Shown here in pieces: positions 1-58,913 of a stretch of 58,913 bases of DNA. Made by a program: the position numbers and the translations under genes. Within the stretch, counting starts at the first letter, position 1, and every line of letters begins with the position of its first letter. Source of the stretch: a virus (lineage: Duplodnaviria > Caudoviricetes); IMG/VR virus record IMGVR_UViG_3300017747_002695, positions 1 through 58,913 of that record. One strand, written 5' to 3'. The notes beneath the pieces are model-generated. The model was not told where the DNA came from. It was given only the letters and a program-made list of their open reading frames with translations, and did no database searches.

Positions 1-123
1 CAGTCTGCGAAGTGACAGCAATAGATAAAGTTATCTTTGCTGATGGTGATGAACGGCAGGGAATTAGAAAGTTTACGTATGATGATAGCGCTTACTTTTA
101 AATAGGAGAATATGGAATGATAC
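1..123. repeat. 123-nt direct repeat identical to 58791-58913 (circular assembly overlap)
   Basis: First and last 123 nt match; the repeat cuts through the end of ORF 58583-58891. Confidence 0.9.
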
Positions 124-286
124 GAGATGATGATAATACTAATCATTATTTGTATGGCCATCGGACTAACAGTGCTTGGTATTGGCGAAATAAATATCAT
201 GATTATGGTGATGGCTCGTGGTATTTTCTATGCTATGACAAGCCAACTTATTTTCTTGGACAAATGGAATACATGGAGATCAAAAC

Positions 287-439
287 GTGAAGTAAGAACA
301 ACAAATTAGGCTAGAATTAGAACGTCAACGTAAAGCTGTCAAAGATTATAAAGATTGTATTTACGGTACTGATGGCTATACTTTTTGGAAAGAAGCTGCT
401 ACAATGGTGGCTTGTCTTGAATGGGTATTGGGAGAATAA
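287..439 (+). pseudogene. Small phage gene with in-frame TAA at codon 3
   Basis: GGAG upstream, then GTG AAG TAA and an open frame EQQIRLELERQ...LEWVLGE. Confidence 0.45.
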
Positions 440-1061
440 ACGATGATCAATAATAAACAAGTTGTTGAATTGAGCCATGAGCTAATTGATTGGTTTAAGG
501 AGAAGGGTTGTGATCCTGCTGATGGGTCCATGATTATGCTTAAGCTGATAGCTAATCAATTGGTAGCTAAGACTACTGATATTGCAAAGTTAGATAAAGC
601 GCTTAAGAATGTACATTTGGTGCTTGTGTGCGAAGTAGCCTTGTGTGTGAAAGGTGAACAGTAATGCCCACACTAATTTTTACACCAAAGGAAATACATA
701 TCATTGTCCAGCTTATTCAAGCTACCATTGAAGCTGAGCTAGCTTTTGAGTATGCTAAGGTGAATGAGTTGGAAAGGATTAAAACTAAATTGCAGAATGT
801 GAAGGATTAGGCAAGTGGGCTGGAAATACATAATGTTTGAGAATACTATTTATGACACTAAAATATTGTTTCCTGTTATTTTTCCTGATAAGATGGTGCA
901 TAAGGAAGTTGCGCTAATGTTGCGTTATTGTCAGCCGGGTTGGCATAAAGGAGGAGTTAAGGCTGTGTCTGCTGGCATGATTGAGCACGTTATTGTGGAA
1001 GGCTTGCACGGTTCTAGTGAAACTTTAAATTTAGAAAGTAAAGAAAGCGATGCGTCGGTAA

Positions 1062-1697
1062 TTGATGCTTACAGCTATACTCATGGAATACTATAAAGGA
1101 GACACAACTATGAATTGGTCAAAGGAATGGCCTAAGAATAATGTTTGGCTAGGTGGCTCACCGTCTGGTAGTAAAACTGATCCACTACCAAAAGAGCCTT
1201 TTATTAACAAAGGTCAGTATGGTAAGTTTAACACTGAGCTTACTGCTTGGCCTGTAGCTGAAGTACAGCCTCCTAATGGAGTGAAGCAATCTTGGCCTAC
1301 CCCTAATCCTGTAACTGATCCTGTAGCTTTTGTAGAAGCTTTGGGAGAGAAATTAGGATGGCCTAGTATGGAGACGTATCAAAAAGAATACGAACAGGTT
1401 ATGAATAAAATTGCATTAACTGGAACTGGAGTTGTCTTGACTACAATTGAAAATGGCTCTATTGTACAGAAGATTGTTGATCCATCTGTATATCACAATG
1501 AGGAACCTACCCATGATCCTTATAGCAATCCTAATGCTCGTATTTATTATGAGTGCAATTGCGGAGCGATACTTGATCCGTGTACAAAGAGTTTTGCCGC
1601 ATTAAATAATGCAGCAAGTGAAGCTGGTTGGAAAGTGCGATGGAATCACGATGGTTATCAATCATATTGCGTTGAGTGTGGGAAGGATGTAGAATGA
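1062..1697 (+). CDS. Hypothetical protein with C-terminal Zn-ribbon-like motif
   Basis: ECNCG...YCVECG; likely start at MNWSK after AAGGAG. Confidence 0.6.
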   Translation: MMLTAILMEYYKGDTTMNWSKEWPKNNVWLGGSPSGSKTDPLPKEPFINKGQYGKFNTELTAWPVAEVQPPNGVKQSWPTPNPVTDPVAFVEALGEKLGWPSMETYQKEYEQVMNKIALTGTGVVLTTIENGSIVQKIVDPSVYHNEEPTHDPYSNPNARIYYECNCGAILDPCTKSFAALNNAASEAGWKVRWNHDGYQSYCVECGKDVE

Positions 1698-2964
1698 TGA
1701 TTGCTATAGGCTCTATTGTATTTACTATAGCTTTATCTGTTCCATTTGGATACCATGAGGCTGATGGAAGTTGCTTACAATTTAAAGATTACCCTGAGCT
1801 TGGGGAAGTGCTTCATACTGACTATAATTTCTGGCCTTATGGTTTATGTAAAGGTGGATTTAGATTGCCCGATTTGCGATCTAAAAATTGGAAAATTGGC
1901 GATCCAGTTGCTTGGATAAAAATTAAATAAATCGATTGATGGAAATTAAAATGAAGCAGTACCGTATTAGAACTGAAACTAAAGATAATACTACACATTG
2001 GTCTGAATGGCGTAGTCTAAATACTCCGCTTAAAGATCATGATATATTGACTGTCCAGTTTAATGAGGCTCTTACGGTTAAGGAGAGCACAGAATTTTTT
2101 AAGCACTTCATTGATGTAGTGTGAGCTACATCATGCAATCTTGCTCAGTATTAGAAATTTTAAATAACCCTGATCGCTTGGCTTATAAATTTAAACTTCA
2201 GCGATTGTATGATACAATAAGAAAAGAGTTGACATTGCGTTTAGTTGAGGATGTACTTAGAGGTAACATTTAAGGAGATTTGTTATGACGCGAGATGAAG
2301 CAATTGAAGTAGAGCTTAAGCATCTTACTAATTTTGGCATGGATAGAGTAAGAAAGCGTGAACTTGCTACGGCTAATATTGATACTCTTATTGAGCTTGG
2401 CTTGCTGAAGGTTGATACGCCTCTACCAAAGCTAAAAATTCAAAGTATGGGTTCGCAACTACTCTTTAGTTCGTATAAGGGAGGACAGTTGCATGTAACC
2501 CCAATTGTAAATCAAGTAGGCGATACAATTTCGCTTCAATTACATCAAGTACAATCCCTTATTAAATTTCTAAATGAATGGATAGCTAATGATTAGCATC
2601 AGTCATAGCCATCATCCTGCTAGGAGAGAAGGTAAATCATTAGCAGGATTGCTTGTCATTAAATATGCATTGGCTAGTAACCAGTCTTTGCTAATAGGTT
2701 CATCCAATGTTAATGCATTGTATGATAAGATTAAATCTTTATACCCTGATGCTAATTTAAAAAAGCTGCCTAATGGTGTGTTAGTTGAAAGGACTGGCAA
2801 TGCTAAAGTTTGACAAGATCGATTATTGTTTAATGGTCGGTTGTTTGCTGTGTTTGATTTTGTTCTTTTATACAGTGTCTACATCTTATCATGCTTGATA
2901 GAGAAGCAGTTTTGCTGTTGATAGCTATGGTTGGATTAGCTATAGCTTTAGCAGCCTAAAGAAT

Positions 2965-3078
2965 AGAGTACAGCGTCGCAAATGGCAGCAGCTATGAAGT
3001 CATAAGGGTGCTACTCCACTCAAAATAAGCTATCTGAAATTCCGGCTGTACTCTGAGGCTTGGTGCGGTAAGATAGCT
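2965..3078 (+). ncRNA. Candidate pseudoknotted intergenic RNA
   Basis: 10-bp stem 2965-2974/3045-3054 crossed by 8-bp stem 3028-3035/3071-3078. Confidence 0.4.
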
Positions 3079-4115
3079 ATTCATGCACTTTAATTTTCAA
3101 TATAGGAATACAAAATGTGTGTAGATGGACCCGGCTTTGCTGGTTTTGGAATGTTCATGATGATTGCTATTTGTTATGTAGCAGATAGGTATTTTAAATA
3201 TAAGAAGGATACTCATAATGGATCATGAGATGATTGAACGGTGCAGAGATAAGCTTTGGAATAAGCATTGCCCCGGCATTAGACGTACTGATGAAGATGA
3301 CCAATTTTATATAGATACTATAATTGAAATAATTAAAGCTATGCGTGAGCCTACTGAAAAGATGATAGCTGCCGCTTTGCATGATTATATGTATCGTGAA
3401 AAGAATAAGCAATCTTGGAATGGTACTGCAATGTATAAAGCTATGATTGATGCTATCGTTGGTGACAAATGAATTCTGAATTAGATGAAGTTATCCGACA
3501 TGCTGTAATGGCAAATCATGATGGAGAATTGAAAGCTATTGCTATTGTAATGATAGCTAATGGTGAACCTGAATTGCATATGGCTGTCAGAACTGATGTT
3601 GCCCACGAAATGAATAGTGGGGCTGATATGCTGAAATCTGAAATGCTTAAACTACTGGCTGAGCGATTTGAGAATAAAGGAAAAAGAGAATGATTAAACG
3701 ATTTATTTATATACTAGATAACTGGCTTACTGTATGTGAGCTTTTTGATTTGCGTTATTGCGAAAAATATAATGAGGAGTGGCTACCATGGAGGCTATAG
3801 GAGCATGGTTAGTTATCATAGCAGTTGCGCTAGGCGTGATTGGTATATTTGGTCATATGAATAATTACAATAATCGTTATCCTGTGTATTTTATTGCTAT
3901 CGCATTAGTGTTAGGGTTGATAGCGGAGTTTATGACATGAGCAACCCAACTGATAGTGCACTGATGGCTAGGATTAAGGAATTGGAGGAGGCTTTGCGGC
4001 CATTTGCTGAAGCAGCAGATGAATTTGATGCGTCTAATCCTGCTGACTTTATGCAGCTAGATGCTGGTGGCATTTGTGTTGGTGATTTGCGTAAAGCTAG
4101 ACAGGTATTAGACCT

Positions 4116-4589
4116 ATGACATGGGGGAATCCGCCACCATTCGTTCCTGATCCTCCTAAGAAGGGGAAAAAGATTACTCCTGAGATGTTGGCGGCGTCTG
4201 GCAGCGAAGATGGACACCAGATGGCGGTTTTTTGCTGGGCTGCTGATAATTGTGGACAATACCCTTTGTTGGAGTTGTATCACGCAATTCCTAATGGCGG
4301 TAGTCGTCATGTATTAGAAGCTATAAAGATGGTAGGAGCAGGACTACGTAAAGGTGTATGGGATACGTTCTTGCCTGTGCCAATTCAAACTGAATGGGCT
4401 AAAATGTATGCTGGTCTATATATCGAGATGAAAGAAGAAAGCAAGCGCACTAAAAAAGATGGCGGATTGACTGCTGAGCAGATAGAATTTGGTGCATTTG
4501 CTGTTAAGATGGGATATTATTGCAAAGTTTGCTATAATTGGATGGAAGCTAGAGATACGTTGATTGCTTATTTGGAGGGGAACTTATGA
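4116..4589 (+). CDS. VRR-NUC family nuclease
   Basis: AIPNGG...G-x-x-x-G-V-x-D...LYIEMK...L-x-x-x-Q motifs. Confidence 0.8.
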   Translation: MTWGNPPPFVPDPPKKGKKITPEMLAASGSEDGHQMAVFCWAADNCGQYPLLELYHAIPNGGSRHVLEAIKMVGAGLRKGVWDTFLPVPIQTEWAKMYAGLYIEMKEESKRTKKDGGLTAEQIEFGAFAVKMGYYCKVCYNWMEARDTLIAYLEGNL

Positions 4590-4890
4590 CTGTGCTAATT
4601 AAAGATATGACACGCCGTCAAGCTGCTGAAAAGCTTCATGGGATTGAGCATCCTGAAACAATCATTCAGGCTTTGGAAGTGCTAGGAGTGATTAAGTTTG
4701 AAAATATTAAACCTAGAATAGATTGGGCTGCTCCTTTAAAGCTTGAAACTTATGAAGGAACTAGGCGCGTTCTATACCTTAATTTAAATATGCAAAATAA
4801 GCGTATTGTTGAAATTCAAGGCGATCCAGAGTATAGAGAAGTGGATAATAATGGCTATATTACTGGCTATGATGCTTGGCTAGAAAACAC

Positions 4891-4917
4891 TTGACTTAAA
4901 TAATTAAACCGTATAAA
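4891..4917 (+). promoter_or_regulatory. Repeated phage promoter motif TTGAC-N12/13-(C/A)CGT
   Basis: TTGACTTAAATAATTAAACCGTATA; related copies at 5547, 6499, 12822, 24939(-), 56626, 56851, 57499. Confidence 0.6.
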
Positions 4918-5604
4918 TAGGCTTTGTACCTACAAAGGAGCAAGTCTATGACTGAAGTTGTGACTTATTATTCAGCAAATGCGAAGCCTAAAGAACGTTG
5001 GCTGGCTTACGCTATTCTTCCTGATGGTAATCAATGGCAAGTTCGTTTTACTGGAGAAACTGAAGAAGTCGCCAAAAGTAAGGCTATTCGGTTGTATGAA
5101 GCTGAACTAGCTAAATATGCTGGTGGTGAGCATAAGCCAGTTGAGCAAAAGCCTTCTGATGGTTGGTCTGCTGGAGCTAACCCTTGGCCAGTTTCTCAAG
5201 GTCGCGGCGCTCATTTCGCTGGTAAGGCTTGGCTGATCCATAAGGAAACCCGTCAAAAGATTAGGGTTCCTGTTGAGCAAGTTGAGCAGTATTTGGGTGA
5301 ATATGAACGCGGTGGCCCTAGGAGCAAGTGAAATGAAAACATCATTTGGCGTAGTAGCTAGACCTAAAGTTCCTGATGGCTATAATGGAGTTTGGATAAA
5401 TATTTATATAGTAGGTGGAGGACGTTCTAAGCGTATTCATGCTGGAGGAGCGTACCCCAAACGATATATGGCTGACGCCATAGCTAAATCTTGGAGAAAA
5501 GATTGTGTTTTTGTCATAGCCAAGATTAAATAATTAAATTGATTGCTTGACACCATAGAATTGAACGTATAAACAAGCTCCATATCAACAATGGAGCTTG
5601 TTTC

Positions 5605-6264
5605 ATGAACGCCGCACGCAAAAAGATGCTTGATCGTATTCGCGCCATGATGAATGGCGAGGGGCGGACAGAAGCAGAAATGATGGCGTTCCTTGCTAAG
5701 GCAAGGGAATTGATGGCTACTTATGAAATTGATGAAGCTGAGCTTAATGCTGCTGAGCAGGAAAATGTAAACTTTCATAAGGCTGCAGCTCAAGACCCTT
5801 ATCAAATTAAGTGGCAGTTGTCTAAGTTTGTGGGTAAGTTCACCCGCTGCGCTTGCTGGGCTGGCAATGATCGGATTATTAATTTTGCTGGTCTGGAAAG
5901 CGATATCATTTTTGCAACTTGGTTGCTTGATACACTTCAGCGATTTGTTATGCGCGCACTGCGAAAGCATCAGGGTGAATTAATCTCTAAAGGTGCTTAT
6001 CATAGCAACAATCTAACCTCAGCTAGTTTTGTTGCTGGCTGCACTGCTCGCATTTGCGAAAAGCTTAAGGAGCTTACGCCAGTTGAAGCAACGGTTAATG
6101 CGCTAGTGTTGGCTGAGATGGCTAAGAATGGCATTGTGCTGCGTGCACGTAGAGCTAGCCAAAAAGATATTCACGCTGCTTCTTATGGCGCCGGTAGTGA
6201 TGCTGGAGCTAATGCTAGGTTTGATAGGCCGGTTAATCAATCTAGCCAAAGATATCTTAAATAA
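5605..6264 (+). CDS. DUF2786-like protein
   Basis: N-terminal KMLDRIRAMM...TEAE...AKARELMATY; C-terminal SFVAG...YGAG. Confidence 0.7.
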   Translation: MNAARKKMLDRIRAMMNGEGRTEAEMMAFLAKARELMATYEIDEAELNAAEQENVNFHKAAAQDPYQIKWQLSKFVGKFTRCACWAGNDRIINFAGLESDIIFATWLLDTLQRFVMRALRKHQGELISKGAYHSNNLTSASFVAGCTARICEKLKELTPVEATVNALVLAEMAKNGIVLRARRASQKDIHAASYGAGSDAGANARFDRPVNQSSQRYLK

Positions 6265-6553
6265 TTTAACAAAGGGGTTGACATTAGTTTGTCAGCCCTT
6301 TATTGTATAAAAATCAACTGATGGAGAGATAATATGCTTAGATTTTCTGTTAGAGCTGAATTGGTAGAAGGAAACGCTTCTGTGAGTGAACTTGCAGAAT
6401 TTGACGCCTTGAGCCAAGAGCAATTTGAGCTTTGGTTTAAGCTTTGCTATGAGGGTGAGCTTGTAAAAGCTTATCCTGATTATAAATAAAATAACTGATT
6501 GACAATTAACTGGTGCCCGTCCATATTCAAAATACACCAACCACAAAAGTGTT

Positions 6554-7081
6554 ATGAACTCAGGCATCTATAAAATTCTAAATAAAGTTAATGGCAAATT
6601 CTATATTGGAAGTGCCAAAAACTTTAATAAACGTTGGTGGGTCCATCGCAGCTTATTGCGAGCGAATAAGCACCACTGTGAGCATTTGCAAGCAGCATGG
6701 AATAAATATTGGGAACAGTCATTTGAGTTTGTAATACTTGAGTGCTGTGAAATAAAAGATTTAACTGAGCGCGAACAGCATTGGTTAAATAAAACTAGAT
6801 GCTTTAAGCGAAATTTTGGATATAATGCTTGCGCTGTAGCTGGAAACACTATAGGTTATAAACACACTGAAGAATTTAAAGCATGGCAAGCTGAGAGAGT
6901 TACAGGTAATAAGCATTCTTTAGAAACTCGCGCTAAAATGTCAGCGTCTCATAAAAATAGACCAAAAGTTAGCGAAGAAACTAAAGCTAGAATATCTAAA
7001 GGTAAAACTGGTAAATATCGAATACAGCTAGATTATTCAAAACCTCCACTAACCAAAAAGGACGATGGATCATGGCATTGA
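6554..7081 (+). CDS. GIY-YIG homing endonuclease with NUMOD3-like repeats
   Basis: SGIYKI...FYIGSA...R...E...GYN; KHSLETRAKMS repeats. Confidence 0.9.
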   Translation: MNSGIYKILNKVNGKFYIGSAKNFNKRWWVHRSLLRANKHHCEHLQAAWNKYWEQSFEFVILECCEIKDLTEREQHWLNKTRCFKRNFGYNACAVAGNTIGYKHTEEFKAWQAERVTGNKHSLETRAKMSASHKNRPKVSEETKARISKGKTGKYRIQLDYSKPPLTKKDDGSWH

Positions 7082-7908
7082 AAGATTTTTCAGAGGGTAG
7101 GAGCGATGTATATAAAGTGGACCCCCGCAAGCTTCAGATCAAGTCTGACTGGAACAGCCGGGATTTCACTGATCCTGCCAACATTGCCCACATTAACGAG
7201 CTTGCTGCTTCAATTGAGCAAGTTGGCGTTCGGGAACCGCTTAAGGTTTACGTTGAAAATGATGTGCCGTATATTACTAATGGTGAATGCCGCTACCGCG
7301 CTGTAATGCTCCTGATTGAGCGCGGCGTTGAAATCAAAACTGTTCCGGTGATCGGAGAGGATCGCCTTGGCAATGAAGCTGATCGCCTGTTCACTCAGTT
7401 TATCTCTAACTCTGGTAAGCAGTTTAGCGCTATCGAGAATGCAAAGCTGTTCAAGCGTCTGCTTGATATGGGTTGGCAGCAGAATGATATCGCTAAAAAG
7501 ACTGGCTTCTCTGGTGGTCGCGTTTCGCAGCTTTTGGAACTGTTGACTTTGCCAATCAGCCTTCAGAAGATTATTACTGAAGGTAAGGCTTCAGCATCAA
7601 TGGTTCTTAATGTTTTTAAGAAGCACAAGGGCGATGAAGTGGCTGCGCTGGCTGAGCTTATGGGGGCCGTTGCGGTGGCTGCTGAGCAGGGCCGCAAGCG
7701 CGCTATGCCAAAGGATACTGGCGGCGAAGGCGAAGGCGCTGGCGGGGCTGGCAAGAGCGGGGAGAAGGGTTCTAGCCTCAAGTCCTATATCAAGTCGCTG
7801 GTGGCTAAGGCTTATGCTGATGAGCGCATTGACGATACCGAAAGCATGGTTACGATGAGCCTGTCTGAAGATGATTGGGCTGAATTGATGGAGAAGATTG
7901 ACTATTGA
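7072..7908 (+). CDS. ParB/Srx-domain DNA-binding protein with HTH
   Basis: LAASIEQVGVREPL...ITNGECRYRA; HTH WQQNDIAKKTGFSGGRVSQLL. Confidence 0.8.
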   Translation: MALKDFSEGRSDVYKVDPRKLQIKSDWNSRDFTDPANIAHINELAASIEQVGVREPLKVYVENDVPYITNGECRYRAVMLLIERGVEIKTVPVIGEDRLGNEADRLFTQFISNSGKQFSAIENAKLFKRLLDMGWQQNDIAKKTGFSGGRVSQLLELLTLPISLQKIITEGKASASMVLNVFKKHKGDEVAALAELMGAVAVAAEQGRKRAMPKDTGGEGEGAGGAGKSGEKGSSLKSYIKSLVAKAYADERIDDTESMVTMSLSEDDWAELMEKIDY

Positions 7909-7916
7909 GTTAACAT

Positions 7917-7949
7917 GGCAGGGGTGAAGTAGCCCCTGCTTTAACTTTT
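7917..7949 (+). terminator. Intrinsic terminator
   Basis: GGCAGGGG/CCCCTGCT hairpin plus T-rich tail. Confidence 0.6.
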
Positions 7950-8163
7950 AATGGGATGGAGTTTTTATGCCAAAACGTATTCCAATTTCAACAGCTAAAA
8001 TGGTAGCTGAAAAGCATGATTTGAAACAAGTTTTGCTGATAGGTTATGATGGAGATTTAGTTCATATCGTAACATATGGTAAAACTAAAATAGATTGTGA
8101 AATGGCAGCTAAAGCTCAAGATTTTTGGCAAGGTAAAATTAAAGAATTTTCATTTAAAGGTGA

Positions 8164-8379
8164 TTGATGCGCCAGCCAGAACATATAGAAGCTGCAAAAG
8201 CTGAAGCAGAAAGGCTAGGTGCTACACTGGAACTAGTATCTGGTGGAAAGCATCTAAAAGGACGGATTAGGTATAATGGCAAGTGTCGGATGACTTCATT
8301 TTCACTGAGCCCTAGTCGGCTGGCTTGCTATCAGACTATCAAGTATATAAGAAAAGCTGTAAAAGAAATGATGGAGTAG
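8164..8379 (+). CDS. Small protein, possibly HicA-like fold
   Basis: Helix-LG-strand-GGKH-strand...S-x-SPS pattern. Confidence 0.35.
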   Translation: MMRQPEHIEAAKAEAERLGATLELVSGGKHLKGRIRYNGKCRMTSFSLSPSRLACYQTIKYIRKAVKEMME

Positions 8380-8870
8380 TTGATATGGAACTTATGATTT
8401 GGGCTGGTCAAGCTGCTAAAGGTGTTGCTATTTTTGGCAGCTTGACTATTGTGGGGATCAGTTTAAAAATTATATTCGGAGGATAGCGTGGTAAAATATT
8501 TTACATACGTTAGAGGGAACCATGGTCCTGAAGCTCAGATTTGGTACGGTGAGCTTACTGATGGTGGAGGTAAAGCTAAAGCTAACTTAGAGCCTCTTGT
8601 CAAGCTTGGTGATGACGATGAGAGAACATTAGCTCAATTGGCTTTAGCCTATCCTGTTGAGGCTGAAAAATGACAAAAAGGCACGATATCGGTTATTACC
8701 TAGATGGCCGCGTATCTGTTGCGTTTTGTAAAGTTTGCTCTGCTGAAGGCGAAAAATTATTTGAGGACTGCCCACAAATTATAGAAATTGAGCTTGACGA
8801 TAGAGGCGATGCGTTCTACATCACAAGTATTGAAAACGAGGAATAATCCTCACCCTAAAGGAAATGTAAA

Positions 8871-9533
8871 ATGTCTGGTGTTGATAAGATTAAGCTTAAG
8901 GAAATTGTTGATGCTACCGCCGCCGCATCTAATGTCTATGTAAGTCAGGCTGTCGGCGCTCCTATGCTGTTGGCTGGTCTGATTGAGGTTAATACTGGCG
9001 TTCTCAATCCGGCTGATCAGACTGAAGCTTTGTGCCGCTCTACTCCTGCGGCTATTGAATATCTGGCTGCTTCTGCTGAACCGGATAAGGTTGCTAGCAA
9101 TTATACCATTCTTAAGAATGTCGCTATTCCTGCTGCTAAGCGACGTGGCAACCCGTCTGGTAATGGCGCACCTACTAAGTACCCGTTTGAAAAGATGGAA
9201 GTTAACGATACCTTCTTTTCAGCTAATAGTGAGCATAAGAAGGGTGATGCCGTTAAGGCTCTTGGTAGCACTATTAGTTCTCAGAATAAGAAGTATTCAA
9301 CTCAGGTTATGGAGAACGGTGTTCCTAAGACTAAGCCTGTCACCCGTGCTGTCCGCGATAAGCAGACGCACAAGGCTGTGCTCAATGCTGATGGCTCTAA
9401 GCAGGTTGAACACGTTGAGCTTCCTGTTCTGGAGTATAGCCGCAAGTTCACCATTCGCCCTGTTGAAAAGGGTGTTGTTTATGGTGGATGGACTGCCCCG
9501 GAAAATGGTGCACTGATCGCACGCATTAAGTAA
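8871..9533 (+). CDS. Putative DNA-binding protein (YPF..M..GD/ND.FF family)
   Basis: KYPFEKMEVNDTFF; C-terminal GALIARIK; paralogous to 11987-12682. Confidence 0.55.
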   Translation: MSGVDKIKLKEIVDATAAASNVYVSQAVGAPMLLAGLIEVNTGVLNPADQTEALCRSTPAAIEYLAASAEPDKVASNYTILKNVAIPAAKRRGNPSGNGAPTKYPFEKMEVNDTFFSANSEHKKGDAVKALGSTISSQNKKYSTQVMENGVPKTKPVTRAVRDKQTHKAVLNADGSKQVEHVELPVLEYSRKFTIRPVEKGVVYGGWTAPENGALIARIK

Positions 9534-9561
9534 TACGAGTTTTATCACGTAACTATACTAT

Positions 9562-9598
9562 GGGGCTGATCGTTTTTACAAACCGTCAGCCCTTTTTT
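9562..9598 (+). terminator. Intrinsic terminator
   Basis: GGGCTGA/TCAGCCC stem followed by T6. Confidence 0.7.
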
Positions 9599-10085
9599 AA
9601 TAATTAATGGGAAATATAAAAATGGAAATCTGGCTTTATATGCTGGTTTGCGTAGCAGCTAGCAATTGCCCAAAAAACCCAATTTATTCATCAAATGTGA
9701 AGTATTCTGAGAGTGCTTGTCGCGAAACTGCTCCAAAAATAGCTATTGCTATGCATTATTCCCAAGGCGGTGATTGGTCATGGAAATGTATTAAAGCTGA
9801 TTACTCACCAAAGGAAATTAAATAATGGTATGGAATAAATATCGCAAAGGCGATGAAAATAAGAGGCTAGATGAGATTAATACTCACTGCCCAATATATG
9901 TATTTCTTATTGATTTAAAAAATAATGATGATGTAGTTGAGACATTTGAGCTTGATTATGCTAACTATGCTGATCGTAAACGTTTAGGTAGGATAACGTT
10001 TTGGGCTATTACTAATGGCCACACTGTCGAAACTATGAATAAGAATGATGCTGAACCTGATATTCAATCTGGAGGCTAATTAAAT

Positions 10086-10295
10086 ATGAAATATGAATGT
10101 CAATTTACATCTACTATGCTTAGCTCAGCATCATATGATGATGAGACACAAGAGCTTACTGTAGTGTTTTCTAATGGCAAGTCCTATACGTATGAAGAAG
10201 TAAGTATCAATACTTATATGGATTTGCGCGATGCTCCTAGCGCTGGTCGCTACTTCAATAGCATAAAATCAAATCTCAAGGCTAAGCTACCATGA
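10086..10295 (+). CDS. KTSC domain protein
   Basis: STMLSSASYD...LTVVFSNGKSYTY..V....Y..L..APSAGRYFN..IK. Confidence 0.9.
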   Translation: MKYECQFTSTMLSSASYDDETQELTVVFSNGKSYTYEEVSINTYMDLRDAPSAGRYFNSIKSNLKAKLP

Positions 10296-10300
10296 GTTTA

Positions 10301-10386
10301 GCGGGCTTGTCGGAATTGGTAGACGATAGGGACTTAAAATCCCTTGCTCTAGTAGCGTGCTGGTTCGAGTCCAGTAGCCCGCACCA
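10301..10386 (+). tRNA. tRNA-Leu(TAA)
   Basis: Acceptor GCGGGCT/AGCCCGC, arm AGGGA-CTTAAAA-TCCCT, long variable arm, GGTTCGAGTCC, CCA. Confidence 0.95.
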
Positions 10387-10407
10387 AATATAAAATGGAG
10401 AATGTAA

Positions 10408-11748
10408 ATGAATAATCGCACTGATCCTTATCAAACTCGCGCAAAAGAGCTTGCTATAGCTGCTGGCTTAAATCCTGATGATCGTATTGGAGAAGGTCGC
10501 GGTAGACCTATTTGGACTGATTTTCGTGATGCCGCGCGAAAGGAACATCTCGCTATTGAACAGGCCGCAACTGCTGCCGATATTGCCATCTCCCCACAAA
10601 AAGATGAATTTAAAAATTCTCCTTTAAAAGTTTTTGGCGATCACGATGAGGCAACAATCACTCAAATGCGTAATTGTATGAGTGTAGGCAATGCTGTGGC
10701 TGGTGTCATTTGCGCTGATGGTCATTTGGGTTATGCTCAGCCTGTTGGTGGAGTGATTGCTTATGAGAAGCAGATTTCTATTTCAGGTGTAGGTTTTGAT
10801 ATTGGTTGCGGCAACATGGCTGTAAAGCTTGACCTGCTGTATTCTGATATCAGTGCTATTGTGCCAATGATCACTAAAGATATTGCTCGTATTATTTCGT
10901 TCGGCGTTGGACGTACTAATGATGAAAAAGTAGAGCATTCTCTATTTGATAATGGTGAATTGTGGAAGCTTGCTGATGTTGAGGACTATCGCAAGAAAGC
11001 TGAGCATCAGTTAGGTACAGTAGGCTCTGGTAATCACTATGTAGACTTGATGCATGATGAAAATGGATTTGTATGGGTTGGCGTACACTTTGGTAGCCGT
11101 GGTTTAGGCCATACTTCTGCAACTAAATATTTAAAGGCGGCTGGTGGTAAGGACGGTATGAATGTTCCTCCTGCTGTAGTTGATGAAGATAGCGAAATTG
11201 GGCAGCGTTATATTGCAGCAATGCAATTGGCTGGTAGTTATTCTTATGCTGGCCGCGAATGGGTTGTAGAGCGTATTCGTAAGATGCTTGGCGGCAAAGT
11301 ATTAGATATGGTACACAATCATCATAATTATGCTTGGCGTGAAACTCACAATGGTAAAGATTTATGGGTAGTGCGCAAAGGTGCTACACCAGCATTTCCC
11401 GGTCAACGTGGCTTTGTAGGTGGCTCTATGGGTGATGATGCTGTTATAATTGAAGGTGTAGATAGCGAAGAAGCTAAATTATCTTTGTATTCTACTATCC
11501 ATGGAGCAGGACGTTTGTTTGGCCGCAAAGAAGCTAAGCGACGTTTTTCTAAAGCTGAAATGAATACTTGGTTGCAGCGCAGGGGAGTGACGTTGATTGG
11601 TGCTGATTTAGACGAAAGCCCTATGGCCTATCGACGTTTACCAGAAGTGCTTGCATATCATTCTCAATCCATTAAGGTGCTTCATACGTTGCGACCATTC
11701 GCTGTTGTAATGGCTGGCGATGGTGAGTATGATCCTTTTAAGGATTAA
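10408..11748 (+). CDS. rtcB: RtcB RNA ligase
   Basis: ADGHLGY..PVG, GFDIGCG, QLGTVGSGNHY, HFGSRG, HNHHN, VRKGATPA, GSMG, HGAGR, DESPMAYR. Confidence 0.95.
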   Translation: MNNRTDPYQTRAKELAIAAGLNPDDRIGEGRGRPIWTDFRDAARKEHLAIEQAATAADIAISPQKDEFKNSPLKVFGDHDEATITQMRNCMSVGNAVAGVICADGHLGYAQPVGGVIAYEKQISISGVGFDIGCGNMAVKLDLLYSDISAIVPMITKDIARIISFGVGRTNDEKVEHSLFDNGELWKLADVEDYRKKAEHQLGTVGSGNHYVDLMHDENGFVWVGVHFGSRGLGHTSATKYLKAAGGKDGMNVPPAVVDEDSEIGQRYIAAMQLAGSYSYAGREWVVERIRKMLGGKVLDMVHNHHNYAWRETHNGKDLWVVRKGATPAFPGQRGFVGGSMGDDAVIIEGVDSEEAKLSLYSTIHGAGRLFGRKEAKRRFSKAEMNTWLQRRGVTLIGADLDESPMAYRRLPEVLAYHSQSIKVLHTLRPFAVVMAGDGEYDPFKD

Positions 11749-11755
11749 TTAGTTA

Positions 11756-11830
11756 CTGTGTGTAGCTCAGTCTGGTTAGAGCACCGCATTTGGAGTGCGG
11801 GGGTCATAGGTTCAAATCCTATCACACAGA
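11756..11830 (+). tRNA. tRNA-Pro(TGG), CCA not encoded
   Basis: Acceptor CTGTGTG/CACACAG, arm CCGCA-TTTGGAG-TGCGG, GGTTCAAATCC. Confidence 0.9.
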
Positions 11831-11831
11831 C

Positions 11832-11907
11832 GCCGGTTTAGCTCAGTTGGTAGAGCAGTTGCTTTGTAAGCATCAGGTCGCGCGTTCAAATCGTGCAACC
11901 GGCACCA
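11832..11907 (+). tRNA. tRNA-Thr(TGT)
   Basis: Acceptor GCCGGTT/AACCGGC, loop TTTGTAA, TTCAAAT T-loop, CCA; one T-T mismatch in anticodon stem. Confidence 0.9.
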
Positions 11908-11986
11908 TTCTAAAAGTTCCATTGGAACATTCCTCATTTCGCCACGTTTCTTATTCTCTTACTCATTTTCGTGAAAGGTTACCACT

Positions 11987-12682
11987 ATGACACAAGCTGT
12001 TGAAAGCGGCTCAGGCTGGCCTAATTCTGGCGCATCTGAAGTCAATCCCGGCACTAAGCCGAATGTTGACATTGATGCGATTGCTCGTGAACAAAATCCC
12101 CACAATAACAAAGATGCTGTGAACAATGCTCTATTAAAACCTGCTGATAGCAATAATGAGGGTGGTAAAGAAATGGGGCTGGCGCATGCTCCAATCACTT
12201 CGCTTCATCCTACTTCTGAAGATTATACTACTAAAGCTGATGCTCCAAAGTTAAAGATGATTAGTAATCCTAATGTTCAGCTTAATCATTATCTTCCTGA
12301 AGCTGGCCACGTTGAATTTGAGTATCCATTTGAAGATTTGGGTATTGGCGATGGCTTCTTTATTGAAGCTGAGACAACTACAGATGCTCTCATGTCAAAG
12401 CTTTATAAGCAAGTTGACCAATATCGTAAGCAAAACTCTGAGATTGAGCGTGATGAGAATGGTGATGATATCATGCAAGATATTGCTATCAATCAGAAGA
12501 AGCGCAATGAAGATGGTACTATCCAGCTTGACGGTGGAGTGCCGCGCCTTGGTATCAAGTCCGGTTTTGTGCCTAAGCTGATTGGCCCTAACTTTGTTGT
12601 GAAGGCGGTTGTGAAGGGTGACAAGATCGGCACCAATGGTGAGGCTGGCGCAGATGGTGCTTTAGTTATTCGTATGGGTTGA
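11987..12682 (+). CDS. Putative DNA-binding protein, paralog of 8871-9533
   Basis: EYPFEDLGIGDGFF...YRKQ...NEDGT...F.VKAVVKG...GALVIRMG. Confidence 0.55.
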   Translation: MTQAVESGSGWPNSGASEVNPGTKPNVDIDAIAREQNPHNNKDAVNNALLKPADSNNEGGKEMGLAHAPITSLHPTSEDYTTKADAPKLKMISNPNVQLNHYLPEAGHVEFEYPFEDLGIGDGFFIEAETTTDALMSKLYKQVDQYRKQNSEIERDENGDDIMQDIAINQKKRNEDGTIQLDGGVPRLGIKSGFVPKLIGPNFVVKAVVKGDKIGTNGEAGADGALVIRMG

Positions 12683-12781
12683 CAGGAACAAAAAGCGCTG
12701 ATAGAGGTTGGATCATGCAAAGCAGGGCGGATGTACCCTTGCTGGTTATAGCTCTAAGCGCCTATTTGTAAATTGCCGGGT

Positions 12782-12820
12782 AAAATGGCTCTGCTCTGAA
12801 AAGCAGGGCCATTTTTCTTT
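12782..12820 (+). terminator. Intrinsic terminator
   Basis: AAAATGGCTCTGCT/AGCAGGGCCATTTT hairpin plus T tract. Confidence 0.75.
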
Positions 12821-12855
12821 GTTGACAACTAATTTAAACCGTATATGTTGAAATC

Positions 12856-13065
12856 TTACCGCCGCACTTTGATCTTCGTTTAGCTGCTATTGTCCTGTGA
12901 CGAGAAACTAGAGGTTGATCAATAGAAGGTAAAAGGGTTGTGACAGAGTTTGCAATCCGGCTCTAAGCTTAGGACGGCTCAGCTTAGAGGTTTTATTACG
13001 CCGCTCAGGCTGATATGAGCGCAGCAAAGCCCCGATCCTTAACAGGATTGGGGCTTTTCTTTTTT
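12856..13065 (+). ncRNA. Candidate stand-alone small RNA
   Basis: Promoter motif at 12822, several hairpins, strong terminator 13026-13065, no convincing ORF. Confidence 0.5.
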
Positions 13066-13089
13066 CGCGTTATCGCTTATGTGTGGGCA

Positions 13090-13728
13090 ATGCAGCCTTG
13101 GATAACCTCATCAACTTTTACAGTAGAGCAGCCTCAAGCTTGGCCTACCAAGCCTGCTGTGTCTCCATGGACTAATGTTGTAGGTGCTGCCACTCCTGAA
13201 GTGCAACCCTACCAAACTGATGAAAAATTAAAGAAGGCTTTTGGTGTAGAGCTAGCTAAATCATCTAATACGTTTGAAGCAGCTTGTAAAATTTTTGGAG
13301 AAGATACAAATAAAGCTTTATGGGTTAGTTGTAATTGGATAACTGATCCTGTTGTTATCGCATCGCGCGATATTTATTTAAAAAATATTGAATTAGCTCA
13401 AGCTCCTCTTGACAGGGAACAACTCGCGGCTAAGGTGCTGAAATTAGCAGAAGGTGAGCACATTGAGCGCAACGGCTTAAAGCTCCCGACTATAGAAGCT
13501 AAAGACCGTATTGCAGCCTTTAAATTATATTCTGACATATTGGGATACACTGGTAAGGTTGAAATAGACCAATCTACAAATAACAATATCACTAATAATG
13601 AAATGATCATTAAATTGGTTAAGGCCGAAACTAAGCCTGCCAAAATAATAGATAATACTCCTAATGTTAAATCAGAAATGCCTAATGATACTTCTATAAT
13701 TAGTTTAAAATTGGTGAAAGCCAGTTGA
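13090..13728 (+). CDS. Terminase small subunit-like protein
   Basis: C-terminal AKDRIAAFKLYSDILG...KVEI pattern; upstream of TerL; start moved to ATG 13090 because the upstream extension spans a terminator. Confidence 0.55.
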   Translation: MQPWITSSTFTVEQPQAWPTKPAVSPWTNVVGAATPEVQPYQTDEKLKKAFGVELAKSSNTFEAACKIFGEDTNKALWVSCNWITDPVVIASRDIYLKNIELAQAPLDREQLAAKVLKLAEGEHIERNGLKLPTIEAKDRIAAFKLYSDILGYTGKVEIDQSTNNNITNNEMIIKLVKAETKPAKIIDNTPNVKSEMPNDTSIISLKLVKAS

Positions 13729-13783
13729 GTTATTATTTCTGTTTTAACTGTTCGCATGGTGCGAAAACTTGGGAGACTATGTT

Positions 13784-14431
13784 ATGTTGAAGAAACTTGG
13801 ATTGTCTGTATTTGCTTTAATTGCTGCTAGCGGTATTGCTATTGCTGGTGGTGCTTTTATGAACTTCCCCGGAGTTGGTGTTACTGCAAATACTAATTGC
13901 ACCAGTTATGGTAACAATGGTGTTTGCAATCAGTATCAGCCTGCTGGTCCTACTTTCCTACAGGGCACTGAAACTTTTCCTGCTGATACGAACTATGTAA
14001 ATCCGCAGGGGGCTACTGTTCAGCCTTATACTGTTACTATTCCTACTAACTTGTTTGGTGGTGGTTACGGTAATACTACAGTTGCTTCTACCACTGGTAC
14101 TACTGCCGCTGTTGTCGCTGCTGATGGAGTTGGCACCTATATTTATACTGGCGCTGGTACTGCTACTTATACTTCGTTTAAATTTCCTGCTAATCCTTTT
14201 ACTAATCAGAAGTTCTGTTTAGTTAATGCTGGAACTGGTGTTCTCACTCTCACTGCTGTTGCTGCTTCAGCTAACACTTTTGGTAATACTCCTACAGTTG
14301 TTGGTGTAACCCCTACTAGTGTTCCTGTGCAGACTGCTGTTGGTACTGCTGGTACTGTTACTCTTGCTACCAATTGCTGGTCTTATGTCGCTGGTGCTAG
14401 CAACACTGGTATTTGGTATCGCGTACTGTAA
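13784..14431 (+). CDS. Signal-peptide-bearing beta-rich putative virion protein
   Basis: MLKKLGLSVFALIAASGIAIA leader; T/G-rich; 4 Cys. Confidence 0.6.
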   Translation: MLKKLGLSVFALIAASGIAIAGGAFMNFPGVGVTANTNCTSYGNNGVCNQYQPAGPTFLQGTETFPADTNYVNPQGATVQPYTVTIPTNLFGGGYGNTTVASTTGTTAAVVAADGVGTYIYTGAGTATYTSFKFPANPFTNQKFCLVNAGTGVLTLTAVAASANTFGNTPTVVGVTPTSVPVQTAVGTAGTVTLATNCWSYVAGASNTGIWYRVL

Positions 14432-14461
14432 TCCTCAAACAAAACAGAAAGGATTACAGAT

Positions 14462-14863
14462 ATGACTTTAGCAGCTAATGCCCCCGGTTCTTATACTAGC
14501 TCAAGGCAGCTAGTTAATGGAGCCGATATGAATAATATTATCCAACAGTTAAACTCTGCCAAAACTGGCATTGTAGCAGGAGCTACCCAAACTCAAGCAG
14601 GTGCTACTCAGTTAGATAGTGCTGTCAATACTGTAGCTACTGTAACTACTGCTGGTGATGGTGTCAGGCTTCCAAAAGGTTTTGTTGGTTTGGAAGTTTG
14701 GATTATTAATGCTGATGCAGATAGTTTACAGGTGTATGGTTTTGGTACTGATACTATCAACAGTGTAGCAACGGCTACTGGAGTAGCTCAGGCTCAAGGT
14801 GTTACTATTTATAAATGTAACTCTGTTAGTTCTGCTGGTATTGCTAACTGGGTTAGTAAGTAG
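14462..14863 (+). CDS. Putative head decoration/fibre protein
   Basis: AGATQTQAGATQL...VATVTTAGDGVRLP; no signal peptide. Confidence 0.5.
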   Translation: MTLAANAPGSYTSSRQLVNGADMNNIIQQLNSAKTGIVAGATQTQAGATQLDSAVNTVATVTTAGDGVRLPKGFVGLEVWIINADADSLQVYGFGTDTINSVATATGVAQAQGVTIYKCNSVSSAGIANWVSK

Positions 14864-14879
14864 AGTTCCTCCCCAACTA

Positions 14880-14909
14880 GCCCGCATCGAAAGGTGCGGG
14901 CATATTTTT
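14880..14909 (+). terminator. Intrinsic terminator
   Basis: GCCCGCATC-GAAA-GGTGCGGGC plus T tract. Confidence 0.75.
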
Positions 14910-14914
14910 AGGTA

Positions 14915-15571
14915 ATGAAGATGAAAAATATTTTAATTTTGGGGCTGCTCTTAATTTGCCCACAATTAGCATTTGCTCAGACTAGTCGTAATCCATGTTA
15001 TTTAAATGGGCAGCAAAGTACTAATGGTATCCATAGTTGTGAGAGTGTAAGTCAGTTAAAGCCGCTGCCTATAACAGGTAATAGTAACATACCTACTTAT
15101 AGTTCAACTATTCATAACTTTGCAAATAGTTCTGCTGGAGATATTTTTTGTATATCTGGTAGTGCTACTAAAATTATAAAAATTAAAGGAATTAGAGTTA
15201 GTGCTATAGCTAGTGCGGCTGTAAATAGTAGTGTGTCTGTTGTTCGCAGATCAACTTTAGATACTGGTGGTACACCTACTTCTGTAACTCCTGTACCTAG
15301 TGATACTTTAAATTCTGCTGCTACTGCTGTAGTCACAGGATACGCCACTGCTCCTACAGCAGGAACTTTAGTAGGAAGAATTAGAGCACAAAAATTGCCA
15401 ATTGGTACAACTACATCTACTTCTATTTCTCCTGCTCCTGCATTGTTTCAATTTAGTCCTTATTGGGATCAACCTCAAGTTTTACGAGGAGTTAACGAAG
15501 CTTTATGCATTGATGTTGATAGTACAGCAGGCGGGAATTGGGAAGTTGATATTGAGCATACAGAAGAATAA
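14915..15571 (+). CDS. Signal-peptide-bearing putative virion protein
   Basis: MKMKNILILGLLLICPQLAFA leader; 4 Cys in mature part. Confidence 0.6.
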   Translation: MKMKNILILGLLLICPQLAFAQTSRNPCYLNGQQSTNGIHSCESVSQLKPLPITGNSNIPTYSSTIHNFANSSAGDIFCISGSATKIIKIKGIRVSAIASAAVNSSVSVVRRSTLDTGGTPTSVTPVPSDTLNSAATAVVTGYATAPTAGTLVGRIRAQKLPIGTTTSTSISPAPALFQFSPYWDQPQVLRGVNEALCIDVDSTAGGNWEVDIEHTEE

Positions 15572-15575
15572 TTAA

Positions 15576-17042
15576 GTGGAGATAGAATTTAACGAAAGAT
15601 TAGCATTTTTATTTGAGCCCGCACGCTTAAAGATTGCTTATGGTGGTCGAGGCGGTGGAAAGTCAGATGGGTTTGCTATAGCTCTAATCATCTTTGCTAT
15701 GAAGATGAAGCTACGTATTCTATGCTTACGAGAAATACAAAACTCTCTTGAGGAGAGTGTTAAATCTACAATTGAAAATTATATAGAGCATTATGAGTTA
15801 GGCTGGGCATTTGAAATTAAAGATAAGTCTATCATCTGCAAACTTACAGGTGCTAAATTTATCTTTTCTGGTTTGCGTCATAAGATAAATTCTATTAAGT
15901 CACTTTCTAAAATAGATATAGCTTGGATAGATGAAGCTAACAATACTTCTAAAAATTCACTTGATAAGCTTATGCCTACTATTCGTGGTAAACATGAAAG
16001 TAGTAAGGACGGATTAGGAGGGCCGTTTAGATTAGGTCCAGAAATTTGGATTAGTTTTAATCCTGAATTAGATGACGATGAAGTTTATGATCGCTATGTA
16101 GTTAATCAAAAAATTAATGCTCCTGCTTTTCATCCTGATGATAACATATCATCTGAAGATGAAGCCTTCTTTATAGCCGCTGAAGCAGCATTAGCTAATG
16201 GGGAAACCTTAAGCGATAACGAGCAAAAGAATTATGATTATTTAAAAAGCAAGCGCTATGCTTATGTAATCAAAATCAACTATAGCGATAACAAATGGTT
16301 TCCGCCAGACTTGCGGCGTGAAATGAGTTTGTTAAAACAAAATCATCCTACCAAATATTTAGAAGTATGGGAAGGTTTTACTAAGCAAACGTTAGATGGA
16401 GCTATATATGCAGATGAAATAAAGCAATGCTTGCTTGATGGCAGACGTAAGCATGTCCCGTATGATCCTACCAAGCCAGTCTATACAGCTTGGGATTTGG
16501 GCCATGCTGATAAAACTGCTATATGGTTTATTCAGAGAGTAGGTTTAGAATTCAATATCATCAATTACTATGAAAATCAGTTAAAAAAGATTGGTCATTA
16601 TTTAGAGTATCTACAAAGTTTAAAATATAACTACGCTGTTCACTATCAACCTCATGACGCTGACAATGAGACTTTAGCTAACAGGTCTATTGCTACATTA
16701 ACTAGACGCGCGTTTCCAAATGCTAAGGTAATAGTTGTAAAGCGACCTGCAAAGAAAGTTGTGGGCATTAATGCTGTCAGAACTATTTTTGAACTTTGCA
16801 ACTTTGATTTAGCTAATGCTGCTGATGGTTGGCAATGTCTATCACGTTATGCTTACAAAGTTAATGAAGAAACTGGAAACTTTTCACGCGAACCTGATCA
16901 CGATACGCCTTGGTCACATGGGGCTGACGGTTTTCAGACATTTGCGCTTTCTTTAAAAACTGAAGATGATACAAAGAAGCCTAAGGGTAAAGCGTCTTTA
17001 CCGATATCGCAACAGCCTAGGGCTTGGATGGGTAGCTTATGA
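15576..17042 (+). CDS. terL: Terminase large subunit
   Basis: Walker A YGGRGGGKS, Walker B AWIDEA, SFNP, nuclease WDLG..D and SHGAD motifs. Confidence 0.95.
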   Translation: MEIEFNERLAFLFEPARLKIAYGGRGGGKSDGFAIALIIFAMKMKLRILCLREIQNSLEESVKSTIENYIEHYELGWAFEIKDKSIICKLTGAKFIFSGLRHKINSIKSLSKIDIAWIDEANNTSKNSLDKLMPTIRGKHESSKDGLGGPFRLGPEIWISFNPELDDDEVYDRYVVNQKINAPAFHPDDNISSEDEAFFIAAEAALANGETLSDNEQKNYDYLKSKRYAYVIKINYSDNKWFPPDLRREMSLLKQNHPTKYLEVWEGFTKQTLDGAIYADEIKQCLLDGRRKHVPYDPTKPVYTAWDLGHADKTAIWFIQRVGLEFNIINYYENQLKKIGHYLEYLQSLKYNYAVHYQPHDADNETLANRSIATLTRRAFPNAKVIVVKRPAKKVVGINAVRTIFELCNFDLANAADGWQCLSRYAYKVNEETGNFSREPDHDTPWSHGADGFQTFALSLKTEDDTKKPKGKASLPISQQPRAWMGSL

Positions 17043-17198
17043 CATTGAAAGAAAAAGCTTATAAGCTGTTGCGTGAGCGTTATAACAACTCTTTAAGAGA
17101 TGCCACTGATTTTGAAATAACTGAGTTTATAGGTCATGAAAAAGCGTCTACACTAGAATTGTTATCTGAAATATTTAAAGATATGGATTTTAAATAAA

Positions 17199-19550
17199 AT
17201 GGCTTGGTCTACATCATTTTTTGAACCCGGTTCTTCTGAAGAAAAAGAATATCAAATTCTTTTAGAAGCAAAGAAGCGATTTAAAATTTGTGAGGGGTTT
17301 GAAAGTCAAGCTAGGACATGGTTTGACTATGATTATAAATTTTCAAATGCTGATGCTAACAATATGTATCAATGGGATAATTGGGTTGTAGGTGATAGAC
17401 AGACTAGCAGACGACCATGCTTAACTATCAATAAGACTATGCAACATAATTTGCAAATAATAAATGATGGTAAGCAAAATAAGCCGGGGGTTAATATTCG
17501 TCCTGTAGGAGATGAAGCTAGCTTTGAAGCTGCTCAAGTATTCCAAGAAGTTGTGCGACATATCGAATATGTATCAAGCGCTGAAAATGTTTATGATAAC
17601 GCAGCTACTTATCAAGTGTGCGCTGGATGGGGGTATTGGCGAGTTACTGTAGAAAAAATAGCTGGCACATTTGATAAAGAAATTTATATCAGACGTATTA
17701 AAGACCCTCGTTTAGTTTATCTTGATCCTAACATTAATGAGGTTGATGGTAGCGATGCTTGGTTTGGTTTTGTTTTCGATGATATGCCAAAAGACTTGTA
17801 TGAAGCTAAATATCCTAAATTTAAAGATGTTGGAAATATAGCATTCAATGATGGAATGTATTCAGGTTGGCTCAATAAAGACACTGTTAGAGTATGCGAA
17901 TATTTTAGAAAAAGTCAGGAAGAAGATAAGCTAGTATATTTCATAACTCCTACAACAGGTGAAGAAATAGGACCGATTTTATGGTCTGATCTTCCAGAAG
18001 ATGGGAGAAATATGTTTAATGAAATTAAGAAGCGTGAAGGTGATCTACCTGAAGAAAAACAAACATTTAAAGAGCAAGAGGAACTGTCAGAGAAGATTGA
18101 ATGCTTCTTAATAGCTGGAAATCGTATTATCAAAAGTACGCCTTGGCTTGGCAAGTATATTCCTATTGTTCGTTTAGTTGGTACTGAAACTATTATTGAT
18201 GGTGTTTGGGATTGCAAAGGTCATACGAGAGCTTTGCTTGATCCGCAACGCATATACAACGTTAATAGTTCTGCCAATGTTGAATTTGGAGCATTACAAA
18301 CTAAATCGCCTTTGATGGCGTCTGCTGCTGCTATTGAAGGATATGAGGATATCTATGCTAGGGCTAACATAGATAGCGTTTCATTTTTACCTTATAATCA
18401 CGTTGATGAAAACGGAAATCCTATTCCTGCTCCATCTCGTTTACCTGCTCCTCAATCATCTCCAGCTTATGTGCAACAGATGGAAATTGCACAAAATGAA
18501 ATGATGATGGTGTCTGGTCAATATCAGGCTCAGATGGGAGAGAATGAAAACGCTAAATCTGGTGTGGCTATCAATGCTCGCCAGCGTCAAGGTGATCGCG
18601 CTACTTATCATTTTATTGATAATCAGGCTATCGCTATTCGATTTACTGGAAAGATACTTATTGATTTGATACCAAAGATTTATGATACTAAACGAGTGTT
18701 ACGTATTGAGGCTAAAGACAATACGATTATGAATGTTACTATCGATCCTAACGCTACGGCTCCTATGACAAAAGTTGAAAATTCAGGAGCTCCACAAGAT
18801 GATAATAATCAACAGATAGTTGATGTTATCTTCAATCCTAATGTTGGAAATTATGCTGTTATTTCTGATACTGGACCTAGCTATGCAACACGTCGTCAGG
18901 AAGCGTTTAATGCTCTAACTCAAATTGCTGCTCAGAATAAAGAATTCATGGGAGTTGCTGGAGATATTCTATGGAAAGTTGCTGACTTTCCTGAAGCTCA
19001 AGTGCTTGCTCAGCGTTGGCGTAAAATTATTCCAAAAAATATTACTGGTGACGCTATCGATCCTAATATTGAACAAGCTATGCATGAGGCAGCAAATAAG
19101 ATTGAACAGCAATTAGCATTGATTACTCAGCAGCAAAAAGAAATCGATGATAAAAATGCTGAGCTTGCAATCAAAGAACGTGAAATGACGCTTAAAGAAA
19201 AGCTTGCTGGTCATACTGCTACAGTTGAAGCAGTTGAACAGATCAGGGCTGATTTTGATGCATTCACTAAACGTATGACGGCTATTGGTAATTCTGGCCC
19301 TGCATTTACTCCTGAGCAAATTAAGCCTATTGTTGAGCAAACTATTAAGGAAATGCTTCAGGCAGGCGGTCCCGGTGCCGATACAAAGGGTGAGCAGGAG
19401 GCTCTGGAGGACGCAAATGGCGATGGCCTCCCTGATAGCGTTCCCGGTGTTCCCGGCTCTAGGCAGGCTCCTGATGGTCGCCATTACGTCCCCCATAGGG
19501 ATGGTGGCTTCTTGGAAGTCCAACCTTTAGAGGCTAATACTAATGCCTAA
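17199..19550 (+). CDS. Portal protein, P22 gp1-like
   Basis: RPCLTINK, YIPIV, SGVAINARQRQGD, GPSYATRRQEA; follows TerL. Confidence 0.9.
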   Translation: MAWSTSFFEPGSSEEKEYQILLEAKKRFKICEGFESQARTWFDYDYKFSNADANNMYQWDNWVVGDRQTSRRPCLTINKTMQHNLQIINDGKQNKPGVNIRPVGDEASFEAAQVFQEVVRHIEYVSSAENVYDNAATYQVCAGWGYWRVTVEKIAGTFDKEIYIRRIKDPRLVYLDPNINEVDGSDAWFGFVFDDMPKDLYEAKYPKFKDVGNIAFNDGMYSGWLNKDTVRVCEYFRKSQEEDKLVYFITPTTGEEIGPILWSDLPEDGRNMFNEIKKREGDLPEEKQTFKEQEELSEKIECFLIAGNRIIKSTPWLGKYIPIVRLVGTETIIDGVWDCKGHTRALLDPQRIYNVNSSANVEFGALQTKSPLMASAAAIEGYEDIYARANIDSVSFLPYNHVDENGNPIPAPSRLPAPQSSPAYVQQMEIAQNEMMMVSGQYQAQMGENENAKSGVAINARQRQGDRATYHFIDNQAIAIRFTGKILIDLIPKIYDTKRVLRIEAKDNTIMNVTIDPNATAPMTKVENSGAPQDDNNQQIVDVIFNPNVGNYAVISDTGPSYATRRQEAFNALTQIAAQNKEFMGVAGDILWKVADFPEAQVLAQRWRKIIPKNITGDAIDPNIEQAMHEAANKIEQQLALITQQQKEIDDKNAELAIKEREMTLKEKLAGHTATVEAVEQIRADFDAFTKRMTAIGNSGPAFTPEQIKPIVEQTIKEMLQAGGPGADTKGEQEALEDANGDGLPDSVPGVPGSRQAPDGRHYVPHRDGGFLEVQPLEANTNA

Positions 19551-20577
19551 TCTGTTCGATCTAACAGACTATGACCCTATGGGGAATGTTACAGGTGTGG
19601 CTCCTGAAGCTGATGGTATTAGACGTGTATATATTAATTCGCCGGGGGTAGAAGATAGACCAGCTAGTTCAGGATTAGTTGATCGCATAGCTAATAAACT
19701 TTTAGGTTTAAATGGTGAAGAACGATATCAGCTATGGCCAGAAAAAGTTATAAGAGAAGGATTGGGGGCTGCTGGTGAAGCATTAGCTGGGAATACTCCA
19801 CAATGGCAAGTAGACCCTGTTACAGGTGAAGCACATACTAGCCCTCAGATGATTGAGGGTGCACAAGCAATGAGCGCGTTGGCTGGTTCTGGTGGTTTGG
19901 CTGGTGGAGCAGAAGGAGCAGCATTAAATGCTACGCCTTCTTTGCGTCCAGCATTAAAATATAAAGATAAGCTTTACAAGGGTAAAGCGGGCCAAGCTCA
20001 TCAAGACGTTATTCCTGATGCTCTGTATCCTGAATTTCAACAGATGGCTATGCGCGGCGATGATATTAGTCATTACAACTTTGGCTTTGTCAATGATAAA
20101 GGCCAATTCTTAACCCGTGAAAAGGCTTTAGAATATGGCGTTAACTCTGGCCTTATTGATCCTTCTGCTGGCAAGTATGGAGCGCTAACTAGTACGCTTC
20201 TGGCTGATAGTAGTAAGCCGGGTATGGCTATTGAAGCTACAGCAAAATCTTATCCATTAGCTAAGCCTGCTGATAGATGGGCTAACACTTTAGGCCAGAA
20301 TGATCATTTAATGCAAACTATGACGCCAGATGAATTTTTGGCTAAAGGTAGACCATTAAAAATTGATGCTGAAAGCAGAGAGACTATTGATGCTATTAAG
20401 CAGCATATTTTAGAAGGTAAACAGCTTGATCCATTAGAGCTTAAGTCCGGTGGTAAAGAGGATGGGCGACATAGAGCTATCGCAGCTAAAGAACTTGGTA
20501 TTAAAGAAGTACCAGTTTTAAATCATAGATACAAACTAACTCCTGTTTCTGGAAATCCTTTTGAGGAGAACAAGTAA
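19543..20577 (+). CDS. Putative virion/ejected protein with C-terminal ParB/Srx-like domain
   Basis: DGRHRAIAAKELGIKEVPV; overlaps portal stop. Confidence 0.5.
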   Translation: MPNLFDLTDYDPMGNVTGVAPEADGIRRVYINSPGVEDRPASSGLVDRIANKLLGLNGEERYQLWPEKVIREGLGAAGEALAGNTPQWQVDPVTGEAHTSPQMIEGAQAMSALAGSGGLAGGAEGAALNATPSLRPALKYKDKLYKGKAGQAHQDVIPDALYPEFQQMAMRGDDISHYNFGFVNDKGQFLTREKALEYGVNSGLIDPSAGKYGALTSTLLADSSKPGMAIEATAKSYPLAKPADRWANTLGQNDHLMQTMTPDEFLAKGRPLKIDAESRETIDAIKQHILEGKQLDPLELKSGGKEDGRHRAIAAKELGIKEVPVLNHRYKLTPVSGNPFEENK

Positions 20578-20702
20578 TGCCACTTAAGAAATCAAAATCA
20601 AAGAAAGCATTTAAGGCAAATATTAAAGCTGAAGTAAAAGCTGGCAAGCCTGTAAAACAAGCTGTAGCAATAGCGTATTCTGTAAAAAGGAAAGCAAAAT
20701 GA
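20577..20702 (+). CDS. Small basic protein
   Basis: MPLKKSKSKKAFKANIKAEVKAGKPVKQAVAIAYSVKRKAK; below ORF-track cutoff, GAGGAG RBS. Confidence 0.7.
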   Translation: MPLKKSKSKKAFKANIKAEVKAGKPVKQAVAIAYSVKRKAK

Positions 20703-20848
20703 AAAAGTTTGAAGGCTCAAAAATTGATAAAGCTAAGGATAAAAAGGCTGCTAAAAAATTAAAAATGCCAGTTAGTAGATACGAAGGAAGTCCTGCTGAT
20801 AATAAAGCTGATAAAGCTGGTCAGAAGAAACTTAATAAGAGGAAGTAA
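20699..20848 (+). CDS. Small Lys-rich protein
   Basis: MKKFEGSKIDKAKDKKAAKK...YEGSPADNKADK; overlapping start and stop codons. Confidence 0.6.
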   Translation: MKKFEGSKIDKAKDKKAAKKLKMPVSRYEGSPADNKADKAGQKKLNKRK

Positions 20849-21727
20849 TGACTAAAAAATTTAAACTAGTCGAACCTCATACAATTCTTATTGAGCAGAC
20901 TGCTGGCAGATTTGCAGCTACTTGGTTTGAAGCTGCTAGAAGCTCTGGCATGAAACTAGTTATGCTTCAGAAAGAAAAAATCAATTTGATGAAGTATAAA
21001 AATGATCCACGCAAATTTGCGCGTGCTCATTTGGAGAAATTTATTCCTGCTGCTGTTCATGCATTGATTGAAATCTTGAGCAAAGATACTACTCCTGAAC
21101 CAATGAAAGAAGTTATATATCAGGCTATTCAGGAGCGTGTTAATGATGATCAAGTCAACTCTATGGGTAAGCAAGCTGGTTTAGTTGAGTTTGAAAATAC
21201 ACCATTATACAAACCAGATAACGAGCTACCTAAACCTGTTATAATCAATACTCCTAAAATTGATTTTGATTTTGATAGTAAAAGGACCATTTGATATGGC
21301 TAAAAAGATCATGCCTGTTGAAAAATTAAAGGCTTCAACTACTCCTCAGAAAACTATTGCTAAAGCTGCCAAGAGTGAGGAAGCAGAAGAACGGCGCTAC
21401 AAAGCCAAGTATGCTTTAGAAGATATTGAGCGTGCTGAAATGCATCGTAAGGATAAAGATTTGATGCGTGAGGTCAAATCGCTTGCTAAGGAGAAGGTTA
21501 AATGCCTGACGAAAATCAAGTAGCTGAGTACATCTATTGTGGGAAGCCTTTATCGGCCTATTCTCTTTGGGATTTAGGTTTGATAGCGCAATCTTTGCTT
21601 GACGCTGAAGCTAAGCGTGAGGTAGCTAGTACGCATGAGAAGTTTAAAAATATGGATTTCCCTCCGCCAAATCCTGAATTTGTAAAATTAAAATCTGCAA
21701 TAGAAGCTGAGATTAGGAATAGGACAA

Positions 21728-22657
21728 ATGTTTAAGAAATTTATGAATGGCGCATCTTTACTAGCTATGGCGAACTTTGATGCTGATAGCGATGAGCGTG
21801 CTGCTTTACGAGCAAGTCTTGTCAAAAATAATACAGTAATAGAAAAGCCTTCTACTACTCCTGAGACTGAAGAACAAAATGAAAAAGTTGAAGGTGAGGA
21901 AAATGAAGAAGGCGATGATGAAGGAGAAGAAGATGAAGATAATGAAGAAGAAAATGTTGATGAAGAATTAACAGATGAGGAAAAAGCAGCTAAGGAAGCT
22001 GAAAAGAAAGCTGCTGAGAAAGCAGCGGCAAAACTTGCTCGTAAAAACGACAGAATGCAGCGCAGAATTGATGAAGCTACTGCTGCTGCCAAAGCCGCTA
22101 AGGATGAATTAGCTGCGTTTAAAGCTGCTAATCCTAACTCAACTCTTACTGAAGAAGAAGTTGAAGCTAGAGCAGAAGCTAAAGCTGCTGAACGTCTTGC
22201 TGCTCAAAAGGTCAAAGACTTACAAACTGAATTCGACAACACTTGCGAAAGGCTTCAAAAAGAAGCTACTAAATTTGATAAAGACTTCTATGAAAAAACT
22301 GTAGATATAGCTGATCAGTTTGGTCCTATTCCTTCTTTTTTAATAGGTGTTGCTGCTGATACTGAAAATGGTGCAGAAGTACTTGCCCACATTGTAGCTG
22401 ACGATGAGTTAGCTGAAAAGATTTGGAAGCTGACACCAGCTAAGATGGCTAAGGAATTTATTTTGATATCAAATAAGCTCATAGAAGCTAAGACGCCTCC
22501 TAGGAGGCAGATTTCAAAAGTACCTGAGCCTATAACTCGTGTTACTGGTAGCCGTGTAGTTAGTACTACAATTACTGCGGCTGATACCAAACCTGAGAAT
22601 ATGGATAACTATGTGGCTAAACGTAGGGCACAGATGGCGGCTAAGGCTGGTCGATAA
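21728..22657 (+). CDS. Scaffolding protein
   Basis: Acidic N-terminus, coiled coil MQRRIDE, ISKVPEPI...MDNYVAKR; upstream of coat gene. Confidence 0.75.
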   Translation: MFKKFMNGASLLAMANFDADSDERAALRASLVKNNTVIEKPSTTPETEEQNEKVEGEENEEGDDEGEEDEDNEEENVDEELTDEEKAAKEAEKKAAEKAAAKLARKNDRMQRRIDEATAAAKAAKDELAAFKAANPNSTLTEEEVEARAEAKAAERLAAQKVKDLQTEFDNTCERLQKEATKFDKDFYEKTVDIADQFGPIPSFLIGVAADTENGAEVLAHIVADDELAEKIWKLTPAKMAKEFILISNKLIEAKTPPRRQISKVPEPITRVTGSRVVSTTITAADTKPENMDNYVAKRRAQMAAKAGR

Positions 22658-22660
22658 TCT

Positions 22661-23305
22661 ATGATTTGTATCTATGCCATCATAAACATTATTGATGATA
22701 AATGTTATGTTGGCCAAGCTTCTGATAGGGACTTTCGCTGGCGTGAGCACAGGAAGTCCCTTAGAGGTTTTTATCATCACAGCTTATTCTTACAGCGTGC
22801 TTGGGTAAAGCATGGTGAAAGTAATTTTATATTTGTAGTTTTGGAAAAGTTAGATAGTCCTGACAAATTGAATGCGCGTGAGGTTCATTGGGGTAAATTA
22901 TTAAATCCTGAATACAATGTAGCTCCTCTTGGCGGTAGCATGAAAGGCTATAAGCATACTGAAGAAGCTAGAATTAATATGAGCAAAGCTCATAAAGGGC
23001 ATAAGCATTCACCTGAAACTTTAGCATTAATGTCAGAACAACGCAAAGGTAATAAATTTGCAGTTGGTTCAAAGCGTACTAAAGAGCATATGGATGCTTT
23101 GTTAGCTAATAATAGAGGTATTCCTAAATCTGCTGAGCATAAAGCTAAGATCGCCGCTGGTAATCGTGGCAAGTTTGTATCCGATGAAACCAGAGCGCGG
23201 CAAAGTGAAGCTGCGCAAAATCGTAAGACGCCTAAGCAGAAAGAACTTGACAGGATTTGGGATTTAAATATTACTGAGAACAGTTCCTCTTGGCCGGATA
23301 TGTAG
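22661..23305 (+). CDS. GIY-YIG homing endonuclease with NUMOD3-like repeats
   Basis: CIYAI...CYVGQA...R...E...EYN; KHTEEARINMS repeats. Confidence 0.9.
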   Translation: MICIYAIINIIDDKCYVGQASDRDFRWREHRKSLRGFYHHSLFLQRAWVKHGESNFIFVVLEKLDSPDKLNAREVHWGKLLNPEYNVAPLGGSMKGYKHTEEARINMSKAHKGHKHSPETLALMSEQRKGNKFAVGSKRTKEHMDALLANNRGIPKSAEHKAKIAAGNRGKFVSDETRARQSEAAQNRKTPKQKELDRIWDLNITENSSSWPDM

Positions 23306-23447
23306 ACCATTGTTTCTAGCCTAAAGCCTCTCTGTCGGCTTAAAGACCCTGATTAGCTTGTTTAAATTTGCAGAACTCAAGCAACTGCTAAATTCATAAC
23401 ATTTTAATCATTCGGGCCAATGCCCACATAGAAGGATACAATTAATT

Positions 23448-24695
23448 ATGGCTGGAAATTCCTACCTCACGATAGATATGATTACGGCCGAGGCCGTAAT
23501 GCTTTTTAAGAACAGCAACCTGTTCATCATGAACATGGATACTCAATACGATAGCCAATTTGCTGTCGATGGCGCTAAGATCGGTGATACGCTTCGCATC
23601 CGTTTGCCTTCTGATTTCGTTGTGACTGATGGCCCTGCTATGCAGTTGCAAGACAATACTCAACAATATACTTCTCTGACTGTTTCCAGTCAGAAGAATG
23701 TTGCTACTCCTTATAGCACCGCAGAACGTACTATGAGCATTGACAATTATTCTGAATTAGTCATGGCTCCTATGGTTAATGCTCTTTGCGGTAAAGTTGC
23801 ATCCACCATTATGAAGGGTTCCGAAGGTGGTGTTTGTAATCTGATTGCAAACTTTGATGGCGGTGGTGCTATCATCTCCCCGACTATGGATCAGTTTACT
23901 GGTGCTAACGCTGTGCTTGATGATCAGGGCGCAACCATGATGGACCGCCGTTGTGTTCAAGACCCTACCTCTGATGCTCGCACTGTTAGCTCGCTGGCTG
24001 GCCTGCTTAATCCTGCTACTGAAATCTCTGCACAGTTTCGCAGTGGTATGATGAAGTCTGGCTTAGGCTTTGATCGTTTCTTCCGTGATCAGACTGTTAT
24101 TAAACATACTACTGGTACATTCAGCGCTGGCGGTACTGTTAATGGTGGTGGCCAAACTACCGGAACCAATGGCGGCAATATTCTTGTTAATGCTATCACT
24201 AACACGCTTCGTAAGGGAGATATCGTTACTTTTGATGGTGTCAATGCTGTCAATCGTGTTACCAAGGATACACTTGGTACTCTGCGCCAGTTCGTTGTGA
24301 CTGCTGACGTTGCTACTGGCGCTACCAACATTCCGATTTATCCGGCAATGATTGGTCCTGTTGGTGGTGTGGCTGGTGGTGCTGATCAGCAATATCAGAC
24401 TGTTGACGCTCTGCCCATTAATGGCGCTCAGATGCGTCTTGTAACTCCTGCTGGCTCTGTGTATCGCAAATCTCTTGCCTACACTCAGAAGGCCGTTACA
24501 ATGGCTTCTGCTGACCTTGTGATGCCTAAGAAGGCTGTCGAGGAAGCGGCGCGCACTAGCTATGATGGCGTGTCCATGCGTATGCTGACTGACTATCTGC
24601 CGCTGACGGATCAGTTAGCTACTCGATTGGATGTTTTGTTTGGTTTTAAGTACATTCGTCCTGAGTGGCTTTGTGTGATTGCGGATCGCGTGTAA
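23448..24695 (+). CDS. Major capsid protein, P22 gp5-like
   Basis: GAKIGDTLRIRLP, LRKGDIVTFDGVNAVN, RLDVLFGFKYIRPEW. Confidence 0.92.
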   Translation: MAGNSYLTIDMITAEAVMLFKNSNLFIMNMDTQYDSQFAVDGAKIGDTLRIRLPSDFVVTDGPAMQLQDNTQQYTSLTVSSQKNVATPYSTAERTMSIDNYSELVMAPMVNALCGKVASTIMKGSEGGVCNLIANFDGGGAIISPTMDQFTGANAVLDDQGATMMDRRCVQDPTSDARTVSSLAGLLNPATEISAQFRSGMMKSGLGFDRFFRDQTVIKHTTGTFSAGGTVNGGGQTTGTNGGNILVNAITNTLRKGDIVTFDGVNAVNRVTKDTLGTLRQFVVTADVATGATNIPIYPAMIGPVGGVAGGADQQYQTVDALPINGAQMRLVTPAGSVYRKSLAYTQKAVTMASADLVMPKKAVEEAARTSYDGVSMRMLTDYLPLTDQLATRLDVLFGFKYIRPEWLCVIADRV

Positions 24696-24703
24696 TTGAA
24701 AAC

Positions 24704-24735
24704 TATTGTGGGCAGCTTTTACACTGCCCACAATA
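24704..24735. terminator. Bidirectional terminator after capsid gene
   Basis: TATTGTGGGCAG/CTGCCCACAATA 12-bp stem. Confidence 0.65.
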
Positions 24736-24741
24736 TTATTG

Positions 24742-24882
24742 TTAATAATTCTTCCAAATCCAATTTTCAGCATCATTCTTAGTCATAATGCCAAAGACTA
24801 CACATTGATTGCCAAGATAAACATGAATGTTACCAAAGCTACCAGCAATCTTGAACGTCTTACCGTTGCGCTTGATGAACAT
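24742..24882 (-). CDS. Small antisense gene (46 aa) inside late operon
   Basis: GGAG RBS, ATG 24882, own promoter motif at 24939-24918. Confidence 0.6.
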   Translation of the reverse strand: MFIKRNGKTFKIAGSFGNIHVYLGNQCVVFGIMTKNDAENWIWKNY

Positions 24883-25378
24883 TTGATTTGCTCCATCAGT
24901 TGATTTCAATACCCTACACGTCATATAAAACTAAGTCAACACCTAATTCAATCAACAATAGGAAATAAAAATGGCTATCACTGCTTTTCCCGGTCCACCT
25001 GATCTTATTGTACCTTTTGAGCAAATGGTAACTGATGGGATTAATATCAATGTCAACCCTTGGACTGTAGAAAATCCTCATCCGGGTTTTGGCAAAGACC
25101 CTAATATTCTGAATGAATACGGCCACACTGAATACCCAATGTGGGTTGATAATCCGAATGGTTCGCTAGATGCTAGCGGTAAGCCCAATCGTATTATTGT
25201 GGGTAGCAAGGAAGAATACGAGGCCCTGCAACCTAAGGCTCCACCAGCATGGCCAAAGTAACAAAAGAGCAGGAAGAAGAATTTAAACGTCGTTTTAAAC
25301 GTACAGACGATATTAAATTTAAAGAATTGCTAAAAGATAAATTAAAAGCCTTCCTCAAAGCAACGGATGATAAATGCG

Positions 25379-26410
25379 ATGGCGACGGCTAGAGAATTTA
25401 TTGAATTGTGCCTTAGAGAAACTGGTGTTACTGGTGTAGGACAAACGCCACTTGATCAAGACATTAATGACGCCTTCACTATTTTAAATCGTATGTTGGC
25501 GCAGTGGCAAAAGAAGCGTTGGCTTGTCCCTAATCTTATTGATGTAGCAGCTTTAGGGAATGGCCAGCGCTCTAATCCTATTGGTCCCGGCGCGTATTAT
25601 AATGCTGCGCGTCCTGATAAAATTCAAGCTGCCTATTTTAAACAGCTAGCCCCGGGTGGTGGTTTTAGCGATGGTTTTAGCAGCGGTTTTGATATTAATG
25701 GGCAATCTAATAATGTTAGCTATCCTTTAAGGCCAATATGGAGCTATGAGGACTATGCTAATAAAATTCAATTAAAAAATTTAACCACATGGCCTACGTA
25801 TTTTTTCTATGATGCTGCTTTTCCTTATGGGAACGTTTTTATATGGCCTATACCTACAAGTCAGTACGAAATTCATCTAATATTAAAAGGACCAATAGGC
25901 TTCACTGTTGAATTAAAAACTGGGTCTATTACTTCTCAAGGCTTTGGTTATACTGATGGAGTTTACCAAGCTATACCATTTATTAATGTTAGTAGTTTTG
26001 GCTCTGGAGGCTCAGCCAATATTACTATTGTTGGCGGGGCTATCACTAATGTTGAAATTCAAAATCCCGGCGATGGATATAAAATTAGTGATGTTCTTAG
26101 CTTAGACAATACTTTAATTGGCGTAGCTGGCCAAGGATTTATTTGGACCGTCACTAATGTTCAATCATCTTTAGATGCTGAATTTAATATGCCTCCTGAA
26201 TATGAAGAAGCTATCCACTACAATCTTTGTATTCGTCTTACTGCACACTATCAATACGATCCTAATCCAGTGCATGGAAAACTTGCATTTATCGCACTAA
26301 ATACTATTAAAGTTTCTAATACTCAAATATCTCAATTGCAGATGCCTTCTAGTTTACGTTTTGGCGGCAATGGTGGCTTTTATATATTTAATGCGGACCA
26401 AAACCAATGA
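25379..26410 (+). CDS. Head-tail adaptor, P22 gp4-like, with inserted beta domain
   Basis: MATAREFI..L...GV...GQ...D..DAF..LN.ML.QW; [12 protein letters not shown]. Confidence 0.75.
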
Positions 26411-28116
26411 AATATCTTTTAGTGTTGCTTCTATTATTTGTGGGAACTCAAGCAAATGCGGCTTGTACAACTCCATGCTCTCAGTCTCAATTGTTGATTG
26501 ATATTAATACTAATTGGGCAGATAATAATAATAATAAGATTACACCAACGTTATTACGTTCACCTGTTATAGAAATTGTAAATACTTATTTTGCATTATT
26601 AGCTCAGTTTCAAATTCCTTTAAATACTATCCCTGTTGGTAGAGGGGTTGGTGTTAATGGATTTGATAGCGCTACTATAGCTTCTCCATTAGTATTGAAT
26701 AGTGGAATTCTTAGCTGCCCTACTTGTGGAGCTGGAAGCGGCTCTGTCACTAATGTGTCTGTAGTTGCAGCTAATGGCTTTTCCGGTACAGTTGCTACAG
26801 CAACTACTACTCCAGTCATAACATTGAATACTACTGTTACAGGTTTGACTAAAGGTAATGGCAGTTCCTTATCTGCTGCTGTTGCTGGCACTGATTACCA
26901 AGCTCCTATATCGCTTACTACCACTGGTACTAGTGGTAATGCTACGTTTGTGAGCAATACTTTAAATATCCCACAATATTCCACTGCCCCGGGTGGAAGT
27001 ATAACCCAACTTCAGTATAATAACGGAGGAGTATTTGGCGGTATTACAGGAGCTACTACTAATGGAACAGCTTTAACTTTAGTGGCTCCTATTCTTGGTA
27101 CTCCAGCTAGCGGCAATCTTATTAATACTACTGGCTTTCCTATTGCTAATCTAGATGGTGCTGGTACTAGCGTGTTAGCTGCTTTAGCTATTAATGTTGG
27201 TTCTGCTGGTGCACCTGTTCTATTTAATGGCGCTGGTGGTACTCCATCTTCTATGATAGGAACTAATATAACTGGCACTGCTGCTGGATTAACAGCAGGT
27301 ACAGCTAATGCAGTTGCTGTAGGTAATATATCTGGAGCAGGTTCTGGTTGTATTACTTGGCTTACTACTCCAACTTCTGCTAATCTTCGTGGATGTTTGA
27401 CCGATGAAGTTGGTACAGGAGCAGCTTATTTTGTTGGTGGAGCATTAGATACTCCAGCATCAGGGACAGCTACAAATTTAACAGGACTTCCTTTATCTAC
27501 TGGAGTAACAGGAAATCTTCCTGTTACCAATTTAAATTCTGGTATTAGTGCTAGTTCATCTACATTTTGGCGTGGAGATGGTACATGGGCAACCCCTGCT
27601 GGTGGCGGTACAGTTACTAGTGTTACTTGCTATGGTGTAGCTATAACATCTTCTGGTACTTGCGCTACTACTGGTCAAACGCCGGGGATAGCATCTAACA
27701 CTGCTGCTACGGCTGGTAACGTAGGAGAAACAGCATCATTTACTGCTGCTGATGGTTCAATTTCTATCGTAACTTCTACTGCAAAAACCATAACTAGTGG
27801 CAGTCTTACATCTGGAGATTGGGACATAAACGGTGTAATTTGTTATAGTGGAGACGGAACAACTAATACTTCTTATTTAGGAGCTTCTATAAGCCAAACT
27901 ACCAATACAATGTCAACCACTATGGGTCAGTACAATAAGCAGACGTTGGTTAGTTTATTAACTTATTCAGTAGCTCCGGGTCGTTGGTGTATAACTGTAC
28001 CTCAATTTCAAATTTTATTAAATTCCACTACCACAGTATACTTGATAGCAGAAGCTACTTTTACTGGTGGAAATACTGTTGCTGGTGGAAATCTTTTTGC
28101 TAGAAGGCGTCGTTAG
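26407..28116 (+). CDS. Tail fibre-like protein with signal peptide
   Basis: [42 protein letters not shown] fibre motifs; [18 protein letters not shown] leader. Confidence 0.75.
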
Positions 28117-29565
28117 ATGCGAGTTGAACTCTTAAGCTCAGCCTATGATGGCAAATCTATTATCGCTTCTGGACAGGAGCAGGTAAATCTTTATGAAGAA
28201 ATAAATGCTGATGATCCTCAAGCACCTACCAAAATAACTTATTACACTACTCCGGGTACTGAAATTTATGCTCAAAATACAGAATATATTTTCAATGCTA
28301 GAGGAGCATATCGCACTAGCATAGGAACTGCCTATTATGTAGTTTCTCAAAACGTTTACAGTGTCGGTATAGATGGCACACTTACAGTAATCGGTATTAT
28401 AGCTAATAGGCCAAGTCTAATTAAATTTAAGGATAACGGTTTAGTTGTAGTTTTAGTAGATGGGGTAAATGGCTATGTTATTGACATGGTATCAAATAAT
28501 TTTGGTCAGATAACTGATCCTAATTTTTATGGTGCTAGCTTTGTTGAGCTGCTTGATACTTTCTTTATCTTTAATCGTCCTAATACTAATCAATTCTATA
28601 TCAGTATATCTAATGCTGATTTTACCTTGCTTACTACTACTGGCGCATTTGATCCATTAGATATTGCAGCTAAGTCAGGTTTTAATGATCCTATTGTGGG
28701 CATCACTGCTGTCCATAGAGAGCTTCAATTGATAGGTAATCTAACTACTGAGATATGGATTGGCACTGGTGCTGCTGATTTTTATTTTCAACAGCAGCAG
28801 GGAGCTTTTATAAATCATGGTTGCGCCGCTCAATACTCTATAGCGGCAATGGATGTTTTAGCTTTCTTTATTATGCAAGATCAGCAAGGAAACGGAATTG
28901 TAGTTCAATTACAAGCTTATGATGTAACTGAAATATCTACTCCTAGAATAGTATCTGAATTTAAAAGTTATGTTACTTTAGAAGATGCTATAGGATTTTG
29001 TTTTCAAATTGGCGATCATCCATTTTATTGTTTAGTTTTTCCAACAGCTAGTAAAGGTTGGATGTATGATCTGACTACTAAACGTTGGAATGAATGGAAT
29101 TGGTGTGATAGCAATGGCAATCTGTTGCGTCCTAGAATTAACTGCTGCATGTTTGCATTTAATAAAATATTAGGTGGTGATTGGGAAAATGGCAAACTAT
29201 TACACTTATCTTTAGATTTATATAAGGATGAGGATCAGCCTATTGTATGGATCAGAACTTTTCCACATATGACTAATAACAACGAAAAAATAACATATAA
29301 CAGTTTTGACTTAGATATCACTGTAGGAACTATAGAGGATCAAGAAGATAATCCTTTAGTTAGCTTATCTTGGTCTAATGATAAAGGTAAAAGCTATGGA
29401 AATCCAGTCATGCAGTCTTTAGGAAAGACAGGAGACTATATAGCTGTTCCATCATGGAATAGATTAGGTCAAGCTAGAGATAGGGTTTTTAAAGTTAGTG
29501 GATCAGCTAATATGCAAATGGCTCTAAATGGCGCGTTTATTGATTTTAAAAGGTCAAAGCATTGA
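28117..29565 (+). CDS. Tail hub, P22 gp10-like
   Basis: VNLY, YTTPG, TTEIW, YD..TKRW, LSWSNDKG..YGN, WNRLGQARDRVF. Confidence 0.85.
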   Translation: MRVELLSSAYDGKSIIASGQEQVNLYEEINADDPQAPTKITYYTTPGTEIYAQNTEYIFNARGAYRTSIGTAYYVVSQNVYSVGIDGTLTVIGIIANRPSLIKFKDNGLVVVLVDGVNGYVIDMVSNNFGQITDPNFYGASFVELLDTFFIFNRPNTNQFYISISNADFTLLTTTGAFDPLDIAAKSGFNDPIVGITAVHRELQLIGNLTTEIWIGTGAADFYFQQQQGAFINHGCAAQYSIAAMDVLAFFIMQDQQGNGIVVQLQAYDVTEISTPRIVSEFKSYVTLEDAIGFCFQIGDHPFYCLVFPTASKGWMYDLTTKRWNEWNWCDSNGNLLRPRINCCMFAFNKILGGDWENGKLLHLSLDLYKDEDQPIVWIRTFPHMTNNNEKITYNSFDLDITVGTIEDQEDNPLVSLSWSNDKGKSYGNPVMQSLGKTGDYIAVPSWNRLGQARDRVFKVSGSANMQMALNGAFIDFKRSKH

Positions 29566-29867
29566 GTGTAGTACCAAACCTATTAGCTGCTTTAGTTGAT
29601 AAGATGGGAAAAGTTGTTCCACCTTGGAATAGCTTTTTTCAACAGTTTACTGCTCCTGCTAAAGCTGCTGAAACACCTATCAGTCCGTACACTCCTAATA
29701 CACAAGGTAGTATTTTTTTCATTACAGGTACGCCAGCTATAACTTTGACTAGAGGCAGTTTAGTTTTGACGCTGACTGGGCAAAAGATAATTCCTATAGC
29801 TGTTGGTGATACTATAACTTGGTCTGGTGCAACCACAGTTCATTTTTTGAGGGCATTTTCGCAATGA
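29562..29867 (+). CDS. Small tail-associated protein
   Basis: LVD..G....PW..FF start; follows gp10-like gene. Confidence 0.5.
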   Translation: MSVVPNLLAALVDKMGKVVPPWNSFFQQFTAPAKAAETPISPYTPNTQGSIFFITGTPAITLTRGSLVLTLTGQKIIPIAVGDTITWSGATTVHFLRAFSQ

Positions 29868-30313
29868 AAAATATTGTGAGCATTAATGACTATGTAGATG
29901 CAATCAGGGCTAAGACATTTGAAGCTGAAGCATTAATGAAAACTATGCCTCAAATAGAATTAAAAGTTATTCATCATTTTTCTAAAGGGGTATATGCTCG
30001 CGAGTTACATATTCCGGCTGGCGTCACCTTGACAGGGGAAATTCACAAATTTGAAAATTTAAATATTCTCTCTCAAGGAAGCATGTTAGTCTCTACTGAG
30101 AAGGGGGTCATTCGCGTTGACGCTCCTTTTACAGTCGTGTCGCCACCCGGTACTAAGCGAATTGCCCACACTTTAACTGACTGCATTTGGACTACAATTC
30201 ACGGTACTGATGAAAAAGATGTATCATTAATTAAAGATCATTTTATAGCTAGCTCTGAGCAAGAATGGTTAGAGTTTACTGGAGCTAACCAATTACAATT
30301 AGGATTATCATAA
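29864..30313 (+). CDS. Cupin-like phage protein
   Basis: HHFSKGVYARELHIPAG..LTGEIHK...SPPGTKR...WTTIH. Confidence 0.65.
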   Translation: MKNIVSINDYVDAIRAKTFEAEALMKTMPQIELKVIHHFSKGVYARELHIPAGVTLTGEIHKFENLNILSQGSMLVSTEKGVIRVDAPFTVVSPPGTKRIAHTLTDCIWTTIHGTDEKDVSLIKDHFIASSEQEWLEFTGANQLQLGLS

Positions 30314-30972
30314 TGGCATGGGTGGCAACAGCAGTTATAGGCGCTGGCGTTATAGGTGCAGCGTCAACTGCTTATAGTGCTAATAAAGCTGCTGATGCTC
30401 AAACTGAAGCATCTAATAAAGCTTCACAAATAGCTCAAGATCAATATCAACAAACTCGTGCTGATTTATCTCCTTATCGTGATATAGGCTCACAAGCTTC
30501 TACTGAATTGAGTGGGAGGCTTTCAGAACTTACTAGCCCTATTACTATGGATCAAGCTACACTAGAAGCAACTCCAGGTTATCAATTTAACTTAAATCAA
30601 GGACTAAAAGCTACTCAAAATAGCGCAGCAGCTAGAGGACTAGGTACATCAGGAGCAGCTTTGAAAGGAGCGTCTACTTTTGCTACTGGACTTGCTGATA
30701 GCACATATCAAAATCAATTTAATAATGCTAACACCAATCAGACTAACGCATATAATCGTTTGAAAGGCTTGGTTGATACTGGAGCTAGCGCTGCTACTGG
30801 TACTGCTACTGCTGGTACTGCTGCTGCTAACACATCTGCTACAGCAGCAACTCAAGCTGGCACTGCGCAAGCTGCTGCTGATAATAAGACTGGAAACGCT
30901 ATAAGTAGTTTAGCTAATAATATAGCTGGATATGCTACTTATAAAGGTTTATATGGCACTAAAGCTGCTTAA
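30313..30972 (+). CDS. DNA ejection protein, P22 gp7-like
   Basis: LSPYR, PGYQF...QG...SAAARG..SGAALK. Confidence 0.8.
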   Translation: MAWVATAVIGAGVIGAASTAYSANKAADAQTEASNKASQIAQDQYQQTRADLSPYRDIGSQASTELSGRLSELTSPITMDQATLEATPGYQFNLNQGLKATQNSAAARGLGTSGAALKGASTFATGLADSTYQNQFNNANTNQTNAYNRLKGLVDTGASAATGTATAGTAAANTSATAATQAGTAQAAADNKTGNAISSLANNIAGYATYKGLYGTKAA

Positions 30973-30984
30973 GGATTTAGAATT

Positions 30985-32352
30985 ATGGCTGAGCTTGGCG
31001 GATTTAGCGTAGATAGTTATAAAATGCCTGTTGAAAAATCTCCTGTTGAGATTGCTAAGCAGTATGGTGATATTCAACAGCAAAGCCAACAAATAGATCA
31101 AGCTAAATTAAATCAAGCTAATCAGGGCTTAACTTATATGACAAGAGCTATGGGGGCTCTTGGCCCTAATGCTCCTAAAGAAGCGTATATTAAAGCTGCT
31201 GAAGATGCTGTTAAGCTTGGGTTAGTTCCTCCTCAAGCTGTGCAAGTCTTTGCTCAAAAAGCGCAAGCTGCTCCTACAAGTAAAGCTTTCTATGATGAGT
31301 TCATGACTACTGCTGCCGATCATCAACAGCAAATCAATTATCATATTGGCCAAAATACAACAGTACAAGACAATAAAAGTATCACTCAAGGCGTTACTAG
31401 GCCAGCTAGTCAAGGCGGAGGGTTTGTTCCAGCAACTAAAATGCCAATACAAATCGCCCCCGGAACTCAAGGCTATAACTCAGCTAATCAGCAGGTGTAT
31501 GAGCAACCTGAAGGCCCTCCCGGCGTGGTTCCTGCCACTCCTGCGGCTCAGCCAGCGCGTTCTATGCCTGTCGCTCCCTTGGCGTCACCTGCCCCGACTA
31601 CAGGGCCTATAGGGCCTACCGTGGAAACGACAGGAGGGCCTAATGCTCCTCCTGCTACTTTTGCTCAACGAACTGATGCTGCTTTCCCTAACAAGCGTGA
31701 AGTTTTAACCGCTGGGCCTAGCCCTTTATTCCCTGAAGGTAAGGAAGCTTATACGAAGGATCAGCTTTCTGCATCTGGTAAGGCTCAGGCTATCAAGCCA
31801 GCTATTCAGGCATTAAAGCTAATGCCGGGATTAGCTACAGGTCCGGGTACAGAGCAGTTTAATAATTTAGTAGCTGCTGCTAAGGCATGGGGCATTGTTG
31901 ATACTAAAGCTGAGAATGACCCTACTGTGTTACGTCAAGAAATTAATAAAAAGATGGCTCAGTATGTTGCCAGTAGTCCGATTGGCCAACGTTCGGATGC
32001 TGCTCAAGCTTTGACTGAAGCCAGCTCGCCTAATCCTAAAGTGCAGTTGACGCAAGCATTACAGGCGCTAACTCGCGATGCTGTTGCATTAGATCGTGTT
32101 AACATTTTAAAACCGCAAGCGTTTAAGGGTAGCGATTATCAAAACTATATCAAGCATCAGGGGACATTCCCACAAAACATTGATGAGAAAGCTTTGACGC
32201 TTGATATGCTTGATGAGAAATCGCGTAATTCTTTAGTACAGAAAATGGCTAAGCAATACCGCGATGGTAATGCTGGCGAGAAAAAGATTGCTGACAAGTT
32301 CTTAGAAACTTTAAAGCTCGCTAAAGAAAACGGCATTTACGAGGGTATGTAA
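30985..32352 (+). CDS. Putative DNA ejection protein
   Basis: Gene order after gp7-like gene; A/Q/P-rich helical sequence. Confidence 0.55.
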   Translation: MAELGGFSVDSYKMPVEKSPVEIAKQYGDIQQQSQQIDQAKLNQANQGLTYMTRAMGALGPNAPKEAYIKAAEDAVKLGLVPPQAVQVFAQKAQAAPTSKAFYDEFMTTAADHQQQINYHIGQNTTVQDNKSITQGVTRPASQGGGFVPATKMPIQIAPGTQGYNSANQQVYEQPEGPPGVVPATPAAQPARSMPVAPLASPAPTTGPIGPTVETTGGPNAPPATFAQRTDAAFPNKREVLTAGPSPLFPEGKEAYTKDQLSASGKAQAIKPAIQALKLMPGLATGPGTEQFNNLVAAAKAWGIVDTKAENDPTVLRQEINKKMAQYVASSPIGQRSDAAQALTEASSPNPKVQLTQALQALTRDAVALDRVNILKPQAFKGSDYQNYIKHQGTFPQNIDEKALTLDMLDEKSRNSLVQKMAKQYRDGNAGEKKIADKFLETLKLAKENGIYEGM

Positions 32353-34253
32353 TGGCTGAGTTTAATATTGATGAAGTGCTAGGCCAATTTGGCCAAAAGT
32401 CTGCTGCTCCTAAGAAGGGTGGTTTTGACGTTGATAGCATTTTGTCTCAATTTGGTGGTAGCGAGCCTAAAGAACCTGAGCGTACCAAAGTCGTCATTCG
32501 ACAGCCTAAGCCTCCTATCTCTGGAATTTCTCAGGAAAGCTCTGATGAATTAAATCAAACTCGCGCTGAAAAAACTGGTGGTGAAAATCCACGTTCTATG
32601 TTGCCGCGTACTAATGTTGTAGAAAGTGTAGTCGATAATTACAAATCAGGCTTAAGCACTGCTACTGAAGGCTTAAATGATTTAGCATCTAACAAACCTG
32701 CCTCTGGTGTGGGTAAAGTCGCGCTTGGTTCTCTGTCTGCTTTAATTTCTCCTGTCACTGGAGCTGTCAAAGGCGGCTTGTCTACGCCTATTACTGATAT
32801 TACTGGTAGCAAAGAGATTGGCGATAGGGCAGGTGATGTAGCTTTAAGTGGTATTCCTTTTATTAAAGGAGCTAGCACTGTAGTTAAAAATTTACCTAAG
32901 AATAAAGCTTTGTCTACTTTAGTAGAAAGCATTGGTCCTGAAAATTTACCTGAAGTAGTGCGAGCTATGAAAGCTGACCCGCGCTTAGGACCGGCTGATT
33001 TATCGCCTAAAGTTTTACAAGATACTCAAAGCTTGTTTACTACTGAAGGTCCGCAAATCGATTATCTGGCTAAAACTTCTGGTAACAGAATGGCAGGCAG
33101 AAGCGATGCAATGGCTGCTGCTTATGATACTTCAGGTGGCGTGGCTCCTGACTTAGCTCAGAAGATGACTGATTTAGCCAGCGCTGCTAAGGATGTTGGT
33201 AGCAAGAAAATTCAACCTGCTTTAGACGCGGCTAAGCCTGTTAGTGTAGAAAATACATTAGATATTTTAGATAGCACTTTAAAACCCGGCTCTTTAAAAA
33301 TTGGTGACGCTGAGCATTTAGTTGATATTAAGCGACAGCTTGATAGCATTCGCAAGCAATTGCGTACTAGTAAAGAATATGATGCTAAAGAGCTTCATAG
33401 GTTTCAATCTAAGTTGCGTGAGACCGCTACTCGTTTAATGAAAAGCTCTACCGGCTCTGATCAGGCTATGGGTGGCGCTTTGATGAATGTCAGAAACAAC
33501 CTTGTATCTGACATTGAAAAGGCTGCTCCCGGTTACAAAGAAGCTTTGTCAGGCTATCGCGATGAGATGCACATAGCCGAAGCATTCAAGCGTGGCCATG
33601 ATGACATCTTCACTAGCTCTAAGAAAATTGAAAATGATCCGTCGTTCGTAAAGAAGTGGTATGATGGCTTAAGCGATTATGAAAAGCAAGCTGCTACAGA
33701 AGGTGCTAGAGCTGCTATATATACTGAGATGGGGGTTGCTAAAAATCCGGCATTAGCTGGCGAAAGCATCGCACGTTCTGATTTTAACAAAGCTAAAATG
33801 GAAGTATTATTTGGTAAAGATGAGACTGAAAAACTTTTAACTAAACTTGCTAATGAGCGAGCTATAGCTAATACCCACAATAAGATTGTTGAGGGTAGCC
33901 AGACTGCTATGCGCCAAACTTCTAAAGCTCAGTTTGCTTTGCCTAGCCCAACTGAAGTAATGAAAAGCGCTCCTGCTGTAGCAGCGGCTGAGGCTTCTAG
34001 CTATTTCATGGGTGGTATGCCGGGTGTTGGTGCTGGGCTTTTAACAGCAGCAAAAGTTGGCGCATCTGTAAAAGATGCTGTGAAGATGAAGCTAGCTCGC
34101 GAACATAATGCACGATATGCTCAGTATGCTTTACCAACTGAAGGTCCAAGTAGAGATGAACTAATCAGGCAACTTGAAGCTCGTATACCCGGGCCTAGGC
34201 AATCTCTGCTCACTCGCGGGGCTAGCGGCATTTCTAGGCTTGTAGGACCATAA
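32352..34253 (+). CDS. Putative large DNA ejection protein
   Basis: Gene order; helical; conserved-looking GSQTA near C-terminus. Confidence 0.55.
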   Translation: MAEFNIDEVLGQFGQKSAAPKKGGFDVDSILSQFGGSEPKEPERTKVVIRQPKPPISGISQESSDELNQTRAEKTGGENPRSMLPRTNVVESVVDNYKSGLSTATEGLNDLASNKPASGVGKVALGSLSALISPVTGAVKGGLSTPITDITGSKEIGDRAGDVALSGIPFIKGASTVVKNLPKNKALSTLVESIGPENLPEVVRAMKADPRLGPADLSPKVLQDTQSLFTTEGPQIDYLAKTSGNRMAGRSDAMAAAYDTSGGVAPDLAQKMTDLASAAKDVGSKKIQPALDAAKPVSVENTLDILDSTLKPGSLKIGDAEHLVDIKRQLDSIRKQLRTSKEYDAKELHRFQSKLRETATRLMKSSTGSDQAMGGALMNVRNNLVSDIEKAAPGYKEALSGYRDEMHIAEAFKRGHDDIFTSSKKIENDPSFVKKWYDGLSDYEKQAATEGARAAIYTEMGVAKNPALAGESIARSDFNKAKMEVLFGKDETEKLLTKLANERAIANTHNKIVEGSQTAMRQTSKAQFALPSPTEVMKSAPAVAAAEASSYFMGGMPGVGAGLLTAAKVGASVKDAVKMKLAREHNARYAQYALPTEGPSRDELIRQLEARIPGPRQSLLTRGASGISRLVGP

Positions 34254-34362
34254 TTTATATTGTAGGTAGATAGGGTCTGAGATTTTCCACTTTGCGTATG
34301 CCGCTAGTATTAAGATTGTGGGCATACAAATTAAATTTTTTCTAAGCAGTAAGGCAATTAAA

Positions 34363-36099
34363 ATGAAAGCTATCATCAATTCCATTGTTAAAACTTTCGT
34401 TATTTCTTTAATGCTTATTGCTAATACTTCTTTTTCTTATGCTCAGACGGCAAGCATACTCCCACCCGCAAAAACTCAGCTTTTTGATAGTAATGGAAAT
34501 CCGCTGGCTGGTGGCAAAGTCGATTACTACATTCCCGGCACTACCACTCGCAAGACGACTTGGCAAGACGCTGGCCAGACTGTCCCTAATGCTAACCCTG
34601 TTATTTTAGATAGCGCTGGCCGCGCGCTCATGCTTGGCGATGGCGCATACCGCCAAGTTGTCAAAGATCGTAATAATAGTTTAATTTGGGATGCTGTAAC
34701 TAGCTCTACCGGATCAGGAGGAGGAGGTTCAACTGCTACAGTTGGCGATGGCCAACCTGTTGGGTCTATACAATTATGGGCAGGATTAATAGCCCCTCAA
34801 GCTTATGCTTTTGCATACGGGCAAGAGTTTACTAGAGCTGGTTTTCCTGAATTATTTCAAGCTTTAACGCTTAATCAAAATGTCACTTGCACTATAGGAA
34901 GCCCAATATTAACTAGTGTTAGTAGCACTCAAAATTTTAGTACTGGAACTAAGATTGAAAGTGTTTGTTTAGGTGCTGGGGCTACAGTAATTTCAGTGAC
35001 ATCTTCTACTGTCACAGCTAGCTCTAATGCTATTATTTCTACTACTTCTACCGCTAGATTTTTTCCTTATGGGAACGGTGACGGAAATTTAACTTTTAAT
35101 GTTCCTGATTTAAGAGGTAGAATTTTAGTTGGGCGCGACGATATGGGGGGAATAGCTGCAAACCGTGTAACTTCGTTATTAAGTGGTTGTAGCGCAGGAA
35201 TTGGCGGTACTTGTGGCACTCAAAATCAAGATATATTGCAATCACAACTACCAAATGTAGTTATACCTTTCAGTAGTAGTAGTGGTTCAGCCAGTGTTAC
35301 TACTACTAGTAGTCGTATTTTTCAAAGCAATAGTGTTAATGGAATTATAAGTCCCGGTGCTGGAGCAATATTTGCTGTTGCTGGTATTGATGCTAATACT
35401 AGTGCTGTTTCATCTACAGGATCAGCTAACGCGTCAGGTAATACTAATTCTATTAATGGTAATGTTACTCAAGTAGGGCTGAATATGATGCAGCCTTCAC
35501 TAATTAGCAATTATGTTATTAAAACTACTCCAGATAGTAACCCAAATTCTTTTTTTGGCGTCGCATCCATTGGAGGAATGTATGGAGTATTAACTTGTGG
35601 ATCAGGAATATCATGCTCAGGAAATCAAATATCTGCTAGTCTAACAGGTACTATTTCTTGTGGAGATTTGACTAATGGGGGTACAGGCTGCCAAGCGAAT
35701 ACTGGCGCATCAGGTCATGTTGTGCCTTTCTTAGATGGTATTAATATATTCTCAGGAACCAGTAACACTTTCACCAATGGCATTACTGTATCTAATGGTT
35801 CTGCTTATTTATTAGCTAATGCTTCAGCTACTCCGGGGCCTGCTGTCGATACAACAATACAAGGTTTAACTTTAAAAACTCCAATTGATGCTAACAATGA
35901 TTATATGCTTTTATGGGATAATGTTAGCGGAGCTTTAAGAAAAGTTACACCGGGGCAAATTGGTTCTGTTGGTGTAGCTGGCGTATCTAGCTTGGGCGGA
36001 CAGACAGGGTCTCTAACTTGCGAAAATGGCGTAACTTGTGTTAGTGGGTCAGTCAGTATCAGTCTGTTGCCACTTTATTCAACTTTAGGAGGAATTTAA
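34363..36099 (+). CDS. Tail fibre/tailspike with head-binding and tail-collar domains plus signal peptide
   Basis: QLFDSNGNPLAGGKV.YY.PGTTT...NPVILDSAGRA; collar PVGSI...TFNVPDLRGR; leader ending FSYA. Confidence 0.85.
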   Translation: MKAIINSIVKTFVISLMLIANTSFSYAQTASILPPAKTQLFDSNGNPLAGGKVDYYIPGTTTRKTTWQDAGQTVPNANPVILDSAGRALMLGDGAYRQVVKDRNNSLIWDAVTSSTGSGGGGSTATVGDGQPVGSIQLWAGLIAPQAYAFAYGQEFTRAGFPELFQALTLNQNVTCTIGSPILTSVSSTQNFSTGTKIESVCLGAGATVISVTSSTVTASSNAIISTTSTARFFPYGNGDGNLTFNVPDLRGRILVGRDDMGGIAANRVTSLLSGCSAGIGGTCGTQNQDILQSQLPNVVIPFSSSSGSASVTTTSSRIFQSNSVNGIISPGAGAIFAVAGIDANTSAVSSTGSANASGNTNSINGNVTQVGLNMMQPSLISNYVIKTTPDSNPNSFFGVASIGGMYGVLTCGSGISCSGNQISASLTGTISCGDLTNGGTGCQANTGASGHVVPFLDGINIFSGTSNTFTNGITVSNGSAYLLANASATPGPAVDTTIQGLTLKTPIDANNDYMLLWDNVSGALRKVTPGQIGSVGVAGVSSLGGQTGSLTCENGVTCVSGSVSISLLPLYSTLGGI

Positions 36100-36101
36100 A
36101 T

Positions 36102-36602
36102 ATGCGTATTATTTATATTATTTTAAGTTTTTTATTTAGTATTATTATATCAAACGCTAATGCTCAAACCCTAAATTCATTTTACGCTCCTACTATTCCT
36201 AATATGGGGCAGCAAAGCTGGGTACAAGGCACTGACGCCCCAAGTGTCGCTAAAACTATTTATACCGGAGCAGCCAGAGGTTCTAAATGCACAGGTTTAT
36301 ATTTGACATCTAGTGATGGGACAACTTCTCATATATTTACTGTATTTTTAACTTCACCTACATCTACTGGTATTTCAGGAGCAGCTTTAGCTGTGACTAT
36401 TCCTTTAGCTGCTGGATATATCATAAATACTCCCGCCATAGCTCCTATGAGCGCTACATTGTGGCCGGGATTACCAACAGATAGCGATAATAATCGTTAT
36501 TTTTATCTTCCTAGTGGTTGGAGTTTAAAAGGTTATTATATAACCGCACTAGGTTCAGGAGCAATTATAAACGCAACAGCCATTTGCGCGGATTTTAACT
36601 AA
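36102..36602 (+). CDS. Signal-peptide-bearing tail-associated protein
   Basis: MRIIYIILSFLFSIIISNANA leader; 2 Cys. Confidence 0.6.
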   Translation: MRIIYIILSFLFSIIISNANAQTLNSFYAPTIPNMGQQSWVQGTDAPSVAKTIYTGAARGSKCTGLYLTSSDGTTSHIFTVFLTSPTSTGISGAALAVTIPLAAGYIINTPAIAPMSATLWPGLPTDSDNNRYFYLPSGWSLKGYYITALGSGAIINATAICADFN

Positions 36603-37519
36603 TGAAAAATTTAATTATAATTTTTCTTTTAATAACAACTTCAGCTTTTTCGCAAACTCCTATGCCGGGTATGAGAGGTCATGCTAATAGAAATACCCCT
36701 TATCCATTAATGGCTATAGGAGGTCAAGGAGAAACAGGAGGTTTACAAGTAACTAATTTAAATCCTACTACTTGTGGTCAAGGGGTTTCGTTTGGTTCTC
36801 CTACTGATTGTGGAGTAGGTAGCGGTCTATATCAATGGACTGATGTAGACGGTAATGCTACCAAACCATTAAATGGATCACTTTTTAACTATCGTGTAAA
36901 TAGTGGATATTACGCTCTCGGGTTTCCAACTTTTGTTGGTGGGAATTTCGAATTACAAGTAAACGATAATGCTTTTGCTGGCAATGATTTATGGGCATTG
37001 CTAGGAATTTTAGATTTACAAGGTACGTCAGGTAATTTAGGAGGACAAGCAACAGCAGGTATTATTCGTGGGAATTTGAGTGGAGGAGGTTTAGCCGCAG
37101 GCATACGTTCGCAAGCTGAAAATTACTCTGGTCGTGCTGGATTTGGAATAATAGTTGGTTCTAGCCAAACTGATGGTGCAGGGCTTCCTTTTGATAATTC
37201 ATATGATACAGGATTAGCAATAGAGGATAGCCATACCTACGGCATCACCATTTGTCAAACAGGTCATATTTGCCCGGGAATACCAATACTTGTGCGCAAT
37301 GGTACTGGCGCAGCGTTAATGCAAGTTGATGGATTAGGAGGATTAAAAGTAGGAGATAATAATACTACTGGAGCAGTACCAACTTGTAACGCTGCTGCTA
37401 CAGGCACTTTCTATTTTGTAGTAGACGCTACTAGTGTTTCTTATCATGCTACATATGCTGGTGGAGGAAGCGGTAGAGTTGCTATTGTATGTACAGGATC
37501 GATATGGATAGTAATATGA
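36602..37519 (+). CDS. Signal-peptide-bearing putative receptor-binding protein
   Basis: MKNLIIIFLLITTSAFS leader; C-terminal VPTCNAAATG..Y.V.DA...GGGS..V...CTGSIW tip-like domain; 6 Cys. Confidence 0.6.
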   Translation: MKNLIIIFLLITTSAFSQTPMPGMRGHANRNTPYPLMAIGGQGETGGLQVTNLNPTTCGQGVSFGSPTDCGVGSGLYQWTDVDGNATKPLNGSLFNYRVNSGYYALGFPTFVGGNFELQVNDNAFAGNDLWALLGILDLQGTSGNLGGQATAGIIRGNLSGGGLAAGIRSQAENYSGRAGFGIIVGSSQTDGAGLPFDNSYDTGLAIEDSHTYGITICQTGHICPGIPILVRNGTGAALMQVDGLGGLKVGDNNTTGAVPTCNAAATGTFYFVVDATSVSYHATYAGGGSGRVAIVCTGSIWIVI

Positions 37520-37749
37520 AAAAGATTTTAATACTAGCTATTTTAATTGTAAACACTAGCGTAAACGCAGCCACTATAACTATAACGCTATCTGACGATG
37601 AGCAAAAAGGATTAATAACTTTATTAGATCAAGCAGTCAGAGCTGAAGGACTTCAAGTAGCCGAACCTGCATTATATTTATTTAAAAGAATACAACAAGA
37701 ACAAAAAAAAGCTATTAAAGAAATTAAAGAACAGAAAGGTGATAAATGA
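37516..37749 (+). CDS. Small helical protein with signal peptide (possible fibre chaperone)
   Basis: MKKILILAILIVNTSVNA leader; LITLLDQAVRAEGL. Confidence 0.5.
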   Translation: MKKILILAILIVNTSVNAATITITLSDDEQKGLITLLDQAVRAEGLQVAEPALYLFKRIQQEQKKAIKEIKEQKGDK

Positions 37750-38276
37750 CTATATTACCTAAACAATATGCATGGCTGGTTAAAGAAACTGGCCCTAAAA
37801 TGATTGTAGAAGCTTTAAAGCTCTATGGAACTGTTGAAGTAGCTGGTACTAAAGATAGCCCTATTATTTTAGCTTGGGCTAAGTCATTGAAGCTTACTTC
37901 TATATACTCTCATGATAGCATCCCATGGTGCGGATTATTCATTGGTTATGTAGCTTTACGTGCAGGCAAGCCGGTAGCTCAGTCTCCATTGTGGGCATTG
38001 TCTTGGGCGGACGAAGGAACTGCGATAAAATTCCCCATGCTTGGCGATATTTTAACTTTTAAGCGTGACGGCGGCGGTCACGTTGGGCTATACGTTGGCG
38101 AGGACGCGACCGCTTATCACGTCTTGGGAGGTAATCAATCTGACCAAGTTTGTATTACCCGTATTCTTAAGTCACGTCTCTACAAAGCGCGCCGCCCTAA
38201 ATACATCAATCCTCCAAAAAATATTAGACGTATTTATTTAAATAATAATGGTGTTATTTCAACTAATGAAAAGTGA
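37746..38276 (+). CDS. Endolysin, TIGR02594/NlpC-P60-like
   Basis: DSIPWCGLF, ALSW, GDI..F.R.GGGHVG.Y, VLGGNQSDQV. Confidence 0.85.
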   Translation: MTILPKQYAWLVKETGPKMIVEALKLYGTVEVAGTKDSPIILAWAKSLKLTSIYSHDSIPWCGLFIGYVALRAGKPVAQSPLWALSWADEGTAIKFPMLGDILTFKRDGGGHVGLYVGEDATAYHVLGGNQSDQVCITRILKSRLYKARRPKYINPPKNIRRIYLNNNGVISTNEK

Positions 38277-38285
38277 GATTTAAAT

Positions 38286-38600
38286 ATGGCTGACAACACT
38301 GCTAGTATAACTAACCCACTTCAAACTAACAATTCAGCATTAATGGTTGTTGGTTATGTAGCTGGTATTCTTGCTGCTAAATTACCATTTTTTGATTTTG
38401 CTACTTGGAATTATTTAATTCTCAGTGCTGGCGGAACTATTATGGTATTAGCTACAGCTATTCTTAATAGAAAGTCTGCTGTAGTTGCTACAGTGGCTAA
38501 TATGCCTGAAGTTAAGAGTGTTGAACTTGATAAGAAAGTTATTGGTTCTGCCGCTCTTGACGCGGCTACTCCTGACAATGTAACAGTGAGCGCAAAATGA
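38286..38600 (+). CDS. Putative holin
   Basis: Two hydrophobic segments; follows endolysin. Confidence 0.55.
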   Translation: MADNTASITNPLQTNNSALMVVGYVAGILAAKLPFFDFATWNYLILSAGGTIMVLATAILNRKSAVVATVANMPEVKSVELDKKVIGSAALDAATPDNVTVSAK

Positions 38601-39013
38601 AAAAACTTTTACTTATTCCCACACTTATAGCCTCTTTGTATCTAGGTGGTTGTACTACTCCATTTGGTACCTTTACTCAGAAGATACTGACGACTGGTGT
38701 TGCTAATCCTGTTGGCAATGATACTTTAGCTGGCATTATTAGTTCTTATGGTGTAACTCAAACAGCAGCTATCGCTTATATGAACCTTCCTCGTTGTACT
38801 AAAACTAACAATTTTTCTGCTACTAATATTTGTTCTAAGCGATCGGTTAAAGTTGTGATACAAGCTGCTGATGAAAATGCTAGCTCTGCTATCAATGCTG
38901 CTGTTGAATTCACTCGTGCTAATCCAACTCTAGATGCTACTGCTGTATTGACTGCGGCTAGTAATGCTGTAGATACTTTTAATAAGCTAGCTATTCAATA
39001 TGGAGTTAAGTAA
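38597..39013 (+). CDS. Lipoprotein (spanin-like position)
   Basis: Lipobox LGGC after MKKLLLIPTLIASLY. Confidence 0.65.
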   Translation: MKKLLLIPTLIASLYLGGCTTPFGTFTQKILTTGVANPVGNDTLAGIISSYGVTQTAAIAYMNLPRCTKTNNFSATNICSKRSVKVVIQAADENASSAINAAVEFTRANPTLDATAVLTAASNAVDTFNKLAIQYGVK

Positions 39014-39276
39014 ATGGACGCAGTAGCAATTGCATCTCTTATTAACACTATTGCAAATGTCATCACTATAGCTGCGCCTTTAGTTATTAAAGCTGAGCAG
39101 AACGCTCAGCCCTTTGCGCAAGCTATTGCTGAGCTTTTCAAGGGAACTCACTTCACTGATGCGGAAATTGCGGAACTTTTAGCAAAGTCGAACGCTTTGT
39201 CTTTACAAATTCAAGCGGCTCTGCCACCTGAAGATGAGCAAGACGTTTAACACTTTGTTAAAATGGAACTAGCCCG

Positions 39277-39546
39277 GTGGACTTACTGCTAGAGATTGTA
39301 AAAGGTTGGGGTCCGCCGGGTGCACTCGCGTTATTAATGTGGGTGATGCTCAAGAAATCAGAAGAACGCGAAGCTAAAAAAGATACTCGCATACAACTAT
39401 TAGAAAATCAATTAATAGAAAGCTATGATGAGAGAATATCCGCCGCTGATAGAATGAGCGACGCTATACACTTATCAGCAAATGCAGCAACAAACGCAGC
39501 CAAAGCCCTAGATGGATTGGCTCATGAAGTTAGGGCTAAGTCATGA
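39277..39546 (+). CDS. Membrane-anchored coiled-coil protein, lysis region
   Basis: N-terminal hydrophobic helix then coiled coil. Confidence 0.45.
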   Translation: MDLLLEIVKGWGPPGALALLMWVMLKKSEEREAKKDTRIQLLENQLIESYDERISAADRMSDAIHLSANAATNAAKALDGLAHEVRAKS

Positions 39547-39731
39547 ATAAAATCATAAGTCAGTTACGTCGTCTATATGATGACAATGGCGCAAATGATC
39601 GTGATTTTACAATTCAAGAGGAACGCTTAAAAGCTTCTCAAGACAATCTAAATAAAGCCACTAGCCAACTTGTCAGGGCGTCTGAGCTATTAAACGCGGC
39701 GGCTCTGAGCAGCTTTGCGACCAAGCATTGA

Positions 39732-39780
39732 GCCAACCGCAGCCCCTTGGGTAAAAAGCTTACCTTGGGGGCTGGCTGGC
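39732..39780. terminator. Hairpin between convergent late and replication operons
   Basis: CAGCCCC/GGGGCTG stem, extended by GCCA/TGGC and GGTAA/TTACC. Confidence 0.6.
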
Positions 39781-39791
39781 GATCCTAGGTA

Positions 39792-41732
39792 CTAAAAAAA
39801 CGTAAGCTGCCTAGGCTTTGGCGCATACCCAATCTCCTCTAATATCGATTTGGCTTTATCAAAATACCACTGATAATTTATATCAGTTGGAAATTCATCA
39901 GGCATGTCTAAACATGGCCTAGCCCCATCACTATCAGCTACTTTGCTATTGTGAGCAACAGTTCTAATACAATCTGTCTCACCTACTGCATAATACCAGC
40001 GTAGCACCTTCCCCAAATATTCACCTTTCCAATGAGCGCCGGGGGCTTTAGCTTGCCTCACTGTAACAAATCTAGTGAAGTCTTTGCAATTTAAAATAGT
40101 TTCTTCAATTGGCATACCTTTGGACAACAAAGCTTCAATTGCATCAGTGCAAATTAGAACAACTGGATTAGTATCAAGTTTTGTTCCTGATTGCGATCCT
40201 ACTTCGCTCCATGGTCCTTTAATTTTAACTTTACCATCTTCTTTAACAGCAAAGTAGCTATTAACATTCATAGCAAAATATCCAGTATATTGAACATCTT
40301 CAAGATTGAAATTTGTCAACTTCTCCCAATATTTTGTCCAGTATGTAACTTTATCTTCATCTTCTTCTTTATAGTAAACTGTTAAGCCATCTGTGTTAGC
40401 TGATACAACTTCCAAACCAGAACATTCAAACATTTCAGCTAACATGAGAATTGATAACTGTCCTGTTAAATTCATTTGAATAGTATGACCGGGTGAATAC
40501 ATTTTAGAATAAGGATCGCTGTACTTACCGGACATGCCGTTCAAGAAAATCTTTAATCCTTTATCCTTAGTAAACTGCTTTAGACGTTTAGCATCTACTC
40601 TCTGCTCTTTGAAGCCACCATATACCTTTAAAAAATTAGGGCCAAGAGCTATAGGACAAAGCTTCATATTTAAAATAGCATTTGGATAGTAGCTGGTAAC
40701 ATCAACATCACGTAACTTGCGACCATTGATCGCACGATAAGCTTTAGTCTTATCTTTTGAGTGCAATCCACCAATTCCCACACTATAATAAGCGTCGCCA
40801 ATTCTAACAGGCTCATTCAATATTTCAGGTGGAATGATTTTACCAAAATCTCCAATGATAAATTTGGCCTGTCTGACGCGGCCTAAAAGCTCTTTCATTT
40901 GATCAGTGGCATATGAAATGTATTCTGGCACTTCATATTTGTAGACTGTTCCAGCTTCAATTTCAGGACGCTTTACAGGCTTTCCATTTAGTTTGCTTAC
41001 TAGCTTAGGTATCACAGTTTCAGCAATCTGAGCGTCAGATTTGCTCATTAAATCTTCGTTGTATTCAGCGCTCATAGCTTCGCGTAATTCAAGGCGCTCT
41101 TTCATAAAATGAAAAAGTTCTTCAGTTATGCAAAGCTGAGTGAAGTTAAAATGCTTTAACTCACCTATTTCAAATTCTGTAAGATCAGCATTAATATCGA
41201 AAGGCTGTTCCTGAATTGACTTAGTATGGATACGAGCACCGTAAAGCTTAAGGCTACCCTTGAGCGGCGCAACCTGCATCAAGTCAATATGACTAGTCTT
41301 GTAAGTGAAGAAAGAATACTTTTTCTTTAAATCCTCTGGCCTGTAATTGTTTACAATTAGGTCATTAACGCTCTCTTTTAGTATAGCTGCATCCTGACAA
41401 GTGTAAGCGTGCCAGATAATGATAGTATCAAAAGCTATAGAGTTAAATCCAATGGTTCTATAGCTCAGCATTAACCATGATAGAAACTTAGGATTAAAGC
41501 TTCTGCCTTCCCCACACTCTAGCATTAGAAATTTATTGGCATTTAGTAGTTTAAATGTGATTAGAAAGTAGTTAGGATAACTTTCTACGTTTACAAAAAG
41601 TGTGCCTCCTACATTTGCTAGTATTTCAGCATCAGTAAGATACTCACGCTCAGGATGCTGGCGCGGTTTGTAGGGTGATAATGTTACTTTTTTATCTAAA
41701 ACTATTAGACCGTTTTCATTAAGTGTGGGCAT
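39792..41732 (-). CDS. DNA polymerase, family B-like; exonuclease motifs degenerate
   Basis: DVTSYYPN, KIFLNGMSGK, VVSANTDG, KIKG. Confidence 0.9.
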   Translation of the reverse strand: MPTLNENGLIVLDKKVTLSPYKPRQHPEREYLTDAEILANVGGTLFVNVESYPNYFLITFKLLNANKFLMLECGEGRSFNPKFLSWLMLSYRTIGFNSIAFDTIIIWHAYTCQDAAILKESVNDLIVNNYRPEDLKKKYSFFTYKTSHIDLMQVAPLKGSLKLYGARIHTKSIQEQPFDINADLTEFEIGELKHFNFTQLCITEELFHFMKERLELREAMSAEYNEDLMSKSDAQIAETVIPKLVSKLNGKPVKRPEIEAGTVYKYEVPEYISYATDQMKELLGRVRQAKFIIGDFGKIIPPEILNEPVRIGDAYYSVGIGGLHSKDKTKAYRAINGRKLRDVDVTSYYPNAILNMKLCPIALGPNFLKVYGGFKEQRVDAKRLKQFTKDKGLKIFLNGMSGKYSDPYSKMYSPGHTIQMNLTGQLSILMLAEMFECSGLEVVSANTDGLTVYYKEEDEDKVTYWTKYWEKLTNFNLEDVQYTGYFAMNVNSYFAVKEDGKVKIKGPWSEVGSQSGTKLDTNPVVLICTDAIEALLSKGMPIEETILNCKDFTRFVTVRQAKAPGAHWKGEYLGKVLRWYYAVGETDCIRTVAHNSKVADSDGARPCLDMPDEFPTDINYQWYFDKAKSILEEIGYAPKPRQLTFF

Positions 41733-42488
41733 AGCTCAATAATACTTTCGCTTCATCTAGCGTATCAATTGGACCAAGCGAGCAAAATTCAAAATCTATC
41801 CAATATTTAATTTTATCAAACCAAAACCTACGTTTAATGATTTCCTTTCTAATCATAGGTGGCTTAACTTTAAATTCCGCATAGCCATACATTACTGTGA
41901 TAGTTTCACTCACTTCACATATTCCTTCACCGCTTCCTGAATATCCTTCAATACAGCAATATTTTCTTCACATGCCAGAATAGTCTTTTCTAAACATGTA
42001 GGGCATATAGCTAATCCGCTAGGAACTATAGGTAGTAGACCCATTTCAACAGCTAAAGCTTCCTCGTAAGACTTAGCTATAGCTATAGCATTTATAGCTG
42101 ATTTTTGAAAAGATATCATTTGCGCACCTAATTGCCCTGCCGTAACTAGCATAGAGCTAATGCGCTTTTCTTCTTTATCTTTAATAATTGAATATGGATA
42201 GTCTTTTGTACGAGCTTTAAAATAATGCTCAACTCCAGCATGACTATCGAATAGCAAAGCAAAGCAAGTGCTATGCTCATCGTTATGAAATTGATTGGTC
42301 ATGCTAATTTAACCTTTCATATTCTTTATGATATTGAGACATGCGCTTTTCCTGATCTTTTTCAAATAAATCAGGATGACAGCAAGAAAAATCAGGGCAG
42401 CATTCCCCATCTATATAATTATGGTAAGATTTACCTTCAGCCCAAGCTAAACATTGAAGTCTAGCGCGTTCTCTATATAAAGGATTGC

Positions 42489-43496
42489 TCACGTTCTTTG
42501 CCTCCCACTAATTATAGCTCTACTGTTATCACCATAAGCAACCAAACAATAGCTACTATCATGAACTCCATTAGCCATATAGTCTATAGTTTTGACAAAA
42601 GGTTTAAGCATTAGCAATTGCTTTATAGGATATACAAAACCTTTTGGCAATCCTGTAACTTCATAGCTAGCGCCATTATTTTCAGCGTGGCTCATTAAAA
42701 GATTAGTATCAGAATAAACACAGCCATCTTCAGAGAAAGGAGCTACTGCAGCTAAAGCTTTAAAAAAATTAGGATCAATAGACCATAGATTTCCTTTAAG
42801 CTCTAATATGCGGCTTACATCAGGCCATTGCTCAGAGTATAATTGCGTTCTTAGCCAGCAACCATCTTCAAAATAAAATGTAGCACTACAATTAGAAAAA
42901 CCAAATCCAACTAGATTTTTCTTAACTGATACTAGAGCTTTTACAAATTCTTTAGGTAATGGAACATTAGGAGGAAGGTCTAACCCATGCCAATGCTCCA
43001 TAATCATAACTCTATTTGTAGATATTACAGAAGCTCCATTCATTAGAACACTGGCTGTTAAAACGTGCTGAGCATTCTCATTAGCTAGTACACCTACAGC
43101 TTCTACAGCATCTTTAAAAGCGTTTGAGCAAGATGCTATCATAGGATCAGGTATAGCATCTTGCATAATATCTGTGGCTAAACATGGGATAACGGCTTTA
43201 AATTTTCCAGATTTAATAGATAGCCTACCATTGTCTAATTGAGTTAGAGAGAAGCCTTCTTCGCACTTTGATAAAGCTTCTATTATAGATTGCCCATGAG
43301 GGTATATCGTTAAGCCTTCATCAATAGGAGCACCAGCAGCAATAATACCATTGAAAGCAACGGCCCATTTATTTTGTAAACCGACATGCGTTTCATACGG
43401 CGTTCCTTCTTTTGATAGTACAGCCCCGCAAAATTCAAGTGCTGTTAGCAACTTGGATTTAGTTTCTGTCTTTGTTGATCGTGGAGCGCGAGACAT
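42489..43496 (-). CDS. Sliding clamp (beta-like) candidate
   Basis: 335 aa, LSIKSGKFKA, ISTNR, WPDVSRIL; near the polymerase gene. Confidence 0.6.
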   Translation of the reverse strand: MSRAPRSTKTETKSKLLTALEFCGAVLSKEGTPYETHVGLQNKWAVAFNGIIAAGAPIDEGLTIYPHGQSIIEALSKCEEGFSLTQLDNGRLSIKSGKFKAVIPCLATDIMQDAIPDPMIASCSNAFKDAVEAVGVLANENAQHVLTASVLMNGASVISTNRVMIMEHWHGLDLPPNVPLPKEFVKALVSVKKNLVGFGFSNCSATFYFEDGCWLRTQLYSEQWPDVSRILELKGNLWSIDPNFFKALAAVAPFSEDGCVYSDTNLLMSHAENNGASYEVTGLPKGFVYPIKQLLMLKPFVKTIDYMANGVHDSSYCLVAYGDNSRAIISGRQRT

Positions 43497-43733
43497 TTAA
43501 CCACCACTAGAAAGGTATATCATTATTATCGGCGTATTCCGGGCAACTATAAACAATGATATCGGTTGGAGGTTTAGCTTTAAATTTTCCGCATTGATCT
43601 TCTGCAAAATTCCAATGTGAACAATTTAAGCAATTTTGAAATATATTAGCTATCGTTATCTGACGTACAAGAGTTGTCTGAAGATTTAGCCAAGCCTCTT
43701 GTCTTAGAATTGGTTTAGGTTCTTTATAAGCCA

Positions 43734-45353
43734 TTAAAATTCAACTCCTAGCACCTCTGGATACTTACGATTTACATGTACTCTTATAAATCTAGGGCAA
43801 CGTAATCTGCTAATATGAGGTAATGCCGCATCAATAGTAGCAGGAGGCTCTATTGCAATTCTTTTACGCCACCAGTCCCTAGCCAGCTTTCCAGCTATTC
43901 CAGAATGCTCTAAGCATACATACTCAGTGTAGGTTTGCATAGTAGTAAAATACATAGCTTTTAACGTATTAGGCTTATCTAATTTTCCTTCATGTTTAAT
44001 GTAGATAGCATTTAACACTGGTATAGTTTCTATAATAGGAGTTGGCTCAGAGGCGGCAGTTTTAATTAATTCATCTGTACCAGCTTTAGAAATTATCTTA
44101 ACCTGAAAAGTAAAAGCCTCTCCACATTGGCAACAAAAAGCGACCTTAGTATGATTGTAGGCACCGCAATATTCACAAAGTTTAACTGGCATATCTCCAG
44201 CTTCACCCTTTTTCATTTTTGGAATTTGCGGGTCATTAATAGGGCCTAACCGTGGGGTATTACGCGCAAAGTCTAATACTTTACAATTAGTTTTATTGAA
44301 CGATCCTAATCTATCAGCTAACCAGATAGCAGGTCTAGTTCCTCTACCAAGCATCTGTACCCAAAGAGGTACTGATAGTGTAGCTCTAAACATTCCAATA
44401 AGGTCAATCCATGGATGATTAAAACCTGTAGTAAGCTTACCATAATTTACAATAGCTCGCAATTCAAAATTCTTAAATGCATCGATAGCAGCTTTATTGT
44501 ACGCATCTGGCCTCTTTGAATGTACTGGAGCGCAATCAATACCAAATGCGCCAAGCTGTTCAGCTATATGCTCAGCATGTTCAACACCGCTTGCAAATAA
44601 TAACCAGCATCGCCTATCTTGGCCAAAGTGAACCATTTCTTTGATAGCAGCGTATGTAACCTCTGCTTTATCTACAGCCCCTTGTAATTGAGTTGCTACA
44701 AACTCTCCATTTTGAACACCAACATTAGATAAATCAAATTCAGTTCTAGTACGTTGTGGAATTAATGGAGACATAAAGCCAGCATCTAGAAGCTCATTAA
44801 ATCCTTCATAGTCAGTTTTATCATAAACTATATCAGTAAAAATGCCATTGTTAGTGAGCATACCCATGCCCATACGATATTTAGTCGCTGTCATACCCAC
44901 AATTTTAAGATTTGGGTTGATCAGCTTCATCATACTTAGCAGGGAATGGTACTCACTCTCACTATCACCTGATAGCAAATGAGCTTCATCGATAAAAATT
45001 AAATCACGATGGCCAAACCAATCAGCCTTTTTAACCATAGATCGCACTCCACCATAAATGATAGGGTGCGCGTAGTCACGTTGCTTTAATCCTGCTGAGT
45101 ATATACCTAATGGTGCTTCAGGCCATAGCTTTAAAAGTTCTTCAGCATTTTGAGCTATAAGCTCTTTAACATGAGTGATCATGCCAAAACGTTGCATAGG
45201 CCATCTACGCAATATACCATGAATAAATGCGGCGGGTAAAACAGACTTGCCAGTTCCGGTTGGGAGAGCCACAAGGGGATGGCCATTAGGATGTGTTAAA
45301 AAGTAGTTGTATAATGCATCTAAAGCTTCTTTTTGATAATATCTAAGCTCCAT
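43734..45353 (-). CDS. SF2 helicase with Zn-finger
   Basis: LRYYQ, PTGTGKS, DEAH, TAT, QMLGRGTR, CEYC/CCQC. Confidence 0.92.
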   Translation of the reverse strand: MELRYYQKEALDALYNYFLTHPNGHPLVALPTGTGKSVLPAAFIHGILRRWPMQRFGMITHVKELIAQNAEELLKLWPEAPLGIYSAGLKQRDYAHPIIYGGVRSMVKKADWFGHRDLIFIDEAHLLSGDSESEYHSLLSMMKLINPNLKIVGMTATKYRMGMGMLTNNGIFTDIVYDKTDYEGFNELLDAGFMSPLIPQRTRTEFDLSNVGVQNGEFVATQLQGAVDKAEVTYAAIKEMVHFGQDRRCWLLFASGVEHAEHIAEQLGAFGIDCAPVHSKRPDAYNKAAIDAFKNFELRAIVNYGKLTTGFNHPWIDLIGMFRATLSVPLWVQMLGRGTRPAIWLADRLGSFNKTNCKVLDFARNTPRLGPINDPQIPKMKKGEAGDMPVKLCEYCGAYNHTKVAFCCQCGEAFTFQVKIISKAGTDELIKTAASEPTPIIETIPVLNAIYIKHEGKLDKPNTLKAMYFTTMQTYTEYVCLEHSGIAGKLARDWWRKRIAIEPPATIDAALPHISRLRCPRFIRVHVNRKYPEVLGVEF

Positions 45354-45870
45354 TAGATCGCGGCCTTCTATTTTGAGTTTGCTCTAAAGGAGTTGACCAT
45401 TTACAATTAGATTTTTCGTAATTTCCATTCACGTCAATCCTATCTAATGTTTTTCCTTCAGGTCTTTCACCCATGTCCCAAAGAAAATTATCAAAATCAT
45501 CCCAACGTTCACAAACCTTAATACCTCTGCCTCCATACCAATGATAGCCGGGATTATTAGGATTATTACATCTACTTCTCATAGCTTCCCAACTAGAGTA
45601 TGTACCAATTCTATTAGCTCTTTTCTTTCCATTTATAGTAGCGTTTCTACCATTAGTTAAACCATGCTTACTGTTTCTACTAACATCGCTTTTTAAGCAT
45701 CCACATGATTTTACACCACCTGATAAAAGATTTCCTCTAACTACAATTCTAATTGTTCCACAATCACATATACATTCCCAACTCATACTTTTACCAGCAG
45801 TAGGAATAGGAGCAACGCAGACTAACCGTCCAAAACGTTGCCCTGTCATGTCTTTAAATTTCTGTCCCAT
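45343..45870 (-). CDS. HNH homing endonuclease
   Basis: GQRFGRL, WECICDCG, YGGRGIKVCERW, TLDRIDVNGNYEKSNCKW. Confidence 0.9.
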   Translation of the reverse strand: MGQKFKDMTGQRFGRLVCVAPIPTAGKSMSWECICDCGTIRIVVRGNLLSGGVKSCGCLKSDVSRNSKHGLTNGRNATINGKKRANRIGTYSSWEAMRSRCNNPNNPGYHWYGGRGIKVCERWDDFDNFLWDMGERPEGKTLDRIDVNGNYEKSNCKWSTPLEQTQNRRPRSNGA

Positions 45871-45968
45871 ATCCTCTATAAAGAGGATTTAAGCGGGCAT
45901 GTCAATAAGAATATAAACCTATATAAAGCGTCTAGTGCTTCCTGCTGGTAATAGCGAAGTTGGATCAT

Positions 45969-46553
45969 TTAAAACCATCGCTCCAAAGCGTTAGTTACTG
46001 CATATTTGATTTCATCAGGGGTAGCTTTCCTAGGAATGGCATCTACCCAATCTGTGCCATAATTCCAAAAAACTCTAGCCTGCTCAGTATCTCCAACTCG
46101 TTTATTTAATGTAATAGAGCCATCTTGAAATTTAGTTTCATGTATTTCATCAGCAGTTTGCGCATAATTATCGCCAGCTTTATAAATTTCTGGCGTCTGT
46201 GGATAAAGTTGGCAAACTTGAATAGGAGATTTACTTAACCCGCCACCTTCTCCAGTTTTAATAATTGTAAAACTGTGTGTAGGATTGGAACTGTTAATTT
46301 CCATATCGTATCGCTGATTTGCAAATTCTCCAGCTACAATTAGAGATTTAAAATCCCAAGGATGATCATGAATAGTAGAAACATTAGGTACAGTAAATTT
46401 ATTATTCCACAAATTTAAGCGATACATTTTAGGAGTTTCAGGAGGCCCAAAGTAAGTACGCAAAAATCCAAATCCTTGTACAGTCCATTCTCTAGTTTTA
46501 TCACGTAGAATAGTAGCTACTAGAGGTTTGATAAATTCTATATTGGCAACCAT
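45969..46553 (-). CDS. Cupin/cysteine-dioxygenase-like protein
   Basis: IHDHPWDFKS.IVAG...IH metal-binding pattern. Confidence 0.55.
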   Translation of the reverse strand: MVANIEFIKPLVATILRDKTREWTVQGFGFLRTYFGPPETPKMYRLNLWNNKFTVPNVSTIHDHPWDFKSLIVAGEFANQRYDMEINSSNPTHSFTIIKTGEGGGLSKSPIQVCQLYPQTPEIYKAGDNYAQTADEIHETKFQDGSITLNKRVGDTEQARVFWNYGTDWVDAIPRKATPDEIKYAVTNALERWF

Positions 46554-47536
46554 TGCTCACATCCTTTTTTTATAAAATCTTGAGGAATTATACCCTTATG
46601 AAACGTGCAAGTCCAAGTAGCATCTTCAGTTGGTATGGCGTATCTACAGCTTCTACAATTCTTTTCAGGTGTCTCTCCATCAAAGCAAATTCCTTTATGA
46701 TGGCAGAATTTGCAATTAAACATAGATGGGTTTTCGCTGATACGTGGAGGAGGTTCTTTGCTGAAAATAATGCTTTCAGCCTTTTTCTCCATTTGCGCGC
46801 CTAAGTTCCAATCAAGCTCTACTATCTTGAATGTTATATGGCTATCATTTTTATTTTCAATCATATATAAGCCAAAGCGAATACCATTTTTATAACCATA
46901 TTGGCTCATTTGAGCATAGTGCTTAGGCTTAGCTTTGGCTAACCCTTTTGTGTCTACGTCACTAAACTTAGGTCCAGTCGCGTTAGTTTTAAATTCATTA
47001 ACAAATATTAAATCGGTGCTTAGATTGTATCTTGCTGGGGGCTTACACTTACCATCTAGCGATCCTCCGTAATGCCCCCATGCTCCTGAAATTCTCCATT
47101 GCTTTAATGTTATCCCTCTTTTTTCAGCATCTAAAAATCTATAATGCGCTGTTACAGGAAGAAATGATCCTACTCCACCAGATTTATCAGCATCCCATTC
47201 CAGTACTTTATACTCATTAAGCTGCTCACTATACCAAAGCTCTTGAGCAAACTCTTTTACTTCAAACCCAATACCTCTAAGATATTGCACAAATCTAGGC
47301 TCAGCAGAATGACCAACATTAAACAGTCGCAACATGCGCCCATCAAATATCTCTTGTTTAACCCATCTAAACCCATACCAAAGTTTGCGCCAACATTCCT
47401 CACCTAGTTCAGATGCGCCTAGATGATTGCGATGACCTTGCTCATATATGCTTACACAATAAGCGTCTACATCAGCAGATATAAGCTGTTCTAATGCTAG
47501 ACGTTCTATAGGTAGATTTAAATCTATTGTGGGCAT
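46538..47536 (-). CDS. Cas4-like PD-(D/E)xK exonuclease
   Basis: HLGASELGEECWR, GSLDG, EFKT, HYAQM..Y, CKFC.....C. Confidence 0.8.
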   Translation of the reverse strand: MPTIDLNLPIERLALEQLISADVDAYCVSIYEQGHRNHLGASELGEECWRKLWYGFRWVKQEIFDGRMLRLFNVGHSAEPRFVQYLRGIGFEVKEFAQELWYSEQLNEYKVLEWDADKSGGVGSFLPVTAHYRFLDAEKRGITLKQWRISGAWGHYGGSLDGKCKPPARYNLSTDLIFVNEFKTNATGPKFSDVDTKGLAKAKPKHYAQMSQYGYKNGIRFGLYMIENKNDSHITFKIVELDWNLGAQMEKKAESIIFSKEPPPRISENPSMFNCKFCHHKGICFDGETPEKNCRSCRYAIPTEDATWTCTFHKGIIPQDFIKKGCEQWLPI

Positions 47537-47549
47537 TATATATTCCAAT

Positions 47550-47590
47550 AAAAAGGGATTGATAATAAAAGCGACTTTACTATCAATCCC
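47550..47590 (-). terminator. Intrinsic terminator
   Basis: GGGATTGATA/TATCAATCCC stem, T tract on minus strand. Confidence 0.6.
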
Positions 47591-47636
47591 AAAGTTTGTT
47601 TAACAGTTAATACGGCTTATTATTCATAGCAGCCTA

Positions 47637-48275
47637 TTACCTAGCTCCCCAAGGCGGGGTATTGCCAGCAGGAGCACCCCCGCCGGGTTGCCATGGCTGA
47701 CCGCCAGCAGGAGGCTGCTGTTGCTGTGGCTGTTGCTGAGTGACTTGAGGCTGGCCACCAGCTTGTGGCCAAGCGCCGTTTTGCTGAGCTACCATAGGCT
47801 GCACTTGAGGCTGTACTTGCTGTTGTGGCTGAGCTTGAACTTGTGAAGCCTTACCCGGTTCATTACCGCCAAGATCATACACCTTCTTAAGCTCAGTGTA
47901 GCCACCAGCAGGCTTCTCAGGAGTAGGTTCTTCGCCCTTCTGATAACCAACGTCAATCAAGCATTGAGCACCACGCAAAGCAGCACCTTCATTAGTCCAA
48001 TCAATTTGAAAACGCTGAGTAGCATGGCAAAGTGCAGAAAGTTGGCCATGAGCAATTTCTACAGCCTTTGGCGTTTTGTTCCAAACGTTATAGCGGTGAA
48101 TTTGAGTACCCATAGGGGTAGTAAATTCAACTTCAAAAAATCCACCATCCTTACTAGCATTTTCTTTAATTGCTGTTCCAGTAATAGTAGCCTGAGCTTT
48201 ACTAGCTGGAGGATGGCCGCTCATACCCTGATTAGGCTGATACTGCTGAGCGTTGAACGAACCTGACATCTGCAT
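47637..48275 (-). CDS. DUF669-like single-stranded DNA-binding protein
   Basis: YNVWN...AVEIA..QLSALCHA; Q/P-rich tail ending PPW. Confidence 0.75.
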   Translation of the reverse strand: MQMSGSFNAQQYQPNQGMSGHPPASKAQATITGTAIKENASKDGGFFEVEFTTPMGTQIHRYNVWNKTPKAVEIAHGQLSALCHATQRFQIDWTNEGAALRGAQCLIDVGYQKGEEPTPEKPAGGYTELKKVYDLGGNEPGKASQVQAQPQQQVQPQVQPMVAQQNGAWPQAGGQPQVTQQQPQQQQPPAGGQPWQPGGGAPAGNTPPWGAR

Positions 48276-48706
48276 TAGTATTTATCCTTATACTTTATTG
48301 ATAGAGTTGATACGACGGATAGAAGCACACAAGCGAGCTTCTAAGTTTGAAATGCTATCGTCAAGCTGATCAGAAAGCGATATTGCTTTACTCATATTAA
48401 CAATCAGCTTTGGCGGTGCAGCAGACATTTCTACATTCATTCGCCTAGTCTGCCAAGCCTTTTTAGCGATAGCTGAGCGAGAAAGTTTTGCCATTACACG
48501 TTACCCCAACCACTTTGTACAGGAGCAGGAGTAGGATTTGCTACCTTACCAAATTCCTTAAGTCGTTTGTTGAGGTAGTTGATGCGTTCAATATGGTTAT
48601 CAAACCCATCGACACTCATTAGTTGACCATGACTAATGATCAACTTTTTAATTTCATTCTCAGTCAAATTACAAGCCTTAGTATCAGTCATTCTCATTCC
48701 CTTTCT

Positions 48707-49405
48707 TTAATAACTAAACTTAGGTGGAGCATTCATGGCTTTTTCAACCAAAGCCGTGAAATTAGGCGGCTCGTAATCATCTAAATTTCCTGTACGATTA
48801 CGCGCCATTGTATTGTACGTACCATTGCATTGAAATGCTAGGGTATCTGGTGGCATTCCCGGTACAATTGTTTTAGCCAGCCGCAAGATAAAATCATACA
48901 AATGCGGCACTTGAATTGGCAACACTTGACCGGGAAAGTAGGGACGGCGCATTGCTTGACCGTCTAAATCTTTAACCTCCTCTTTGCAAATTACATAGGT
49001 ATGTTTGTATTTAGTATAGTACAAGGTACGCAAATGCTCCATTGTACTTTCTGCCATTTCTCCATAAGCTTTCATACCATGCTTATTAGATTTCTGAGCA
49101 GCAATCAAATAAATATCTGCAATCTGGCTACCGCTATCAATTCCTAGCGTATCAAAATTCTTGGTTTCAGTGGAATTGAAAAACCAACGGAAAAATTCAT
49201 CAACTTTAGCTGGAGTATATGCTTCATATGTTGGAATTTTGCTACCCTTCATTGATAGCAAACCGGGCTCAGTCGCTAGCAGCAATGGTCGCGGCGCTGT
49301 ATTAAACACAGGTGTTTTACCGCTACCTGCTGGTCCGTAAATTAAACATTTACAGCCAAAGTTAATGGCATGGTCGCCTGCTGCTTTTAAATCACGAATG
49401 TCCAT
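48707..49405 (-). CDS. Sak4-like AAA_24 ATPase
   Basis: LIYGPAGSGKT, TEPGLLS, IDS, AYGEM. Confidence 0.8.
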   Translation of the reverse strand: MDIRDLKAAGDHAINFGCKCLIYGPAGSGKTPVFNTAPRPLLLATEPGLLSMKGSKIPTYEAYTPAKVDEFFRWFFNSTETKNFDTLGIDSGSQIADIYLIAAQKSNKHGMKAYGEMAESTMEHLRTLYYTKYKHTYVICKEEVKDLDGQAMRRPYFPGQVLPIQVPHLYDFILRLAKTIVPGMPPDTLAFQCNGTYNTMARNRTGNLDDYEPPNFTALVEKAMNAPPKFSY

Positions 49406-49599
49406 TAAGCTGTTTCCCAACGCTTAAGCGCGTCCATAGCATTAAGCTCTGGTACAATCTGATTGCTATACTGTCCTTGTGTAGCATGAGCAATCAACCT
49501 GATTGAACACCACATTACTATAGATTTTGGTAGACGCCATGCAATAAAAATTAAAATCTTTTCTTTCATCACTTCTTTCCCTTCTTCGCTTTCGGCTCC

Positions 49600-50109
49600 T
49601 TACGGATGCACATAGTTATCTCTTTTATTACGATTATCAGCTTTCCATAATGGTTGAAAATTAGTGAAATGAAAAGCTACCTTCTGTTCTTCTATGTTGG
49701 ATAGATTAAATAAAGCTAATGGTTTGATATGATCTAACTCCCACTCACCATGATTTTCCCAAGACATACCATCTGAAAATTTAGCAGTTATATAATTTTT
49801 AAAATCTTCAATCTCACAACCTAAAAGGTCTAATGCTGATTTAAGTTTTAAACCTTTTAAGGATTGGTAAAGCCTAGTTCTTAAACTCATACGCAGTTTA
49901 AAATTTGGGTCAACTGCTTTACGTTTCTTATTATAGTCGTTCATATAACCTTTATTGTTATCTCGCCAAGCTTGTTTAGAACGACGCAAAGAAGCAGCAT
50001 ATTCAGGATTATTAGCTATTTGCTGCTTTTTCTTTTATCTGAGTATGGCTCTATTTTTACGTCCATACTCTTTCATATATTCTTTTTGCTGTTCTGGTGT
50101 CCAACTCAT
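49600..50109 (-). pseudogene. HNH-type endonuclease with in-frame TAA
   Basis: ATG 50109, TAA 50037-50035, then LLGC...MSWENHGEWELDHIKP...FHFTNFQPLW...N..K. Confidence 0.7.
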
Positions 50110-50591
50110 TTCTTTTTAGCACGAGGCTCCTTGATCTCCAACGTAGGAGCAGCTTCAGTGATAGTAAGCATATCTTCAATTAGTTTTAAACATTCTTTTG
50201 CGAACTGTTCACCTTTTTCAGCATCATCTGATAATTGGCGATATTCAGTAAGCAGAAAGTTTGGTTTCCAGCTAACTAAACGATCAGCAATAAATGGGCC
50301 TTGATTGCCAAGTTTAGAAATTTTATCTAGCACAGTCTCCACAACATCATTATCAGCAAGATTGTAGTTATACTTCACAGCGGCTTTAAGTTCATAACCG
50401 TTGCCAAGCTCTTTCTTATTCATGCCTTCAGTCTTTTGTGGGAAAGCTCTACTCACAATATACTTACGCAACTCTAATTCTGCGGTTTTTGCTAATTCTA
50501 CGTTTTTTTTAAGCTCATCCCATTTCATCAACAAGTCATCTTCAGACATATTGTCGTAAGGATTTAGTGAAGGCCAAGCTATATCAGACAT
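50106..50591 (-). CDS. Conserved replication-module protein
   Basis: ELELRK...EG....LGNGYELKA...WKP...EYRQL. Confidence 0.6.
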   Translation of the reverse strand: MSDIAWPSLNPYDNMSEDDLLMKWDELKKNVELAKTAELELRKYIVSRAFPQKTEGMNKKELGNGYELKAAVKYNYNLADNDVVETVLDKISKLGNQGPFIADRLVSWKPNFLLTEYRQLSDDAEKGEQFAKECLKLIEDMLTITEAAPTLEIKEPRAKKK

Positions 50592-51108
50592 TTTTATTTT
50601 CCATTCTATAGGCAAATTCGCCTTGTATGTTTTCTGTTACGCTATCGTAAGCATACTTAGCTTCTTCTAAAGTTTTATATGATCCTAAATATCTAGGATG
50701 ACCGTCTATGCATATCTGAGCTAAATATTTTCCTTGATGTATATGTACACCTTTTACGCCTAATTTGTTATCTCGTTGATGCGATCTATTGTACCCATTT
50801 TCTTGTCTAGTAGCTTCTCTAAGATTTTCCCATTTGTTATTATGTTTAACTGTATCGATGTGGTCAATCATTTCGTTGGGCCATCGCCCTGTCATATAAA
50901 GAAAAGCTAGACGGTGGGCTTGGTAGTAAGTGCCATCAAATCTAATTCTTATATAACCTTGCGGCCCTAAACTTCCTGCTATATCTCCTAATTTTATCTT
51001 ACGATTTGTACTTTGCAGCCAAGTAAAAATACCAGTTGAAGGATCATAATGCAACAAGTCCTTAAGTCGTTTATATATAAAAACATCAGGACTTGTTGCC
51101 CAATTCAT
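50584..51108 (-). CDS. HNH endonuclease with AP2-like domain
   Basis: YDPSTGIFTW, AHRLAFLYMTG, IDHID...NN...NLREAT, GVKGV...YLGSY. Confidence 0.9.
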   Translation of the reverse strand: MNWATSPDVFIYKRLKDLLHYDPSTGIFTWLQSTNRKIKLGDIAGSLGPQGYIRIRFDGTYYQAHRLAFLYMTGRWPNEMIDHIDTVKHNNKWENLREATRQENGYNRSHQRDNKLGVKGVHIHQGKYLAQICIDGHPRYLGSYKTLEEAKYAYDSVTENIQGEFAYRMENKNV

Positions 51109-52174
51109 CACGCCACCTTTTCCTGTCCAGCAACCCAACCATTAACTGGAATGTTGGTCACATTATCAGCCTTAGCCGCTGGCCTAGTGATAAGCGCAAA
51201 AGGATCAACAGCGTTATCGTCAGCATGAATATTATCATTATTGAGTGTAGTAATGCCAGCTCGTACAGCCAACATCTCACACTTCAAATCCAATGCGTCA
51301 AGAAAAGTATCATCCTCAGTAGCATAGCCAGCCATACCAACAGTAGACTGAATAGCCATCAGATAAGTTTTGCGCATACTGGTGCGGATAGTCAGAAACT
51401 TCTTTTGATCGGCTTCTTTAAGATTGGCTAGTGTGGTTAGGATATCCATTAGATGTTTTCCTTATGACCAAGCTTCTTCAATGCAGCAGCAAGCTCTTTA
51501 ATATTCTTCTGAGCTGCTAGCTTCTTAGTATTATATTCTTTAATAGTTTTAGCGTAATTAGCTAGAACTTCCTGATGTCCGCTCAGAGCTTTCTGCTCAA
51601 CCTTAAGCTTATCCACCAGTAGCTTGACTGCTACATTCTTAATATCTTCCACGGGTTTTTCCTTTACGAAATCAACTGCTGTTGCGAGAAGTTTATTAGG
51701 TACAGCCTGATAACCTGATGGAATGGCTGCAAAACGAGGAGGGTCAATATCATAATAACGAGAACGTTCACGATTACGCATGATATTGTCATATTCACGG
51801 TAGCAATCATTACAACCGCAACGCTTTAGCTCGTACAGCTTTTCTTGAATATTTCTGCAACCCATCACTCATTCTCCATTTCAATAATAATAATAAGCTC
51901 CTTTGGAATGTTTGGCAAAGCATCTTTCATAACATAGATGCTAGTAACAGCTCCATCATTATGAATAGCATCATAGCGAACAGAATGCTTCTTCTCTGAA
52001 TTGATTTTCATTGGTACTTTAATTTGCATTAACCTTCTCCTTTTCTTTATTCATATATTTTTGAATGATTTGGGCAATGATGTAAGTGTTTGTCTTATTC
52101 TTCAAAGTACCATCAATCTCTACTGCTGCCATCAAGGCGAGAGTAGATGGTTCTGGTAGTTCTTCTTTCATTAT

Positions 52175-52606
52175 TCAATCCTTACTGTAGATAAACGTAG
52201 CCTCAGCATCTTCTTCATAGCGATAGTATCCAATGGGCAAGCGCTCATCTTGACCATCGCGAAGATAAGGACGTATCCAATCAATAAATTTAGCTACTTC
52301 ACCATCATAATTCTTAAAGTCAGAACGGCTGATAAAGCACCAATATCTGCCAATCTTATCATATTCAAAAAGGCTAGTGCTTCGCGGTACAAAATAATAG
52401 CTGCTGCAACGCAACATGCTGCACCAACGATCAGTTGTAAACAACTCATGCTTAGGAGCAATTGAGGGTGCTTCAGCTAAGCCAAGCATAACCTTTATCA
52501 TTTCTACAGCTACAGGATCATCCTTAACCCTAGTCGATATGACTAGCTCAGTATACATACCCATTTCTATTATCCATTTTATATTAAAACTGCTGACTAC
52601 ATCCAC
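52175..52606 (-). CDS. Phage hypothetical protein
   Basis: MGMYTEL...KNYDGEV..F.DW..PY...GYYRYEE. Confidence 0.6.
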   Translation of the reverse strand: MDVVSSFNIKWIIEMGMYTELVISTRVKDDPVAVEMIKVMLGLAEAPSIAPKHELFTTDRWCSMLRCSSYYFVPRSTSLFEYDKIGRYWCFISRSDFKNYDGEVAKFIDWIRPYLRDGQDERLPIGYYRYEEDAEATFIYSKD

Positions 52607-52759
52607 AACTTGGATGTTAAAGGATGCAGCCAGCAGGCTAGTATCCGGCTAGGACGCTACCAGCCTGCAAACCCTAGCCTGCTCAAAAGCTTGGGTCAAT
52701 AGGTCAAAGTGATTTATTCTACTTGACAGGCGATATTTTTCGCTTTAGGCGTTAAAGCT

Positions 52760-52927
52760 ATGTCAAATCAAGAACATATCCCCACAAATGCTCGCCAACA
52801 TATCACCCTTACTGGTGATAGTGTTGCTCAAATAAATAAACTTCGCTCTGAATTAGAGGCGAAGTTAGGAGTGCGCCTATCAATAGCTGATGTTGTTAGG
52901 CATCTTTTGTCTAAAGCCAATCAATAA
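52760..52927 (+). CDS. Ribbon-helix-helix-like protein (55 aa)
   Basis: RQHITLT strand, helix, then SIADVVRHLL; below ORF-track cutoff; TTGACA upstream. Confidence 0.55.
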   Translation: MSNQEHIPTNARQHITLTGDSVAQINKLRSELEAKLGVRLSIADVVRHLLSKANQ

Positions 52928-52943
52928 ATTGGATATTTAAATT

Positions 52944-55364
52944 ATGGTTGGCAGTCTTTTTCAAAACTTGCCTGAAGAATTGCGCGTCCTTAAACAATGG
53001 GTGCTTTGGAAGTATGAGGATGTAGGAGCAGCCAAGCCTACTAAAATTCCTTACAACATCAATGGGCAATTGGCAAGCGTAACCAATCCGAATACTTGGG
53101 CTACCTTTCAAGAAGCGTTCAATGCTTTTGGTTTTGGTGGCTATTCTGGTTTGGGTTTTGTCTTTACTGATAATGACCCATACGTTTTCCTAGATTTAGA
53201 TGATGCTGAGGGTGATGATACAATTCTTCAGCGACACCTTAAAGTTTTTCATGAGTTTAATACCTATGCAGAAATCAGCCCATCAGGAATGGGATTGCAT
53301 TTGATTTGCAAAGGTACTGTAGCAGCAGGACGTAGACGCTCCAAAATAGAAATCTACCCTAGCCAGCGTTATGCTACAATGACTGGTAACGTTTACAATG
53401 GCCGCAACACCATTACCGATTGCCAGCCCCAATTAAAAGTATTGTGGGAACAAATGGGCAGCGGACCTGTAGCTCAATCACTATACAAAGGTGATGATAA
53501 GGAAACTTATGATGATGCTACAATTATTAAACGCGCGGCTGATGCAGTCAACGGCGACAAATTCGCTAAGCTTCATGCGGGTGAATGGAGAGATTTGTAC
53601 TCCTCTCAGTCAGAAGCAGATTTTGCTTATGTTGATATGCTCGCGTTTTACACCCAAAACAGAACGCAAATTATTAGGCTCTTTAGAAGCAGCCCGCTTG
53701 GTGCTAGGGATAAAGCAAAACGTACAGATTACGTATCAGGTATGATCAGCAGATCATTTGATCGCATGCTCCCTCCTATTGATTTTGATGGGATGAAAAA
53801 TGCGCTTGAAAATCATCTTGCAAAAAATAATCAACCGTCTAATACAGACACCAATGGAAGCGTAGCTCAACGGTTAGAGCCAGCCGCTCATAACGGCTTG
53901 GTTGCAGGTTCAAGTCCTGCCGCTTCCACCAATGCGGCATCGTCCAATGGTAGGACAGCAGCCTTTGACGCTGAGAATGTAGGTTCAACTCCTGCTGCCG
54001 TAGCCAATCAAGACTTACCACCCGGTCTATTGGGTGAGATAGCATCTTTCATTTATCAAGCCGCTCCTAGACCTGTTCCTGAAGTAGCTTTAGCTGCTGC
54101 TATTGGTTTGCTGTCCGGTATTACTGGTAGAGCATACAATATATCAGGTACAGGCTTAAACCAGTATGTCTTGCTGTTGGCTATGACTGGAGCAGGCAAG
54201 GAAGCTGCCGCATCTGGTATTAACAAGCTGATGAATACCATTAAGATGCAAGTACCAACTTCAACAGACTTTATCGGACCATCTGAAATATCATCAGGCT
54301 CAGCCCTATTCAAATACTTAGGCAACACAAGCCAATCTTTTATTTCTCTATTAGGCGAGTTTGGCTTGCGCCTACAACAGATGAGCAGCCCCAATGCTAA
54401 TGGATCAGAAGTATCGCTACGTAGAATGTTCCTCGATTTGTATAACAAATCAGGATACTCAGAAACCTTACACGCTTCTGTGTACTCCGATAAAGCAAAC
54501 AATACTTCAGCAGTTCCTAGCCCCTCATTCTCAATCCTTGGAGAAAGTACTCCAGAACGATTTTACGGCGCTCTAAATGAGGATATGATTAGTGAAGGTC
54601 TATTACCTCGTTTCCTACTCATTGAGTACAAAGGCAACCGTCCGCCTCTAAATGAGTATCATACATCTGTAATACCTAGCTTTAGTTTAATTGAACGTCT
54701 GGCTGCATTAGCGGCGCAATGTGAGACAATCAATCATTCTAATCCTCGTCGTGTGATCAATGTGCAGTCAACTCCTGAAGCAGCTAAGTTGCTATATGAT
54801 TTTGACAAGTATGCTGATCAAAAAATAAATGGATCAGGTAAGGAAGTCATTCGCCAGCTTTGGAATAGAGCGCATATTAAAGTGCTAAAGCTGTCTGCAT
54901 TGATTGCTGTTGGTGAGAACATGATTGAGCCCACAATTAATGAAGCTTCTATGCGTTGGGCTGCTAATCTAATTCAAGCTGATATTGATGCAATCACAGT
55001 TCGTTTTGAAGCTGGTGAGATTGGTAGCAACTCTTATGAGGTTAAACAAGCTGGCGAATTATTGCGTGTCATTAAGGATTATATAGTCAGCGACTATTCT
55101 AAAGTTGAGAAGTATTTGCAGTTTAAATCTCCTCAAATGCATCAGGATAAAGTTGTTCCTTATGGATATTTGAACAAGAGATTGGCTGCTGTTGCTGCGT
55201 TTCGTAATGATAAGTCTGGAGCAACATTTGCTATCAAGCGTACTATTCAAACGTTAGTTGATACTGATAGAGTTAGAGAGCTTGGTAAAGTATGGACTAA
55301 TGAAAAGTATGGTACTTCTCAGCGTTGCTTTGCTTTGGCTGATCTATCTATCTTAAACCTGTAA
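52944..55364 (+). CDS. Primase-polymerase fused to helicase-like (DUF3987-like) domain
   Basis: QWVLW, TKIPY, TWATF, FLDLD, YAEISPSGMGLH, ATMTG, SQSEAD; C-terminal AMTGAGKE, EFG, GLLPRF. Confidence 0.9.
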   Translation: MVGSLFQNLPEELRVLKQWVLWKYEDVGAAKPTKIPYNINGQLASVTNPNTWATFQEAFNAFGFGGYSGLGFVFTDNDPYVFLDLDDAEGDDTILQRHLKVFHEFNTYAEISPSGMGLHLICKGTVAAGRRRSKIEIYPSQRYATMTGNVYNGRNTITDCQPQLKVLWEQMGSGPVAQSLYKGDDKETYDDATIIKRAADAVNGDKFAKLHAGEWRDLYSSQSEADFAYVDMLAFYTQNRTQIIRLFRSSPLGARDKAKRTDYVSGMISRSFDRMLPPIDFDGMKNALENHLAKNNQPSNTDTNGSVAQRLEPAAHNGLVAGSSPAASTNAASSNGRTAAFDAENVGSTPAAVANQDLPPGLLGEIASFIYQAAPRPVPEVALAAAIGLLSGITGRAYNISGTGLNQYVLLLAMTGAGKEAAASGINKLMNTIKMQVPTSTDFIGPSEISSGSALFKYLGNTSQSFISLLGEFGLRLQQMSSPNANGSEVSLRRMFLDLYNKSGYSETLHASVYSDKANNTSAVPSPSFSILGESTPERFYGALNEDMISEGLLPRFLLIEYKGNRPPLNEYHTSVIPSFSLIERLAALAAQCETINHSNPRRVINVQSTPEAAKLLYDFDKYADQKINGSGKEVIRQLWNRAHIKVLKLSALIAVGENMIEPTINEASMRWAANLIQADIDAITVRFEAGEIGSNSYEVKQAGELLRVIKDYIVSDYSKVEKYLQFKSPQMHQDKVVPYGYLNKRLAAVAAFRNDKSGATFAIKRTIQTLVDTDRVRELGKVWTNEKYGTSQRCFALADLSILNL
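53856..53931 (+). tRNA. tRNA(CAT), probably Ile2, nested in primase CDS
   Basis: GGAAGCG/CGCTTCC acceptor, GCTC/GAGC D stem, AGCCG-CTCATAA-CGGCT, GCAGG-TTCAAGT-CCTGC, ACCA. Confidence 0.92.
53933..54006 (+). tRNA. tRNA-Gln(TTG), nested in primase CDS
   Basis: TGCGGCA/TGCCGTA acceptor, GTCC/GGAC D stem, CAGC-CTTTGAC-GCTG, GTAGG-TTCAACT-CCTGC, GCCA. Confidence 0.88.
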
Positions 55365-55371
55365 TAACTAG

Positions 55372-55608
55372 GATATCTAATAAAAATCAGCCGATCTAAT
55401 GGAAATCTAGCTGTTAGATATCGTTAGATATTGAGTAAAATCAGTGACTTAGGAAAAATCTAATGGCATCTAAATATCTAATGGCTCTTAGCACCCCCTC
55501 CTAACCCCTTCTCTATACCTATTTCTCTCTCTATTAGATATATTAGATATATTAGATATCCTACGTTTTAAGGGGTTTTCGTGCTAGATCGGCGTTAGGG
55601 AAATCTAA
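55372..55608. repeat. Iteron-like ATCTAA/TTAGAT array, putative replication origin
   Basis: At least 11 hexamer copies in both orientations just after the primase gene. Confidence 0.6.
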
Positions 55609-57558
55609 GGTGGTGGAATGGAGTGATGGAAATGATAATTCAAATTAGACTGCATGAAGATTTACCAACTAATGCTCAAAATGCTTTACGCTACGCAATA
55701 GAGCTTGGTATATGGCGAGCTAAATGGAGACAAGCTGAGGATGAAAAGGATTACTACACAATGGATAGATTGCAGGAAGATTACGAAAGAGTAGGCTTAC
55801 CATGACAAACATTAATATGGTCTGGAGATATAAACATTATATTGCTATCATTGAGGCTTGTGATATAGCATTATCAGATCAGTGGTCTGGTGAAATAAGA
55901 AGGCTTTTAAATGTTAAAAGAACTAAAGCTTTCCAAAGGCTATTAGACTTTCAGATAGCATTTCATAGTGGAGACTAGAACGATGACTAATTTTGATACT
56001 AAGTTGATGCAGACATATAAGACTGTTGGAGATAGGCGAGATATGATTAAGGAAAGCTATAGTGTGAAACTGAAGGTCACCCTCTCCGCGCTTGCAGCCG
56101 GGAGGAGCTCATAATGTTTGGGAACCGCTGTTTGGGATTGCCGGGGTGCGGACATTCTACAAACTGGACGTGCCCTTGTACGTGCGAGGAGGAAATAGAT
56201 GGACGTGATCGTGAACCCGCGATCTCGCGCGTAAAGCTCAGCCAACAGGCCGAGGCAGAAGCTATTAAAATTGATAGTGTGGGCATTAGGACTATTCAAA
56301 TTGACGATAGAACTAATGAACTGCTAAATATTGAAATTTGGAACGCTGCTATAGATGCTGCTGCTAAGTATTGTGATGAGATGGGGGAAGAAAGTAGAAT
56401 TGCCGAAAATATTAGAGGACTAAAAAAATGAGCGTTCGCAAGCTTAAGACTTCTATACTGCATTACAACAAAGCTAAGGTTGTAGATTGCCCTCAATGTA
56501 AAGTGAAGGCTGGTTACTCTTGCGTTAGAGCAGATGGAAAGAATGGTGGCACGCATAGAGCTAGGGTAATCAAATGGGAGAGATGATTATATTGCAGTGC
56601 AATATAAAATAATTAAAAATAGTGCTTGCAATTGAATTGATGACCGTCTATTGTATGAATACAGACAACGGAGCAAGCAAATGGTAAATCATTTCAAGAC
56701 TGAAGCAGCAGCTAAGGCTCATTTGATCAGCAAGGGTTTCACTCAATTGTCTAAATCTACTGAAGTTTGGGTTAGTGCTGATAGCTATGTAGAAGCTCGC
56801 ATTGAAATTGATTTGCATCGTGGTCCTTATATTTATTTTAAAAATAACTGTTGACTTATCAATTGATCCGTATAGGATGTAGAAATCAATAGGAGAACTA
56901 AAATGGTACAAGTTGGTGGAAAGATTAAGCGCATCAAGCCGTCACAGCCGCAGTTTGTTGTACAGAAGGCTGCTTCAGATAATGAGTATCTGAAGCTTTC
57001 GTATGATGGTGTTGACATTATCATTGAATGGGTTGGTGATCCTAAGGCAGCTTCCAAGTTTGATAGCAAGTATCAAGCTAAGTGCCGCGTGCGCGAGATT
57101 GATGATGTTCCTGATACGCGATGCTTTAAGGAGTTGAGCGCATGAGCTTGCTATATAAAGCTCAAAGATATGTGGCTAATGAGTTGGCTAGCAATAGATT
57201 GCCACCTAGTCATAATGATGATACTGTTCAGGTACGAATTGCTAGATGGAATAAACTAGCTGACGAAGCTATGCCTGAAGTTGAAGCTGTTATTAATGCT
57301 ATGACGCATTTTGAATTTTTAAAGCTGTTGAGTGACGTGCTAGAGGAGGTTGAGTGATGAAAGTACTTATTATATCACTAGTGGCAGCTATTATCCTAGA
57401 TTTTACTTTGAAGTTTGTACCAGTTACGCCATTTTGGTTTCAATGTTTGTTTGGAGTTATGAGTTGGTTTGCTTGTGAAAATATTGTTAAAAAGATACTT
57501 GACTAATTGATTGCATCCGTCCATAGTTTAAATACTGAATAGCAAATGGAGAATAAAA

Positions 57559-57753
57559 ATGACTGTAGCCGTTAGAACTGGAACTAAAAAGAAAGTCTAC
57601 CCATCCATCAAGGCTGCTGCTGAAGCAACTGGAATTCCTTACATGACGCTGTACATGCGAATGCGTAAGGATGATGGTGGTTTGGCTTGGAGCATCAACA
57701 AGGCTATGAAGAAGCCAGTTCGGAAGTATGAGCGTAAGATGGAGGTTGCATAA
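57559..57753 (+). CDS. Small HTH (NUMOD1-like) DNA-binding protein
   Basis: YPSIKAAAEATGIPYMTLYMR. Confidence 0.6.
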   Translation: MTVAVRTGTKKKVYPSIKAAAEATGIPYMTLYMRMRKDDGGLAWSINKAMKKPVRKYERKMEVA

Positions 57754-57755
57754 AA

Positions 57756-57810
57756 GGCCGAAACCGTCTAACAAGACGGTCGCTAGATTAAGTCTAGCCT
57801 GATGATGGCC
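57756..57810 (+). ncRNA. Hammerhead ribozyme, type II topology
   Basis: GGCC GAAA CCGTCT-AACA-AGACGG TC / GCTAGA-TTAAG-TCTAGC CTGATGA T GGCC. Confidence 0.85.
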
Positions 57811-57824
57811 ATAAGTTAAATAAA

Positions 57825-58015
57825 GCCAACACAGAATACCTTTATGCAGCAATGAACATTAGCGCAATGGGCAACAGCAAAAGCTAATATAGATAGCTAA
57901 GGCGATGCTATAGGCGTTTGTTGGTACAACGTTAAAAGCTCAGGATGCATAGAGGAGCTACCTTGCATTTTATATAGGATCGGGAACGGTGCGAAACCGC
58001 CTAATGCAAGGTAGC
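57825..58015 (+). ncRNA. Candidate structured RNA downstream of hammerhead
   Basis: 7-bp closing stem 57825-31/57919-25 with inner hairpins; perfect 13-bp stem 57957-69/58003-15. Confidence 0.45.
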
Positions 58016-58582
58016 ACTTTAATTTTTAATGGAGGAATAGGGAATGAAGAATATAGTTACAGTTAACGTGCATCCTCATGGAGTTACAGCAGGAGCGTTG
58101 CCTACACATACTCGTGATATAATTGATGATCTTTCAGGAGATATTATCAGCGAATGCATTACAGATGCGTTACAGAAAGCTAAATCAGAAGGGTTTGATC
58201 CTTTTTCTGATAGCTGTATTGTAGTTGTGCAGTTTAAGCAAAAGCTAGAGCTTACTGAAGGCGAGTATGACTAAAGCTGAAGAAACAGAACGTTGGCTTT
58301 GGCCTCGCTACAATCCACAAGGATTGCTAGTGGGGCCTTTACCGTTTAAAGGTAATGCTCCAGACTACAGCCATCCCGGTGTAGCTGAACGTGTTAGAAT
58401 TGAGATTGACTTCTATATGGAGCAGGAAAGGTATAGGGAATGAGTAATAATAAAATATATCCAATGATGACAGATTTTAATTATTCAGCCTATTGTCAAG
58501 CTTGGGTAGCATGTTTCGCTGCTGATAATATTGATGATAGTTGGCATTATGACTATGCAGTTCGTGCAGGCATCGTATTTGG

Positions 58583-58891
58583 ATGACAAGCCATCCTCAA
58601 CAATCACTGATTGACAATGGTATCATTACCGTAGATGATAGTGGTACTATTCGATTAACTGTTAGCTCATGGCGACTAATGACTGATCAGCCAGCTATCC
58701 ATTTTGTCGGATTTAAAGATGATAGATACTGGAATGCTGTCAAAGTGTGGGGAAAGCCAGACTTTGTGCATCGTTTTTGGGATCATAGAGCAGTCTGCGA
58801 AGTGACAGCAATAGATAAAGTTATCTTTGCTGATGGTGATGAACGGCAGGGAATTAGAAAGTTTACGTATGATGATAGCGCTTACTTTTAA
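58583..58891 (+). CDS. Phage hypothetical protein
   Basis: IHFVGF..DRY..AVKVWG.PDFVH..WD.RA. Confidence 0.55.
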   Translation: MTSHPQQSLIDNGIITVDDSGTIRLTVSSWRLMTDQPAIHFVGFKDDRYWNAVKVWGKPDFVHRFWDHRAVCEVTAIDKVIFADGDERQGIRKFTYDDSAYF

Positions 58892-58913
58892 ATAGGAGAA
58901 TATGGAATGATAC

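Follow-up and report, generated by a model that had tools for sequence, protein, structure and literature searches.

Assembly of tailed phages is, in the textbook description, wholly cytoplasmic, and a run of genes with secretion signals at a tail-fibre locus raises the question of whether the host-recognition proteins of such a particle are folded in another compartment. The locus lies in the genome of an uncultured, short-tailed, P22-like podophage, which is complete at 58.9 kb and constitutes the window, i.e. the whole stretch of 58,913 nucleotides that was analyzed; all genes written below as start..end are on the + strand. Four consecutive genes, coding for a tail fibre (34363..36099, 578 aa), a small jelly-roll protein (gene B, 36102..36602, 166 aa), a fibre-like protein (gene C, 36602..37519, 305 aa), and a 77-aa polypeptide (gene D, 37516..37749), had been predicted to carry Sec-type leaders, and their N-termini proved to be as described. 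A strict, home-made rule, combining a basic n-region, an uncharged hydrophobic core, and a small-x-small motif, flagged 10 of the 77 open reading frames of at least 70 aa in the window: these four, the genes at 13784, 14915, and 26407, a lipoprotein gene at 38597, and two weak hits at 45343 and 57487. According to this rule, the features of a Sec substrate of signal peptidase I (a core of about 8–18 residues, small residues at −3 and −1, and no lipobox Cys at +1) were present in the first seven, as had been anticipated, while the portal, coat, gp4-like, gp10-like, and three ejection proteins were not flagged, also in agreement with the original prediction. When seven leader genes were placed at random among the 77, at least four fell in a row in 0.18% of 200,000 permutations (p 0.002). 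Applied to two cultured podophages with a related gp10, the same rule flagged 4 of 52 and 1 of 43 open reading frames, none of them a large tail protein.

The fibre starts with MKAIINSIVKTFVISLMLIANTSFSYA, and the predicted cut is followed by QTAS; for the other three proteins, the predicted cuts (marked by a slash) are SNANA/QTLN (36102), TSAFS/QTPM (36602), and TSVNA/ATIT (37516). The start codons are coupled to the preceding genes or well equipped for translation: TAATG, ATGA, and ATGA overlaps are found at 36602, 37516, and 37746, and a Shine-Dalgarno sequence AGGAGG precedes the start of 36102. As to whether the true starts might lie downstream of the leaders, no in-frame start was found between leader and mature part in 34363 (the next being Met90), 36102 (Met35), or 37516 (none at all). 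In 36602, however, Met21 and Met24 immediately follow the predicted cut, and a leaderless isoform of this protein is thus possible.

The fibre consists of a leader (aa 1–27, nucleotides 34363–34443), a head-binding domain (about aa 39–115), a Phage Tail Collar domain (about aa 130–258; PF07484, 43.2 bits against a Pfam gathering threshold of 24), and a Cys-paired shaft. The head-binding domain, which had been recognized directly behind the leader, was confirmed at both the sequence and the fold level: phmmer aligned residues 39–105 with residues 11–80 of PDB chain 7eeq_A (E 1.3e-4), while Foldseek retrieved 9vyg_o (E 1.2e-5, rmsd 2.3 Å), 7eeq_A (E 3.8e-5, TMt 0.63), and the P22 gp9 N-domain (8eb7/1lkt, E 4e-3 to 9e-3). 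It thus has the same fold as, and detectable sequence similarity to, the N-domains of P22 gp9, Sf6 gp14, Pam1 7eeq, and Pan3 9vyg. In the AlphaFold2 model, residues 2–21 form a helix, pLDDT falls below 50 at residues 22–34, and it reaches 82–92 over residues 40–115. Since the head-binding domain of solved podophage tailspikes begins about 10 residues from the N-terminus, the 27-residue Sec-type leader of the fibre is an addition to it; the Tail Collar domain and the shaft with conserved Cys pairs likewise set this protein apart from the solved tailspikes. Neither phmmer nor a profile built from residues 28–135 of the fibre detected a second head-binding domain in the window (six-frame open reading frames of at least 40 aa), so that 34363 encodes its only protein with this particle-binding module. 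The gene follows the ejection-protein genes in a genome with a gp4/gp10-type hub, as in P22-like and cyanobacterial podophages, and this order is kept in 8 of 8 relatives. The fibre itself is short, its 578 aa comparing with 794–1247 aa in six complete fibres of close relatives.

The leader is a conserved addition, the domain behind it having none in solved structures. It is encoded in all 120 fibre homologues listed, 103 of which carry it complete by the strict rule; eight further leaders are full-length and break the rule, and in the remaining nine, the called start lies inside the leader, whose end is kept. Among these listed matches, position −1 is Ala in 105 and position +1 is Gln in 111 of the 119 that could be anchored; A, S, G, or C occupies −1 in all 119, and −3 is small or aliphatic. 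The pattern of the hydrophobic core is kept, while its sequence varies. PF07484 is a precomputed annotation of 119 of the 120 listed homologues, and many contain depolymerase-type β-helix domains (PF13229, PF12708).

The mature Cys counts that had been given for the four proteins (10, 2, 6, and 0) were confirmed, as was the local nature of the pairs in sequence; the mature parts of 13784, 14915, and 26407 contain 4, 4, and 10 Cys, respectively. In the fibre, the pairs are 176/202, 276/284, 412/418, 433/443, and 553/559, and across 40 sequences, C176, C202, and C418 are invariant, while C412 is present in at least 90%. The mature parts of the listed fibre homologues have from 4 to 22 Cys, the number being even in 111 and odd in 9 of 120, compared with an even count in 61 of 150 Cys-containing leaderless virion proteins of the same phages.

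A sharper comparison was provided by gene B (leader aa 1–21; Cys63 and Cys162), whose AlphaFold2 model (pLDDT 90.1) matches jelly-roll folds and whose family comprises 217 cluster representatives at E ≤ 1e-3. The family occurs inside tail-fibre modules in both leader-bearing and leaderless forms. An even Cys count of at least two was found in 67 of 69 leader-bearing members and in none of 59 leaderless ones; of 70 leader forms, 49 and 48 have Cys in the columns of Cys63 and Cys162, respectively, as opposed to 1 and 0 of 59 leaderless forms. The leaderless members start with MAVT, aligned exactly with the residue predicted to be +1 after cleavage. Neighbouring proteins have leaders in 35 of 52 cases next to a leader-bearing gene B and in 1 of 53 next to a leaderless one; leaders are therefore a property of whole fibre modules. 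In 22 gene B loci (GC 0.38–0.62), 56 of 65 leader proteins have an even Cys number of at least two, five an odd number, and four none, while the 131 leaderless proteins divide into 47 even, 53 odd, and 31 without Cys.

The expectation that leaders would covary with Cys pairs among homologs was thus strongly borne out, and the relatives of 26407 point in the same direction. The pattern, consisting of even numbers, conserved pairs, and their loss in leaderless relatives, is of the disulfide type, and the exceptions without Cys are two of the 69 leader-bearing gene B members and gene D. The association is nevertheless not independent of descent: on a FastTree tree of the mature parts, the leader state changes 16 times, only four contrasts fall on supported branches, and the sign test on these is under-powered and not significant (p 0.25). 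The disulfides could also form after release in oxic water.

The identity of the two downstream genes is less uniform than the description of four tail genes had implied, which holds only in part. Gene C (leader aa 1–17) has local Cys pairs 58/70, 218/224, and 262/297, and only two homologues were found, one of which (P0124) has a leader and a C-terminal part matching tail and tail-fibre PHROGs. Its look-alikes in the atlas (HylP, phage-tail trimerisation, and S74) are leads only. Gene D (leader aa 1–18, with a helical-looking mature part of 59 aa) cannot be called a tail gene on its sequence because a single homologue was found in 5.8 billion proteins; Pfam, PHROG, and NCBIfam gave no match. 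Its ATGA start overlaps the end of gene C, and its stop codon overlaps the ATG of the endolysin-like gene. This position and its size fit a periplasmic holin regulator of the T4 RI type, with no match to such a family in the same three collections. None of 8 close relatives possesses 36102, 36602, or 37516, and these three may therefore be accessory genes.

Three further leader genes lie elsewhere in the window. The second fibre protein (26407..28116, 569 aa; leader aa 1–18) has its ten mature Cys in five local pairs and matches the tail-fibre family phrog_11393 (E 1.4e-9). Its gene is inserted between those of the gp4-like and gp10-like proteins, where it is absent from 8 of 8 relatives. Leaders were found in only 3 of 80 relatives, and these three are rich in Cys (0.8–2.1 per 100 aa vs a mean of 0.25); its central repeats have 563 relatives. 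Two leader-bearing, β-rich proteins are encoded before the large terminase gene, one in the gap that precedes it (13784..14431) and the other just ahead of it (14915..15571). Among five complete relatives, blastp detected a leader-bearing homologue of the former in all five, and a separate genome search in three; homologues of the latter occur in three, the leader being retained in G002 and G004. The hub is leaderless: the gp4-like head-to-tail adaptor (25367..26410; phrog_637, Ad3, E 3.5e-10) is part of the structure on which P22-type head-binding domains dock, and the gp10-like hub protein (28117..29565; phrog_578, Hc3, E 1.6e-92) is 61–83% identical in 34 related loci. A conserved leaderless protein (29864–30313) matches "short tail fiber" and "tail fiber adhesin" PHROGs, and therefore not every fibre-annotated part has a leader. 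Behind gene D lies a lysis region composed of an endolysin-like gene (37746..38276; phrog_1259, E 1e-26; phrog_9589 endolysin, E 1.3e-6; TIGR02594, 100.3 bits against a cut-off of 70.55), whose product lacks both leader and membrane segment; a holin-like gene (38286..38600), named from its position and from two hydrophobic segments read by eye, with no family match in Pfam, PHROG, or NCBIfam; a lipoprotein gene (38597..39013; lipobox LGGC, a lipoprotein in relatives too), which is a candidate for the outer-membrane spanin; and a candidate inner-membrane spanin gene (39277..39546), suggested by an N-terminal hydrophobic segment followed by a helical part, with homologues 65–68% identical in relatives.

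Because secretion signals and paired Cys occur together, the host-recognition proteins of this phage probably fold elsewhere than in the cytoplasm, the site of assembly for the remainder of the particle. That the leaders are real export signals we consider very likely, and periplasmic disulfide folding of the proteins bearing them likely. If so, 34363, 36102, 36602, 26407, 13784, and 14915 would be made late, pass unfolded through SecYEG guided by working Sec/signal peptidase I signals, and be cleaved behind the small-x-small site, which in most cases would leave Gln as the first residue. Folding, and presumably trimerisation, would follow in the oxidising periplasm, with the local Cys pairs of these proteins becoming disulfides, while heads containing portal, gp4-like, gp10-like, and ejection proteins would be assembled in the cytoplasm without fibres. 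Once the holin had breached the inner membrane and lysis had been completed by the spanins and the leaderless endolysin, the two pools would mix, and the head-binding domain of the fibre would dock on the gp4/gp10 hub. Purified P22 tailspike docks on tailspike-less particles in vitro; on the other hand, joining after lysis must compete with dilution, and we know of no tailed phage that assembles via exported fibres joined after lysis. We infer translocation, cleavage, disulfide formation, and the identity of the exported pool with the virion pool, and the arming of particles by that pool at or after holin triggering is the more tentative part, to which we give slightly less than even odds. For the reading as a whole, i.e. 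a Sec-exported fibre set that acquires disulfides in the periplasm and joins heads at lysis, we estimate a probability of about 0.5.

Other explanations account for parts of these data. The fibre might be the only one of the four proteins in the virion, 36102, 36602, and especially 37516 being exported accessory genes (morons, or genes aiding lysis, for instance through a periplasmic holin regulator) located by chance between fibre and lysis genes. The absence of all three from close relatives agrees with this, as do the single homologue, lack of Cys, and overlap with the endolysin-like start of gene D, and the generic jelly-roll of gene B. We nevertheless find it doubtful, given that the gene B family sits directly behind large fibre-like genes in leader-bearing and leaderless phages alike, that the sole full-length homologue of gene C has a tail-fibre-type C-terminal part, and that the shortness of the fibre fits a receptor-binding function split over downstream genes. 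An exported superinfection-exclusion or moron role (of the Llp, Lom, or SieA type) was rejected for 34363 and 26407 in view of their head-binding, collar, and fibre-repeat regions; for 36102 and 36602, the evidence on this point, from PHROG matches and neighbourhoods, is weak. It is also conceivable, though unlikely, that the exported pool acts in the envelope, where it could keep receptors masked or destroy them, shut out superinfecting phage, or help release by loosening surface polysaccharide, while particles are armed in the cytoplasm by a fraction escaping export, either precursor or the product of an internal start. The β-helix domains of many fibre homologues, Met21 and Met24 of 36602, and the precedent of cultured phages whose tail genes adjoin genes for exported products (T5 llp, lambda lom) would suit such a double use. 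However, 34363, 36102, and 37516 offer no start for a leaderless form, an uncleaved hydrophobic leader would sit on the hub-docking domain, and it is with the leader that the Cys pairs, and so the form under selection, are associated.

A role of the N-terminal hydrophobic segment other than export in vivo, as a structural or membrane-active element of the virion fibre, strikes us as quite improbable; the segment might, e.g., plug the hub, anchor the fibre at the inner face of the membrane while particles are being assembled, or enter the host membrane as a helix on infection. Left uncleaved, eighteen helices of this kind would form a ring around the tail tip, and the modeled helix of the fibre is free; yet the small-x-small site is kept in all anchored homologues listed, the core sequence varies freely beside well-conserved hub proteins, leaderless gene B members start exactly at the cut, and the same type of leader is found on unrelated neighbouring proteins. 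Nor does a virion role give a reason for the link with Cys pairs. Finally, that the hydrophobic N-termini arise from wrong starts or composition is scarcely credible: the home-made rule is crude and yields a few false hits, but the conservation of the leader in the listed homologues, the coupled start codons, the run of four, and the family- and neighbourhood-wide contrasts all speak against it.

The use of host secretion by phages has precedents. In filamentous Ff phages, g3p and g8p are leader-bearing virion proteins that the host exports or inserts before assembly, and g3p acquires disulfides in the periplasm; inoviruses, however, assemble at the membrane and are extruded, whereas the present phage is tailed and lytic, with head-full-type, cytoplasmic capsid assembly. 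T5 Llp and lambda Lom and Bor are exported accessory proteins encoded next to tail genes, and some endolysins are Sec- or SAR-routed (unlike the leaderless one found here). These tailed-phage proteins use host Sec, and some adjoin receptor-binding genes, but none is the particle's own receptor-binding fibre, while 34363 has a docking domain. Our literature search found no description of exported, leader-bearing tail fibres. In Porphyromonas gingivalis phages, Sec signal peptides, several exposing Gln after cleavage, were reported on major capsid proteins, spanins, and five genes of unknown function, and were interpreted as marking modifiers of the host surface (Matrishin et al. 2023, PMC10367356); in contrast to 34363, tail fibres are not mentioned in the passages of that report covered here. 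The mosaic adhesive trimer fibres of Bdellovibrio (Caulton et al. 2024, PMC10769870) are phage-fibre-like proteins that a Gram-negative cell produces to serve beyond its cytoplasm, but they are encoded by the bacterium, for the predator cell's own use, and do not belong to a virus particle.

Taken more broadly, the data allow us to propose, only tentatively, a two-compartment route for tailed phages, in which heads and hub are cytoplasmic and a Sec-exported, disulfide-locked receptor-binding module is joined at the holin breach. It would recur in many unrelated uncultured lineages (GC 38–62%) and be switched on or off for a whole fibre module through the joint gain or loss of leaders and Cys pairs. 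The gene B family offers one protein in two versions, one with leader and paired Cys and the other leaderless and Cys-free, so the question is directly testable by expression. For annotation, a leader and paired Cys on a fibre gene are no reason to call it non-structural. If the proposal is true, fibres of such phages could be neither expressed nor engineered in cytoplasmic form, the Sec, signal peptidase, and Dsb functions of the host would count among host-range and resistance factors, and lysis timing would be part of virion maturation.

The 58,913 bases of the window carry direct terminal repeats at their ends and make up one complete virus record. PHROG matches identified its late region as a P22-type podophage module with large terminase (15576-17042), portal (17199-19550), scaffold (21728-22657), coat (23448-24695), a gp4-like adaptor (25367-26410), a gp10-like hub (28117-29565), and three ejection-type genes (30313-34253). 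These are followed by four consecutive genes starting at 34363 (the fibre), 36102, 36602, and 37516, each with a predicted Sec-type leader, and then by an endolysin-like gene (37746), a holin-like gene (38286), a lipoprotein gene (38597), and a spanin-like gene (39277). Genes of the GIY-YIG/NUMOD3 homing-endonuclease type were found at 6554-7081 and 22661-23305; the latter sits between scaffold and coat, and its homologues are placed elsewhere in relatives. Cultured relatives are distant: among 50,697 phage records, the gp10-like protein reached at most 38% identity, the DNA of the region matched Flavobacterium phages alone, over 114 nt of the endolysin-like gene, and the fibre was matched in its collar part alone. 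IMG/VR yielded 34 related loci with a gp10 identity of 61-83%. A scan of genome contigs revealed no gp10 relatives, and a scan of genome contigs with the fibre alignment A1 gave nothing beyond Tail Collar domains, which occurred in many phyla.

The original prediction was that the four genes form an exported tail-fibre module. Their N-termini and the numbers of Cys left after the predicted cut (10, 2, 6, and 0) were exactly as it had described, and the mature Cys of the leader genes are arranged as sequence-local pairs. Leaders were called with a strict home-made rule that flagged 10 of the 77 window ORFs, namely all seven genes named as leader-bearing in that prediction (these four plus 13784, 14915, and 26407), the lipoprotein, and two weak matches; none of the portal, coat, gp4-like, gp10-like, and ejection proteins, said to lack leaders, was flagged. 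Given seven leader genes among 77, a run of four has a permutation probability of 0.002. Two cultured podophages whose gp10 is related served as a control; the rule picked out 4 of 52 ORFs in one and 1 of 43 in the other, and no large tail protein was among these. We also looked for true starts downstream of the leaders, and the leader-encoding ATGs proved to be the real ones, as indicated by upstream AGGAGG and stop overlaps: 36102 starts two bases past the fibre stop with AGGAGG upstream, and the starts of 36602, 37516, and 37746 overlap the preceding stops (TAATG, ATGA, and ATGA, respectively). No in-frame start suited to a leaderless product was found for the fibre (next Met at residue 90), 36102 (Met35), or 37516 (no Met), and in 36602, Met21 and Met24 directly follow the leader. 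A Pfam search of 20 further window proteins revealed no phage-encoded Dsb, thioredoxin, or Sec helper.

Gln occupies position +1 in four of the seven window leaders, and Gln after the cut is presented as a Bacteroidetes trait in Matrishin 2023 (PMC10367356). The same residue was found at +1 in 22 of 65 leader proteins from unrelated loci (L266-L287) with a GC content of up to 0.62. Bacteroidota seldom use the Shine-Dalgarno motif, and the Bacteroidota host that Gln at +1 had prompted us to consider is weakened, since the core motif is present in 31 of 66 window genes versus a background of 8%. These two host signals are in disagreement.

The head-binding domain that had been proposed behind the fibre leader is borne out by sequence and fold alike. 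Over residues 39-105, the fibre resembles the Pam1 cyanophage tailspike head-binding domain (7eeq, E 1.3e-4), and its residue 39 aligns with residue 11 of the 7eeq chain. The AlphaFold2 model consists of a free helix (residues 2-21), a low-confidence linker (22-34) that contains the predicted cut, and a confident domain (about 40-115) that can be superposed on tailspike N-domains from Pan3 (E 1.2e-5, rmsd 2.3 Å), Pam1 (TM 0.63), P22, and Sf6. Next comes a Tail Collar domain (43.2 bits, cut-off 24). Apart from the fibre, no docking domain was found in any window ORF of at least 40 aa in all frames, and therefore the sole protein expected to dock on the gp4/gp10 hub carries a leader. Past residue 258 the monomer model is of poor quality, and we therefore draw no conclusions on the fibre shaft. 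At 578 aa the fibre is short, given that the six complete fibres among eight relatives examined measure 794-1247 aa. Its Cys412/Cys418 motif (35590-35640, residues about 400-425) is repeated as Cys553/Cys559 (36010-36060, about 545-570), and the protein ends soon after this second Cys-x5-Cys copy. We infer that such a short fibre fits a receptor-binding function split across the downstream genes.

Fibre homologues numbered 273 at E ≤ 1e-3, and the figures given here cover the 120 listed. A complete leader was called by the strict rule in 103 of these 120, while in eight the leader is of full length but violates the rule with a charge near the cut or a Met at -3, and in nine the called start lies inside the leader, the end of which is kept. 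Of 119 listed homologues, 105 have Ala at -1 and 111 have Gln at +1. Their hydrophobic cores vary freely in sequence, as signal peptides evolve and unlike a helix packing against a conserved hub. A leader-bearing fibre follows the third ejection gene in all eight related loci. The mature fibres hold 4-22 Cys, an even number in 111 of the 120 listed homologues; in the control, Cys-containing leaderless virion proteins of the same phages, the count was even in 61 of 150. Among 40 aligned homologues, C176, C202, and C418 never vary and C412 hardly does. As to neighboring structural genes, the gp10-like hub has 5-9 Cys of random parity, and Cys is absent from two ejection-type proteins (30985-32352 and 32352-34253) and from the product of 29562-29867 in all 62 near-full-length homologues (L002-L035). 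The gene at 29864-30313, at the position of the P22 needle and accessory genes, encodes a leaderless conserved 149-aa protein matching the PHROGs 'short tail fiber protein' (E 5e-39) and 'tail fiber adhesin', with an even Cys count in 8 of 26 relatives, i.e. random parity.

The proposed co-variation of leaders with Cys pairs was examined in the 36102 family. Pattern scans of IMG/VR for relatives of 36102 and 36602 gave none; wider protein searches did find relatives, and an exhaustive HMMER search of the 36102 family returned 217 cluster representatives, 150 of them listed. After 19 fragments or fusions and three unclear cases had been set aside from these 150, there were 69 members with a leader and 59 without. 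The expected co-variation was indeed observed: an even count of at least two Cys was present in 67 of the 69 leader-bearing members (exactly two in 56) versus 0 of the 59 leaderless ones (31 have none, 27 one, and one three). The Cys63 column holds a Cys in 49 of 70 leader forms versus 1 of 59 leaderless forms and the Cys162 column in 48 of 70 versus 0 of 59, and the leaderless proteins start MAVT.., in line with the residue predicted after the cut. In a FastTree phylogeny of the mature parts, the leader state changed 16 times; four contrasts fell on supported branches, none in the wrong direction, and since a sign test on so few was not significant, common descent may be part of the signal. 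The 36102 model is a confident jelly-roll (pLDDT 90.1) with generic structural neighbors, among them cyanophage proteins labeled virion-structural, a phage cement protein, and Bacillus proteins of the spore appendage and exosporium. A tblastn of two family proteins (P0127 and P0172) against the 50,697 phage records gave no match. Profile A4 had none in five Bradyrhizobium genomes or 401 sampled same-phylum genomes, searches that show little because they lacked a positive control. Gene 14915 was rejected as a paralogue of this family, as hhalign aligned the leaders alone (probability 21%). One uncultured phage (L268) has two leader-bearing jelly-roll genes of the 36102 type (892-1386 and 4369-4872), both adjoining leader-bearing fibre-like genes.

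Leaders are switched on and off together across whole fibre modules. When neighbors of at least 100 aa on the same strand, at most two per side of the 36102-family gene, were counted in IMG/VR loci, leaders were found in 35 of 52 in 16 non-redundant loci with a leader-bearing family member and in 1 of 53 in 17 loci with a leaderless one. In locus L267, a homologue of the window fibre with a leader and 12 Cys lies directly upstream of a family member. Across 22 loci with a GC content of 0.38-0.62, 56 of 65 leader proteins have an even number of at least two Cys (five odd, four none); for the 131 leaderless proteins of the same loci, the counts are 47 even, 53 odd, and 31 none. Relatives of 26407, the second fibre, follow the same pattern less strongly: leaders occur in 3 of 80, and these three hold 0.8-2.1 Cys per 100 aa versus a mean of 0.25. 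The leader-bearing 26407-28116 itself lies between the gp4-like and gp10-like genes, which are adjacent in all eight related loci; this suggests that it was recently inserted into the tail-hub operon.

Genes 36102, 36602, and 37516 are missing from all eight relatives examined, some of which (L033; G004) have other leader-bearing genes in their place, and the gap ahead of the terminase in relatives also holds leader-bearing genes. In a close relative (G001 47800-55369, L204), six consecutive leader-bearing genes precede the terminase region, four of them with 10, 8, 8, and 2 mature Cys. Two homologues of 36602 were found, the full-length one bearing a leader and an end part that matches tail-fibre PHROGs; the Atlas look-alikes are fibre-like and serve as leads only. 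Gene 37516 has a single homologue and matched no family, and it may belong to the lysis genes. The cultured Rhodoferax phage P26218 has, between its large tail genes and its lysis genes, a gene (L289 15489-15998) whose 169-aa product carries a textbook leader ending AQA|Q and retains two Cys after the cut. This gene was not among the tblastn matches of two 36102-family members against cultured-phage records, and it may offer a cultured handle on exported genes at this position.

In the literature covered, we came upon no account of tailed-phage fibres with Sec leaders, and nothing relevant was found in PMC3556154, PMC3765740, and PMC5587285. The nearest report (Matrishin et al. 2023, PMC10367356) concerns Porphyromonas phages, in which signal peptides are described for capsid, spanin, and unknown genes. 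On the simplest account, the leaders are functional, and the fibre module would be exported and would fold with disulfides in the periplasm. It may have a dual role in the envelope, or the particle may be armed by an unexported fraction. That the exported pool is itself the one that ends on the particle is suggested by the fibre being the only docking protein and by the selected form being the Cys-paired one, and we put this at somewhat under even odds (about 0.4).

What the first reader, a model, noticed from the sequence alone, without database searches (positions are those of the whole stretch)
53856..54006. Two intact tRNA genes translated as the linker of the primase-helicase
Seen: complete cloverleafs with CCA ends for tRNA(CAT) and tRNA-Gln(TTG), 1 nt apart, lie on the sense strand wholly inside the 806-aa ORF. 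They read GSVAQRLEPAAHNGLVAGSSPAASTNAASSNGRTAAFDAENVGSTPAAVA between the primase domains and the helicase-like domain. There is no stop before them and no evident RBS and start after them. Known: bacterial and phage tRNA genes are normally intergenic and are cut out by RNase P and 3' nucleases. Inference: each transcript yields either full-length protein or two tRNAs plus a non-stop primase fragment. That would couple replication to tRNA processing and ribosome traffic, or make the mRNA a sensor or decoy for anticodon nucleases that RtcB could repair.
Basis: partly seen in the sequence, partly recalled or inferred. Interest (0 to 1): 0.92.

Follow-up and report, generated by a model that had tools for sequence, protein, structure and literature searches.

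The report
tRNA genes nested in primase linker
Two intact tRNA genes lie in frame inside the flexible linker of a phage's primase-helicase gene, and many related uncultured phages show the same layout, so one stretch of DNA appears to serve both as protein code and as tRNA gene.

Summary
ARAGORN and Rfam find tRNA(CAT) at 53856-53931 and tRNA-Gln(TTG) at 53933-54006. Both lie on the sense strand inside the uninterrupted 806-codon primase-helicase ORF 52944-55364.

- **Not an assembly artefact.** 24 of 80 related IMG/VR loci carry 1-3 tRNAs at the same linker, and all 37 are read through in an open frame. At least 70 of the 120 best homologous protein clusters carry tRNA-derived peptides.
- **The cloverleaves are conserved.** Compensatory changes occur in 16 of 21 and 17 of 21 pairs, with about 99% of cells paired and 0 of 500 shuffles as high.
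- **The peptide is tolerated.** It falls in a disordered linker with pLDDT below 50 at residues 296-355.
- **tRNA content turns over fast.** The states seen are none, Met, Gln, Met-Gln, Gln-Met, Gln-Met-Arg, Tyr and Leu.

Best reading: these are functional tRNA genes housed in a permissive linker and released from the primase mRNA. Expression was not tested.

The closest precedent is the bioinformatic report of selC nested in selB (PMC8124441). Nine literature searches found no phage case.

The parts
52944..55364 (+). Primase-helicase ORF of 806 codons plus stop, uninterrupted
   Evidence: One search lists the ORF. One search gives an end-to-end match to phrog_3022 DNA primase (E = 1.3e-240, residues 6-796 on profile positions 6-785 of 788). 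One search finds Pfam NrS1-1_pol-like_HBD and DUF3987.
52944..53828 (+). N-terminal primase-polymerase (AEP) plus helix-bundle domain, residues 1-295
   Evidence: Searches match the phage NrS-1 primase-polymerase N300 structures (phmmer E about 1e-26, Foldseek E = 3e-15). One search gives pLDDT mostly above 90.
53829..54008 (+). Disordered interdomain linker, residues 296-355, hypervariable among relatives
   Evidence: pLDDT below 50 and no secondary structure at residues 296-355; this is the only unalignable part of the protein.
53856..53931 (+). tRNA with anticodon CAT (called Met, probably the AUA-reading tRNA-Ile2), 76 nt with encoded CCA, read as codons 305-330
   Evidence: ARAGORN. (Rfam, 68.7 bits). 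(covariation in 19 homologues). (best E. coli matches are annotated tRNA-Ile and carry a CAT anticodon).
53933..54006 (+). tRNA-Gln (anticodon TTG), 74 nt with encoded CCA, read as codons 330-355
   Evidence: ARAGORN. (Rfam, 56.4 bits). (covariation in 15 homologues).
54009..55364 (+). C-terminal AAA+ helicase domain (DUF3987) with Walker A around T415-G416-x-G418-K419
   Evidence: DUF3987. (MCM-type AAA+ helicases, Foldseek E about 1e-6). (invariant Walker A residues in 69 sequences).
54030..55364 (+). The 444-aa product on record for this contig, starting at the TTG codon of L363. This looks like a gene call truncated at the tRNAs, not a separate gene.
   Evidence: P0116 is 100% identical and begins LGEIASF; no Shine-Dalgarno match before it.

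Best explanation
These are real, functional tRNA genes housed in frame in the disordered linker between the primase-polymerase and helicase domains of an essential replication gene. The tRNAs are tRNA-Gln(UUG) and a CAU-anticodon tRNA that is probably the AUA-reading tRNA-Ile2. The same nucleotides meet two requirements. They fold into cloverleaves, and they stay free of stops in the one frame that keeps the 806-aa protein whole. The tRNAs show no promoter of their own, so they are transcribed as part of the primase mRNA. Ribosomes read through them and add about 50 small or polar residues to a linker that tolerates almost any sequence. When the segment is free of ribosomes, or when the message decays, the cloverleaves fold. 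Host RNase P then cuts their 5' ends and host 3' nucleases trim back to the encoded CCA, which releases the tRNAs and ends that message's coding life. One transcript can therefore give protein first and tRNAs afterwards. The linker acts as a safe harbour where tRNA cassettes are repeatedly gained, lost, swapped and reordered among related phages. Shown here: the tRNA structures, the open frame, the recurrence, the covariation and the disorder of the linker. Inferred: transcription from the primase promoter, processing, aminoacylation and the order of events.
For: (1) The tRNAs are genuine by two programs.
(2) The layout recurs in independent assemblies. 24 of 80 IMG/VR loci carry 37 sense-strand tRNAs at the same linker: 19 CAT, 15 Gln-TTG, 1 Arg-TCT, 1 Tyr-GTA and 1 Leu-TAA. 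L014 and a contig L106 from a genome collection add two more.
(3) All 37, plus the 2 in the window, lie inside an uninterrupted primase-helicase frame. Every CAT tRNA is read in phase 0, its only stop-free frame.
(4) No stop or frameshift in the linker occurs in any of the 80 loci.
(5) Selection acts on the tRNA fold. For CAT and Gln respectively, 98.9% and 98.7% of cells are paired, and 16 of 21 and 17 of 21 pairs show changes on both sides. In both cases 0 of 500 shuffles reach this, and slid controls give 28-51% paired.
(6) The anticodon is invariant in 19 of 19 and 15 of 15 sequences.
(7) The 19 CAT tRNAs have no internal indel. The one internal indel among the Gln tRNAs is 3 nt long, as a frame constraint predicts.
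(8) Variability follows RNA architecture, not codon position. Entropy at codon positions 1/2/3 is 0.43/0.50/0.59 and 0.54/0.70/0.78, and stems vary more than loops.
(9) The tRNA-coded residues 305-355 lie within the segment of pLDDT below 50, residues 296-355.
(10) Each is the only copy of its isoacceptor in a complete 58.9-kb genome. All five phage tRNAs match A-ending codons that this 39.9% GC genome uses heavily: TTA 420, CAA 391, ATA 261.
(11) Promoter-like sites are no more frequent than chance: 7 found against 8.8 +/- 2.6 expected.
Against: There is no expression evidence of any kind. The tools for sequencing runs and reads were not available for this window. All tRNA-bearing relatives are uncultured, and none of the 9 named isolates examined has tRNAs in this gene.

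The homologues used for covariation were picked by a program that requires a cloverleaf, so decayed copies would be under-sampled. A covariance-model search of 82 loci at E up to 10 did, however, find no relics in tRNA-less linkers.

The phage also keeps three tRNAs in ordinary intergenic sites, so the linker is not the only available home, and why it is favoured is unexplained.

Rapid turnover needs at least 10 presence/absence changes on a 69-row tree. tRNA similarity does not track primase similarity. Both are compatible with frequent re-import of tRNAs rather than long maintenance in place.

The Ile2 assignment rests on similarity only.
Confidence: 0.72

Rival explanations
1. The cloverleaves act in cis or as decoys rather than as decoders. 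They could be RNase P cleavage sites that limit primase-helicase synthesis or split the message. They could be ribosome pause sites between the two domains. They could be bait for host anticodon nucleases or tRNA-modifying enzymes.
For: Their position in the middle of an essential ORF makes any processing event a regulatory event for the protein. The primase start has a weak Shine-Dalgarno pairing, rank 50 of 61 ORFs (a rough calculation on naive starts). The phage encodes RtcB. The tRNA species in the linker vary between relatives, as if the fold mattered more than the identity.
Against: Anticodons are invariant within each tRNA type, and CCA ends are encoded in 18 of 19 and 14 of 15 sequences. 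A cleavage site or pause site would not need either feature. The species match A-ending codons that the genome uses heavily. 10 of 31 rows in the same clade do without any tRNA in the linker, so no regulatory role is essential to the protein.
Confidence: 0.12
2. The tRNAs are transient passengers. tRNA cassettes are repeatedly dropped into a recombination-prone, sequence-tolerant linker. Only in-frame, stop-free insertions survive, and they persist briefly without being selected there. The apparent conservation reflects selection at their sources.
For: At least 10 presence/absence changes and 18 state changes are needed on the 69-row tree. The close pair L020 (Met) and L048 (none) differ by a clean replacement of the tRNA with about 84 unrelated nt. 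The window's tRNA-Gln is 91.9% identical to that of L035, whose primase is only 58% identical and which has the opposite tRNA order. N- and C-terminal domain identities are discordant in L087, L027 and L035.
Against: No decayed tRNA copies were found in 82 loci, although passengers should erode. The embedded tRNAs are the only copies of their isoacceptors in the window's genome. Five genomes with a tRNA-less linker gave no match as strong as the linker CAT tRNAs elsewhere: best 66 bits, against 71-103 bits for the linker copies. Sister lineages share the same arrangement while differing by compensatory changes, for example L037 and L089.
Confidence: 0.1
3. It is an artefact. Either a misassembly joins a tRNA cluster to two separate genes, or primase and helicase are in truth two genes split at the tRNAs.
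For: The window is a metagenome-assembled virus record. The product on record for it is a 444-aa C-terminal piece only.
Against: The same layout is present in 24 of 80 other IMG/VR loci and in a contig from a genome collection. Full-length 750-830-aa proteins with tRNA-derived peptides were called from several independent sources. The frame is open in 39 of 39 cases. tRNA-less relatives and named isolates encode one polypeptide. There is no stop upstream and no ATG before the Walker A motif downstream.
Confidence: 0.02

Closest known systems
selC (tRNA-Sec) nested in the selB ORF of Alphaproteobacteria (Mukai 2021, PMC8124441; abstract, introduction and discussion read)
   Same: An entire tRNA gene lies in sense orientation inside a protein ORF and is translated as extra residues. 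The author proposes that folding and processing of the tRNA represses full-length protein. That evidence is bioinformatic too.
   Different: There the tRNA lies in a C-terminal extension at the end of the ORF, it is a single tRNA, and the protein is the factor that binds that very tRNA. Here one to three ordinary elongator tRNAs lie in the middle of an essential replication gene between two folded domains. No functional tie between tRNA and protein is known. The host is a phage, and the tRNA content turns over rapidly. That paper calls itself the first report for bacteria.
Mitochondrial tRNAs integrated in protein genes, for example tRNA-Lys inside cox1 of Armadillidium vulgare (seen only as cited in the discussion of PMC8124441; original not read)
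   Same: A whole tRNA in direct orientation inside a coding region of a compact genome.
   Different: That is an organellar genome with reduced 60-nt tRNAs under extreme compaction. Here the tRNAs are canonical 74-76-nt tRNAs with encoded CCA, in a phage that also has intergenic tRNA sites.
Ordinary intergenic phage tRNA clusters, including this phage's own tRNA-Leu and tRNA-Pro/Thr beside RtcB. Tightly spaced dimeric precursors in T4 are recalled, not checked.
   Same: The same kind of tRNAs, for A-ending codons of an AT-rich phage. They are spaced from -1 to 29 nt apart (coordinates) and presumably matured by host RNase P.
   Different: Those lie between genes. The linker tRNAs are under the added constraint of an open reading frame, and their maturation destroys a message.
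tRNA genes co-transcribed with protein genes in E. coli operons
   Same: tRNA and mRNA come from one transcript and are separated by RNase P and RNase E.
   Different: There the tRNAs lie outside the ORFs, so processing leaves the coding parts intact.

Membership tests
tRNA (Rfam RF00005) | Covariance-model score above the curated gathering score | tested here: met
   68.7 and 56.4 bits against 29. ARAGORN calls both.
tRNA (Rfam RF00005) | Four-helix cloverleaf maintained in evolution | tested here: met
   98.9% and 98.7% of cells paired. 16 of 21 and 17 of 21 pairs show changes on both sides. 0 of 500 shuffles are as high, and slid controls give 28-51%. Caveat: the homologues were chosen by ARAGORN.
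tRNA (Rfam RF00005) | Seven-base anticodon loop with T33, a T8 and GG in the D loop, GGTTCRANTCC T arm, encoded CCA | tested here: met
   Read from the sequence and the Rfam alignment. CCA is present in 18 of 19 CAT and 14 of 15 Gln homologues. The list of canonical positions is recalled knowledge.
tRNA (Rfam RF00005) | A mature, aminoacylated RNA is produced | not testable with these tools
tRNA-Ile2 (CAU anticodon modified to lysidine, reads AUA) | CAT anticodon and closer likeness to tRNA-Ile(CAT) than to tRNA-Met | tested here: met
   blastn against 5,426 E. coli genomes gave matches in 5,172. All 8 of the 8 rows shown, spread over the ranking, are annotated tRNA-Ile. The fetched copy has a CAT anticodon and 57 of 76 identical positions.
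tRNA-Ile2 (CAU anticodon modified to lysidine, reads AUA) | Recognition by TilS and charging by IleRS | not testable with these tools
   The acceptor stems vary among the 19 homologues. The determinants for the unknown host are unknown.
Phage primase-helicase (phrog_3022; NrS-1-type primase-polymerase plus DUF3987 helicase) | End-to-end profile match and both domains present | tested here: met
   phrog_3022 at E = 1.3e-240 over residues 6-796. PF22763 and PF13148. NrS-1 N300 and MCM-type AAA+ folds.
Phage primase-helicase (phrog_3022; NrS-1-type primase-polymerase plus DUF3987 helicase) | Conserved catalytic motifs: acidic DxD and a conserved His in the N-terminal domain, Walker A GxGK in the C-terminal domain | tested here: met
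   D84, D86, H119, G416, G418 and K419 are invariant in 69 sequences. Assigning them to these motifs is from general knowledge.
Nested tRNA-in-ORF of the selB/selC type (PMC8124441) | Whole tRNA, sense strand, inside the ORF | tested here: met
Nested tRNA-in-ORF of the selB/selC type (PMC8124441) | tRNA in a C-terminal extension of a protein that binds that tRNA | tested here: not met
   Here the tRNAs are at codons 305-355 of 806, between two domains. The protein is a replication enzyme.
Split gene (separately translated primase and helicase) | A stop or frameshift at the linker, and a start with a ribosome-binding site after it | tested here: not met
   None of the 80 loci has a stop in the linker. 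The first ATG after the linker is M414, inside Walker A. The TTG of the recorded 444-aa call has no Shine-Dalgarno match.
Intein or intron (other in-frame or spliced inserts) | Splicing or homing-endonuclease domains, or a ribozyme | tested here: not met
   Pfam finds only the two replication domains. Rfam finds only tRNA above threshold in 52500-55800. A different homologue, P0110, does carry intein-type Pfam domains.

The most novel reading that the evidence does not exclude
The embedded tRNAs are a programmed device, not just lodgers, and they do two things. First, RNase P cleavage of the folded cloverleaves sets how much primase-helicase each message can yield. It turns a replication message into tRNAs as translation initiation falls, and may release a stand-alone primase-polymerase fragment through rescue of the non-stop 5' piece. 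Second, the conserved 75-nt tRNA islands in an otherwise unalignable linker serve as the crossover points at which primase and helicase modules, and the tRNAs themselves, are exchanged between phages.
Probability: 0.2. Interest if true: 0.92.

Novelty: new variant of a known kind. Interest (0 to 1): 0.82.

Why it matters
- **A natural, recurrent dual-use sequence.** It would be a case of one sequence selected both as a structured RNA gene and as translated protein code. It has dozens of natural variants, including matched relatives with no tRNA, one, two or three tRNAs, and both orders. That variety makes the competition between translation and RNA processing testable with simple constructs.
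- **Disordered linkers as harbours for RNA genes.** It suggests that disordered protein linkers can house RNA genes in compact genomes.
- **A source of new linker sequence.** It also suggests that new linker sequence can arise from RNA genes.
- **A practical annotation problem.** Pipelines that forbid overlap between tRNAs and coding sequences will either cut the gene or drop the tRNAs. The record for this very contig holds only a 444-aa C-terminal piece. Cases like this are therefore probably under-reported.

Tried and rejected
**Misassembly.** Rejected because of recurrence in other assemblies.

**Split gene.** Rejected. The stops in L055 lie past the gene's end. The stops in L067 and L068 are the gene's own stop. 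L066 has one stop at residue 441 of the match, inside the helicase domain and not in the linker.

**tRNA relics in tRNA-less linkers.** I built model R1 from the 19 CAT tRNAs and searched 82 loci at E up to 10. It found only the tRNAs ARAGORN had called, plus two minus-strand tRNAs outside the gene. Model R2 for Gln was built but never used in a search.

**Relocated copies.** Five genomes whose linker lacks tRNAs gave only lower-scoring matches to R1 elsewhere, at most 66 bits. One of these is the tRNA-Thr that ARAGORN called in L034.

**An own promoter.** The consensus scan stayed at chance level.

**Named isolates.** None of the 9 checked has a tRNA in this gene: Kakheti25, PSV3, Lucius, Shy, PAJD-1, slur01, VpKK5, VspDsh_1 and Knedl.

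**Yersinia phage YeP1.** A blastn hit covered both tRNAs. It proved to be an ordinary intergenic tRNA set downstream of an antiterminator gene.

**Host.** Not determined. The genome-contig scan gave one contig assigned to a metagenome bin, plus matches to the helicase half only in Alphaproteobacteria.

**Literature.** Nine searches found the selB/selC paper and no phage case.
- PMC7067961, PMC9476923, PMC10986025 and PMC6409571 were opened for passages only and were irrelevant.
- The five papers holding the selB/selC title were seen as a listing only.
- Subscription journals are not in the library, and supplements were closed and not consulted.

**Peptide-motif count.** The figure of at least 70 of 120 rests on peptide motifs, not DNA. 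On the 69 rows whose DNA was checked, the CAT motif found 17 of 17 with 0 of 52 false hits. The Gln motif found 13 of 14 with 0 of 55 false hits. The motifs were designed on these same rows. tRNA species read only from peptides in other proteins, possibly Thr and Pro, could not be checked.

**Rows left out of the tree and of the alignment used for the fold (A3).** Thirteen of the 80 loci were dropped: L032, L036, L041, L042, L055, L062, L063, L065, L066, L068, L080, L082 and L091. They are duplicates, truncated, or hold a stop in the matched range. The window and L014 were added.
Full report
**1. The observation.** The window is a complete 58,913-bp virus record with direct terminal repeats and 39.9% G+C. 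ARAGORN finds five tRNAs. Two of them, tRNA(cat) at 53856-53931 and tRNA-Gln(ttg) at 53933-54006, lie on the + strand 1 nt apart. Rfam's tRNA model scores them 68.7 and 56.4 bits against a gathering score of 29, with full-length alignments. Both end in an encoded CCA. Both lie wholly inside the single 806-codon ORF 52944..55364. Each tRNA has one stop-free frame out of three, and that is the frame the ORF uses. The same is true of the three intergenic tRNAs of this phage. One open frame is therefore a common property of tRNAs, not a special adaptation.

**2. The gene.**
- The ORF matches phrog_3022 (DNA primase) end to end, at E = 1.3e-240.
- It carries Pfam NrS1-1_pol-like_HBD and DUF3987.
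- Its N-terminal 250 residues match the solved phage NrS-1 primase-polymerase by sequence and by fold. The C-terminal half matches MCM-type AAA+ helicases by fold.
- An AlphaFold model built on a 69-sequence alignment has mean pLDDT 85.7 with two well-folded halves. The long low-confidence segment is residues 296-355, with pLDDT below 50 and no secondary structure.
- The tRNA-coded residues 305-355 fall inside that segment. In alignments this is the only part of the protein that cannot be aligned.

**3. Recurrence.** Named relatives at 45-53% identity (Septimatrevirus Kakheti25, Sphingomonas phage Lucius, Escherichia phage Shy) encode one polypeptide with a short Ala/Pro-rich linker and no tRNA. 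Five further isolates of Queuovirinae and Iggyvirus also have none. Uncultured relatives in IMG/VR differ. Of 80 loci found with a family alignment, 24 carry one to three sense-strand tRNAs at the same place in the gene. There are 37 in all: 19 CAT, 15 Gln-TTG, 1 Arg-TCT, 1 Tyr-GTA and 1 Leu-TAA. A 25th locus has a minus-strand tRNA outside the gene.

All 37 lie inside an uninterrupted primase-helicase frame, as far as each contig reaches. Every CAT tRNA starts at codon position 1. Gln starts at codon position 3, except for one row where ARAGORN's boundary is 1 nt off the covariance model's. L014 and a contig from a genome collection add two more cases.

Among the 120 best protein clusters from a 5.8-billion-protein collection, drawn from several sources, at least 70 contain the peptide signatures of a translated CAT and/or Gln tRNA inside full-length 750-830-aa proteins. 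On the 69 rows whose DNA I had checked, these signatures gave 0 false hits among the 52 and 55 rows without the respective tRNA. Misassembly is therefore excluded.

**4. Two layers of selection.** The cloverleaves are kept by compensatory change.

| Measure | CAT tRNA (19 seqs, 18 distinct) | tRNA-Gln (15 seqs) |
|---|---|---|
| Cells forming a standard pair | 98.9% | 98.7% |
| Pairs with changes on both sides | 16 of 21 | 17 of 21 |
| Shuffles reaching the observed values | 0 of 500 | 0 of 500 |

Slid-partner controls give only 28-51% paired cells across the two alignments. The anticodons never vary. Variation follows RNA architecture rather than codon position. Stems vary more than loops, and codon positions 1 and 2 vary almost as much as position 3, with entropies of 0.43/0.50/0.59 and 0.54/0.70/0.78. 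The peptide is therefore not what is conserved.

The frame is nonetheless guarded. The 19 CAT tRNAs have no internal indel. The single internal indel among the Gln tRNAs is 3 nt long. None of the 80 loci has a stop or frameshift in the linker. One caveat applies: the homologues were picked by a cloverleaf-seeking program. A covariance-model search of 82 loci at E up to 10 nevertheless found no eroded copies in tRNA-less linkers.

**5. Turnover.** I built a tree of 69 primase-helicases with the linker columns removed (FastTree).
- All tRNA-bearing rows but one fall in a single clade of 31 rows, of which 21 have tRNAs.
- The 32-row sister clade has none.
- The tree needs at least 10 presence/absence changes and 18 changes of state.
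- Within the window's own 11-row subclade the states are none, Met, Gln-Met, Met-Gln and Tyr.
- The close pair L020 (Met) and L048 (none) differ by a clean replacement of the tRNA with about 84 unrelated nt.
- tRNA similarity does not follow primase similarity. The window's tRNA-Gln is 91.9% identical to that of L035, whose protein is 58% identical and whose tRNAs are in the opposite order.
- Five genomes whose linker lacks tRNAs gave no match elsewhere as strong as the linker CAT tRNAs.

**6. What the tRNAs are for.**
- The CAT tRNA's E. coli matches are annotated tRNA-Ile in all 8 rows shown, out of matches in 5,172 of 5,426 genomes. The fetched copy has a CAT anticodon.
- It is therefore probably the lysidine-dependent AUA reader rather than tRNA-Met. 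This rests on similarity alone.
- On that reading all five phage tRNAs (Leu-UAA, Pro-UGG, Thr-UGU, Gln-UUG and Ile2) serve A-ending codons.
- This AT-rich genome uses those codons heavily: TTA 420, CAA 391 against CAG 233, and ATA 261, in 61 naively called ORFs.
- That is the usual pattern for phage tRNAs (general knowledge).

**7. Mechanism.**
- Shown: real tRNA structures under selection, an ORF that must be read through them, a disordered tolerant linker, and no promoter-like signal above chance (7 sites against 8.8 +/- 2.6 expected).
- Inferred: the tRNAs are made from the primase message. RNase P needs only the folded tRNA, and the encoded CCA ends and spacers of -1 to 29 nt resemble ordinary clustered tRNAs, so host enzymes should suffice.
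- Excision necessarily severs the ORF. This need not be an either-or choice for each transcript. A message can be translated and then yield its tRNAs as stable decay products.
- The primase start has a weak Shine-Dalgarno pairing, rank 50 of 61 (rough). Sparse ribosome traffic would leave time for folding, but this is a hint only.
- I put 0.72 on the reading of functional tRNAs housed in a permissive linker, with both products made from one message. The rivals are a cis-regulatory or decoy role (0.12), transient passengers (0.10) and artefact (0.02).

**8. Comparison with what is known.** The nearest precedent is Mukai 2021 (PMC8124441; abstract, introduction and discussion read). It is a bioinformatic report of tRNA-Sec nested in a C-terminal extension of selB. 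It describes itself as the first such case in bacteria, and it cites mitochondrial cases. The present case differs in five ways:
- It is in phages.
- The tRNAs lie in mid-ORF between two folded domains of an essential enzyme.
- There are up to three ordinary elongator tRNAs in tandem.
- No functional link between tRNA and protein is known.
- Turnover is fast.

Nine full-text searches found no phage report. The library lacks most subscription journals. I therefore rate the finding a new variant of a known kind. It also has a practical consequence. The protein on record for this contig is only the 444-aa C-terminal piece starting at a TTG 24 nt after tRNA-Gln. That looks like a gene caller refusing to overlap a tRNA.

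**9. Limits.** There are no expression data, no isolate and no known host. The count of 70 of 120 rests on peptide motifs. The tree is a quick FastTree.

Noticed in passing
window 10301-11907: An RtcB RNA ligase gene at 10408-11748 (Pfam E = 2.1e-64) is bracketed by the phage's three intergenic tRNAs: Leu(taa) at 10301-10386, Pro(tgg) at 11756-11831 and Thr(tgt) at 11832-11907. This looks like a tRNA-repair module. A KTSC-domain ORF lies just upstream at 10086-10295.
   Followed up: partly
window 54030-55364: The protein on record for this contig (P0116, 444 aa) starts at the TTG codon of L363, just after tRNA-Gln. The real ORF was apparently truncated by a gene caller that avoids tRNAs.
   Followed up: yes
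L087, L027, L035 against the window (alignment A3): Identity to the window jumps from about 30-50% before the linker to about 90-100% in residues 360-650, then falls again after about residue 660. This suggests exchange of primase and helicase modules at the linker, or very uneven rates. It was not resolved.
   Followed up: partly
L048:2400-2485 against L020:2401-2476: In the nearest tRNA-less relative the tRNA is replaced by about 84 nt of unrelated sequence. The homology between the two runs into the first 6 nt of the tRNA.
   Followed up: partly
P0110: A 1,102-aa homologue carries intein-type and LAGLIDADG Pfam domains (PF05203, PF14528). This gene therefore also hosts inteins in some phages.
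   Followed up: no
L066:1501-3732: One in-frame stop at residue 441 of the match replaces the N of the conserved LYNKSG motif in the helicase domain. It could be a sequencing error, a pseudogene or recoding.
   Followed up: no
L002 (Pseudomonas phage PSV3 records): The primase-helicase is annotated as four or five separate hypothetical proteins, and tblastn needs 3-4 pieces to cover it. This suggests frameshifts in those assemblies. ARAGORN finds no tRNA there.
   Followed up: partly
L107-L111 (Alphaproteobacteria genomes): Only the helicase half, query residues from about 323-361 onward, has relatives in these bacterial chromosomes, at 39-44% identity. The C-terminal module thus also occurs with other or no N-terminal partners.
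   Followed up: no
window 50584-51138 (- strand): An HNH_3 homing-type endonuclease ORF (Pfam E = 3.5e-16) lies 1.8 kb upstream of the primase gene on the opposite strand.
   Followed up: no
linkers of tRNA-less relatives (listing, e.g. P0029, P0035, P0047): Several tRNA-less linkers are long, low-complexity runs rich in Asn, Ser and His, of up to about 100 residues. This shows how freely the linker's length and sequence drift.
   Followed up: no
proteins P0082, P0112 (listing): Their linker peptides look like translated tRNAs of further species. By my reading of the anticodon-loop codons these are possibly Thr(TGT) and Pro(TGG). The DNA could not be fetched.
   Followed up: partly
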